Part shown: positions 1 to 64,000 of the stretch, one piece after another
Layout of the letters: each line of letters begins with the position of its first letter
Numbering within the stretch: the first letter of the stretch is position 1
NCBI GenBank assembly: GCA_002269645.1
Contig: NIVC01001697.1
Span: 124,001 to 188,000, forward strand
Length of the DNA: 64,000 nt
From: Macrostomum lignano
Taxonomy: Eukaryota
Reading direction: 5' to 3'
Notes under the pieces: model-generated
Told to the model about the DNA's origin: nothing
The model's input: the letters and a program-made list of their open reading frames with translations, nothing else
The model's database searches: none
Made by a program: the position numbers and the translations under genes

Positions 1-3000
1 GGCCACCTTCTCCGTCTGCTGCAGCGGCCAGCTTGGTCGGTAATCGCGCACTCGACGCATCACCTGCCGACCGTTTGCGTCGGTATAGAAAGTAGCCGAG
101 CTGCTCAGCTGTGAGTCGTAGCGCACAATGACCTCTCGCCCGGTGTTGGCGTCGTAGGGAATCGGGCCCACTGTGAGCTCGTTCTCGTTGTACTGCAGCG
201 AGTCGCCATTGTTGGAAAATTTGCGCAACACCTGGTAGGCCCAGTCGGACCAGAGCAGGTGAGTTTCGTTCACCACCGGGCCGAATACGCCAGCGATTTG
301 CTCGAGTGAGAACTGCTCCGGGGTCTGCCTTGTTGGCCTGAAAGTGGGTTCGATTTTTTTAAGGTGACAGGTGTGACTAGGGTAAGAAAAGCATACATAG
401 GTCATTGAAGATCTCACCGAAACACATAAGCGCCGGAGGCTCTGAACTCTGCTCTAGAATTGTTGCCCGGATATCCGTAATAATAAGCCATGCTGGGCAC
501 TCCGCAGCCAGCGTGCTGACTCAGCCAGTCCGCCTTCCTCTTCGATGCCGAGATCTTGCCCCTGCGGTAGCCCCCGAACAGCAGCCGGATCGGGGTGAAC
601 GTTGAGACGCCTGGAGAGCCGGGGGCCGCGGCAGCCACTCGGTAGACAGCGAATCCCATGGCTGGAATGGCTGACACGTTGAACACCAGCTCGCAGGTGG
701 ATTTCGCACCTGCCCGTTCAGGTACTCGCAGAGTACCATTATTCACCGGGATAGTCTGCGACATCACCGCCTGGCCATGCTCGTCGCTAACGACGTAGTA
801 GCGCCCGGTAACCGGTATTCTGGCCAGGTGCCACACCGGGTGACTCACCGGGTTATAAAAGTGCAGGTAGAAGTCGGTGTTGGAGTCGGTGAACGGGCAA
901 TAGGAGATATTAGCCAGGCCGCAGGTAGACATGCCTGAGTAGGCGGCGCTGTCTCCGGTGAGATTCGCCAAAGCAGATTGCAGCACCGGGTAGGCCCGGT
1001 CGATTCCGTTGGAGATTCGCAGCGCATAGTCGTAGGCAACTAGCTGCCTCTCCGTGCCTGTAAAACAGCGACCCCATCAATGTGTGCACATGTGATCCGA
1101 TGGATTGGTAATACAGAAGTACTGTATTATTTTATACTGAACAATCATACATATGTAGAGGGTGTTTTCTACAATATCACCAATTCGAATAAACCCTGTC
1201 CTGCCCTCAATACCACACCCTGCCGTCAACTCTACAACCTGCTCTCAACTCTACACCCTGCTCTCAACTCTACACCCTGCCGTCAACTCTACACCCTGCC
1301 GTCAACTCTACACCCTGCCGTCAACTCTACACCCTGCCGTCAACTCTACACCCTGCCGTCAACTCTACACCCTGCCGTCAACTCTACACCCTGCCGTCAA
1401 CTCTACACCCTGCCGTCAACTCTACACCCTGCCGTCAACTCTACACCCTGCCGTCAACTCTACACCCTGCCGTCAACTCTACACCCTGCCGTCAACTCTA
1501 CACCCTGCCGTCAACTCTACACCCTGCCGTCAACTCTACACCCTGCCGTCAACTCTACACCCTGCCGTCAACTCTACACCCTGCCGTCAACTCTACACCC
1601 TGCCGTCAACTCTACACCCTGCCGTCAACTCTACACCCTGCCGTCAACTCTACACCCTGCCGTCAACTCTACACCCTGCCGTCAACTCTACACCCTGCCG
1701 TCAACTCTAACCCTGCCGTCAACTCTACACCCTGCCGTCAACTCTACACCCTGCCGTCAACTCTACATCCTGCCGTCAACTCTACACCCTGCCGTCAACT
1801 CTACACCCTATCCTCAACTCTACACTCTGCTCCTAATTCCACCCTGCCCAGATTCTACACCCTGCCCCAGATTCTACACCCTGCCCTCAATTCTACACCC
1901 TGCCCCAGATTCTACACCCTGCGCCAGATTCTACACCCTGCCCCAGATTCTACACCCTGCCCCAGATTCTACACCCTGCGCCAGATTCTACACCCTGCCC
2001 CAGATTCTACACCCTGCCCCAGATTCTACACCCTGCTACCAATTCTATTCACTAAAACGCCTGCACCCTATCCAATACTCACCGGACACTCCATCGTGAT
2101 GCTGCACAACGCCCAACGCCTGGCGCAGCGGATCAATTCTCTCCTCAGCCTCCGCGCCATCCCGCTGCAGGCCAGCCAGGCAGGCTGTCTGCTTGACGGC
2201 CTGGAACTGGTTCGAAGCGGTTCGCACGTAGCGCTTGAGAGCGGCCCGGCTGGTGAAGAAGCCAGTCAAGAACGAGTGAGCATCGAATCCGTACGGATAG
2301 AAGTCGTCACTCTTTACCGTCCACAGCAGGTTCTGATCGTGCACTGATTTTGTATAGCAGCTTGGCGTACTGTAGTACACTGTGACATTGTGCGCTGCAG
2401 TACGGTTGTTCACCGCCTTGATCAGCTTGTCGAATATTTTGAAGTTCTTGCGGGCATTCTGGTATTGAAAATCGCAACCCATAGTCAGCATGAGATGATC
2501 GGAGCTGTACACCTGCCGGCGAGTGTTCACCATGTCGACGAACTGTTTGACCTTCTGCTCCACATTGAAGTCGTAGAGCTGCGGGTCGTCCTGCACGGGC
2601 TGGTCGCCCGTCTCGAAGCTGAAGCCTCCTGGCTGGCAGTAGCCATCGTACAGCTTGCCAGAAAACAGATCCGTCTGAGGACTGCCGATATCCTGGCTGG
2701 CCCGCCACACCTGTTGTTGTCGGACGACTGTCACTTAGGTGTGATTGACTCTCGGTGTGTCTCATTCCCACCGACTCTCAGTCTCTGACTGTCCGTGTCT
2801 GACTCACTGTCCGTGTCTGACTCTCACTGTCCGTGTCTGACTCTCACTGTCCGTGTCTGACTCTCACTGTCCGTGTCTGACTCTCACTGTCCGTGTCTGA
2901 CTCTCACTGTCCGTGTCTGACTCTCACTGTCCGTGTCTGACTCTCACTGTCCGTGTCTGACTCTCACTGTCCGTGTCTGACTCTCACTGTCCGTGTCTGA

Positions 3001-4595
3001 CTCTCACTGTCCGTGTCTGACTCTCACTGTCCGTGTCTGACTCTCACTGTCCGTGTCTGACTCTCACTGTCCGTGTCTGACTCTCACTGTCCGTGTCTGA
3101 CTCTCACTGTCCGTGTCTGACTCTCACTGTCCGTGTCTGACTCTCACTGTCCGTGTCTGACTCTCACTGTCCGTGTCTGACTCTCACTGTCCGTGTCTGA
3201 CTCTCGATCGTTCCCCCGACTATCCGAAGATCTTTGATCAGCCTACCATCTCCATGCGCCGCGTCTTCCGCCTAATCGCCTGATCCTGATAGTCGATGCG
3301 GCCAAAGTACAGCCCGTCGTAGCCCATCAGCGCCATCATTGCGGCGTGCTCTTTGCTGTGCCCGAACGGATCCACCTGCCAGGCAACCCGAGGCCTGCCG
3401 CAGTCGCCGAAAGTGTCGTTGAGAAACCGGAGTCCCTGCGTGTGCTGGTCGATGATGTCCACGTAGTGGGTTGCCGCCTCGTCGTCCATGGACCAGCCGC
3501 CCTGGGCAAACTGCAGCTGGCCGTTCTGCACCAGCTGTTTCACCTGTGTGTTGGCGGGAGCGATAAATAGCTAAAATGGTACTCATTTACCTTTCTGGTG
3601 AGTTCAAAACCACAACATTCTTATTCGAAAATGTCAGATCCCCTAAGCTTCACATTTCCCAAGCTTCATATTCTTAAACTTATTATCACCAAACTTAATA
3701 TCCTCTCAATCTTTACACCCCCCAATCTTCACATCTCTAATCTTCACATCCCACAATCTTCACATCCCTCAATCTTCACATCCCTCAATCTTCACATCCA
3801 CAACCTTCACATCTTCAATTTTCACATCCCACAATCTTACGTCCCTAATCTTCATATTCTCAAGCTTCACATCCCCATGCAATCCTCACATTCCCAATCT
3901 TCACATCCCCAATCTTCACATCCCCAAATTTCACATCCCCAAACTTCACATCCCCAATCTTCACACCCCCCAATCTTCACATCCCCAAGCTTCACATCCC
4001 TAATTTTCACATCCCACAATCTTCACATCTCCAATCTTCACATCTCCAAACTGCAGATCCCGGAACGTCACACCTCCAATTTTCGAATCCCCAATTTCGA
4101 GCAAAACAGGTACTTAAAGTACTTTAACCACCCCAAATTTCACATTCAAATTCCCTCAAAGTTGGCAAGAAACCAGCGTAAAAATGAAAGCCTGCGAAGT
4201 TTGAATGGAAAATTTGCCCCGGCTCTCAGTAAATCGATCAGGTATAAAATGACGCTCACCTTAGCCTGCTTATCGGCGCTCTGCTCTCGCCACCACCTGA
4301 AGAAGTAGGCTATCTCAACGTACGTAAACTTTCTATCCGGATTAATGAGCAGCTCTTCCACCACAGTGTCCAGAATGAACTGCACCTGATAGTAATAGTA
4401 CTGGTCAACTGTCATCAGCCAGCCAACATCGTCGTGCGTGTGCGGCACCAGGTGGACGTTGACCCTACCTGGCACGGGCTTCGGGCAGGCGTTGTAGCCA
4501 CAGGTAGAGGCCTCCGGTCGAGCAGATGAAGACCGACAACAGAGCAGCAGGAAGGCCGCCAGAGTTACTAACGGCACTAGACGAAAATCTTCCAT
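1..4595 (-). CDS. MAN2B1: Lysosomal alpha-mannosidase (GH38, MAN2B1-like); exons 4595-4260, 3543-3247, 2710-2083, 1057-418, 327-<1; 3' end outside window
   Basis: Signal peptide, then [38 protein letters not shown] and FYTDANGR motifs. All four introns are GT-AG, and the phases (0,0,1,2) join into one continuous frame. Confidence 0.95.
1200..2040. repeat. 19-bp minisatellite (CTCTACACCCTGCCGTCAA)n in mannosidase intron 3, changing to a CCCCAGATTCTACACCCTG variant
   Basis: Tandem copies read directly; lies within intron 1058-2082. Confidence 0.95.
2788..3205. repeat. 20-bp minisatellite (CTCTCACTGTCCGTGTCTGA)n, ~21 near-perfect copies, mannosidase intron 2
   Basis: Period 20 read directly. 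Confidence 0.97.
3700..4050. repeat. Degenerate ~15-bp repeat (CAATCTTCACATCCC)n in mannosidase intron 1
   Basis: Recurrent TCTTCACATC core with variable spacing. Confidence 0.85.
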
Positions 4596-5284
4596 AATCT
4601 ACGAGTAGCTCTGTCTTATAGCTGTCGAACTGTGCCGCAAACTGCAGCGCTTCTTAATCAATTTGGAACCCTAGAAACATCACTCTGCACGGTTTAAACT
4701 GGACTGCAATTGAGACTGTATACAAGCTGTAAAATGCATGTAGCTTTTACACACACGTGTGCGCTCGCACAGTAGTCGCTGGTGACCCATGCAGCAACGC
4801 ACTAATGCTGCTGATAAAATCAGCTGATATTCAATCCTGGCAACCCAGGCTAACGCACAAGTTCTATTTACTGCGATCAAGTTCAGCCTGTGTTCTGCGG
4901 CATACCCTGGGCCTTGTCAAGATATACTTACGGAGCCTTGCTATGTACATTTGCGAGCATATTATACTTAAACATCCGTTGGAACTGTCAACTGCTACAC
5001 TGTACAGTAAACCTATTGATACTGTATAGGCCCTGCATGTATGTACATGTAGAGTACATAACAAGGCAAGAGCTAGGTAGGTTCATCTATGACATGTACA
5101 GATTATTTCTATACCTTGTGTGCTACATATGTACATGCATACGTTTATATGCCCGTGTTAGTTTGAGCTTATAAGAGTTTGAATGTTTCACTGTACACGT
5201 ACAGTTCATGCTAGGACATTTAAGTACATGTACGCGCATGTACATGTACTTGTAAATTTTATATTAGCTCAGCTCCCCGGATGC

Positions 5285-5344
<60 letters not shown>
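5285..5344. repeat. (CA)n microsatellite
   Basis: Read directly. Confidence 0.98.
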
Positions 5345-5348
<4 letters not shown>

Positions 5349-8282
5349 TGCCTTTGAGACATGAACGCTCTATTTAGCGTACACATGTACATAATTATAA
5401 AATGATCGAGCTGTTCGTGATACCGAGTGAGAAGGTACATGTATATAGGATTTGCATGGAGGATGCTCTGGTGCTGATGCTGTTGACGATGTCATTCAAG
5501 CCGCCGTCTCTGCCGTTGCGACCGATGCCAAAGTGATGGGCCCTGGTCCACATACCACCAACGCTCTACAGATGGGGTGAAGCGGCACAATTCCTCTAAA
5601 TCTGACATGCAGGACACTACGGACAATTTTACGATTTTGAGCCGAGACGCTGACGCACTGGCGACGTAACTTTCGACATGTCAGTTGCAGCTCGTCTACT
5701 ATCTGCGAAGATCTGCGGCAGCCCTGTACGTTTGTCTATATATAGGCCGCATATTTTCTGCCGTGGGTTGTCTTGCAGTTCGAATATACGTACGTGATGC
5801 CTAGGCCCAAAGGCAGCTAGACTCTGGGGTTTGTCCACACGACCTTAACTCATGTCGATAAAAGCGTCCTGAGACCTGAGGCCCGAAGGCTTCCCCAAAA
5901 GGGGGCCGAGAGGTCAAAACCCATCAGTTGGTTGATTACTGTCAGTAGAGTAGCGCTGCCACCACTGTATACGTAGTATTACGAAACGTTAATTCCTCAG
6001 AGCTCGCGTAGAGATGAGAACGATTTGGTTATTTTACGCCCCACGGGCAAATGACTCAAGATAAAGCTATATGGGCTCTTATTGATCAACGAATGAATGT
6101 TGCCAAACGGTTATTATTATTATTGTGATTTATTAGTTAGGTAGCAGGGTATTGTTTACTAAAATCCACCTATACTAAATTTCTAAGTTATTATCTAACG
6201 ACGGAGATAGATTCGTGGGCGCCGAGGCGCGGGGCTACGTAGGAGAACTAATAAAACTGAGTTAAACGCAAGTTGCTGTGGTTAAGTATATCAAAGTTAA
6301 GCAAAGTAAAAGTTAAGGGTCACGACGTTAGGCTAAGGTGTGGAAGGAGGAGGGGAGAGGGGAGAGCACTCGAAAAATCGGGGGGGGGGGGTTAAAATAG
6401 GCCTCAAAAGGCGATCCAAGCAATGGGGCAGGCTTTGGGCAAAAGGGTGGGCACAAATTAAACATGCGATGGACAAGCGCAAAAAAGACACCGGATAAGT
6501 AGCGAAAAACTAACAAAACCAAAAAAGGACGCAAAAGGGCCAATGAATAGAAAATAGGGAACCGAAATGGGGACAAGAAAATTGAATTGGGCCACAAACG
6601 GGAAAATTCCTGACGTCAAGCCGTCAGACAGTAGACAAAATTAAAAAATTCCATGCAAAAAATTAGTCTTCTCACACAGTGGCAATGGCAACCCACCGGC
6701 CACAATAGTCAGTTTAGTTGTTTTTTATTTTCACTAGTGGGTTTCGAAAGTTTGATTCATTTATGCGGATGTGTACCAAGGTCCGAAGGTCGACTCAAGT
6801 AGAGTCGTCACTCACTCGTCCTTGATGTGTATGAATACGTCTTAAACGCGTGAGCCAGTAATTTTGGAGGCCTTAAACGTAAAAAATGTCAAATAAATTT
6901 AAAATTATTGTGACTATCATATCATGAGGCTCTTCATATTGCTTGTTCTGGTTCTAGAACCAGAAGCAATTTGTAAAGTATAACTTTTAGTCTCCTAGAC
7001 TAGAGGGATATTAGTGCTTTAAAATTGTGATTATTGAATGGCAATAGCCAAGAAGAAAGTGAAAAATTGTGCAAAGTGAGGCTGTTAAGGCAGTCAAACA
7101 TTCAACAAAGTTAAATAGTTATACTGCTTTTTTTCTTGGAAATTTGAACCGATTCTGCTTCGAGAATCGATTGCCGTGAAGAGGCTCCATCACTACTATG
7201 CCCATTACCAATTCCATTAGTATTGTCAGCAACAGAAGGCCAGAACTTCAGAATTGTTGTTTACTAATAAAAACTAGAGCCTAGCCTACCTGAGGTAACT
7301 ACGCATCTAATCTAATATCAAATGATGTGCTATAGGACCTAGGTAGTATATTATAGATATGCTATAATATATAAAGCTTTATAATATGGCCATATGCATA
7401 ATATATTGATATAGGTTATTCAGTTATAAAATTAATAGTTTAAATTTAATTTATAAAATAAAAGATTATTAAGTATAAATTAATAAACTAATAATATATG
7501 GCTAGCAAAACTATAATTCAAATAGGCCCCTAGGCCTAAACAAAATTATAAGCTTATAGTTATATAGGCCCTATATTTTCACCAATAGGCTAGGCCCTAT
7601 ATTATATAGACTACAAAGTACTATTAAGATACTAAGATACTGAGATTTGCTATTATACTATATATAGGAGGCCTAGGCTAGCCGCTAATGTAGATTTAGA
7701 TATTAAGATATATAAATTTCTAGATATTTCTGCCTGCATAAAAGTTTATATTAGCTACTAGGCCCTATTATAGGCTTATATTTTTCCTATTATTTCAAAA
7801 AGAATATCTATATGTTCTTCAACTAATAAACTTAAACTTTTAACAATTGTTACTAGTTTAAAAATATCATTTTTCAGCTTTTTAATTTTGGATCAAATTT
7901 TTTAACATAGGCCTTTAGTTTAAATTGGTGTCCCATTCATAATAAATATATGATCTATAAATTAGACTAAATATGTACAACAGGTGTTTTTTCAGTTTGT
8001 TGTACTTTGCCTCCTTATACAAATGCTCTAGCATCTCAAGAAGGCTGCTTTTAAATAAAATTGATGTTTCCATTTAAAGGAATTCCATTTTAAGGCAAAA
8101 ATAATAACGTTTATTTGTTAAAGCCTAGACTTTGGGAGTATGTACATACATCATGTATACTAGAATTTTTCCTTCTTGCTTGTTGTTGTGCTGGAATGTG
8201 CTTGTGTGACATATGTCTAATCCTTTTTTGTACTAGACATTTTTGTAAAAAAGGCCATCTTCCTTACTATGGATAAAGGGAT

Positions 8283-9375
8283 CTAGTATATACCATTGGC
8301 ATACAGAGAGCTGAGAGGCCTGGTATATCCTATGGTATATAGCTTGGCATATACAGATTGCTGAGATAGCAGGTAGGACCAAAGTTCTGAATCCCAATCA
8401 ATGTATGTATATATGCAGTTAGCATAAAAATGATTAAGTTCAAGTTTGGTATAGTCTATATATATAATTAGAGTAGCTACTAAATTTTGATCAAGAAAAA
8501 GTGAAGCAGCCACCATTGCAAGAGGGTTGGCTTCATTGCAACTATGCTGTTGCAGAATGTGGCTAGCAACGGTTTATTGCCGCCATTGCAGGATAACACT
8601 AAGAGGCAGAAGGCCAATATGCTAGTCGAGATTGGAATTTGAGATGGTCTCGCAGAATTTGATACTAAGTGTATAGCAAAGAAGTGCCTAGTAGATGCCA
8701 TTTAGCACATTTTCCTGGGTAGTAGTTGCTGGTACAGCTTCTAGTCTGTAGAGTAGGATTGGTTTGACTGTGACATGGAGCAACTTGATCTTGTGGGTAT
8801 CAGGCACTGCGGAGCTGAAGATAGGCTGATCTTAATAGCAACATGCCAGGCTTGTACTTTCTGGCCTGTGATGATATCTTCAAGATTCAAGATCAATGGA
8901 CCCAGGTAGCAGAAGAAGTCTTGGTAGGTTGAGATTATTTTGCAATGCTAATTTTTAGGTGCAATGCTAATACCAATGTGCATCACTTTTTTCTCCCATT
9001 GACAATGAGGCTGACACCCAAGGCTTCTAGGCAGAGTTTGTCTAAGGTGTGCTGGGCTGCAAGCTTATCCTTGCATACTAGAGCAATGTCATTAGCATAA
9101 GCTAAAGTGGCAAGAATGATGGTGGGTTACCAATGGCCCCTCCTGGAGGCTAAGATGTATCTGTCTTCTTCTTGCAAAGATAGCCATAGGACATAGTTGA
9201 TTGCAAGAATGAAGAAAAGGGAGGCAAGGTGTCCCCCTGACCCCCTGAAGCACTCCAAAGGTGGTTGGGAATTCTTTGGTTGGGCCATTGGTAGTCTAGA
9301 CAAAGAGGTACACATGTCCACGTAGAGGTCCATGATAGTGCAGATGAAAGTGCCAGGGAAGATCAAATCTTTGCC
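8283..9375 (-). mobile_element. Old, degraded RTE-like non-LTR retrotransposon (RT C-terminal half)
   Basis: Minus-strand fragments resemble RT motifs: GHLASLFFILAINYVL (cf. GDTLAPFLF), LATLAYANDIAL (YADD eroded), FCYLGPLI, LSVILQWRQ*TVASHI. Contains stops and frameshifts. Boundaries approximate. Confidence 0.8.
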
Positions 9376-9904
9376 AGTTGGAAGATCAAATCAAAAGCTT
9401 TGCAAAAGTCTACAAATGCAATCAATACAGACTTCTGACACATCTTGTAGGCTTCAACAATTGTGCAATACATATAGGGGCTAAATACACTCATATAAGG
9501 CTAGTATATATATATTGTAAAAGTAGCTTGGATAAAGAATATAAAAATATTTTCAGGAGAAGTTCTATAAAAGGATATTAAAATATATACTAAAGCAATA
9601 TTATAGGTGCTATGATCTAATCTTAAAAATGCCAAAGGCTAAAAGTAGTATATGAGATGTATAAGTAGTAAGGTGCCTAATACATTAAGCCAAGCAATAT
9701 CCTGAAATGCTAACTGGTAATATTTAATAAGCTACTGAGAATATCTATGATAGAATTTCTCCCCATAATAACTTCTGGTATTTGACAGATTATCACAGAT
9801 AAAAAAGCCAATGAGCCCAGATAACATAGTGAGATCTGGCAATATATATTGTGAGAAAAAGGCCCAAGTTGATTTTCATTTTCACACTAAGCTCATCATT
9901 CAGG

Positions 9905-10545
9905 TCTAGCCCCACGGATTCCACACCACAGAGTGCTCATAATTGAGCTCTAGCCCCACAGATTCCACACCACAGAGTGCTCATAATTGAGCTCTAGCCC
10001 CACAGATTCCACACCACAGAGTGCTCATCACAGATCTCTAACTCCACAGATTCCACATCACAGAGTGCTCATCACAGATCTCTAACTCCACAGATTCCAC
10101 ATCACAGAGTGCTCATCACAGATCTCTAACTCCACAGATTCCACACCACAGAGTGCTCATCACAGATCTCTAACTCCACAGATTCCACATCACAGAGTGC
10201 TCATCACAGATCTCTAACTCCACAGATTCCACACCACAGAGTGCTCATCACAGATCTCTAACTCCACAGATTCCACATCACAGAGTGCTCATCACAGATC
10301 TCTAACTCCACAGATTCCACACCACAGAGTGCTCATCACAGATCTCTAACTCCACAGATTCCACATCACAGAGTGCTCATCACAGAGCTCTAACTCGACA
10401 GATTCCACACCACAGAGTGCTCATCACGGAGCTCTAACTCGACAGATTCCACACCACAGAGTGCTCATCACAGAGCTATAACTCCACAGATTCCACACCA
10501 CAGAGTGCTCATCACAGAGCTCTAACTCGACAGATTCCACACATA
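9905..10545. repeat. 44-bp minisatellite (CCACAGATTCCACACCACAGAGTGCTCATCACAGATCTCTAACT)n, ~14 copies
   Basis: GTGCTCATCA recurs at 10021 and 10065 (period 44). Confidence 0.95.
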
Positions 10546-11384
10546 CCAAGTTCTCAGCACTGACCTCCAAACCCACAGATCCCGTATCAGAGTACTAGCA
10601 TTATTCAAGTTGTTTTTGTTAAAGGTTAAGGATGTGTAATCTGTTTAGCGCTGAGATTTGCCCTTAGACAGTAAATACAAATGTACAGGCTTTGCAAGGG
10701 GTGGGGCATTCGTCATAGATAAAGTAAACAGTTTTTTTCTTTTGAGTCTTTTTTCAAGTCGCAGAGAAACCGAACTCAGAACTTCACAACTGTTTCTAAA
10801 GAAATTCACTGTTGGCGCCTGCGTGGAAGCTGGCCTGGAGTCCAGTCGGCTTTCTGCCTAATGCGGGGGGCAAGGCGGGTTCGCTTGGCATCGGTGGATG
10901 TTGTTCTGACTGTACAATTAAGTTTCTAAACTTCTTTCATCTCTGTCTTTTGTCAGCGAGTTTTGTGCAGCAAATTCGCCAAGCTATGCGCAGCACTGTA
11001 CGGTGGTGCTGTACTTGCCTCTACTTAAAACTGCACTGCATCGTGGATGTTCTGCCTGCGACTGTCTACTTACATCTGTCTCCTTGTACCTACTGGCATC
11101 TCGCTAAGCCCTGTGCTTTGGCCAACCCGAACGCATTCGGATCGTTCAGGTTTCATTTTCTGCCCCAACCGTTGCGCACAGATCTCTATATTTAAACTTA
11201 TTAACTGTTTGGTTTTGCCTGTTGTCCAGACCTCTCTCGCTCTCTGTGTGTTTTTCAAACACTATTTTAGTCAATTTAGTCAGCCCTAAAATATTACTGC
11301 CTTTTATTGGATAGTTATTTAGTTGTTTATTTTATTCCTGCGCTCCAGCTCGCCACGTCACCTGACTGACTGCCAGCGCCGCCA

Positions 11385-15672
<4,288 letters not shown>

Positions 15673-15810
15673 AGCTGGCAACAGTGTTCAGTGTTCCACT
15701 GGTCACAAGATTTGTGCTGCTGCCGGTTTTTAAAGATTTTATTCCAAGGCGAGATTGCGCGTCTCCGTTTTCGTTGAATTTCTCTGGCAAAACAAACCAA
15801 CTTAAAACGT

Positions 15811-15816
15811 AATAAA
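15811..15816 (+). promoter_or_regulatory. Probable polyadenylation signal of CYRI
   Basis: AATAAA about 140 nt after the stop codon. Confidence 0.45.
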
Positions 15817-17050
15817 TACTCATATATTATGAGAGAGAGGATTTCAAAGACCAAACAATGTGTAAAGTAATTCCAGCGGTAGATTAACAGTAGTGTAACT
15901 TCAGATTCACGTGTCAGACAGTCGCTCGATGTTCGGGGTTAATCTATATAAAATACATTAAAATGCTTACTATTTTAACTTACTACTGAACTATAAGTAG
16001 CTTATACGCAAATCTGCCGAGTGACCCAACTAGGTAGTATAGTATCTATAATTAAAAAATGAGAGATTAAAGGGGCTTCAGGTTTCTTTTGTTGGTATTA
16101 CAGGTATAAATCATCAAGTTACCAGCCACTCACCCCCTCCCCCTTACTCAAAATCTACTCAATCATGCCAGTGCTTCCAGATCATTCGCACAGAAATCTG
16201 CTGTCACACACAATTTTCCACACTCCTCACAGCCATGCTGCGCCCTTTTTGTTTCATCCAGTCGGTGCTGCCAAGTGTTTTTTTTAATTATTAGATCATT
16301 GTTTAATTTGCCTGTTTTATCAGTCTAGCAGCGGAGGCTAAATCGTGTGTTTGTAATTACTCAAGTTAATTCCTATTCGCTTTTTTTATTAATTATGTTT
16401 TTTACTCAATTTCAAAAAAAATTATCTAGTTTTTCTATTCTTGGGTAATAAGTACGTATAACTCAAAACTGTTTCATACCCTCTTGGCCTTGTTATTGCT
16501 AAGTTTTGCCAACAAAAAACCAAATTATTATGAATATATGCACATGTTAAGAAGAGCAGAGTTTACTGGCGGCATAGAGAAATAAACTTTCTTACCCGAC
16601 CGCAACACTCGGCCAGGCGAGTTCTGATGAGGCTTATTTTTAAACTAGTAAAGACAAATTGACTGCCTTCTTACTTTACTTAAGAAGATAAGTACTCCTG
16701 AGTACATACTCTAATTTTTGGTGCATGATTTTATGAACTCAAGGAATTCCAATGAGAAGGCTAAAATGTGTTTAATCAGATTGTCTAGGTAGTTACTCAG
16801 AGTTGATTTTATTAAGGAGCAATCGATAACCAGGCTCTATACTGTAGTTGTAATTATGATGTAGTACATGCAATACGTGTGTAACATAACAAACAACGTA
16901 TGCTGCTGACACGAGCGTATTTAAAACTAAAAAATAAGCTTGCTACAATGTTTAGTTCAGGGCTAATCAATTGAGTTAACCAATCAGTTTCAGCCTACAG
17001 CTGTCAAAATGTGTGTATATAGTGCTTGCATAAGAACTTGATATATGCAG

Positions 17051-17822
17051 AGTCCTCTCATTAAACCGATGGATGATCAGCTCCCGAGCACGCGCGAATA
17101 CCGGCTGAAACTGTTGGGTAAGTCTGCTTCACAACCACCTGAAATCAGTTTTGTTTGGGGTTAAGCAGTCATCGCCTTGGGAATAATAAGTAGCCCAAAT
17201 GTTTAATCTTTTACTTAATGACACGAAGAAGGAAAAAAAATATTAATGTTAATTCCCCCAACAACTCACGTCGCAGCCTCGATCAGACATTTCTAATCCG
17301 ACGGAGGACAGAAACGGTGCTTTCAACGTTTGTCTGACAACGTCCAACTCGGCGTCCTTAACAACCTGCTGTCCTCCGTGACCGCGCCTCAGGCTTGGCA
17401 GCCAAGCAACGTTTACCTGGTTGCCGTCGGTGACGCCGACTTGGCACACCGGGTGACTTCGTCGGGGGCGCCGCTCGCGACGAGTTGAACTCCAAGACTG
17501 CGGGCATTCCGGCATCGGCTGCGAGATCCGCGTCCTGAGATTTAGCGAGAAATTGAGAAATATTTTTGAGTCTCTTGCTGAGCTTTTCCAGGATACAGAA
17601 ACACTGAAAAGCTTTCTGGTGGTGGGTGGGTTGGAGCTTAGGGAACTACATGTACAAGTTGAACTTATCCGCGACTTCCCGAACCTTTTAGTCGAAGAAA
17701 AGTTTTCCCCATTTTTGAGGAAACTTTTCCATGAAGCCAACTGGAAAACTCTCCCTAGCTGGTTTATTACACAAAAAGTGTTGATTTGGAAACCGCCTTT
17801 TCAGATGTTTCTGGATTCGTAG
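17051..17822 (+). pseudogene. Possible disrupted coding fragment of unknown family
   Basis: Exon-like 17051-17117 (cag|SPLIKPMDDQLPSTREYRLKLL|gtaagt), followed by protein-like frames KRCFQRLSDNVQLGVLNNLL... and ...ELQDCGHSGIGCEIRVLRF...FLDS*, broken by a stop and a frame change. No family recognised. Confidence 0.3.
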
Positions 17823-17985
17823 ACCTGACCTTTGGTGGATGCACCTACATGTAAGGGAAAGGCGGACCAAGACCCTTGCATTGGGCAAGAGCTAGGTCTT
17901 ACGAACTACGAGTACATGTGTGCGATTCTTGTACCGGTATTTGCTATTGAGTTTAGAAAAGCGTTTAGCCAACTGCGCAGGCAAC

Positions 17986-20900
17986 TCACACTGATACCGT
18001 GCGTCCGTTGAACTCGTCCCACTCTTCTCGCTCCTCGGCGGTTGATGCTGATGAGCACACGCTCGACCGAGCTGCTGCTCCATCCGCAGGCGGAGCCTCA
18101 CTGATATGGTTGGCTTCCACCAGTTCTCCGTTGCGGTAAACCCGACAGCTGAACTTCGAGATCCTGGGCGAGTTCGTTGCAGCTGCATCTGCGCCAGCTT
18201 CGTCGGTGTCTGAACGCGAACGGACGCTGGACGCGCAGCTGTTTCCCCGTTCGACGTGGCAGGCAAAATTCGCCATCACGGGTGGCGTAGCGGCCCCGCC
18301 GCGCTGCTCCGAAGGATGCTTAGCATGCTTCCTGTTAGTTGGTGGCTGATTCGAGTCCCGAAGTAGATCTGGTCGAAGCTCGTCTGCGGACGATTCCGAC
18401 ACCTCGCTAGACGGAGATGAGTTTTCAGGACGATCCGAGTTCAGCGAGTTGTCGATTCGCTGCAGTTGCTTTGCTTTCAACGCCTGTTCGCGATGTTCTG
18501 CTGAATGAGGAGACATTGCAGTGTACTCGTGTTTGACGGGTTCAGTAGTGAGCTCTTCCTCATGGGACTGAGTCTGTCCACCAGTTTCTGGCGAGCTTTC
18601 ACTTTGCTTGTGAAACATCGCTCCCAATGCATCGGTTCGATTCTCGTGAGCTGGTTCAAGCTCCAATGAAAGCGCACTGAGCTCATCTTGGGTATCTGCA
18701 CTCCCAGAAGGCGGATTAAGTCCTTGCTCTACGCCACCGACATGATGTGCGACAGGTGCCAAGTCCTCATCTTTTGTCTCAGATGGAGGTCTCAGGTCCG
18801 ATGACAAGCCGCTTGCCTGGTGTGTGACAGGTGCCAAGTCCTCATCTCGCGTCTCAGATGGAGGTCTCAGGTCCGATGACAAGCCGCTTGCCTGGTGTGT
18901 AACAGGTGCCAAGTCCTCATCTCGCGTCTCAGATGGAGGTCTCAGGTCCGATGACATGCCGCTCGTCTGGTGTGTAACAGGTGCCAAGTCCTCATCTTTT
19001 GTCTCAGATGGAGGTCTCAGGTCCGATGACAAGCCGCTTGCCTGGTGTGTGACAGGTGCCAAGTCCTCATCTCGCGTCTCAGATGGAGGTCTCAGGTCCG
19101 ATGACATGCCGCTCGTCTGGTGTGTAACAGGTGCCAAGTCCTCATCTTTTGTCTCAGATGTAGGTCTCAGGTCCGATGACAAGCCGCTTGCCTGGTGTGT
19201 GACAGGTGCCAAGTCCTCATCTTTTGTCTCAGATGTAGGTCTTAGGTCCGATGACAAGCCGCTTGCCTGGTGTGTGACAGGTGCCAAGTCCTCATCTTTT
19301 GTCTCAGATGGAAGTCTCAGGTCCGATGACATGTCACTCGTCTGGTGTGTGACAGGTGCCAAGTCCTCATCTTTTGTCTCAGATGGAGGTCTCAGGTCCG
19401 ATGACAAGCCGCTTGCCTGGTGTGTGACAGGTGCCAAGTCCTCATCTCGCGTCTCAGATGGAAGTCTCAGGTCCGATGACATGCCGCTCGTCTGGTGTGT
19501 AACAGGTGCCAAGTCCTCATCTTTTGTCTCAGATGGAGGTCTCAGGTCCGATGACAAGCCGCTTGCCTGGTGTGTGACAGGTGCCAAGTCCTCATCTCGC
19601 GTCTCAGATGGAGGTCTCAGGTCCGATGACATGCCGCTTGCCTGGTGTGTGACAGGTGCCAAGTCCTCATCTCGCGTCTCAGATGGAGGTCTCAGGTCCG
19701 ATGACATGCCGCTCGTCTGGTGTGTGACAGGTGCCAAGTCCTCATCTTTTGTCTCAGATGTAGGTCTCAGGTCCGATGACAAGCCGCTTGCCTGGTGTGT
19801 GACAGGTGCCAAGTCCTCATCTCGCGTCTCAGATGGAGGTCTTAGGTCCGATGACATGCCGCTTGCCTGGTGTGTGACAGGTGCCAAGTCCTCATCTCGC
19901 GTCTCAGATGGAGGTCTCAGGTCCGATGACATGCCGCTCGTCTGGTGTGTGACAGGTGCCAAGTCCTCATCTTTTGTCTCAGATGTAGGTCTCAGGTCCG
20001 ATGACAAGCCGCTCGTCTGGTGTGTGACAGGTGCCAAGTCCTCATCTCGCGTCTCAGATGGACTTCTCAGGTCCGATGACATGCCGCTCGTCTGGTGTGT
20101 GACAGGTGCCAAGTCCTCATCTTTTGTCTCAGATGGAAGTCTCAGGTCCGATGACATGTCACTCGTCTGGTGTGTGACAGGTGCCAAGTCCTCATCTTTT
20201 GTCTCAGATGGAGGTCTCAGGTCCGATGACAAGCCGCTTGCCTGGTGTGTGACAGGTGCCAAGTCCTCATCTCGCGTCTCAGATGGAGGTCTCAGGTCCG
20301 ATGACAAGCCGCTTGCCTGGTGTGTGACAGGTGCCAAGTCCTCATCTCGCGTCTCAGATGGAGGTCTCAGGTCCGATGACATGCCGCTCGTCTGGTGTGT
20401 AACAGGTGCCAAGTCCTCATCTTTTGTCTCAGATGGAGGTCTCAGGTCCGATGACAAGCCGCTTGCCTGGTGTGTGACAGGTGCCAAGTCCTCATCTCGC
20501 GTCTCAGATGGAGGTCTCAGGTCCGATGACATGCCGCTCGTCTGGTGTGTAACAGGTGCCAAGTCCTCATCTTTTGTCTCAGATGTAGGTCTCAGGTCCG
20601 ATGACAAGCCGCTTGCCTGGTGTGTGACAGGTGCCAAGTCCTCATCTTTTGTCTCAGATGTAGGTCTTAGGTCCGATGACAAGCCGCTTGCCTGGTGTGT
20701 GACAGGTGCCAAGTCCTCATCTTTTGTCTCAGATGGAAGTCTCAGGTCCGATGACATGTCACTCGTCTGGTGTGTGACAGGTGCCAAGTTCTCATCTTTT
20801 GTCTCAGATGGAGGTCTCAGGTCCGATGACAAGCCGCTTGCCTGGTGTGTGACAGGTGCCAAGTCCTCATCTCGCGTCTCAGATGGAGGTCTTAGGTCCG

Positions 20901-23900
20901 ATGACATGCCGCTCGTCTGGTGTGTAACAGGTGCCAAGTCCTCATCTTTTGTCTCAGATGGAAGTCTCAGGTTCGATGACATGTCACTCGTCTGGTGTGT
21001 GACAGGTGCCAAGTCCTCATCTTTTGTCTCAGATGTAGGTCTCAGGTCCGATGACAAGCCGCTTGCCTGGTGTGTGACAGGTGCCAAGTCCTCATCTCGC
21101 GTCTCAGATGGAGGTCTCAGGTCCGATGACATGCCGCTCGTCTGGTGTGTAACAGGTGCCAAGTCCTCATCTTTTGTCTCAGATGGAAGTCTCAGGTCCG
21201 ATGACAAGCCGCTTGCCTGGTGTGTGACAGGTGCCAAGTCCTCATCTTTTGTCTCAGATGTAGGTCTCAGGTCCGATGACATGTCACTCGTCTGGTGTGT
21301 GACAGGTGCCAAGTCCTCATCTTTTGTCTCAGATGGAAGTCTCAGGTCCGATGACATGTCACTCGTCTGGTGTGTGACAGGTGCCAAGTCCTCATCTTTT
21401 GTCTCAGATGGAGGTCTCAGGTCCGATGACAAGCCGCTTGCCTGGTGTGTGACAGGTGCCAAGTCCTCATCTCGCGTCTCAGATGGAGGTCTCAGGTCCG
21501 ATGACAAGCCGCTTGCCTGGTGTGTGACAGGTGCCAAGTCCTCATCTCGCGTCTCAGATGGAGGTCTCAGGTCCGATGACATGCCGCTCGTCTGGTGTGT
21601 AACAGGTGCCAAGTCCTCATCTTTTGTCTCAGATGTAGGTCTCAGGTCCGATGACAAGCCGCTTGCCTGGTGTGTGACAGGTGCCAAGTCCTCATCTTTT
21701 GTCTCAGATGATGTAGGTCTCAGGTCCGATGACATGCCGCTCGTCTGGTGTGTAACAGGTGCCAAGTCCTCATCTTTTGTCTCAGATGTAGGTCTCAGGT
21801 CCGATGACATGCCGCTCGTCTGGTGTGTGACATGTGCCAAGTCCTCATCTCGGATCTCAGGTGGTGGACCCAGCTCTGATGATATGCCACTCGTCTGCTG
21901 TGCTACAGGTTCTAGCATATCTTCGGTTACTTCATTTGGTTCCTCATTCTTGTCTTTTTCTATAATTTGCTGATAGCCCATAGCAGCTAGCGATTCGGTA
22001 TGGGTCCGTTCAGCGGTTGGTGGGTCCAGTTCCACTGACAACGCGATGTCCTGGTGCTCAGCTTCTTCCAGCTCATTCTTACTGGTCTTAAATGGTGGTT
22101 CAAGCCTCCACTGCGGTTTCTTGGCCGGAATCAACTTCTCGGTTTCTGCTTTAGCATGAGGTTCAAACTCCGATGATAGATGCTCTCTAGGTGTCACTTC
22201 GTCATCGCGGATGTCAGGTGGTGGTTCAAGCTCCAGTGACAGCGCACTGCTCTGATGTGCCACAGGTGTCGGTTTATCTTCGTTGTCTTTTATTTTGCTC
22301 TGCTGATCTGCCCTGCTAAGCACTTCCAACGGCTTTTCATTGAATCCCGCAGCTGGGGCGTTCAGTTCCACTGACAGTAAGCTGTCTTGTACATGTAGCT
22401 CAGCCTCACTTTTCTCAGCAGGTGGCTCAAGCTCAGATATCGGCGCGCCTTTCTTATCAGGTGCCGAATCTTTATCAGGGATTTCAGCAGGCCCTTCAAG
22501 ATTCAATGACATGCCACTTGGCTGATATGCGGCAGGTGCAAACTGGTCTTCATTGGCTTCAGCTGGTTCCTCATCCATGTAGCTAAGCGCTGCCAAGGAC
22601 TCTTTATGGTCCTCTTCAGGTGGGGCGTTCAGTTCCACTGACAGCACGCTGTCCTGGTGCTCGGTTGTGTCCGCATCCTTTTCGTGCGGCTCAGTTTGAG
22701 AGTGAAGTTCACCTGGCACTTCTCTGTGCTGAAGCTTGACAGCTTTCAACTCCTGCTGACGATACTCGCTAACCAGGGCAGGGCTTTCCTGCCCTGACAC
22801 TGCCTCCGCTGGCAGCTGATTGCTTTGTACCTCGTCGATCTCACCTGTCTGTTGTTCTTGTCTTCTGACAGCTTTCAAGAGAGCTTCATCAACTAGAGTA
22901 TCTGCTAGTAGACAAATAGCCCGCAAGTCTTCTTTGGGTATATCCGTTGAGTGCTTGAGGCCTCCTGGTGCTCTGACGGTGGCGTTGCCTGCGCCAAGAG
23001 GCACTCATCTTCAGAATCGGGGCGCTTGTGGTCGCGTCGTTTTGCCAGCACATCGTCGAGAATCTCAGACGAAGCTCCGTTGCCATCGCTATTGAAGTCT
23101 GGCAGCTCGATTGACAAGCTCGCGAACTGAGCGCCTTCTCGATTGCCGTCGGTCTCTGGGCGATCAGCAGCCAAGCTGTCACTGTAGTACCTGGGATGCA
23201 CCGCAGTGGACAAATAGGACTCTACGGCCATCAGCTGGTGCTCTTGATCGCCTAGAGTCCATCGTTCTTCTTCGATATCACTGCTTGTATTTTCCTTTGT
23301 TGCACCGGACAGATCGACGGACTCTGGCGTGGCGGCTCGCTCGGCGCGGCACACGAACGGTGAGATCGTCGGAGCGGTGCGGCGGCTTCTGCGCAGCGGC
23401 GGCAGCAACTGCGGAGCCGGCTGTCGACTGTCTGGAGACTGCTGAAGCTTGCTGACGTTGTCCTTTTTGGAATCTTGAAGCTCAGGTTCTCGAGGCGATG
23501 CAAGCTGTTCGATGGACAGCGAGCTGTCATTGGCTTTGGGGGTTTCATTGAGCTCAGCCAGTTTGACTGGCTGCAGCAGCTGCTGATGCTGCTGGCTAGG
23601 GTCGCCAGGCTCGTCAGTCAGGGGCGGCGGTGACAGCAGGTCGCTGCTCAGTGACGCATCGCACCGCTCCGCATGGCTCAGAATCAGCGACTCGTCCAAA
23701 GACTGCACTTGGGGATGAAATTCATCGCCTGATTGACCAGCGAGCGTTGAGTAATTCTCAGCAGGTGGCTTCACGCCCGAAGGTTCCGCCCGAGTCAGGG
23801 TCGCTTTGCACAGCTGATCCGCACCGCTGTTACAGTCTCCCGTCGGAGGGGCGGCCATCGGCACCAGAGTGTCTGCCGCCACGGCTGGCTGCGAGTCGCC

Positions 23901-24139
23901 GACGTCGTCACCATCGACACCTTCGATGTTGACTTTCACTTTCAACAGCAGCTGCTGGTTGGCAGCGGCCAGGAAGTCTTTGTCGTTGAGCCCCACTGAC
24001 ATCTGGAGCGTCAGCTGCGACTCGGCTGAGCAATCTGCGGCCTGAGTCTGGAGAGGGTGCTCAACTCGAGGCAGGGACAGTCGGCACCGCCAGAGGCTCT
24101 GTTCGCCCCAGGCATCCGGCTGGCTGCTGAATGGCTCGC
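17986..24139 (-). CDS. Giant (~6.1 kb) exon encoding a ~2,000-aa acidic, Ser/Pro-rich disordered region with ~41 x 25-aa repeats; one -1 frame break near 22905-23004
   Basis: ORFs 22905-24002 and 17986-23004 overlap and have similar composition. The frame stays open upstream to a TTTCCAG acceptor at 24140-24141. The repeat array keeps frame, and its only visible indel is 3 nt. Confidence 0.75.
18765..21850 (-). repeat. Coding 75-bp tandem repeat (DEDLAPVTHQ[TA]SG[ML]SSDLR[PL][PT]SET[KR])n
   Basis: Period 75 read directly. Confidence 0.97.
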
Positions 24140-24751
24140 CTGGAAATTGCAGTTTCAGTTTTTACCGATATCTGACTGCTTTGAACACGTTCGCTTGATG
24201 TTTCTAGCACATTCGAAGCTTTTGCACGATTCAAGCTCACAAGAGCCAATACCCAGGGCGCAGAGAGTGTACACTGTCTGACGACGAGAAAATCTGGGCT
24301 GCTGTACACCCTGTGTGAGTGTGTGCGTGCTCAGAGGTCAGCGTAATGCCACGCGCCCTCGGATACCTCAGCGGCCCTCCCAAGCATGATTTACAGCACA
24401 AGACCAGGGTCAAATCCCTGTGGCCGCCCAGAATCAAAACCTTGGTACTTAACCGATAAATCAATATTCGCAGGAGAGCTCCTCTGGCGCAACGTCTTTG
24501 TTGACGTCGTCTGACAACTCACCAATCGTCGTCTGACGGAAATTCTGCCCATTTCTCTGTACGCGGGCACGCACTCGTGCACACGCTCCTACTGTGTGTA
24601 CAACAGCCCTGACTTTCTAACCGTTATAACCGTCAGGCATGTACACTCTCTGAGCCTTGCGGTTGGCCCTCGAGGGTTTGAATCGCACGACAATTCCCTC
24701 CCAGCCTCGATCGCTAGTCACAAAAGTGGCGAGCAAAGAGCTGACACTTAC

Positions 24752-27402
24752 TGAACAACTTATAGTACAGACTGGCGTCTTCGTCTCTGCATTCGATCTC
24801 TCTGAAGTCGGCCGCTCCGCTCAGCAGAAGTCTAGTGAAGTTCTTGAAAGTGTGGCGATGCAGGAACCTGGCTAATTGGCTCTCATTGACGCTGGCGTCG
24901 CTTCGGATACAGATCTGCATGCGAGAGTGGAGCGAATGCTGTGTTTGAGTCCTTTCTCTGACGGGGTCATGACAGGGGTTGTTAGACAAGCGAGGGCTTA
25001 ATCACCTGTTAGACCCCTTAGTTATGTTTTACAAGACACAAGTGGGTTATCATCTTTTGGAAATAAGTGCGGTTCGTCACCTATCACCCTGTAGATAAGG
25101 GTGAGATTAGTGTCCTGCTAGACATGGATTGTTAACCTGTTAAAAAGGTTTTAGTCACCCGTTAGACCAGGGTTAATCGCTTATTAAACTATTGTAGTAC
25201 CCAGTACATTGGTGTTGTAGATAAAAAACTGTTAGACAAGGATGTTACTAGTTACACAGCGACGCTTGACCCTTTTTCTGGGGGGGGGGCGTATCCCAGC
25301 GGTCTAGCCCGGCGCTCTGATGTGCCAGCGGCCCAGGCTCGATTCCAAGTGCAGTCGCATTAATTTAGGGCTAAATTGGAATCTCAGCTTGGCTCTGCTC
25401 GTGCAATTAACGCCCTTTGAGGGCCAACCCGCATGCCACAGTGAAGTGTACATGCCTAACGATACCTAAAGTCAGGGCTGTTGTACACTCCTGAGTGTGT
25501 GCCTGTGCGTATGACTGCGTACGTGTCCGCGCGCTTGTGTGCCTGCTCAGGGGAGTCGGCGGAATGGGCAGTAATGCCTCTCGCCGGTTGTGTGACAATG
25601 TCGCTTAAAGTGCACCAGGGTGCACACAGCTCCCTGCCTCTAATAAATAATAAAGAAGTACATTTCCTGATCGCACCAGGAAGATCTAATATCGGCTCAC
25701 TTCGTAGCAGGTTTCTCCGATGCCGAACCGCAGCGAGAAGCCGCACTGCGACACCTCCTGCACCTGCTGAAGCGAGTGGCCAACACTCTCAACTCCGTGC
25801 GCGCGCCGACCGATTCCCACCCAGCTGCCCCGCTCCATCGCCAGCAGACGGCCGCCGGGGCCTCGATGGGCGGCTTCGAAAACTGCGGCTGGGTTGGTGA
25901 CGTCATCAAGCGCGTCAGTCAGCTCTACTCAAAGGCTTCCGGTATCCTGTGTGGACAGCAGAGTTGCTGACACGCTGGAATGGGGCAAAGTTCTATCTTT
26001 GCAACGAATCTGTAATAAGGTTTACCTTAGATACGGGACCTAATCCCTGCACCATAGCAACGAATGGTTTACCTTAGATACGGGACCTAATCCCTGCACC
26101 ATAGCAACGAATGGTTTGCCTTAGATACGGGACCTAATCCCTGCACCATAGCAACGAATGGTTTACCTTAGATACGGGACCTAATCCCTGCACCATAGCA
26201 ACGAATGGTTTACCTTAGATACGGGAACTAATTGTTGTGTATTGCAAAGGCATGCAATGCGTAGGGATAGTTCGGGGACAGGGTTTCTAGAAACTTCCAC
26301 AGCAGGACTTCTTTACGCATAGTTCCAGAAGTTTCTTCTCCCGGTCTTTCTAGAACTTTCCTTCCCCGCTTGCATAATATACGAGCCGCCCTCCTATTGG
26401 CCAAGCCTCTTTTGGTGCCACTGGGCGCCCGGATAATTATCTATCTTGTTTCTGCGTTCGTTAATTCAACAACAGAACACTAATCCCTGCACCATAGCAA
26501 CGGGTGGTTTACTTTAGATACGGGAACTAATCCCTACACCATAGCAACGGATGGTTTACCTTAGATACGGGAACTAATCCCTACACCATAGCAACGGATG
26601 GTTTACCTTAGATACGGGAACTAATCCCTACACCATAGCAACGGATGGTTTACCTTAGATACGGGAACTAATCCCTACACCATAGCAACGGATGGTTCAC
26701 ATAGTACTACAAGTACATATAAGCGTATTACAAAACAAAAAAGCTTTATTTTATGTACTTTAAACCTCAGGGATCTTACCGAGAACCCAGCAGACTGCCG
26801 TGCACAATAACATCGCTGCCGGGTCTCAGTGGTCTCGGCAAAGCGATCAGCAGTTTTGTTTCCTGTTGTAAAATAATTTTTTGTAGTGGAAAGAGATTCA
26901 GGAATTTCCAGGTGCATGCACTAATTGTTGCCTAATTGGTCTTATAAGGCGGTAGATTCAGTGACCAAAATCTCCAACCTAAACCCGATATACCGCGTAG
27001 GTAGAAGGAATCAGTGAACGTTGCTACATTGATATGCGTTTTGCGTCGGGGACAAAGGATTTAAAAATGAATCATCGTAAAAATTTACAAATGTACATTT
27101 ACATGTAGCTATAATAGCCATAGAAAACTTGGGTCTAAAAAGAGAGCAGTTTCTGCCGACTTTCTTTGGCGCCATGCAGGGGCTTTAGCACCAAGGGGCT
27201 TTAGCACCAAGGGGTTTTAGCACCAAGGGGCTTTAGCACCAAGGGGCTTTAGCACCAAGGGGCTTTAGCACCAAGGGGCTTTAGCACTAAGGGCGCCAAG
27301 GGCCTGACGAGACAATAGAAAGCCAGTCTTGTAGTGGTTAAAACTCGATCAACTCACCGCTCCACCAGCAGCTCTGCGAGCTGACTGCTCCAACTCGAGC
27401 AT
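24752..27402 (-). CDS. Divergent galectin-like domain gene; exons 27402-27358, 26862-26780, 25946-25701 (one base short near 25927), 24914-24752; 3' continuation uncertain
   Basis: Spliced product: ALPRPLRPGSDVIVHGSL..PEAFEVEL..GSWV..FSLRFGIGETCYE..SVNESQLARFLHRHTFKNFTRLLLSG. This follows the galectin pattern (LxPGxxIxIxG; FxIxL; W; FxLxI; VxVNG..FxHR..IxxLxIxG). Splice phases are compatible (0,2,0,1). The first exon is the weakest part. Confidence 0.62.
26020..26695. repeat. 47-bp minisatellite (GTTTACCTTAGATACGGGA[C/A]CTAATCCCT[G/A]CACCATAGCAACG[A/G]ATG)n interrupted by a solo LTR
   Basis: ATAGCAA recurs at 26054 and 26101 (period 47). Confidence 0.95.
26233..26479. mobile_element. Solo LTR (247 bp), TGTT...AACA ends, 5-bp TSD CTAAT (BEL/Pao- or Gypsy-like)
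   Basis: CTAAT at 26228-26232 and 26480-26484 flank a unique insert. Removing it restores one intact 47-bp unit. Confidence 0.8.
27179..27292. repeat. 16-bp minisatellite (GGGGCTTTAGCACCAA)n, ~7 copies
   Basis: Read directly. Confidence 0.93.
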
Positions 27403-28169
27403 GATTTATAATCTATCCGTGTGTATAATTCCTTAGCTGGTTGCCACCCAAGATTGGGTGAATTTGTATGCTGCAGCAACTTTTAACTTGTGGCAAGCAG
27501 TGCAAGCATTTGGCAACAGGCTGAGCTGTATAAATACCTGCATATATAGCCAAAAGTCATTAAGCAAATATTGCAAGTAATTTGTGTGTTAGAAAAATTC
27601 GCAAAAAGGCACAGACCAAAGCTGAGCACTGACCGCCAGTACTGTACAGACTCGATGCAACTTCGCAATAACAAAGTTTACCATTAGCCATTAGCCCTGT
27701 AGCCACATGTAGGTCCGATTTCGATGCTCACGCGATTCGAGCACACAATACCAACTCAAAACGCGGTCTTATCGACAAAAACTCGACCTGAGTTTCTGCC
27801 TCTCCTGCAGCACTGCAGCGATAAGGTGCGCGAGCAAATTTAGATAGAAATTGTGTTTAATTTTTACCTGCCTTAAGCTGTATACGGCATGTCTTTCTGT
27901 GGATGTCTCGCTTCAACAAAGTTTTCTAAAGACGCCTTAAAACTCGATTTTGTCAGGCTTATTTCGATAAAGATAAAACAAAAAGCTATTAGCCGCAAAT
28001 TGCTAACAATTAGCTAAAGGCATCAATTGCGTTAATCCGTTTTAAAGTTAACTTTTTAAACTGGAGTTGGCCAACTTCTGCCCGCGAAACCTCTCTAAAC
28101 CGGCTCTCGGGTGGAGCAGACAGTTCACAGTGGAGATGCAGCCTGCTCAATGTTTGTGTCTTCTCAGCT

Positions 28170-28925
28170 GTCTTTCTCTTTCCTCTCTCCCCTCCCTTCT
28201 CTCCTTTCATCTCCTCTCCTCACCTCTCTTCTCTCCTATCCTTTTCCTCACCTCTCCTGTCCTCTCCCCACCTCCCCTCTCTTCTCCCCTCACCTCTCCT
28301 CTCCCCATCTCTCTTCTCCTCTCCTCTCCTCTCCTCACCTCTCCTCTCTTCACCTCTCTTCTCCTCCCTTCACTTCCCCTCCCCTCTCCTCTCCTCACCT
28401 ATCTTCTCCTCCCTTCAACTCTCCTCTCCTTTCCTCTCCTCTCCTCTTCTCTCCTCTCCTCTCCTCTCTTCACCCTCTCCTCTTCTCTCCTCTTCTCTCT
28501 TCACCTCTCTTCTCCTTACCTCTCCTGTCCTCTCCCCACCTCCCCTCTCTTCTCCACTCACCTCGTCTCTCCCCATCTCTCTTCTCCTCTCCTTTCCTCT
28601 TCTCCCCTCTTCTCTCCTCACCTCTCCTCTCTTCACCTCTCTTCTCCTCCCCTCACCTCTCTTCTCTCCTCTCCTCTCCTCACCTCTCTTCTTCTCTCCT
28701 CTTCTCTCTTCACCTCTCTTCACCTCTCGTCTCCTCTTTTCTCCTCTTCTCTCCTCTCCTCTCTTCACCTCTCCTCTCCTCTCCTCTTCTCTCCTCTACT
28801 CTCAGCCTCTTCTCTCCTCTCCTCTCCCCACCTCTCTTCTCACCTCCTCACCTCTCTTCTCTTCTCCTTCTCTTCACCTCCCCTCTCCTCTCCTCTCCTC
28901 TCCTCTCCTCTCCTCTCCTCTCTCT
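28170..28925. repeat. Degenerate polypyrimidine (CTCTC/CTCCT/CACCT)n array, unit 1
   Basis: Read directly. Confidence 0.95.
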
Positions 28926-29819
28926 TGTACCCTGTACCGTTCTCTCCTTTATTCTCTCTCATTGCCTCTCTCACATTCTCTCTAATGTCCTTTCTTCTCT
29001 ATTTCCTCTTCTCTCTGTCTTTTTCTCTTTCTCTCTGGCTATTGAGCTAAAAAAGATTGACCGACTCCGCAAAAAAGTAAATTTTTTAATTTTTATGGTT
29101 GCAAACGTATTTTAGATTAAAAAACCACTGCTTGACTCATTCTATTTATTACTATATTACACATACTATAAACTAAAAGTGCAAGCAGATCGAATCAGCT
29201 GGATGCAGCTCAGGCTCCGAGCAGCCATCCAGACTGCAGATTTTCTCAGGCAGTTAAAAAGAGTTTGTTAAAGCCGGTTTTAACTGGAAGCAAGCGTGAG
29301 CCAACCATGCAGTCCTGGCTATGCGATGATGTCGTTAATAATTTAAACGGCAAATGAAACAGCGAGAGAGTTGGGGGGGGGGGACAACGGCATGAAAGGC
29401 TGCAGACGGAGTCTGATTCTCTTCTAACTAAATACAGTAGAAGAGCTACCAGGAGCCATAGCTTGCCCTAGTGTGGGTCCAAGCCTGGGGTATAATGGCT
29501 ATTTTTTTATAACAAAAATTGGATTTATTCAACTTCTCAGCTTGGAAACGTTTGGCATTTCTAGCACAAATTTTTATTCACAATACACATAGTTCTAATA
29601 ATTGACTATTTTCGATCGAATAAAATGCTAGAAAATCTTACTGTAAAAGATGAAGCCTACAGCTGGTTTGGTAGGGTTGTGGCAGACCACAAATCCTATA
29701 GAAACACTATAAGGATTGGACAAAAATTCTATGTAATAATATAATAATTGATCACATCTGCCTAGGGCAGATTTGCAACCTACAGTTCAGCCGGCGCGGC
29801 GCATCTGAAGGCTGCGTAC

Positions 29820-30030
29820 GGCTGTTCAGTCCAAGGACTGGGGGGTCGCCACGCACACCCTTAATTACCCCAGCTAATGCTGTCACCCATTTTACAGCTG
29901 GGTGAACTGAAGCAATGCAGAGTTACGTGTCTTGCTCAAGGACGCAAATTGTTCCAGTGGGATCGGGAATCGAACCCCCGACCTTCAAGTCATGAGTCCG
30001 ACGCTCTAACCACTGGGCTACAACAACCCC
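29820..30030 (-). mobile_element. tRNA-derived CORE-type SINE, unit 1
   Basis: Minus strand has an A box (TAGCCCAGTGG) and B box (GGTTCGATTCC), then CCTTGAGCAAGACACGTAAC...TCAGTTCACCCAGCTGTAAAATGGG, resembling the MIR CORE consensus. Confidence 0.8.
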
Positions 30031-30200
30031 TCTATGTATTACCTGTAAACCTGTACCTGTGACTTTAAAACGATAAGCAGCAAAAACACAAAACTTCATA
30101 CTCTTCTTCTTTGGCATCTTTCCACTCAAGGAATGAACCCTTAGCCTACACACACGCACTTCTGCCCACGCCACACGAGCCCTGCACCTCCTCCGTGAAA

Positions 30201-32386
30201 CAAACAACAACAACAACAAAATACGCGACCCCGCATGCACAGTCACAGTTAAAGCAGGGCGCGTCAGATGGCGCGCCGCAGAGCCTGGCAGAGAACAAAG
30301 TCCGCTCCGTTGGCAGTGTCGGGCGCCCCAGCGTCGCACAGCAGGCAGTCCACGTATCGACGGGTTCGGGCCTGACCCCGCCTGAACAGACCCTGCAAGG
30401 TAAGCAGCAGGACGTCCTGAACAGGTTGGGGGCAGTAGCCCTCGGCCCGGATCACGTGGCCCGCCAGTTGGAGTCGCCGTCGGCGCAGGATGGTGGACGG
30501 GCGCTGCAGCATGGCCCGATCGTACAGGGCCTCGGTCCCGACGCTCTCGTCAGTTCGAAAGGCCGCACGGAGCAGCCCTGAGTGCGCCGAGTCCAGATGC
30601 CGCTCTAGCGTAGCCGTCAGCGTCCACGTCTCGGCGTTGCAGGACGGTTTCGACCACCACCTGCCACAGCCGAGCCCTCTGGCGGTCGGGCAGCGCTTCG
30701 GACTCGAGGACGGCTCGGATCGAACGAAAGGCCGCCCAGGCAAGTCCTCTGCGCCGCCGGAGGTCCTCTTCCCACGTGGGGCACCAGACCGCTGAGGTAG
30801 GTGAACCGCTGGCAGCGTGCGAGCCTGGTCGTCTGCCCGTCTGCGCCGCGGCACGTCAGGTCCGCTGGGATGTCGGCCGGCACAGTCAGCACCTCGGTCT
30901 TCAGCGTGTTGACGATCAGACCGACGCTCGATGCCACCTCAACCAGCCTGTCGATCTGGCGCTGGGCGCCTTCAACGGACGAGGACAGGAGGGCGAGGTC
31001 GTCGGCGTAGCCAAGCACGCTTAGGCGCTTTTCACCGTGGCAGCGACGGATGCGTCTGCGCAGCAGGAAGCCGTCATTAGCCGAGGGGAGTGCGGTCCGA
31101 AGCACCCAGTCCAGCAGCAGCACGAAGAGGAACGGCGCCAAGGTGTCTCCCTGCAGAACTCCTGATGAAGTGTCGAACAGGTCAGACAGGCCGTCCGCCG
31201 TCACCACAGCAGCTCGAGTATCGCAATACAGCGCCATGACAGCGTCGATTAGCTGCTGGGGCACCCGGTAGGCTCGAAGGACGAAGTGGAGAGCGGCTCT
31301 CAACACCGAGTCAAACGCCTTTCGGAAGTCAACGAAGACAATGATCAGCGTAGACTGGCGGATGCGCGCCTCCTCGATGACATGGCGGAGTGCGAGGATC
31401 TGTGTCACTGTACCGCGTTGCGGCCGGAATCCGTTCTGCTCGTACCGCAGGTACGGGTCCAGCACCGACTGGAGACGATCGAGCAGCAGCCGGTTGAAGA
31501 GCTTCGCGGTGCAGGACATCAGCGAGATCCCGCGGTGGTCTTCTTTCCGCGTTGTCCCTGCCTTCTTCGGGATTGGCACGATGTGCGCGACGGTCCACTC
31601 GGTGGGCGCAGGAGCGCCGGCGAGCACGCGGTTCATGACGCCTGTGACCTGGGAGGCCACACAGCGGAGCCGCAGCGCTTCGACCGGGACTTCGTCGGGG
31701 CCGAGCGCCTTGCCGCCTGATGTTTTTCGAGCGTACAGCACAACGTCCTCCGTGGTGACTGGTCTGGTGCAGAAGTCCTCCTCAGCTGGGAGCGGCGTGT
31801 CCAGTGGGAGCGCAAAGCTGGCGGGCAGCGGCGATGCAGGCGCGTTCACGATGCCGGCGAAGAAGTCGCGCAATTCATTCCTGCGCTCCTCCGGGGTGTC
31901 GCCGGCCAGATTCAGCGCCACGCGCTTTTTGCGCCCCGTCAGAGTCCGGACGGCCGTCCACTCTGCGCGGCTCTTCACGTCGGGGCCGGCTGCAGTGATG
32001 GACCTAAATGGCGTCGTCAACAGCTGCCTGCTGCCGCTCGTCAAGAAGGCGCTCAAATGCGTCTTCAGCGTCGCCTGTGGGCCTCCGGTTTCTGCGGAGT
32101 CGCTCGATGTTGAGCCGCGCCTGCCTGATGATGGGGTCGCTCTGCCAGACAGGCAGCGATTTTTGCGCTGGCCGCATCAGCGGGACCGTCTGCTCTGCAG
32201 CGGCTCTAGCAGCGGTGCTGATGTCGGAATACTCCGCCTCGCGCTGGTCTCCAAGCGCGCCGACGAAGGCGCCCGCGAATTGACGCTTCACGCGGGTGTC
32301 CAACAGTGCGCGATAGTAGCGCCGTGGGCGCTGCTTTGGCGGTCGGTAGAGCTGGTCGCGGAGCCGCAAGTCGCAGATCAGGATTC
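30201..32386 (-). mobile_element. Young 5'-truncated RTE-clade LINE (RT domain, several frameshifts, (TTG)n tail)
   Basis: KALGPDEVP, PIPKK, RGISLMSCTAKLF, QNGFR, FVDFRKAFDSV, GVLQGDTLAPFLF, YADDLAL, YNAETWTL-like motifs. No endonuclease present. Absent from units 2 and 3. Confidence 0.95.
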
Positions 32387-32944
32387 TGAAATCAAGATCG
32401 AATAGAGATTAAAAACGGATCCAGACACCTCCTTGTCGAGGCTCAAGACAAGCCAGCACAAAGCTATTTTGAGCTTGCCACAACTGCCAAAGCTACTCAG
32501 CAGCAATGTAGATACTAAGCTCATTAAAAGCGTTGACTATAGCTACCAGAGTAAAAAAAGTTAAAAAATCCCTTTGTTCGCCCAAAATCGGCTTGAGGCA
32601 GAATGAGTTGATTACTGATGCAGAGGGGAGGCCCGTTTGGCCGCAGCATCCCGCAACTTCCCATCCCATTGAGAATGCTCAGTGCCACCAATTTACTCTC
32701 AGCTGCCGCATGACAGGCAAAGTTTCTCTCCATCCCGAAGCTAATTAGCTACTGTCGTGGGATGGTTTCCATGGAGACGAGGACAACAAATTCTATTCGC
32801 TGGATAGCCCAGCCAGCCAACAGGAAAATGCAGCTGAGACACTATATTTAGAGCTGCAACTGCTCACTGGCTTAGCGACTTTCCTGGCTTAGAAGCATCT
32901 ACCAATCTACCTCGACAACCAAGCCCTGCTGTCAGCGTCTTGGA

Positions 32945-35553
32945 ATGACACTTCACGAAGTTGCCCTAACCTTGGCAGTGCTGATTTCATTCGCTGACGG
33001 TATCTCTTTTGTCTTCGACAAGAGGCCGGACCTGTGCCACAATGCTGCCACTGCAGCTGAGAGTCCGCGCAAACTGCTTGGCGTTGCCGATCCTCGAGTG
33101 TGCGCTGTCGAATGCGCGAGCAACACGACTCTGTGCTCAGTGTATGAGTACTCGCCTAGCAACAGGTCATGCATTCTTGGAAACAGCTGCGACCTGCTGC
33201 ATTTCTGGCAACTCAGCGGCGGACCGGCCTGCAACACGCAGGTGCTGCGAGGCGCAGCAGACTGTGAGACTGCGTCAGTGACTCCGACTAAGACTTCAAT
33301 TCTGACGACCCCAACTTCGACTACCTCGGTTCCGACTGCGGCTACGACCATTACGACTCCGACCACTACGATAACAACTACGACTCCGACTATGACAACC
33401 ACAACGACTCCGGCTACGACAACCACGACTCCGACTACCACAACCACCGCTACTCCGACAACCACCACGACTCCGACTACCACAACCACCACTACTCCAA
33501 CTACCACAACCACTACTACTCCGACAACCACCACGACTCCGACAACCACCACGACTCCGACTACCACAACCACCACGACTCCGACAACCACCACGACTCC
33601 GACAACCACCACGACTCCGACTACCACAACGACTCCAACTACCACAACGACTCCGACAACCACAACGACTCCGACAACCACCACGACTCCGACTACCACA
33701 ACGACTCCAACAACCACAACGACTCCGACTACCACCACGACTCCGACTACCACGACTCCGACAACCACAACGACTCCGACTACCACAACCACCACTACTC
33801 CGACTACCACAACCACCACGACTCCGACTACCACAACCACCACGACTCCGACAACCACAACGACTCCGACAACCACCACGACTCCGACTACCACAACCAC
33901 CACGACTCCGACAACCACCACGACTCCGACTACCACCACGACTCCGACTACCACGACTCCGACAACCACAACGACTCCGACTACCACAACCACCACTACT
34001 CCGACAACCACTACGACTCCGACAACCACTACGACTCCGACAACCACCACGACTCCGACTACAACCACCACACCGACTACGACCACTACGACTTCGACTA
34101 CGACAACCACTACGACCCCGACTACGACCACTACGACAACCACTACAACTCCTGCTCCAATGGTAGTAACAGGTAGGCATAAAATGAATTTTAACATTCG
34201 GAAGTATTAAGAAACAAAAGTTTTTTAAACCGAGCATTCAGCTGGAAATACTCGCAGAAAAAGCTTAAGGTTGGTCTCGCAGTCATACGGCTTAAGCTTT
34301 TCCATAAGGAAATGTTTTTAAACCACTGGTTCTGAGCGCGTCCATAGAGAATCATTCAATCACCCGCAACAAAATTGCTCTCTTAGTTAAAGCTAAATAA
34401 AAAAGAGATATCCAGAGCTGGACAAAGGACAGGCAGCTTAACTTGTGGCTCCTCTTGGATGTGACATCCGCCAGCAGGGGAGACAGCGGCGCCCGCAGAG
34501 CTCATGAAGCCATTTGCATATTTCAAAGACTCAAACATCGTACTTTCAATCTTCAGTTTTTCAGGATTTTTTAGCAAGAAATTTCCTACATATTGAAATT
34601 GAAATTTCGAATTTCAAATGAATCAATTAGGGTCTGTTGTGTCCGAGGCGCACACAAAAGTTTATCAAGCTACATTGTTTCTGAAAATGCTGCACAGGAG
34701 ACTACAGTACATGCATTTTTTAGTGCAGCGTCCATCTAATTTTGTTGTCCAATGAATTTATATTTAGTGCATAACTTCGAATCGTCAATTTCAATTTTCA
34801 GTGCCAACCTCGGGTTCAAAACAACATGGAACACCGGTGGACTACACGCCCCCTGTGGACAATGCCTGCTATCGGTTCGAAGCGCGTGGCGCCAAAGGAG
34901 GTTCCGGCGGAAGCGCAGCCGGTGGCAACGGGGCTATAAAAATTGCCCACTTTGTCTTGACCAGCTCTCAGACGTTGACTATTGTTGTCGGAAAACCCGG
35001 AAACAATGGCAATGGCGGCGGCGGAGGAGGCGGCACTTTTGTCTACACGAGTGGCGGCAGTCCCGTCCTGCTGCTGGCGGCCGGAGGAGGAGGCGGTGGA
35101 GCAGACGTCAACTCGGCTACAGGCAGCCCTGGAATCAGTTCGACCGGCGGCTGCTCCGGATTGGCCAATCAAAACGCGGGAAGCAACCCGTCCGGAGACA
35201 ACTGTGGCGCCGGCGGTGCCGGATGGCAATCACCTGGAACTTCACCAGGGGGCAACCATTGTGGCTCAGTTGGAAGCAATTTGGCAGGAGGTGATGGCGG
35301 ATCAGGAGGCGGCTTTGGTGGCTACGGTGGGGGAGGCGGTGGAGGCCGAACAAATGGAAATAATAAAGCTGGAGGCGGCGGCGGCGGTGGCTACTGCGGC
35401 GGCTCCGGTGGGGCAGAAGACAATCCGGGTGGCGGCGGCTCCAGCTATGCAGCTTCTTCAGCCAAGCAAGTTTCAGGATCGGATGGAGGCAACACCGAAT
35501 CTGATGGGAAGCTAGACATATCTATCGTGGCTAGCTCCGTCTGTACACCGTGA
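32945..35553 (+). CDS. Secreted signal peptide-PAN/apple-like-Thr mucin stalk-ALK/LTK-type glycine-rich domain protein, copy 1 (exons 32945-34172, 34802-35553; ~659 aa)
   Basis: Hydrophobic N-terminus; CAVECASNTTLCSVYEY...C PAN pattern; PTTTT tract; ACAG|GTAGGC donor and TTTTCAG acceptor in phase 1; GAKGG..FVL....L.IVVG..G..GGGGGGTFV...LLLAAGGGGG resembles the ALK/LTK GRD. Confidence 0.85.
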
Positions 35554-37667
35554 GCACCGGTTGAAAACGTTAACATGACTTTATTCACCAAGAACTCATT
35601 GCAAGCAACCCTCTTATGACTTTAGCACAGGGTTTGGCAAACTCTTTTTACCTCAAGGACCAAGAGAACCTAAGCGCATGACTGCGGGCCAGAGAAGGGG
35701 GGAGAAAACAGAATAGTGGGATGGCTATATTGTAAAGTTTAGGAGGCTTTGCGGAATTCATGTGACCCATGGGCGGGAGTCTGCCGACCCCTACCTGCTC
35801 TAGCAACGCTGAGGTGACTCTTGTAAATTTTAACAACTCAAATGCAACGGAGAGGCGATTGTGGAGTACAAAAAACGTGCGTCACGTGATCGTTGTAGAT
35901 TCGTAGAAGAGTCACGTAAGAGTCGTTGCGTTAGCGCTTAACTTTCTACTAACTTTTTGCCTATTATTAACCCTTTTTACCGGTTTTTGCGTGACGCGTG
36001 ACTCTGGGGACCTTGGCCTGGGTACCGTTTTCATCGGGTCAGGTAGAATCTAATCTCAGCAGTCGTGCAGCTGTAGCTCTTGAGATTTGGAGTTCAATAT
36101 CATATGCAGATTTCATGTAAAACTAAATTAGGAGGTAGAAAGTTTTAAGTTTTAATCTTGAAATTTCCAATATTTTGTTTCTTTTCGCTAATTTGTCCTT
36201 TTCCCGAGGTGCACTCAACAAGTTTAGCGAGAAATCAAGTTCAGCCATCGAAAAATAAGTTATTTTTCTAGAATCTTACTACTAGAAGTAGCTCAACTTT
36301 GAGCTATAATTCCCCTATGTTTTTAATGTGACATGTTTTCTGACTAACAAACTTTCTTTTCTGTATAAATTTAAACGACAAAAATTAAAGCAACTTTTTA
36401 TAAACAAAACTGCTGTCAAAATCGAAAATTTAAACTGTTTTTACCTTTTCTCTCAATCGATTCTTATATCGCTATATTTTCTATACAGAATCAAGCTATA
36501 TTTTTACTAGTATGATCCTACTAAACTACATAGTTACTACTAAATGACACTAAATGAATAAACTGTGTGACACCGAAAAAATCTATCCATATTCGATAAA
36601 CTTTTATATTCGTTTTGCCTTTCTTCGGATTTTTTACAATTTTTACGGACCCGATCGTATCGCATATTTTAATTTAGCCGATCGTTTAACAACAACTACA
36701 GAAGGCGGGAGGTGTCAGTCAGAACCTGTAACATTAACAGTCCTGCACATACAGACCGTTATTAATTGTATCAATTGCACGAGGGTTGCGGGCACCTTGG
36801 CGGAGCAGCGCCTTCGGTGACATCGTCACACAATTCCAGCGCTAGCTGGGGCATGCAATTCTACCCATATCGCTGACTCCTGAAAACAGACAAGCGCGCC
36901 AGTGCGGACCTGACTACTTTCTATTCTTCAGGCCAGCACTCTCCCGACCTTATATCGCTAAGAATACGCATGAAACGCTGCGGGGGTCTTTCTCGAAAGC
37001 TACTTACAATGGACCATAGACGTAAATTGTGTTGCTCACACTTACGATTTGCTTAAACATGTCGCAGTTCGGCCTTGCGTAAGTGAGCGCAATTTTATGA
37101 GCTTGCAATTTTGCGAAAGATGCAGTTTCTCGAAATGTTCGCATGTCTATGGTACGTCTTTCGTAAGGTTAATGATCCTAACTCTACGACTGCTCTCGGG
37201 ATCAATCTGAGGGACGATTCTTTAATGCTGCAAGTGACAGCTAAGATCATGGCGACCAAGCGTCAACCCAACTTCCAAGGAACATTAGAAGAAGAAGGAC
37301 GGGACACTTCGTTTCTTGGAAAATTTATTAAAGGCTGATTTTCGCGGAAAAATGTGAGATGGGGGCAAAGAAAAGAAAATTTGGTGGGGGTGTTTGGGCG
37401 GTTTCTAGAACTTTGAATTCCCGCCTTCGTTAACTCGGCACTCGTAAAGCCGGAAAGTTGCACGGATTTGTTCAAGTCGCTTTTCTCCTTTGATACTCCG
37501 TCTGCCGGGTCCTCAATTCCGGGGGTGGGTAGTCGTAATCGCAGTCGAGCGGTCTTGAGCAGGCACGGTCGTTCAGATTGTAGACACAGCGGTCTTGACA
37601 CCGTAAATTTCACTGTTCGCCTATTTGCTTAACTGTTTACTATAACAGTAGTAGAGTACAAGGACCA

Positions 37668-38610
37668 CTCACCTCTCCTCTCTTACCTCTCTTCTCCTCC
37701 CCTCTCCTCTCCTCTCCTCACCTCTCCTCTCCTCACCTCTCTTCTCCTCCCCTCTCCTCACCTCACCTCTCCTCTCCTCACCTCTCCTCTCCTCTCTTCA
37801 CCTCTCTTCTCCTCCCCTCTCCTCTCCTCTCCTCACCTCTCCTCTCCTCACCTCTCTTCTCCTCTCCTCACCTCTCTTCTCCTCCCCTCTCCTCTCCTCA
37901 CCTCTCTTCTCCTCTCCTCACCTCTCTTCTCCCCTCACCTCTCCTCTCCACATCTCTCTTCACCTCTCCTCTCCTCTCCTCTTCTCCCCTCTCCTCTCCT
38001 TACCTCTCCTCTCCTCACCTCTCCTCTCTTCACCTCTCCTCTCCTCTCCTCTTATCTCCTCTCTTCACCTCTCTTCTCCTCACCTCTCTTCTCCTCTCCT
38101 CACCTCTCTTCTCCCCTCACCTCTCCTCTCCCTATCTCTCTTCTCCTCTTCTCCCCTCTCCTCTCCTCTTCTCTCCTCTCTTCACCTCTCCTCTCCTCTC
38201 CTCTCTTCACCTCTCTTCTCCTCTCCTCTCCTCTTCTCCCCTCTCCTCCCCTCTCCTCTCCTCACTTCACCTCTCCTCTCCTCTCCTCTCCTCACCTCTT
38301 TCTCCCCTTACCTCTCCTCTTCTCTCCTCTCTTCACCTCTCCTCTCCTCTCCTCTCTTCACCTCTTTTCTCCCCTTACCTCTCCTCTTCTCCCCTCTCCT
38401 CTCCTCTCTTCACCTCTCTTCTCCTCTCCTCTCCTCTTCTCCCCTCTCCTCCCCTCTCCTCTCCTCACTTCACCTCTCCTCTCCTCTCCTCTCCTCACCT
38501 CTTTCTCCCCTTACCTCTCCTCTTCTCCCCTCTCTTCTCCTCTCTTCACCTCTCTTATCCTCTCCTCTCCTCTTATCTCCTCTCTTCACCTCTCTTCTCA
38601 CCTCTCTTCT
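37668..38610. repeat. Polypyrimidine CT array, unit 2
   Basis: Read directly. Confidence 0.95.
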
Positions 38611-39244
38611 CGAATCAGCTTGATACAGCGCAGGCTCCGAGCAGCCATCCACACTTTGCCAGGTTTTCTCAGGCAGTTAAAAAAGAGTTTGTTAAAGCCG
38701 GTTTTAACTGGAAGCAAGCGTGAGCCAACCATGCTATGCGATTTCATTAATAATTTAAACGGCAAATGAAACAGCGAGAGAGTTGGAGTGGACGACAGCA
38801 TGAAAGGCTGCTCCAGACGGAGTCTGGTTCTCTTCTAACTAAATAGGAGAAGAGCTACCATCAGGAGCCTCTCGTTTGTCCCTATGGTGCGGGGCCAAGC
38901 CTGGAGTGTGGCTATTTTATAACAAAAAATTAGATTCATTCAAATTTTCTCAGCTTGGAAACGTTTGGCATTTGTAGCACAAATTTATTCACATTACAAA
39001 TAGTTATAATTAACTGTTTTCGATCGAATAAAATGCTAGAAAATTTTACTGTAAAAGATGAAGCCTTAGCTACAGTTGATTGTAGGGGTTGTGGCACTAT
39101 AAGGATAATAAGGATAAATCCTTGAAAAACACTATAAGGATAGGACAAAATTTTCCATGTAATAATATGATAATTGATTACTCCTGCCCTAATGGGCAGA
39201 TGTGCAACCGACAGCTCAGCCGCAGCTATTGCGCGGCGCATCTG

Positions 39245-39461
39245 AAGGCTGCGTACGGCTGTTCAGTCCAAGGACTGGGGAGTCGCCACACACCCTTAAT
39301 TACCCCAGCTAATGCTGGCACCCATTTTACAGCTGAGTGAACTGAAGCAATGCAGAGTTAAGTGTCTTGCTCAAGGACACAAATTGTTCCTGTGGGATCG
39401 GGAATCGAACCCCCGACCTTCAAGTCATGAGTCCGACGCTCTAACCACTGGGCTACAGCCC
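39245..39461 (-). mobile_element. tRNA-derived CORE-type SINE, unit 2
   Basis: Paralog of 29820-30030. Confidence 0.8.
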
Positions 39462-40293
39462 TTCTGCATGTATGCATTACCTGTAAACCTGCACCTGCAA
39501 CTTCAAAACCATAAGCAGCAAAAACACAAAACTTCATACTCTTCTTCTTTGGCATCTTTCCACTCAAAGAATGCACCCTTAGCTTACACACGCACTTCTG
39601 CCCACGCCACACGAGCCCCGCACCTCCTCCTCCATGAAAACTTAATTCATAAAACAATCTTGAGGCGAAACTGACATTTTATTTCTGGAAACAAGCCAAA
39701 AAAGTGACCATTTTTATATTGTTGCATTTTATCGAAAAATTTGAAATCAAGATCGAATAGAGATTAAAAACGGATCTAGACACCTCCTTGTCGAGGCTCA
39801 AGACAAGCCAGCACAAAGCTATTTTGAGCTTGCCACAACTGCCAAAGCTACTCAGCAGCAATGTAGATACTAAGCTCATTAAAAGTGTTCTGACAACCAG
39901 ACGAGTAAAAAAAGTTAAAAAATCCCTTTGTTCACCCAAAATCGGCTTGAGGCAGAATGAGTTGATTACTGATGCAGAGGGGAGGCCCGTTTGGCCGCAG
40001 CATCCCGCAACTTCCCATCCCATTGAGAATGCTCAATGCCACCAATTTACTCTCAGCTGCCGCATGACGGGCAAAGTTTCTCTCCATCCCGAAGCTAATT
40101 AGCTACTGTCGTGGGATGGTTTCCATGGAGACGAGGACAACAAAATCGCTGGATAGCCCAGCCAGCCAACAGGAAAATGCAGCTGAGACACTATATTTAG
40201 AGCTGCAATTGCTCACTGGCTTAGCGACTTTCCTGGCTTAGAAGCATCTACCAATCTACCTCGACAACCAAGCCCTGCTGTCAGCGTCTTGGA

Positions 40294-42901
40294 ATGACAC
40301 TTCACGAAGTTGCCCTAACCTTGGCAGTGCTGATTTCATTCGCTGACGGTATCTCTTTTGTCTTCGACAAGAGGCCGGACCTGTGCCACAATGCTGCAAC
40401 TGCAGCTGGCGGTCCGCGCAAACTGCTCGGCGTTGTCGATTCTCGAGTGTGCGCTGTCGAATGCGCGAGCAACACGACTCTGTGCTCAGTGTATGAGTAC
40501 TCGCCTAGCAACAGGTCATGCATTATTGGAAACAGCTGCGACCTGCTGCATTTCTGGCAACTCAGCGGCGGACCGGCCTGCAACACGCAGGTGCTGCGAG
40601 GCGCAGCAGACTGTGAGACTGCGTCAGTGACTCCGACTAAGACTTCAATTCTGACGACCCCAACTTCGACTACCTCGGTTCCGACTGCGGCTACGACCAT
40701 TACGACTCCGACCACTACGATAACAACTACGACTCCGACTATGACAACCACAACGACTCCGGCTACGACAACCACGACTCCGACTACCACAACCACCGCT
40801 ACTCCGACAACCACCACGACTCCGACTACCACAACCACCACTACTCCAACTACCACAACCACTACTACTCCGACAACCACCACGACTCCGACAACCACCA
40901 CGACTCCGACTACCACAACCACCACGACTCCGACAACCACCACGACTCCGACAACCACCACGACTCCGACTACCACAACGACTCCAACTACCACAACGAC
41001 TCCGACAACCACAACGACTCCGACAACCACCACGACTCCGACTACCACAACGACTCCAACAACCACAACGACTCCGACTACCACCACGACTCCGACTACC
41101 ACGACTCCGACAACCACAACGACTCCGACTACCACAACCACCACTACTCCGACTACCACAACCACCACGACTCCGACTACCACAACCACCACGACTCCGA
41201 CAACCACAACGACTCCGACAACCACCACGACTCCGACTACCACAACCACCACGACTCCGACAACCACCACGACTCCGACTACCACCACGACTCCGACTAC
41301 CACGACTCCGACAACCACAACGACTCCGACTACCACAACCACCACTACTCCGACAACCACTACGACTCCGACAACCACTACGACTCCGACAACCACCACG
41401 ACTCCGACTACAACCACCACACCGACTACGACCACTACGACTTCGACTACGACAACCACTACGACCCCGACTACGACCACTACGACAACCACTACAACTC
41501 CTGCTCCAATGGTAGTAACAGGTAGGCATAAAATGAATTTTAACATTCGGAAGTATTAAGAAACAAAAGTTTTTTAAACCGAGCATTCAGCTGGAAATAC
41601 TCGCAGAAAAAGCTTAAGGTTGGTCTCGCAGTCATACGGCTTAAGCTTTTCCATAAGGAAATGTTTTTAAACCACTGGTTCTGAGCGCGTCCATAGAGAA
41701 TCATTCAATCACCCGCAACAAAATTGCTCTCTTAGTTAAAGCTAAATAAAAAAGAGATATCCAGAGCTGGACAAAGGACAGGCAGCTTAACTTGTGGCTC
41801 CTCTTGGATGTGACATCCGCCAGCAGGGGAGACAGCGGCGCCCGCAGAGCTCATGAAGCCATTTGCATATTTCAAAGACTCAAACATCGTACTTTCAATC
41901 TTCAGTTTTTCAGGATTTTTTAGCAAGAAATTTCCTACATATTGAAATTGAAATTTCGAATTTCAAATGAATCAATTAGGGTCTGTTGTGTCCGAGGCGC
42001 ACACAAAAGTTTATCAAGCTACATTGTTTCTGAAAATGCTGCACAGGAGACTACAGTACATGCATTTTTTAGTGCAGCGTCCATCTAATTTTGTTGTCCA
42101 ATGAATTTATATTTAGTGCATAACTTCGAATCGTCAATTTCAATTTTCAGTGCCAACCTCGGGTTCAAAACAACATGGAACACCGGTGACTACACGCCCC
42201 CTGTGGACAATGCCTGCTATCGGTTCGAAGCGCGTGGCGCCAAAGGAGGTTCCGGCGGAAGCGCAGCCGGTGGCAACGGGGCTATAAAAATTGCCCACTT
42301 TGTCTTGACCAGCTCTCAGACGTTGACTATTGTTGTCGGAAAACCCGGAAACAATGGCAATGGCGGCGGCGGAGGAGGCGGCACTTTTGTCTACACGAGT
42401 GGCGGCAGTCCCGTCCTGCTGCTGGCGGCCGGAGGAGGAGGCGGTGGAGCAGACGTCAACTCGGCTACAGGCAGCCCTGGAATCAGTTCGACCGGCGGCT
42501 GCTCCGGATTGGCCAATCAAAACGCGGGAAGCAACCCGTCCGGAGACAACTGTGGCGCCGGCGGTGCCGGATGGCAATCACCTGGAACTTCACCAGGGGG
42601 CAACCATTGTGGCTCAGTTGGAAGCAATTTGGCAGGAGGTGATGGCGGATCAGGAGGCGGCTTTGGTGGCTACGGTGGGGGAGGCGGTGGAGGCCGAACA
42701 AATGGAAATAATAAAGCTGGAGGCGGCGGCGGCGGTGGCTACTGCGGCGGCTCCGGTGGGGCAGAAGACAATCCGGGTGGCGGCGGCTCCAGCTATGCAG
42801 CTTCTTCAGCCAAGCAAGTTTCAGGATCGGATGGAGGCAACACCGAATCTGATGGGAAGCTAGACATATCTATCGTGGCTAGCTCCGTCTGTACACCGTG
42901 A
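40294..42901 (+). CDS. PAN-mucin-GRD gene copy 2 (exons 40294-41521, 42151-42901); 1-bp deletion near 42187 frameshifts exon 2 (pseudogene, truncated form or assembly error)
   Basis: Near-identical to copy 1. CCGGTGAC here versus CCGGTGGAC (copy 1) and CCGGTGAAC (copy 3). The spliced frame stops at TAA 42285-42287. Confidence 0.8.
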
Positions 42902-44949
42902 GCACCGGTTGAAAACGTTAACATGACTTTATTCACCAAGAACTCATTGCAAGCAACCCTCTTATGACTTTAGCACAGGGTTTGGCAAACTCTTTTTACC
43001 TCAAGGACCAAGAGAACCTAAGCGCATGACTGCGGGCCAGAGAAGGGGGGAGAAAACAGAATAGTGGGATGGCTATATTGTAAAGTTTAGGAGGCTTTGC
43101 GGAATTCATGTGACCCATGGGCGGGAGTCTGCCGACCCCTACCTGCTCTAGCAACGCTGAGGTGACTCTTGTAAATTTTAACAACTCAAATGCAACGGAG
43201 AGGCGATTGTGGAGTACAAAAAACGTGCGTCACGTGATCGTTGTAGATTCGTAGAAGAGTCACGTAAGAGTCGTTGCGTTAGCGCTTAACTTTCTACTAA
43301 CTTTTTGCCTATTATTAACCCTTTTTACCGGTTTTTGCGTGACGCGTGACTCTGGGGACCTTGGCCTGGGTACCGTTTTCATCGGGTCAGGTAGAATCTA
43401 ATCTCAGCAGTCGTGCAGCTGTAGCTCTTGAGATTTGGAGTTCAATATCATATGCAGATTTCATGTAAAACTAAATTAGGAGGTAGAAAGTTTTAAGTTT
43501 TAATCTTGAAATTTCCAATATTTTGTTTCTTTTCGCTAATTTGTCCTTTTCCCGAGGTGCACTCAACAAGTTTAGCGAGAAATCAAGTTCAGCCATCGAA
43601 AAATAAGTTATTTTTCTAGAATCTTACTACTAGAAGTAGCTCAACTTTGAGCTATAATTCCCCTATGTTTTTAATGTGACATGTTTTCTGACTAACAAAC
43701 TTTCTTTTCTGTATAAATTTAAACGACAAAAATTAAAGCAACTTTTTATAAACAAAACTGCTGTCAAAATCGAAAATTTAAACTGTTTTTACCTTTTCTC
43801 TCAATCGATTCTTATATCGCTATATTTTCTATACAGAATCAAGCTATATTTTTACTAGTATGATCCTACTAAACTACATAGTTACTACTAAATGACACTA
43901 AATGAATAAACTGTGTGACACCGAAAAAATCTATCCATATTCGATAAACTGAACCGTTTTGCCTTTCTTCGGATTTTTTAAAAATTTTTTGCGGACCCGA
44001 TCGTATCGCATATTTTAGTTTAGCCGATCGTTTAACAACAACTACAGAAGGGGGGAGGTGTCAGTCAGAACCTTTAACATTAACAGTCCTGCACATACAG
44101 ACCGTCATTAATTATATCAATTGCACGAGGGTTGCGGGCACCTTGGCGGAGCAACGCCTTCGGCGGTGACATCGTCACACAATTCCAGCGCTAGCTGGGG
44201 CATGCAATTCTACCCATATCGCTGACTCCTGAAAACAGACAAGCGCGCCAGTGCGGCCCTGCAGACTACTTTCTATTCTTCAGGCCAGCACTCTCCCGAC
44301 CTTATATCGCTAAGATTACGCATGATACAATGGACCATAGACGTAAGTTGTGATGGCCACACAGTTTGACTATGCGTAAGAGTGATCGCAACTTTACGAA
44401 AGATGCAGTTTCTCGAAATGTTCGCATGTCTATGGTACGTCTTTCGTAAGGTTAATGATCCTAACTCTACGACTGCTCTCGGGATCAATCTGAGGGACGA
44501 TTCTTTAATGCTGCAAGTGACAGCTAAGATCATGGCGACCAAGCGTCAACCCAACTTCCAAGGACCATTAGAAGAAGAAGGACGGGACACTTCGTTTCTT
44601 GGAAAATTTATTAAAGGCTGATTTTCGCGGAAAAATGTGAGATGGGGGCAAAGAAAAGAAAATTTGGTGGGGGTGTATGGGCGGTTTCTAGAACTTTGAA
44701 TTCCCGCCTTCGTTAACTCGGCACTCGTAAAGCCGGAAAGTTGCACGGATTTGTTCAAGTCGCTTTTCTCCTTTGATACTCCGTCTGCCGGGTCCTCAAT
44801 TCCGGGGGTGGGTAGTCGTAATCGCAGTCGAGCGGTCTTGAGCAGGCACGGTCGTTCAGATTGTAGACACAGCGGTCTTGACAACGTAAATTTCACTGTT
44901 CGCCTATTTGCTTAACTGTTTACTATAACAGTAGTAGAGTACAAGGACC

Positions 44950-46770
44950 ACTCACCTCTCCTCTCTTCACCTCTCTTCTCCTCCCCTCTACTCTCCTCCC
45001 CTCTCCTCTCCTCTCCTCACCTCTCCTCTCCTCACCTCTCTTCTCCTCTCCTCTCTTCATCTCTCCTCACCTCTCTTCACCTCTCCTCTCTTCACCTCTC
45101 TTCTCCTCCCCTCTCCTCTCCTCTCCTCACCTCTCCTCTCCTCACCTCTCTTCTCCTCTCCTCACCTCTCTTCTCCTCTCCTCTCTTCATCTCTCCTCTC
45201 CTCACCTCTCTTCTCCTCTCCTCTCTTCTCCTCTCCTCTCTTCACCTCTTTTTACCTCTCTTCCCCTCTCCTCACCTCTCTTCTCCCCTCACCTCTGACT
45301 TACTTGACTTAGCTGCAGGGCGGTCCGAAGACGCAGTGGGGAGGCGAGCGTCGCCCATTCCGCTAATCCCTGAAAGACCAGCATAGGCTAGGGCGCGGGG
45401 CCGGTCAGGGAGGTCTGCCGGTCCTGTCTGCAGCGTTGTCTTCGGTGGGGAAGACGGAGGCTCGCTTGGTGGCCCGGAGGAACCGGATGAGCCGTGGGAT
45501 GTTCTCGGGCCGACAAACGTCGTCTAGGGACGGGTTGGGCCCGAGGTGGTTGAGCCGGTCTCGGTTGAAGGCCGGGCAGTAGCAGACGAAGTGCTTGGCG
45601 TCTTCGTTCTCGAGGTTGCAGAAAGGGCAGAGTTCGCTCCGGCGGGCACTTCGGAGGAAACAGTGCCTGGCAAAGCAACCGTGACCTGTGAAGGCCATAG
45701 TGAGAGCGCGGATATATTTTCGATTTTCGTTCAAAAGGATTCTCCGCAGCTTGAGGGACGGATTGGGCACTGCCGCACGAGATTGGCGGCAGTTGGAGAT
45801 ACCATCCCCTCACCTCTCCTCTCCACATCTCTCTTCTCTCCTCTCCTCTCCTCTTCTCCCCTCTCCTCTCCTTACCTCTGCTCTCCTCACCTCTCCTCTC
45901 TTCACCTCTCCTCTCCTCTCCTTTTATCTCCTCTCTTCACCTCTCCTCTCATTTCCTCGTATCTCCTCTCTTCACCTCTCTTCTCCTCTCCTCACCTCTC
46001 TTCTCTCCCCTCTCCTCTCCTCTCCTCTTCTCTCCTCTCCTCACCTCTCTTCTCCTCTCCTCTCTTCATCTCTCCTCTCCTCACCTCTCTTCTCCTCCCC
46101 TCTCCTCTCCTCTCCTCTCCTCACCTCCCCTCTCCTCACCTCTCCTCTCCTCTCCTCTCCTCACCTCTCTTCTCCTCTCCTCACCTCTCTTCTCCTCCCC
46201 TCTCCTCTCCTCACCTCTCTTCTCCTCTCCTCACCTCTCTTCTCCCCTCACCTCTCCTCTCCACATCTCTCTTCTCTCCTCTCCTCTCCTCTTCTCCCCT
46301 CTCCTCTCCTTACCTCTCCTCTCCTCACCTCTCCTCTCTTCACCTCTCCTCTCCTCTCCTCTTATCTCCTCTCTTCACCTCTCTTCTCCTCACCTCTCTT
46401 CTCCTCTCCTCACCTCTCTTCTCCCCTCACCTCTCCTCTCCCTATCTCTCTTCTCCTCTTCTCCCCTCTCCTCTCCTCGTCTCCCCTATCTTCACCTCTC
46501 CTCTCCTCTCCTCTCTTCACCTCTTTTCTCCCCTTACCTCTCCTCTTCTCCCTCTCCTCTCCTCTCTTCACCTCTCTTCTCCTCTCCTCTCCTCTTCTCC
46601 CCTCTCCTCCCCTCTCCTCTCCTCACTTCACCTCTCCTCTCCTCTCCTCTCCTCACCTCTTTCTCCCCTTACCTCTCCTCTTCTCCCCTCTCTTCTCCTC
46701 TCTTCACCTCTCTTATCCTCTCCTCTCCTCTTATCTCCTCTCTTCACCTCTCTTCTCACCTCTCTTCTCG
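44950..46770. repeat. Polypyrimidine CT array, unit 3, interrupted by a LINE fragment
   Basis: Read directly. Confidence 0.95.
45297..45804 (-). mobile_element. 3'-terminal fragment (508 bp) of an I/Loa/R1-like LINE with 13-bp TSD TCCCCTCACCTCT
   Basis: LTMAFTGHGCFARH..CPFCNLENEDAKHFVCYCPAF C-terminal Cys/His motif, 3'UTR and AAGTC-type tail. Duplicated 13-mer at 45284-45296 and 45805-45817. Empty site near 37930 in unit 2. Clade assignment is approximate. Confidence 0.82.
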
Positions 46771-47399
46771 AATCAGCTTGATACAGCGCAGGCTCCGAGC
46801 AGCCATCCACACTTTGCCAGGTTTTCTCAGGCAGTTAAAAAAGAGTTTGTTAAAGCCGGTTTTAACTGGAAGCAAGCGTGAGCCAACCATGCTATGCGAT
46901 TTCATTAATAATTTAAACGGCAAATGAAACAGCGAGAGAGTTGGAGTGGACGACAGCATGAAAGGCTGCTCCAGACGGAGTCTGGTTCTCTTCTAACTAA
47001 ATAGGAGAAGAGCTACCATCAGGAGCCTCTCGTTTGTCCCTATGGTGCGGGGCCAAGCCTGGAGTGTGGCTATTTTATAACAAAAAATTAGATTCATTCA
47101 AATTTTCTCAGCTTGGAAACGTTTGGCATTTGTAGCACAAATTTATTCACATTACAAATAGTTATAATTAACTGTTTTCGATCGAATAAAATGCTAGAAA
47201 ATCTTACTGTAAAAGATGAAGCCTTAGCTACAGTTGATGGTAGGGGTTGTGGCACTATAAGGATAATAAGGATAAATCCTTGAAAAACGCTATAAGGATA
47301 GGACAAAATTTTCCATGTAATAATATGATAATTGATTACTCCTGTCCTAATGGGCAGATGTGCAACCGACAGCTCAGCCGCAGCTATTGCTGTTACGGT

Positions 47400-47615
47400 C
47401 ACGGCTGTTCAGTCCAAGGACTGGGGGTCCCACACACACCCTCAATTACCCCAGCTAGCTAATGGCACCCATTTTACAGCTGGGTGAACTGAAGCAACGC
47501 AGAGTTATAGTGTAAGTGTCTTGCTCAAGGACGCAAATTGTTCCAGTTGGATCGGGAATCGAACCCCTGACCTTCAAGTCGTGAGTCCGACGCTCTAACC
47601 ACTAGGCTACAACCC
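47400..47615 (-). mobile_element. tRNA-derived CORE-type SINE, unit 3
   Basis: Paralog of 29820-30030. Confidence 0.8.
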
Positions 47616-48419
47616 TCAACATGTATGCATTACCTGTAAACCTGTACCTGCAACTTCAAAACGATAAGCAGCAAAAACACAAAACTTCATACTCTTCTTC
47701 ATTGGCATCTTTCCACTCAAAGAACCCTTAGCCTACATGCACTTCTGCCAACACCACACGAGCCCCGCACCTCCTCCTCCATGTTGAAGTGCAATGAAAA
47801 CTTTATTCATGAAACAATCTCGAGGCCATTTTTATATTGTTGACTTATATCGAAAAATTTGAAATCAAGATCGAATAGAGATTAAAAACGGATCCAGACA
47901 CTTCCTTGTCGAGGCTCAAGACAAGTCAGCACAAAGCTATTTTGAGCTTGCCACAACTGCAAAAGCTACTCAGCAGCAATACTTAGTAAGCTCATTAAAA
48001 GCTTTCTGACAACCAGAGTAAAAAAAAGTTAAAAAATCCCTTTGTTCGCCCAAAATCGGCTTGAGTCAGAATGAGTTGATTACTGATGCAGAGTTGAGGC
48101 CCGTTTGGCCGCAGCATCCTGCAACTTGCCATCATCTCATCGAGAATGCTTATAATGCCACCAATTTACTCTCAACTGCCGCATGACAGGCAAAGTTTCT
48201 CTCTATATTCCGAAGCTAATTAGCTACTGTCTTGGGATGGTTTCCATGGAGACGAGGACAACAAATTCTATTCGCTGGATAGCCCAGCCAGCCAACAGGA
48301 AAATGCAGCTGAGACACTATATTTAGAGCTGCAATTACTCACTGGCTTAGCGACTTTCCTGGCTTAGAAGCATCTACCAATCTACCTCGATAACCAAGCC
48401 CTGCTGTCAGCGTCTTGGA

Positions 48420-50796
48420 ATGACACTTCACGAAGTTGCCATAACCTTGGCAGTGCTGATTTCATTCGCCGACGGTACATCTTTTGTCTTCGACAAGAGG
48501 CCGGACCTGTGCCACAATGCTGCCACTGCAGCTGAGAGTCCGCGCAAACTGCTTGGCGTTGCCGATCCTCGAGTGTGCGCTGTCGAATGCGCGAGCAACA
48601 CGACTCTGTGCTCAGTGTATGAGTACTCGCCTAGCAACAGGTCATGCATTCTTGGAAACAGCTGCGACCTGCTGCTTTTCTGGCAACACAGCGGCGGACC
48701 GGCCTGCAACACGCAGGTGCTGCGAGGCGCAGCAGACTGTGAGACTGCGTCAGTGACTCCGACTACGAGTTCAATTCTGACGACCTCGACTCCGACTGCG
48801 ACTCCGACCACTACAACTCCGACTACGACCACCACCACGACCCCGACGGCGACCACTACGACTCCGACTCCGACCACCACCACGACTCCGACTACTACAA
48901 CCACCACGACTCCAACTACGACCACCACGACTCCGACTACGACCACCACCACGACTCCGACTACGACCACTACGACTCCTACTACGACCACTACAACTCC
49001 GACTACGACCACTACGACTCCGACTACGACCACTACGACTCCGACTACGACCACTACAACTCCGACTACGACCACCACCACGACTCCGACTACGACCACC
49101 ATGACTCCGACTACGACCACTACAACTCCGACTACGACCACCACCACGACTCCGACTACGACCACCACGACTCCGACTACGACCACTACGACTCCGACTA
49201 CAACCACCACGACTCCGACTACTACAACCACCACGACTCCGACTACAACCACGACTCCGACTACGACCACCACCACGACTCCGACTACTACAACCACCAC
49301 GACTCCAACTACGACCACCACGACTCCGACTACTACAACCACCACAACTCCGACTACTACAACCACCACGACTCCAACTACGACCACCACGACTCCGACT
49401 ACGACCACCACGACTCCGACTACGACCACTACGACAACCACTACAACTCCTGCTCCAATGGTAGTAACAGGTAGGCATAAAAAGAATTTTAGCATACGGA
49501 AGTATTAAGAAGCAAAAGTTTATATTTAAACCGAGCCTTCAGCTGGAAATACTCGCAGAAAAAGCTTAAGGATGGTCTCGCAGTCATACGGCTTAAACTT
49601 TTCCATGATGAAATGTTTTTAAACCACTGGTTCTGAGCTCGTCCATAGAGACTCCCTCAATCACCCCCAACAAAAATTGCTATCTTACTTAAAGCTAAAT
49701 AAAAAAGAGGTACGAGCTATCCGAAACTGGACGAAAGACAGGCAGCTCAACTTGTGGCTCCTCTTGGATGACATCCCCGCCAGCAGGGGAGACAGGGGCG
49801 CCCGCAGAGCTCAATGTTCAGTTTTTCAGGATTTTTTGCTAGAAATTTCCTACATACTGAAATTGAAATTTCGAATTTCAAATGAATCAAGGGTCTGTTT
49901 ATCAAGTTTATAAAGTTTATCAAGCTGCATTTTCTCTGAAAATGCTACAGAGAAAAGACTAAGTACATGTATTTTTAGTGCAGCGTCCATCTAATTTTGT
50001 TGTCCAATGAATTTATATTTATTGCATAACTTCGAATCGTCAATTTAAATTTTCAGTGCCAACCTCGGGTTCAAAACAACATGGAACACCGGTGAACTAC
50101 ACGCCCCCTGTGGACAATGCCTGCTATCGGTTCGAAGCGCGTGGTGCCAAAGGAGGTTCCGGAAGTGCAGCCGGTGGCAACGGGGCTATAAAAATTGCCC
50201 ACTTTATCCTAAACAGCTCTCAGACGTTGACTATTGTTGTCGGAAAACCCGGAAACGATGGCAATGGCGGCGGCGGAGGAGGCGGCACTTTCGTCTACAC
50301 GAGTGGCGGCAGTCCCGTCCTGCTGCTGGCGGCCGGAGGAGGAGGAGGCGGAGGAGACGTCAGCTCGGCTACAGGCAGCCCTGGAAACAGTTCGACCGGC
50401 GGCTGCTCCGGAAACGCGGGAAGCAACCCGTCCGGAAATAACTGCGGCGCCGGCGGTGCAGGATGGCAATCACCTGGAACTCCACCCGGGGGCAGCCAGT
50501 GTGGCACCGTTGGAAGTAACTTGGCAGGAGGTGATGGCGGATCAGGAGGCGGCTTTGGTGGCTACGGTGGTGGAGGCGGTGGAGGCCGAACAACTGGTGG
50601 ACCAAATAAGGCCGGAGGCGGCGGCGGCGGTGGCTACTGCGGCGGCTCCGGCGGCCCATCGGGCAGTCCAGGTGGCGGCGGCTCCAGCTATGCAGCTGCT
50701 TCAGCTAAGCAAGTTTCAGGAACGGATGGAGGCAACACCGAATCTGATGGGAAGGTAGACATATCTATTGTGGCTGGCTCTTTCTGCACACCATGA
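48420..50796 (+). CDS. PAN-mucin-GRD gene copy 3 (exons 48420-49470, 50057-50796; ~596 aa), intact and more diverged
   Basis: Same splice sites and phase as copy 1, a shorter and different Thr tract, and only in-frame indels in the GRD. Confidence 0.85.
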
Positions 50797-53412
50797 GCAC
50801 TCGTTGAAAACGTTAACATGACTTTATTTGCTAAGAACTCATTGCAAACAACCCTCTTATGACTTTAGCACAGGGGTTAACAAACTCTATTACCTGATCA
50901 AGGGCCAAAAGAGAACCTAGCGCATGCATGACTGCGGGCTAGAGGAGGGGAGAGAAAACAAAAAGGAGTTAATGAAGATAAATTCCAATTGAGCGGGCGC
51001 GGGATGGCTATATTGTAAAGTTTCGAAGGACCTGATCCGTGAGGGCCTGATAGAGAGGCCCACGGGCCAGAGTTTGCCTTGTAAATTCTAAGACTCAAAT
51101 GCAACGGAAGAGGCGAGTGTGGAGTACAAAACGCGCGTCACGTGATCGTTTTCTATTTTATATTCGAGACACGGAAAAGTCGCTGCGTTAGCGATTAACT
51201 CTCTACTAACTCAAAAGTAGGCCAATTAGAGTTTAGTAGTCTAGATCTACACTACGCAGTTTAGCAACTCTAGAACTCCTGAAATGCGACTCTACGGTTC
51301 CAGATTTATTTATAAAAGTGTCCTAGAGTCACTTGCGTCACCTGGGATTCGTTTCATCAGTGTCTTAGAAAATCAAACGCCTTAAAGTGACTCTTTAGGC
51401 GACTTTTACCGTGACATCTCGTCGCGTTACAGTCGTCACAGTACACTTTTCTCTCGTATTTTACCTGTGTTACCTGCAACAACTCCGGCGGGATGCAAGT
51501 GACTCTGGGGACGCTTCTTGGCCTGGGGTAAATTAGGAGGTAGGAAGAAGTTTTCAGTTTTTTTATCTTGAAATTTCTAATATTTTGTTTCGTTTTGGTT
51601 TTGCGCCTTTCCCGAGGTGCACTCAACAAGTTTAGCGAGAATTCGGTCGAAAGTAAAAGAAACTTGATTGTGATAAGTTTGATTGCTCTTCGAAGTAAAT
51701 TGTGTACTAGTGGAAGATAAAACATACACTTTGAAGGGGATATTTGTGTATAATTATACAATTTATGAAAATAGCTCCCGAAAAGGGCACGTTTCATCTC
51801 ATAAATCATACACAAAAAAATTTTTTACGGGATATTACTGAATATACGAGCCCGTAGTATCACCCAATAAAGTCCTGAGGAATTTGTGTTTTATCAGTAA
51901 ACAAATAACACAAATTCTGACTTTGCCAGTGATTAAGTTATCTTTCTAGAATCTTACTACTAGAAGTAGCTAAACTTTGAGCTATAAACCCCCCCCCCTT
52001 TGTTTTTAATGTGACATGCTTTTTATGACAAATTATATACATTTAAACGACAAAAATTAAAGCATCTCTTTATAAACGAAACTGCTGTCAAAATCGAAAA
52101 TTTAAACTTTTTTACTTTTTCTTTTTAACATTTTTCTCTCAATTGATTCTTATATAGAGTCGAAGAATCGCTATATTTCTATACAGAATCAACCTATATT
52201 TTTACTAGTATGATCTACTATAACTACACATAATTACTACTCTATTACACTAAAAGAATAAACTGTGCGATAAAAAATCTATCCATATTCGATAAACTGC
52301 AACGTTTTGCCTTTCTTCGGATTTTTTTACAATTTTTACGGACCCGATCGAATCGCATATTTTAATTTAGCCGATCGTTTAACAACAACTACAGAAGGGG
52401 GAGGTGTCAGTCAGAACCTTTAACATTGACAGTCCTGCACATACAGACCGTTATTAATTATATGTAGTTTCTCGAAACGTTAGTATGTCTATGGTCTTTC
52501 GTAAGGTTGACCTTAACTCTACGACTGCTCGGGACCTGTCGTAAGAAGCACTTTTGGGACCTATCTGAGGGGCGCTATCTTCAATGCTTCAAGTGACAGC
52601 TGAGATCATGGCGACCAAGCGTCACCCCAACTTCTTCAGAATCTATGGAGATCAAGGAACGAAAGCTCAAGTATGAGAAAGAGAGAAAGAATAGACCGGA
52701 TGGACAGTGGACAGGCTAAGAAGAGCAGCGAAGGACAGACAATGATGTCGGAAGCTGGTGCATACATGGATGCGCCCACGGCCATGACGGCTACAATAAA
52801 GAAGATACCATTTTCAACATAATTTGCGAGTTTTCCTTTCCGAGTTGACTAAGAAGTCCTTGACTTCTATTCTTCTCCGGTTGAAACCCACAGCAGCCAG
52901 TCCGCTCAGGATGTCTATGGCCAAAAGTCTGACCCGGAAAAATCAAACTTGGCGCTGTATAAAAACACAAATATAGAAATGAAAAAGGCAGACCAGCACA
53001 ACTTAATAAAGTTAATATGTGATAATTAGACTTTTATTTCTAACAGTAGAACATATCCAGGTGTTGAATTAAAGTTAGCAAATTCAGGTACTGTTCTCGC
53101 TTATATTTCTCCACCACAAACAGATTAGCACAAGGATAAAAAATACGAACCCTCGAGTTTATAGTCCGTTGAGATGATACTCGTATATATTATTCTAAAC
53201 AGTTGGTTCCAAGTCTCTTCTCTTTCAACTGACACTGCACTTGTCGTACACAGCGAGTTTTTTAATACATTCACTACAATGATAATAATAGCTAATAGTA
53301 TAGTCTTAGTTGTAACAGATTTATAGGCAGAGTTTTCTAACTGATAAATTCAATCATATTCCAAAGCAAAAAGCCCACTAGTTAGAGTTTAGAATTCATC
53401 ATCATCTATCTA

Positions 53413-61641
<8,229 letters not shown>

Positions 61642-62577
61642 TTCTTTATTAGCTGCTTAAATAACGCAAAATGTAGGCAATCAATTCGAAACAAAAATTT
61701 AGGAGTTTATATTCAGACAAGATACAGATCTGCACTGCTGTGCTGCGCTGATGGTAAAAATTAATTATATTAAAAAGTAATAAAAACCTGCAACCAAAAA
61801 CTTTGCAAAGCACCGTCTGCAGAAGTATATTATCTGAAAAACCTAGTAAAATAAAAATATCATTGACTTCTGTTTACATTTAGTAGATTAAATGTGTCGT
61901 TTTCATTACCTGTATAGTGTTGTTTGTTAAAATGCGTACAAGTTCGGCTTTTTTAGATTTTTTAGGTAAACATACTTTAGATATATTTTTAGTGGCGAAG
62001 ATATTTAAATTCATCATATATTGATAAATCCAAAGTACTAATACACACTATCAAATAACGCTTGCTTATTATTGTATTTTATCACCACTGCGCCTATTTT
62101 AAAACCAATTACACCCATCATGAAACTATTCCAAGCATAAAGTTAAGTACTAATTAAGTTTTCATATATTTTGCATCCACATGCATAAAACTGTATTTTG
62201 ATGACTATCCACATAGCTTGTTAAGGAAATAATCAACAAATCAACAAGCATGCAGCTCGAGATTGCACATTCAAATGAAACATGTAGTTCATAATACATG
62301 TAAATAGTAACGACTAGACAACTGCAGTAGTGAATTAATTTACATGTATTAAGTAGCTTTCTTACACTGAGAACTATAGTCCAGGACAAAGATAGCCATC
62401 GAATTTCTAAACCATTGATAATAGGTGCCGAAATAAGTTATGCGAAGAAAAACTGACTAAAGCAGTGAAGCCTTCGTATCGAGTACATGTAAATACATTT
62501 TAGCAAAACAAGTCGCCTTCTGCGGCTATATTTAATGCACAAAGTCAACAAGATATTGTGGTAGCACCGAAATACAG

Positions 62578-63559
62578 TCAGACAAGCGACACCAGTTGGT
62601 ACTCGGCCTTGAGCTCGTCTTCCGGCATGCGTACCACGTGCACAAAAACTTTTTCAAATGCCTGGCCGGATTTCACAAGCTCGTAGAGCGGACTGTCCGG
62701 CAGCGGATCCAGCAGCTCGGTGGTCAGCAACAGACGGCCGTCGGACTCGGCCACGAGGTCCCAGTTGTCCCTGTTCAAGCGTACATTCTCGCCAGGATAA
62801 AATTGAAGCCCAATTTGGCGCAACACGACGTCGTTTGTTCGCACCTGGCGTGGTGGAGCGGTGAGTTGAGGGGAAGCTAGGTACTATGCGGTTCGGCCGA
62901 GGGACCATGATGAGGTGCAGCTGAGGGACCATGATGAGGTGCAGCTGAGGGACCATGATCAGGTGCAGCTGAGGAAACAAAATGAGGTGCAGCTAAGGGA
63001 TCATGATGAGGTGCAGCTGAGGGATCATGATGAGGTGCAGCTGAGGGATGATGATGAGGTGCACCTGAGGGATCATGATGAGGTGCAGCTGAGGGATCAG
63101 AATAAGGTGCAGCTGAGGGACTATGATGAGGTGCAGCTGAGGGACTATGATGAGGTGCAGCTGAGGGACTATGATGAGGTGCAGCTGAGGGACTATGATG
63201 AGGTGCAGCTGAGGGACCGTGATAAGTTTCAGCTGAGGGGACCATAGCGAGGAGCAAAAGATTCCAAAGAAGACTTCAAGGTAAAACAATCGGCCCCAAA
63301 AAAGGTTTTACCCTGGAGCCCTCGTTAACAGTGAAGCCGCGGTATTGGCTGTTGGGAATCGGGTGAACGTGACGGCCCTTGCGCCGTTTCGGATGATCCT
63401 CCAAATCCGGCACCTTCTTGACGCCGCCAGGGTAGCCGCGCCGCTGGCAGACGGAGGCAGCGGGATCAGCCGCCGCTGTCGCCGAAGCAAGCGGCGCTAG
63501 AAACAGGAGACGACGCAGCGCACAGCCGCAGTGGCTCGCGATAGCAGACTGGAGAGCAT
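62578..63559 (-). CDS. MRPL27: Mitochondrial ribosomal protein L27 (bL27m); exons 63559-63312 (one base short at ~63501-63503) and 62844-62578
   Basis: YRGFTVNEGSR|VRTNDVVLRQIGLQFYPGENV...EKVFVHVV resembles the bL27m pattern (G.K..EG..V..G.I..TQ..F..HPG..V...KTFVHVV). Phase-0 GT-AG intron. One extra T yields the targeting peptide MLSSLLSRATAAVRCVVSCFLAPLAS. Confidence 0.85.
62895..63245. repeat. 24-bp minisatellite (GATGAGGTGCAGCTGAGGGACCAT)n, ~14 copies, MRPL27 intron
   Basis: Read directly; lies inside intron 62845-63311. Confidence 0.94.
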
Positions 63560-63639
63560 TTAGTAGATCAGTTGTGAGCGATCTGGATTGCCAGCTCCCA
63601 CCATTGGCCTAAGCATCTAGACTAGAAGCTGGGTTGAAT

Positions 63640-64000
63640 GAGCTGGGAGAGTGCCATTAGCACCCAGAGAGGATATGGGAGAGTGACATTAGCATCCTAG
63701 AGAGGATTTCGGAGAGTTCCATTAGCATCCTAGAGAGGATCTGGGAGAGTGTCATTAGCACCCAAAGAGAATCTGGGAGAGTGCCATTAGCACCCAGAGA
63801 GGAGCTGGGAGAGCGCCATTAGCACCCAAAGAGAATCTGGGAGAGTGCCATTAGCACCCAGAGAGGATCTGGAAGAGTGCCATTAGCACCCAGAGAGGAT
63901 CTGGGAGTGTCATTAGCACCCAGAGAGGATCTGGGAGAGTGCCATTAGCACCCAGAGAGGATCTGGGAGAGTGTCATCTGCATCCAGAGAGGATCTGGGA
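63640..64000. repeat. 32-bp minisatellite (GGGAGAGTGCCATTAGCACCCAGAGAGGATCT)n running off the window end
   Basis: Read directly. Confidence 0.94.

Follow-up and report, generated by a model that had tools for sequence, protein, structure and literature searches.

Galectin-3, the chimera-type galectin, consists of an N-terminal Pro/Gly/Tyr-rich repeat tail of ~110 residues followed by a C-terminal CRD. LGALSL/GRP, GRIFIN and galectin-10 are non-lectin galectin-fold proteins that have kept the scaffold and lost the canonical β-galactoside contacts, and they pass Pfam PF00337. We analysed a stretch of 64,000 nucleotides from the Macrostomum lignano contig NIVC01001697.1 (hereafter the window). 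Here, with a probability of roughly 0.7, positions 27402 to 17061 represent a seven-exon copy of the Macrostomum-restricted gene BOX15_Mlig018971g3/g2 / BOX15_Mlig024880g1, disabled in this copy, with a head that may be galectin-derived and a tail that may act as a spacer or scaffold.

Splice sites and the mapping of annotated M. lignano proteins placed all seven exons (Table 1) in a single gene on the minus strand. Canonical splice sites flank every intron of the gene in the window (12 of 12 sites), and the four head exons (E1–E4) match P0001 and P0003, two annotated M. lignano proteins, residue for residue, bearing out the four small, phase-compatible minus-strand exons proposed in a preliminary description of this locus. 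The same description ended the gene at 17986, which had to be revised: the apparent stop of the giant exon lies just beyond a GTGAGT donor at 17989, and exons 6 and 7 (17534–17270 and 17138–17061) come after it. The seven exons map one to one between the window and the Mlig018971/Mlig024880 gene, whose copy on contig NIVC01000058.1 (L001) shows no mismatch to exon 1 (0/45) or exon 6 (0/265) and is identical across exons 6–7. Exon 3 bears the sole conserved Trp of the head as well as an in-frame TGA. An exon 3 starting after this TGA was rejected, as its phase clashes with that of the exon 2 donor (GTAAGA) and P0001 puts the acceptor at 25974. Exon 2 aligns with the galectin N-terminal 'L.pG..v.I.G' strand, and exon 4 is the stretch best matching PF00337 (profile 84–130).

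Table 1. Features of the seven-exon gene copy and its lesions (window coordinates).
Feature	Position	Strand	Description and evidence
Exon 1	27358..27402	minus	ATG at 27402; encodes MLELEQSARRAAGGA; donor GTGAGT; start of P0001 and P0003 identical
Exon 2	26780..26862	minus	Encodes ETKLLIALPRPLRPGSDVIVHGSLLGS; phase 2 end; donor GTAAGA; tblastn with P0003, 100% identity
Exon 3	25701..25974	minus	Central head; acceptor ttccag/C, donor GTGAGC; tblastn
Nonsense codon TGA, codon 58	25929..25931	minus	CGA (Arg) in L001; direct comparison
Exon 4	24752..24914	minus	C-terminal part of head (ICIRSDASVNESQLARFLHRHTF...YYKLF); phase 1 end; donor GTAAGT; tblastn and splice sites
Intron 4	24140..24751	minus	Skipped in RNA-based model P0003; no Pfam match
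Exon 5, giant exon	17990..24139	minus	6,150 nt, ~2,050 codons; acceptor tttccag/GC, phase 1; donor TCAGT/GTGAGT
1-nt deletion, giant exon	between 22942 and 22941	minus	L001 CGGATTATACCC, window CGGATATACCC; missing nucleotide T
Tandem array, 75-bp units (25 aa)	18746..21910	minus	Tandem Repeats Finder and unit analysis
Exon 6	17270..17534	minus	VTRISQPMPEC...SDRGCD; C-terminus of P0004, P0005 and P0006 mapped with splice sites
Exon 7	17061..17138	minus	VVVKQTYPTVSAGIRACSGADHPSV; stop TAA at 17063–17061; same C-terminus mapping

The tail is acidic (pI 4.5; 19% D+E), with a high content of Ser, Thr and Pro (30% S+T+P). Its array has the consensus DEDLAPVTHQ[A/T]SGMSSDLRPPSET[K/R] and comprises 41–42 units in the window (42 by Tandem Repeats Finder) versus ~20 in L001, a two-fold gap in repeat number between copies; within the array, the non-synonymous/synonymous per-site ratio was 0.74–0.92. 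A scan of all non-repeat parts of the tail returned no Pfam match. The homologous giant exon in L001 is an unbroken ORF of 1,499 codons, and the odds of a stop-free run across the 730 non-repeat codons by chance are 4e-13, both of which indicate that this exon is coding. A tail exon of ~2,000 residues had been described, and its size (~2,050 codons), acidity and repeats were recovered, but not its single reading frame: the 1-nt deletion shifts the frame and leads to a stop at 22907–22905. A look-up intended to confirm the deletion independently found no exact match on record to the window-specific frameshifted ORF product. The TGA at codon 58, a position occupied by R in P0001, P0003 and P0007, results from a C to T transition within a CpG. 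It interrupts the reading frame of the head in the window copy, where translation from the ATG would stop after 57 residues.

With the array excluded, the window is colinear with and 98.5–99% identical to L001, with mismatches at 1.0% of exon and 1.5% of intron positions. The two copies also share their surroundings, with a LINE element on the upstream side and a CYRI gene on the downstream side. The coding differences between them (11 synonymous, 28 non-synonymous; pN/pS ~0.8) rejected omega ≤ 0.3 (P = 0.003) but not omega = 1, a pattern of near-neutral divergence and weak constraint. The M. lignano genome carries large, recently duplicated blocks.

The assignment of the four head exons and the acidic giant exon to one gene is supported. 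As had been noticed, the end of exon 4 (24752) and the acceptor of the giant exon (24139) are both in phase 1. Two routes between them had been envisaged, one direct and one via a mini-exon at 24591–24523. The direct junction reads ...YYKLFS/EPFSSQ..., the same as in GenBank PAA92282.1 (BOX15_Mlig018971g3; ...REIECRDEDASLYYKLFS/EPFSSQPDAWG...), which models the near-identical L001 copy and belongs to an M. lignano annotation built from StringTie/TACO and de novo transcripts (RNA-seq) (PMC5730564). The mini-exon, previously read as the start of a second galectin domain, matches no Pfam family, is missing from the RNA-based model P0003 and was dropped. It lies in intron 4 together with a read-through ORF that went into two older MAKER models, P0001 and P0007, which UniRef names Rad60-SLD / SUMO-like domain proteins. 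That name and our reading of 24700–24464 suggested that intron 4 might encode a SUMO-like (Rad60-SLD) domain, which was likewise rejected as no better than shuffles: neither P0001 nor the intron-4 ORF had a Pfam match to PF11976 or a ubiquitin family at E ≤ 10, and our own SUMO HMM gave the ORF 0.4 bits, a score equalled or beaten by 355 of 5,000 shuffles. Were head and giant exons separate genes, the annotated fusion would be a read-through or transcript-assembly artefact. P0001 and P0007 (224 and 225 aa) do end inside intron 4, at a TAG at 24619–24617, the giant exon has an ATG of its own at 24002, and a transcript retaining intron 4 would encode a head-only protein of ~200 aa. We nevertheless regard such a separation as very improbable, given that the MAKER-type models require an implausible 22-nt 'intron', that the RNA-derived model links 24752 to 24139 through a consensus GTAAGT donor and tttccag acceptor in matching phases, and that the giant exon ORF stays open for 46 codons 5' of its first ATG, up to the acceptor. 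As to the single gene in the window, its sequence makes it most likely that this copy is broken, either as a null allele or as a duplicate in decay. It could instead be undamaged and functional, if the TGA and the deletion reflect heterozygosity or errors of sequencing or assembly, which we think unlikely. The public M. lignano assembly is prone to indel errors: the redundant Mlig_3_7 contigs L001 and L002, which cover one locus, differ over 14 kb by 13 indels and no substitution. The 1-nt deletion may for this reason be a product of the assembly; every splice site is also preserved, and exons 6–7 are the same as in L001. The TGA, however, is a substitution, a class of error from which the redundant contigs are free, and CpG transitions are the commonest real mutation. 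The window moreover differs genuinely from L001 at 1–1.5% of sites, marking it as a separate copy, free to decay, and the pN/pS value points the same way.

Whether the head is a galectin is a matter of finer balance. Against Pfam PF00337 (Gal-bind_lectin) it scored 16.4 bits (E 0.0065), below the gathering cut-off of 22.1, with 16.3 bits for the window's own spliced head. PF00337 was nonetheless its top Pfam family, with a colinear match across profile positions 4–129 of 132. The galectin-like pattern reported earlier is a match below threshold only. At no conventional threshold did the profile and structure comparisons, as proposed in the preliminary description, support the galectin link. 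An alignment of the head with nine galectins by hhalign (E 0.019) and our own nine-galectin HMM independently recovered the Pfam register, and the real HMM score was reached by only 1 of 5,000 composition-matched shuffles, versus 355 of 5,000 in the SUMO-fold control on the neighbouring ORF. On the other side, the hhalign probability was 2.4%, BLASTP against the nine galectins gave E ≥ 0.12, and PDB sequence and profile searches returned no galectin at E ≤ 10. Two AlphaFold2 runs without homologues reached pLDDT values (34.5 and 41.5) too low to use; the low-confidence model was mainly β-strand, yet had helices at galectin strand positions, and a Foldseek search with it against the PDB found nothing at E ≤ 0.001 and no galectin. 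In the low-confidence hhalign register, the sugar-contacting His corresponds to E76, Asn to A78, the second Asn to a gap and Glu to I97, with W94 and possibly R80 and R99 retained. At least four of the seven contact residues are absent, in line with the earlier statement that the canonical sugar-binding residues are missing save for the Trp. The N-terminus (MLELEQSARRAAGGAETK...) has no hydrophobic core (top 9-residue Kyte-Doolittle mean 1.53), and by this measure of hydropathy the head is predicted to have no signal peptide, as is also true of galectins. Galectin identity of the head is thus not established. It has close to an even chance of being unrelated to galectins, as a lineage-specific β-rich or partly disordered domain whose resemblance to PF00337 arose by chance, in keeping with the missing sugar-binding motifs and with a per-protein E value that would yield hundreds of matches per whole proteome; the full-length register shared by three profile methods, the shuffle result and the lack of a signal peptide speak against this. 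More tentatively, and with the odds somewhat against it, the head may be a true but extremely diverged, non-sugar-binding galectin fold, joined in the Macrostomum lineage to a polyanionic tandem-repeat tail of 1,500–2,100 residues. This reversed chimera galectin would be changing rapidly in both sequence and repeat number, and duplicates of it would already be decaying after the recent genome duplication. To our knowledge, such a domain architecture has not been described for the galectin family.

We found no relatives outside Macrostomum in 1.8–5.8 billion proteins, the database relatives being M. lignano proteins only. When 1.84 billion representatives were searched exhaustively with phmmer, the query itself and one 82-aa mixed-frame fragment were the only matches, and because this gave no homologues an alignment of the head could not be built. 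Look-ups yielded nothing on the expression, function or literature of Mlig018971 and Mlig024880, and nothing relevant on a Macrostomum galectin. The gene is a lineage-restricted one of modest interest, with an architecture already in GenBank as an uncharacterised hypothetical protein. PAA92282.1 / PAA92281.1 (BOX15_Mlig018971g3/g2) and PAA47377.1 (BOX15_Mlig024880g1) represent the same gene, with seven exons and the same head-to-tail junction. Relative to them, the window has an array of 42 repeat units instead of ~20, 3 nt inserted in exon 3, and the two lesions, the codon 58 TGA and the 1-nt exon 5 deletion. Because transcripts break within the array, these models in GenBank are partial or have been split, and the odd N-terminus of PAA47377.1 results from assembly indels.

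Under the preferred reading of a seven-exon gene disabled in the window, the intact copy joins a 188-residue head, encoded by the four small exons, directly and in phase 1 to the giant exon. The latter supplies a polyanionic low-complexity tail with 25-residue Ser/Thr/Pro/Asp/Glu repeats at its core. The gene closes with two short 3' exons. As intact copies have no predicted signal peptide, cytosolic synthesis of their protein would be expected. The head may have arisen from a galectin CRD through the loss of at least four of the seven sugar contacts and, if so, would be a protein-docking or dimerizing module and no lectin; judged from composition, the tail could form a long, flexible, multivalent acidic spacer or scaffold, probably phosphorylatable. 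The window copy would be a null allele or decaying duplicate in a recently duplicated genome, and as such illustrates the loss of function of duplicated genes in M. lignano. For present use, the analysis provides a corrected seven-exon model, joins the split GenBank models and flags the lesions, and knock-down or knock-out designs in M. lignano must hit every copy. Confirmation of a galectin fold in the head would extend the known galectin architectures to a non-lectin CRD placed N-terminal to a very long acidic disordered tail, and would provide a clean case in which a lectin scaffold has been turned to another use, here in a fast-evolving gene confined to one lineage.

Provided that its fold is indeed that of a galectin, the M. 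lignano head resembles LGALSL/GRP, GRIFIN and galectin-10 in keeping the scaffold and losing the β-galactoside contacts. Those proteins are small and single-domain, however, and the head, unlike them, falls below the PF00337 cut-off; it has no specific similarity to LGALSL (BLASTP E 4.1). With galectin-3 the M. lignano protein shares the combination of a single galectin-like domain with a long, repetitive, disordered non-lectin region and no signal peptide. It differs in a head that is without most of the sugar-binding residues and whose family membership is not established, in a tail of ~2,000 acidic, Ser/Thr-rich residues instead of ~110 rich in Pro/Gly/Tyr, and in a reversed domain order, the head being N-terminal in the M. 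lignano gene.

Alignment of the UniRef fragment P0001 (A0A1I8JEH8), the GenBank protein P0003 (PAA92282.1) and the annotated protein P0005 to the window defined a gene of seven exons on the minus strand, with canonical splice sites throughout (see table). The direct junction from 24752 to 24139 that had been proposed in the preliminary description is present in P0003, which reads ...ASLYYKLFS/EPFSSQPDAWG... across it. As the GenBank annotation of assembly Mlig_3_7 draws on RNA-seq, processed with StringTie/TACO, as well as on de novo transcripts that were mapped (PMC5730564), this junction is transcript-supported in the sister copy from which P0003 derives, and so is the suspected fusion of the small exons (E1–E4, the head, 188 aa in PAA92282.1) to the giant exon (E5, the tail). 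The optional mini-exon at 24591–24523 was absent from the RNA-based model and gave no matches. The TGA that terminates the long open reading frame (ORF; 17988–17986) lies directly past a TCAGT/GTGAGT donor, and the annotated proteins run 113 residues further, via E6 and E7. P0001 and P0007, which are older MAKER models, both stop within intron 4 and require a 22-nt intron, which we regard as an artefact.

Exons of the gene and other features located in the window
Feature	Position	Strand	Remarks
E1	27402–27358	-	begins at ATG
E2	26862–26780	-	
E3	25974–25701	-	contains TGA
E4	24914–24752	-	phase 1 at end
E5, giant exon	24139–17990	-	phase 1 at start
E6	17534–17270	-	
E7	17138–17061	-	TAA stop
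75-bp repeat array	18746–21910		42 units (Tandem Repeats Finder)
47-bp arrays, intron 2	26019–26232, 26479–26697		4.6 and 4.7 copies, same orientation
16-bp minisatellite, intron 1	27178–27293		AGGGGCTTTAGCACCA, 7.2 copies
LINE-type reverse transcriptase ORF, upstream of gene	30617–32056	-	RVT_1, E 2.8e-30; also in sister copy L001
CYRI/FAM49 (Rac1-binding) gene, convergent with gene	11732–about 16700	+	PF07159; kept in L001 and L002
Three tandem copies of two-part coding unit	32945–35553, 40294–42901, 48420–50796	+	
GH38 lysosomal-type alpha-mannosidase exons, left end	414–4595	-	Glyco_hydro_38N, Alpha-mann_mid
Mitochondrial ATP synthase subunit b exons, near right end	53413–56172	-	Mt_ATP-synt_B, E 1.7e-17

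The gene is already known in GenBank as a hypothetical protein. Among 5.8 billion proteins, the spliced head matched a single one, P0001 of Macrostomum lignano. A search with those stretches of the giant ORF that lie outside the repeats retrieved one cluster, headed by PAA92282.1 ('hypothetical protein BOX15_Mlig018971g3, partial [Macrostomum lignano]'). The contig of the latter, NIVC01000058.1 (L001; assembly Mlig_3_7), is colinear with the window and, outside the repeat array, differs from it at 39 of 3,851 exon positions (1.0%) and 45 of 3,042 intron positions (1.5%). The window is accordingly DNA of M. lignano or of a very close relative, and its gene is a separate, slightly diverged copy of the annotated one. 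The Mlig_3_7 assembly is reported to contain 180 Mb of duplicated non-repetitive blocks with at least 95% identity (PMC5730564). Comparison of L001 with a further contig, L002 (NIVC01004473.1, encoding PAA47377.1), showed 13 indels and 0 substitutions over 14 kb; judged by these sequences, the two are one locus assembled twice with indel errors, which account for the odd N-terminus of PAA47377.1. The annotation differs between them, with two partial models (g3 and g2) on L001 and, on L002, a 1,659-aa protein that is labelled 'complete' but whose N-terminus is an artefact, although the giant exon of L001 is a single uninterrupted ORF of 1,499 codons despite the g3/g2 split. UniRef names the fragments P0001, P0007 and P0006 (A0A1I8JEH8, A0A1I8GVY8 and A0A1I8JEB8) 'Rad60-SLD domain-containing protein' or 'Pecanex-like protein'; the Rad60-SLD name of P0001 was not reproduced with current Pfam, and the C-terminal stretch of the window's tail homologous to P0006 matched no Pfam family.

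The window's copy carries two lesions. Codon 58 is TGA (25931–25929), a CpG transition from the CGA of L001, and is Arg in P0001, P0003 and P0007. One T is also lost between 22942 and 22941, where L001 reads CGGATTATACCC, shifting the frame of the giant exon to a stop at 22907–22905 and thereby producing two overlapping ORFs in different frames (22905–24002 and 17986–23004). As written, the conceptual coding sequence of 2,352 codons terminates after 57 residues, and this copy is probably non-functional. Given the indel rate between L001 and L002, the 1-nt deletion could be an assembly error, an explanation that is less likely for the TGA substitution; the frameshifted ORF, sought as an exact product for independent confirmation of the deletion, was not on record.

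Between the window and L001 we counted 11 synonymous and 28 non-synonymous differences (pN/pS 0.8; 0.66 in the head, 0.97 before and 0.62 after the repeats), a ratio that a single dead copy would also push up. An omega of at most 0.3 was rejected (P = 0.003), omega = 1 was not, and the ratio among repeat units was near neutral (0.74–0.92). The random chance of 730 non-repeat codons without a stop is 4e-13. By these measures the gene is, or until recently was, coding, though under weak constraint.

The preliminary description of the head as galectin-like held in so far as PF00337 was the top Pfam family for P0001 and was covered over nearly its full profile (residues 21–172, profile 4–129 of 132, E 0.0065), but the score of 16.4 lies below the gathering score of 22.1, an hhalign comparison of the head with nine human galectins reached a probability of only 2.4% (E 0.019), and no galectin was found in the PDB by sequence or profile search at E <= 10. 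The hhalign register agrees with that of Pfam, pairing LRPGSDVIVHG with L.pG..v.I.G, VNESQLARFLHR with VNG....F.HR and W94 with the conserved Trp. An HMM built from the same nine sequences gave the head 4.6 bits, equalled by just one of 5,000 shuffles. BLASTP of the head against nine galectins gave E values of at least 0.12. An exhaustive phmmer search of 1.84 billion representatives returned, beyond the query, one 82-aa mixed-frame fragment, so that no alignment could be built; two AlphaFold2 runs without homologues reached pLDDT values of 34.5 and 41.5, and the better model gave only meaningless Foldseek matches. We consider it about as likely as not that the fold truly derives from a galectin. 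The hhalign register (probability 2.4%) leaves no more than three of the seven sugar contacts in place, in agreement with the earlier observation that the Trp was the sole conspicuous sugar-binding residue.

The tail (pI 4.5; Asp+Glu 19%, Ser+Thr+Pro 30%, aromatics 1.5%) matched no Pfam family and had no relatives beyond M. lignano. Its 75-bp units number about 20 in L001, and the degenerate units upstream of the array in the giant exon are older versions. The otherwise low-complexity tail has three instances of a short motif with a Cys, F-x-C-[RH]-[AV]-[EY]-R (23357–23337, 18267–18247 and 18153–18133, minus strand; ISPFVCRAERA, MANFACHVERG and ISKFSCRVYRNG), which possibly serves as a linear motif for binding. 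A 1,049-aa ORF antisense to the array (18824–21973, plus strand) was rejected as a gene, being a by-product of a unit that is a multiple of three and free of stops on either strand.

The window also carries introns, a LINE reverse transcriptase and numerous tandem arrays, and is eukaryotic. In intron 2, which is 139 bp shorter in L001, two arrays of one 47-bp unit flank a 246-bp unique stretch, an arrangement that resembles a mobile element or a small insertion with repeats. The intron 1 minisatellite is shorter by 64 bp, or four units, in L001, and its length therefore varies between copies. Immediately past the stop codon (17060–16700), identity to L001 falls abruptly from 100% in exons 6–7 to 87% (46 of 347 mismatched), which could reflect a repeat or local rearrangement in the 3' UTR. 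The protein encoded by the first part of each tandem coding unit looks secreted and combines a Cys-rich domain at its N-terminus (19.6 bits against PAN_1, sub-threshold) with a long Thr/Pro mucin-like array; the second part is a Gly-rich ORF (YTPPVDNACYRFEARGAKGGSGG...). Of the three copies, 1 and 2 are almost identical.

The preliminary observation was thus partly confirmed. Expression or functional data for the gene were not found on record, and AlphaFold predicted a mainly beta-strand N-terminal module at low confidence. We propose that intact copies would yield a protein synthesised in the cytosol, as the absence of a signal peptide suggests. Its small N-terminal module would dock or dimerise, canonical beta-galactoside binding being presumably impossible. 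Attached to it would be an acidic, multivalent tail, flexible and very long, in which the number of repeats varies.

What the first reader, a model, noticed from the sequence alone, without database searches (positions are those of the whole stretch)
32945..50796. Triplicated secreted PAN-mucin-ALK/LTK glycine-rich-domain protein with no transmembrane or kinase part
Seen: the ORF track shows two separate ORFs per unit, but a phase-1 GT-AG intron joins them in copies 1 and 3. The product is a signal peptide, a Cys-rich PAN/apple-like module, ~240-300 residues of PTTTT, and a ~240-aa Gly-rich domain ending at a stop with no hydrophobic anchor. Known: the ALK/LTK glycine-rich domain forms polyglycine-II helix bundles that bind ligand and dimerise, and PAN domains bind glycans or proteins. 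Inference: a two-headed secreted molecule on an O-glycosylated spacer, locally amplified. Possible roles are a mucus or adhesive cross-linker, a soluble decoy for ALK-type ligands, or a microbe-binding effector. I do not know this architecture from a described family.
Basis: partly seen in the sequence, partly recalled or inferred. Interest (0 to 1): 0.78.

Follow-up and report, generated by a model that had tools for sequence, protein, structure and literature searches.

The report
Secreted flatworm PAN–mucin–glycine-rich-domain gene triplet
Three tandem genes in a Macrostomum flatworm encode a secreted protein that joins a PAN/apple module, through a long threonine-rich mucin stalk, to the unusual glycine-rich ligand-binding domain otherwise known in animals from the ALK/LTK receptor kinases, here with no membrane anchor or kinase; its function has not been tested.

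Summary
Three tandem units (about 7.3 to 8.1 kb each) each carry a two-exon gene. Copy 1 gives 659 aa and copy 3 gives 596 aa. Copy 2 has a 1-bp deletion that stops it at 454 aa, before the glycine-rich domain (GRD).

- **Intron:** it is a phase-1 GT-AG intron. An annotated M. lignano paralog has a phase-1 intron at the same place, a public gene model crosses the same junction, and the intron is 38% GC against 56-60% in the exons.
- **C-terminal domain:** it is a true ALK/LTK-type GRD. A Macrostomum-only profile hits LTK (1e-8) and ALK (1.5e-4) and nothing else in the PDB. The AlphaFold model (pLDDT 83) matches only ALK/LTK/SCD-2 GRD structures in Foldseek.
- **N-terminus:** it is a hydrophobic leader followed by a PAN/apple module.
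- **No membrane or kinase part:** there is no transmembrane segment, EGF domain or kinase.
- **Family:** the genes belong to an uncharacterised M. lignano family of Apple+GRD proteins listed only as hypothetical proteins. The 236-295-aa mucin insert is the variant feature.
- **Function:** this is inferred only. The most likely role is an extracellular two-headed mucin that bridges or binds matrix, glycan or microbial ligands. A decoy for ALK ligands is unlikely.

This is a new variant of a known kind, of moderate interest.

The parts
32387..32944 (+). Conserved 5' flank and putative promoter of copy 1. It includes a TATA-like TATATTTAG at 32843-32851, 94-102 nt before the ATG. Equivalent regions are 39742-40293 (copy 2) and 47860-48419 (copy 3).
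   Evidence: 96% (copy 2) and about 92-96% (copy 3) identity. The last 150 nt are almost identical in all three copies. Promoter function is inferred.
32945..33001 (+). Copy 1 signal-peptide-like leader (MTLHEVALTLAVLISFADG). The likely cleavage site is after SFA or ADG.
   Evidence: This is the only strong hydropathy peak in the protein (KD19 = 2.14 at residues 6-24). It aligns with the hydrophobic leaders of paralogs P0024 and P0025. No SignalP run was possible.
33002..33286 (+). Copy 1 PAN/apple module (residues 20-114 of the precursor, which has 8 Cys in residues 1-114).
   Evidence: Pfam PAN_1 E=6e-5, 23.2 bits against a gathering score of 21.4. BLASTP to the Apple domain of M. lignano P0024 gives 2e-15. 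The AF2 model has pLDDT 78, and its Foldseek top hits are HGF N domain, plasminogen PAN, SML-2, MIC4 and leech antiplatelet protein, though with E of 0.08 or more.
33287..34172 (+). Copy 1 PTS/mucin linker (295 aa, 79% Thr, 14% Pro) running to the phase-1 donor ACAG|GTAGGC.
   Evidence: The 18-24-nt degenerate repeats use all four Thr codons.
34173..34801 (+). Copy 1 intron (629 nt, GT-AG, phase 1).
   Evidence: GC is 38% against 56-60% in the exons. Annotated paralog P0024 has a phase-1 intron at the homologous position. Public model P0001 reads straight across the same junction.
34802..35553 (+). Copy 1 exon 2: the complete ALK/LTK-type glycine-rich (TNF-like + polyglycine) domain plus the TGA stop.
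   Evidence: Profile A1 hits ALK 9e-31, LTK 2e-30 and SCD-2 3e-20. Macrostomum-only profile A4 hits LTK 1e-8 and ALK 1.5e-4. AF2 gives pLDDT 83 and pTM 0.85. The Foldseek top 21 are all ALK/LTK/SCD-2 GRD, with E down to 3e-10 and TM 0.6-0.69.
40294..41521 (+). Copy 2 exon 1 (leader, PAN, mucin). It differs from copy 1 at 8 nucleotides, all in the PAN part.
42151..42901 (+). Copy 2 exon 2. It is identical to copy 1 except for a 1-bp deletion at 42188. This causes a frameshift and a premature TAA at 42285-42287.
   Evidence: The deletion is either a very young null allele or an assembly indel. The surrounding 3.4 kb is otherwise identical to copy 1.
48420..49470 (+). Copy 3 exon 1 (leader, PAN, 236-aa mucin).
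49471..50056 (+). Copy 3 intron (586 nt, GT-AG, phase 1).
   Evidence: It is 93% identical to the copy 1 intron over aligned bases.
50057..50796 (+). Copy 3 exon 2 (246-aa GRD plus TGA stop).
   Evidence: 88% aa identity to copy 1. It is 97% identical (95 of 98) to the in-frame part of M. lignano A0A1I8GWL7.
33177..36602 (.). A 3,426-bp tract identical to 40526-43950 in unit 2 apart from the single-base deletion. This is a recent gene-conversion tract or an assembly artefact.
   Evidence: The flanks on both sides differ by about 1-3%.

Best explanation
The region is a tandem array of three young paralogs in a Macrostomum flatworm genome, either M. lignano or a very close relative. Each gene has two exons. 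Exon 1 encodes a cleavable leader, one PAN/apple module and a 236-295-residue Thr/Pro mucin stalk. Exon 2 encodes a complete compact ALK/LTK-type glycine-rich domain (a TNF-like beta-sandwich carrying a polyglycine-II lattice) and then stops.

The product is a soluble secreted glycoprotein with two different binding heads held apart by a stiff O-glycosylated spacer. It belongs to a Macrostomum family of Apple+GRD proteins in which the two domains are normally adjacent. The mucin stalk was inserted at the exon 1 end of the domain boundary.

The most likely mode of action is as a component of mucus or the apical extracellular matrix. The PAN head would bind a glycan or matrix partner and the GRD head a second partner, bridging or coating them. 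This is analogous to the PAN-PTS-ZP matrix protein LET-653.

Shown here: gene structure, domain identities, absence of a transmembrane segment and kinase, purifying selection on the GRD, and family membership. Inferred: secretion, O-glycosylation, binding, and the tissue and role.
For: - **Gene model:**. The intron's position and phase are conserved in the annotated paralog. Public model P0001 crosses the same junction. Exon and intron GC differ.
- **GRD:**
- **PAN:**
- **No transmembrane segment:** the highest hydropathy after the leader is 1.36, in a GRD beta-strand.
- **C-terminal end:** all Macrostomum paralogs end a few residues after the last GRD strand at a conserved Cys.
- **No kinase in range:** the next gene downstream is mitochondrial ATP synthase b on the opposite strand.
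- **Selection:** GRD dN/dS is 0.33.
- **Family:** P0024, P0169, P0025 and P0048 are Apple+GRD proteins. P0034 and P0001 are fragments of mucin-bearing relatives. The Macrostomum GRDs form one clade.
- **Analogy:** LET-653 uses its PAN domains and a second domain to bind two different matrix pools (PMC4970718).
- **GRD context elsewhere:** bacterial GRD relatives are surface or secreted proteins with PEP-CTERM or T9SS sorting signals, and one sits beside a contractile-injection-system tape-measure gene. This fits the GRD being an extracellular binding module.
Against: - There is no expression, localisation or binding data. No paper was found on this family.
- The window GRD alone does not reach Pfam's PF12810 threshold (12 bits against 24.5).
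- The PAN fold matches are weak in E-value (0.08 or more).
- No canonical AATAAA lies within 600 nt of the stop, so the 3' end is not defined.
- One of the three copies is broken as assembled.
- The PAN part shows too few differences to test selection (2 synonymous, 4 non-synonymous).
Confidence: 0.5

Rival explanations
1. Microbe-binding or humoral immune effector. The PAN head acts as a lectin and the bacterial-type GRD head recognises microbial surfaces, with the mucin stalk presenting them in mucus to agglutinate or trap microbes.
For: - PAN/apple lectins are among the fold hits (SML-2 bound to galactose, MIC4).
- With Gly-Gly columns excluded, the GRD is about as similar to bacterial surface GRDs as to its own paralogs (22-26% against 22-30%).
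- Tandem amplification, gene conversion and variable repeat length are typical of fast-evolving defence genes.
Against: GRD dN/dS of 0.33 shows no sign of diversifying selection. There is no induction or binding data. This reading overlaps with the main explanation and differs only in the ligand.
Confidence: 0.2
2. Organ-specific glandular secretion of the reproductive or adhesive system (prostate or seminal fluid, cement or shell gland, or adhesive footprint) rather than general mucus.
For: The genes are young, tandemly duplicated, secreted and repeat-rich. The family is seen so far only in Macrostomum among the top 150 relatives. From general knowledge, such genes are common among Macrostomum tail- and gland-specific transcripts.
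Against: There is no expression evidence at all. The gene and protein identifiers and domain names were absent from the searchable literature.
Confidence: 0.15
3. Soluble decoy or antagonist that sequesters the ligand of the worm's own ALK-type receptor.
For: The domain is homologous to, and predicted to share the fold of, the ligand-binding TG/GRD region of ALK and LTK.
Against: - Identity to human ALK outside Gly-Gly columns is 14%, rank 166 of 168 relatives.
- Single-sequence phmmer against ALK gives only 13.9 bits.
- The roughly 32-residue insert present in ALK's GRD is absent.
- The Macrostomum GRDs form their own clade, apart from ALK.
- From general knowledge, ALKAL ligands are vertebrate-specific.
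- A 236-295-aa mucin stalk and a PAN head are not expected for a simple decoy.
Confidence: 0.05
4. Non-functional or artefactual array: decaying pseudogenes, or an assembly duplication of one or two real genes.
For: Copy 2 is frameshifted. Units 1 and 2 share a 3.4-kb tract identical but for that one base, which could reflect assembly or polishing problems in a repeat-rich region.
Against: Copies 1 and 3 have intact ORFs, conserved splice sites and conserved promoters. The GRD is under purifying selection. The flanks of the identical tract differ by 1-3%, and unit 2 has its own 0.5-kb insert, so the units are distinct loci. A related public gene model exists.
Confidence: 0.05

Closest known systems
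Macrostomum lignano 'Apple domain-containing' hypothetical proteins (PAA61162.1/PAA91998.1 = BOX15_Mlig019850g1/g2; PAA57358.1 = BOX15_Mlig028980g1; UniProt A0A1I8HF87, A0A1I8IMG2; fragments A0A1I8GWL7 and A0A1I8J935)
   Same: They share the leader, a homologous PAN/apple module (36% identity, E 2e-15) and a C-terminal GRD (44-51% identity). They have the same phase-1 intron at the domain boundary and the same ending at a conserved C-terminal Cys. Their GRDs form one clade.
   Different: In the full-length annotated members, PAN and GRD are separated by only about 20-30 residues. The window genes carry a 236-295-aa Thr/Pro mucin stalk. None of these proteins has been studied. The fragments that do show a mucin are frame-shifted, mis-named models ('Loricrin', 'receptor protein-tyrosine kinase').
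ALK/LTK receptor tyrosine kinases (TG/GRD ectodomain; PDB 7LRZ, 7NX1, 7N00, 7LIR)
   Same: The glycine-rich domain is homologous and has the same predicted fold: TNF-like beta strands at both ends and long Gly runs between them.
   Different: The window genes have no EGF-like module, transmembrane helix or kinase. The domain is compact, about 235 aa, without ALK's roughly 32-residue insert. Non-Gly identity is only 14%. The domain is encoded by one exon and preceded by PAN plus mucin rather than MAM/LDLa.
Bacterial PF12810 / Gly_rich_2 surface proteins (PEP-CTERM, T9SS or multi-domain; e.g. P0002, P0006, P0039, P0029, P0030)
   Same: They have a compact GRD of the same length and motif order (GA.GG ... 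GGGGGGTFVY ... AGGGGG ... GGAGW ... GGFGGGGG ... GGGGGGYSGG ... GGGGSY ... GY..I), with 40-46% identity including Gly. They are extracellular.
   Different: They are prokaryotic, with bacterial sorting signals and no PAN module or mucin. Their function is also unknown.
C. elegans LET-653 (signal peptide, PAN x2, PTS mucin region, ZP domain)
   Same: It is a secreted, anchor-less protein with an N-terminal PAN domain, a PTS region and a second matrix-binding domain. Its two ends bind different matrix pools (PMC4970718).
   Different: The second domain is a ZP domain, not a GRD. The resemblance is in architecture only, with no homology beyond the PAN domain.

Membership tests
ALK/LTK-type glycine-rich domain superfamily (Pfam PF12810) | Single-sequence match to the Pfam HMM at or above the gathering score (24.5 bits) | tested here: not met
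   Copy 1 scores 12 bits (E 0.2) although it covers positions 7-203 of the 243-position model. Copy 3 gives no hit. Paralogs P0169 (24.9 bits) and P0034 (40.8 bits) do pass. Compositional bias correction depresses the scores.
ALK/LTK-type glycine-rich domain superfamily (Pfam PF12810) | Profile-level homology to solved ALK/LTK GRDs over the whole domain | tested here: met
   Profile A1 hits ALK 9e-31, LTK 2e-30 and SCD-2 3e-20. Macrostomum-only profile A4 hits LTK 1e-8 and ALK 1.5e-4, with no other PDB family at E up to 0.01.
ALK/LTK-type glycine-rich domain superfamily (Pfam PF12810) | Fold: TNF-like beta-sandwich plus glycine-rich polyglycine-II lattice | tested here: met
   The AF2 model has pLDDT 83 and pTM 0.85. 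Beta strands lie only at residues 12-93 and 223-242, with confident non-alpha, non-beta structure between them. The Foldseek top 21 hits are all ALK/LTK/SCD-2 GRD, with TM 0.5-0.69. This is a prediction. The PGII geometry itself was not measured.
ALK/LTK receptor tyrosine kinase family | Transmembrane helix after the ectodomain | tested here: not met
   A stop codon follows 8-10 residues after the last GRD strand. The highest KD19 hydropathy outside the leader is 1.36.
ALK/LTK receptor tyrosine kinase family | Cytoplasmic tyrosine kinase domain, and an EGF-like module after the GRD | tested here: not met
   No such ORF lies between the copies or downstream. The spacers hold microsatellites and LINE fragments, and the next gene is ATP synthase b on the minus strand. 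The annotated paralogs end at the same point.
PAN/apple domain | Pfam PAN_1 at or above the gathering score, plus a conserved Cys framework | tested here: met
   PAN_1 scores 23.2 bits against a cut-off of 21.4, though only over model positions 14-51 of 76. Six Cys are invariant across five Macrostomum sequences. UniProt names the paralogs 'Apple domain-containing'.
PAN/apple domain | PAN fold | tested here: inconclusive
   The AF2 model has pLDDT 78, from an alignment of only 5 sequences. The Foldseek best hits are overwhelmingly PAN proteins, but with E of 0.08-1 and TM of 0.4-0.54.
Secreted mucin (PTS-domain glycoprotein) | Long tandem-repeat Pro/Thr/Ser domain | tested here: met
   The linkers are 295 and 236 aa, with 79-81% Thr and 14% Pro, built from 18-21-nt repeats.
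Secreted mucin (PTS-domain glycoprotein) | Signal peptide and dense O-glycosylation | not testable with these tools
   The leader is inferred from hydropathy and from small residues at -3/-1 (SFA|DG). No SignalP or NetOGlyc run was possible, and there is no glycoproteomic data.
Macrostomum Apple+GRD family (unnamed) | Homologous PAN and GRD in the same order, a shared phase-1 intron at the boundary, and a shared C-terminal Cys | tested here: met

The most novel reading that the evidence does not exclude
Macrostomum may carry a lineage-specific, expanding family of soluble GRD proteins. On this reading its GRD does not derive from the animal ALK receptor. It derives instead from a compact 'bacterial-type' GRD, either acquired horizontally or retained from an ancient non-receptor lineage, and was joined to a PAN exon by phase-1 exon shuffling. 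If so, it would be a genetically tractable animal GRD outside a receptor kinase. It would offer a direct way to ask what the polyglycine-II lattice binds, and where the ALK ligand-binding domain came from.
Probability: 0.2. Interest if true: 0.75.

Novelty: new variant of a known kind. Interest (0 to 1): 0.55.

Why it matters
In animals, the GRD has been studied only as the cytokine-binding part of ALK and LTK. It is one of very few natural polyglycine-II lattices. Here the same domain is a free-standing secreted head, fused to a PAN module and a mucin stalk, in a flatworm where RNAi, in situ hybridisation and transgenesis are routine.

That would allow three things:

- A test of what a GRD does outside receptor signalling.
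- Comparison with the many uncharacterised bacterial GRD surface proteins.
- A test of the origin of the ALK ectodomain.

For annotation, the locus is represented in public protein sets only by frame-shifted, mis-named fragments ('Loricrin', 'receptor protein-tyrosine kinase'). These names should not be propagated.

Tried and rejected
- **Exact look-ups:** P0001 and the exon 2 ORF are not on record in public assemblies.
- **PAN-domain searches of the 5.8-billion-protein set:** the single sequence found only P0001. The five-sequence profile found nothing, not even its own members, so that null result is uninformative.
- **Literature:** nothing relevant came from Macrostomum with glycine-rich, ALK, apple domain, mucin/gland or single-cell atlas, or from the gene and UniProt identifiers. 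The primary ALK structure paper was not held.
- **Fourth copy upstream:** rejected. Only the spacer (28159-30194) is repeated there, interrupted by a LINE.
- **Alternative acceptor rescuing copy 2:** rejected. No nearby AG restores the frame.
- **Antisense ORFs:** the long 'VVVVG' and 'RSRGG' ORFs over the mucin repeats are by-products of the repeat.
- **Origin of the GRD:** a distance tree was built, but it cannot decide between horizontal transfer and ancient descent. It only shows that the Macrostomum GRDs form one clade and are far from ALK.


Full report
**Observation**

The ORF track and the raw sequence show three tandem units: 32387-39741, 39742-47859 and 47860 to about 52460. Each unit has a 5' ORF encoding a hydrophobic leader, a Cys-rich module and a very long PTTTT(T) run. 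About 0.6 kb further on there is a second ORF rich in glycine.

In copies 1 and 3 a GT-AG intron in phase 1 joins the two ORFs (ACAG|GTAGGC ... TTTTCAG|TG; 629 and 586 nt). The spliced products are 659 and 596 aa and end at TGA.

Copy 2 has the same splice sites but lacks one G at 42188. It therefore reads 13 codons into exon 2, shifts frame and stops at 42285-42287, giving 454 aa without the Gly-rich domain. tblastn finds no further copies in the window.

**Support for the splice model**

- The intron is 38% GC, while the flanking exons are 56-60%.
- An annotated paralog in the M. lignano assembly GCA_002269645.1 is P0024, BOX15_Mlig019850. It has exactly two exons, separated by a phase-1 GT-AG intron of 744 nt. 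That intron lies 6 residues before the conserved 'GTP..Y.P' motif; the window intron lies 8 residues before it.
- The only close public protein is UniProt A0A1I8GWL7 (P0001), auto-named 'Loricrin'. It is a frame-shifted gene model that reads from the end of the PAN module through a collapsed mucin and straight across the same junction (...NS|ANLGF...) into the Gly-rich domain. Its in-frame part is 95/98 identical to copy 3.
- That identity places the window in Macrostomum lignano or a very close relative.
- I could not inspect RNA-seq reads.

**The C-terminal domain**

On its own the sequence is too biased for standard thresholds. Pfam ALK_LTK_GRD gives 12 bits (cut-off 24.5), although the match spans model positions 7-203 of 243. 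phmmer against the PDB puts ALK chains on top, but at E of about 0.4.

Three further tests settle the question:

- The domain aligns end to end (37-45% identity) with about 280-aa bacterial proteins that share every motif block. A profile of that alignment hits ALK (9e-31), LTK (2e-30) and C. elegans SCD-2 (3e-20) over the whole GRD.
- A profile built only from the five Macrostomum GRDs hits LTK (1e-8) and ALK (1.5e-4), and nothing else in the PDB at E up to 0.01.
- The AlphaFold2 model has pLDDT 83 and pTM 0.85. Beta strands lie only at residues 12-93 and 223-242, with confident non-regular structure between them. Foldseek matches it to the 21 ALK/LTK/SCD-2 GRD chains and to no other family (E down to 3e-10, TM 0.5-0.69). 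The next hits are Gly-rich phage tail-fibre tips at E above 0.02.

The domain is the compact form. It lacks the roughly 32-residue insert visible in the ALK alignment. An N-terminal and a C-terminal Cys are invariant in all Macrostomum members.

**The N-terminal part**

Residues 6-24 give the only strong hydropathy peak (2.14). SFA|DG offers small residues at positions -3 and -1. The leader aligns with those of the paralogs.

The following module passes Pfam PAN_1 (23.2 bits against 21.4, a partial match). It is 36% identical to the Apple domain of P0024 (E 2e-15) and keeps six invariant Cys. Its model (pLDDT 78) finds almost only PAN/apple structures: HGF N domain, plasminogen, Sarcocystis SML-2, Toxoplasma MIC4 and leech antiplatelet protein. 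These hits have weak E-values of 0.08-1.

The linker is 295 aa in copy 1 and 236 aa in copy 3, with 79-81% Thr and 14% Pro. It is encoded by degenerate 18-21-nt repeats that use all four Thr codons.

**No membrane or kinase part**

- After the leader, the highest 19-residue hydropathy is 1.36, inside a GRD beta strand.
- The stop follows the last GRD strand by 8-10 residues in all three copies and in the paralogs P0024, P0025 and P0048.
- The spacers between copies hold CT-rich microsatellites and LINE fragments, followed by the next copy's conserved promoter and ATG.
- Downstream of copy 3, the next gene is mitochondrial ATP synthase subunit b on the other strand.
- No canonical AATAAA lies within 600 nt of the stop, so the 3' end is undefined.

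**Family and evolution**

An exhaustive HMMER scan of 1.84 billion representative proteins gave 671 hits at E up to 1e-3. The closest named ones are all M. lignano:

- P0024/P0169 (PAA61162.1, PAA91998.1, A0A1I8HF87), P0025 (PAA57358.1) and P0048 (A0A1I8IMG2). All are 'Apple domain-containing protein' or 'hypothetical protein', with a leader, PAN and GRD but no mucin.
- P0034 (A0A1I8J935), a fragment that starts with a frame-shifted mucin and is auto-named 'receptor protein-tyrosine kinase'.

A PAN HMM found the PAN module only in these Macrostomum entries among the 172 proteins retrieved. In a distance tree of 169 GRDs, the Macrostomum domains form one exclusive clade.

With Gly-Gly columns excluded, copy 1 is 22-30% identical to its paralogs, 22-26% to bacterial-type GRDs and 14% to human ALK, which ranks 166th of 168. 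The family is therefore not a recent truncation of the worm's ALK. Whether it came by transfer from bacteria or from an old non-receptor lineage cannot be decided here.

Non-kinase GRD proteins do occur sporadically in other eukaryotes:

- P0022, from a transcript-like contig encoding a 2116-aa protein with five GRD matches, EGF-like modules and a weak match to a transmembrane-segment model.
- Three proteins of the fungus Drechmeria coniospora, where the authors reported no hint of function (PMC4859500).

**Array dynamics**

Copies 1 and 3 differ by dS 0.15 and dN 0.05 in the GRD (omega 0.33). They are 98% identical in the PAN part, where only 2 synonymous and 4 non-synonymous changes exist.

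Units 1 and 2 share a 3,426-bp tract (33177-36602 = 40526-43950) that is identical but for the deleted G. The flanks differ by 1-3%, and unit 2 has its own insert of about 0.5 kb. This looks like recent gene conversion. The lone indel may be a very young null mutation or a polishing error.

**Mechanism**

What is shown is an anchor-less two-domain protein with a long PTS spacer, under purifying selection, in a locally amplified family.

From established knowledge, PAN/apple modules bind glycans or proteins. PTS domains become densely O-glycosylated extended rods. The ALK/LTK GRD is a ligand-binding and dimerising module built on a polyglycine-II lattice.

I infer a secreted two-headed mucin that bridges or coats extracellular partners in mucus or the apical matrix. 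LET-653 (signal peptide, PAN, PTS, ZP) is a worked example in which the two ends bind two different matrix pools (PMC4970718).

Microbe binding is a plausible special case, and an organ-specific glandular secretion is equally open. A decoy for ALK ligands is unlikely given the distance from ALK and the extra PAN-mucin parts.

**Verdict**

The domain combination exists in databases only as unnamed or mis-named models and has no literature. The mucin-bearing form is a new variant. Function is unknown and testable in a tractable animal. Interest is moderate (0.55).

Noticed in passing
window 17986-24002 (-): A very long ORF (1672 aa plus an upstream 365-aa ORF) made of about 50 tandem 24-residue acidic repeats (PSETKDEDLAPVTHQTSGMSSDLR). 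The 365-aa part has no Pfam match. The opposite strand carries a 1049-aa by-product ORF.
   Followed up: partly
window 28159-29035, 37668-38599, 45808-46757: A CT-rich microsatellite of about 0.9 kb (CTCTCCTCTC) sits in the spacer before each gene copy and produces spurious 'LSSPLLSSP' ORFs. The spacer upstream of copy 1 (28159-30194) is homologous to the inter-unit spacers, so the duplicated unit begins there.
   Followed up: partly
window 30617-32056 (-) and 45297-45807: A non-LTR retrotransposon reverse-transcriptase ORF (RVT_1, E 2.8e-30) is inserted in the spacer just upstream of copy 1. A separate insert of about 0.5 kb, with a LINE-tail-like ORF (no Pfam match), is present only in unit 2.
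   Followed up: partly
window 33177-36602 vs 40526-43950: A 3.4-kb tract is perfectly identical between units 1 and 2 apart from the frameshifting 1-bp deletion, with 1-3% divergence on both sides. It is either a gene-conversion tract or an assembly or polishing artefact.
   Followed up: partly
window 414-2734 (-), 11732-12370 (+), 53413-56172 (-): The neighbouring genes are ordinary animal genes: a GH38 lysosomal alpha-mannosidase, a CYRIA/B (FAM49) Rac1-binding protein, and mitochondrial ATP synthase subunit b. A '[19 protein letters not shown]' minisatellite lies within the mannosidase region (1080-2099).
   Followed up: partly
L006 539-3760 (ENA ERZ27264225 k141_2849): A 237-aa bacterial GRD-only protein (P0037) lies about 0.9 kb upstream of a gene with a contractile-injection-system tape-measure domain (CIS_TMP). 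This suggests a tail-fibre-like receptor-binding role for some bacterial GRDs.
   Followed up: no
L005 294-6644 (Logan SRR33984645 contig 12746): A transcript-like contig encodes a 2116-aa protein (P0022) with five GRD matches, EGF-like modules and a weak match to a transmembrane-segment model near the C-terminus, but no Pfam kinase match. It is another non-kinase GRD protein, apparently eukaryotic, from an unidentified organism.
   Followed up: no
window 53882-54873 and 59651-60764: Further simple-repeat tracts (the 'IYLS' microsatellite and a 'VTSPVN' minisatellite) generate long spurious ORFs on both strands.
   Followed up: no
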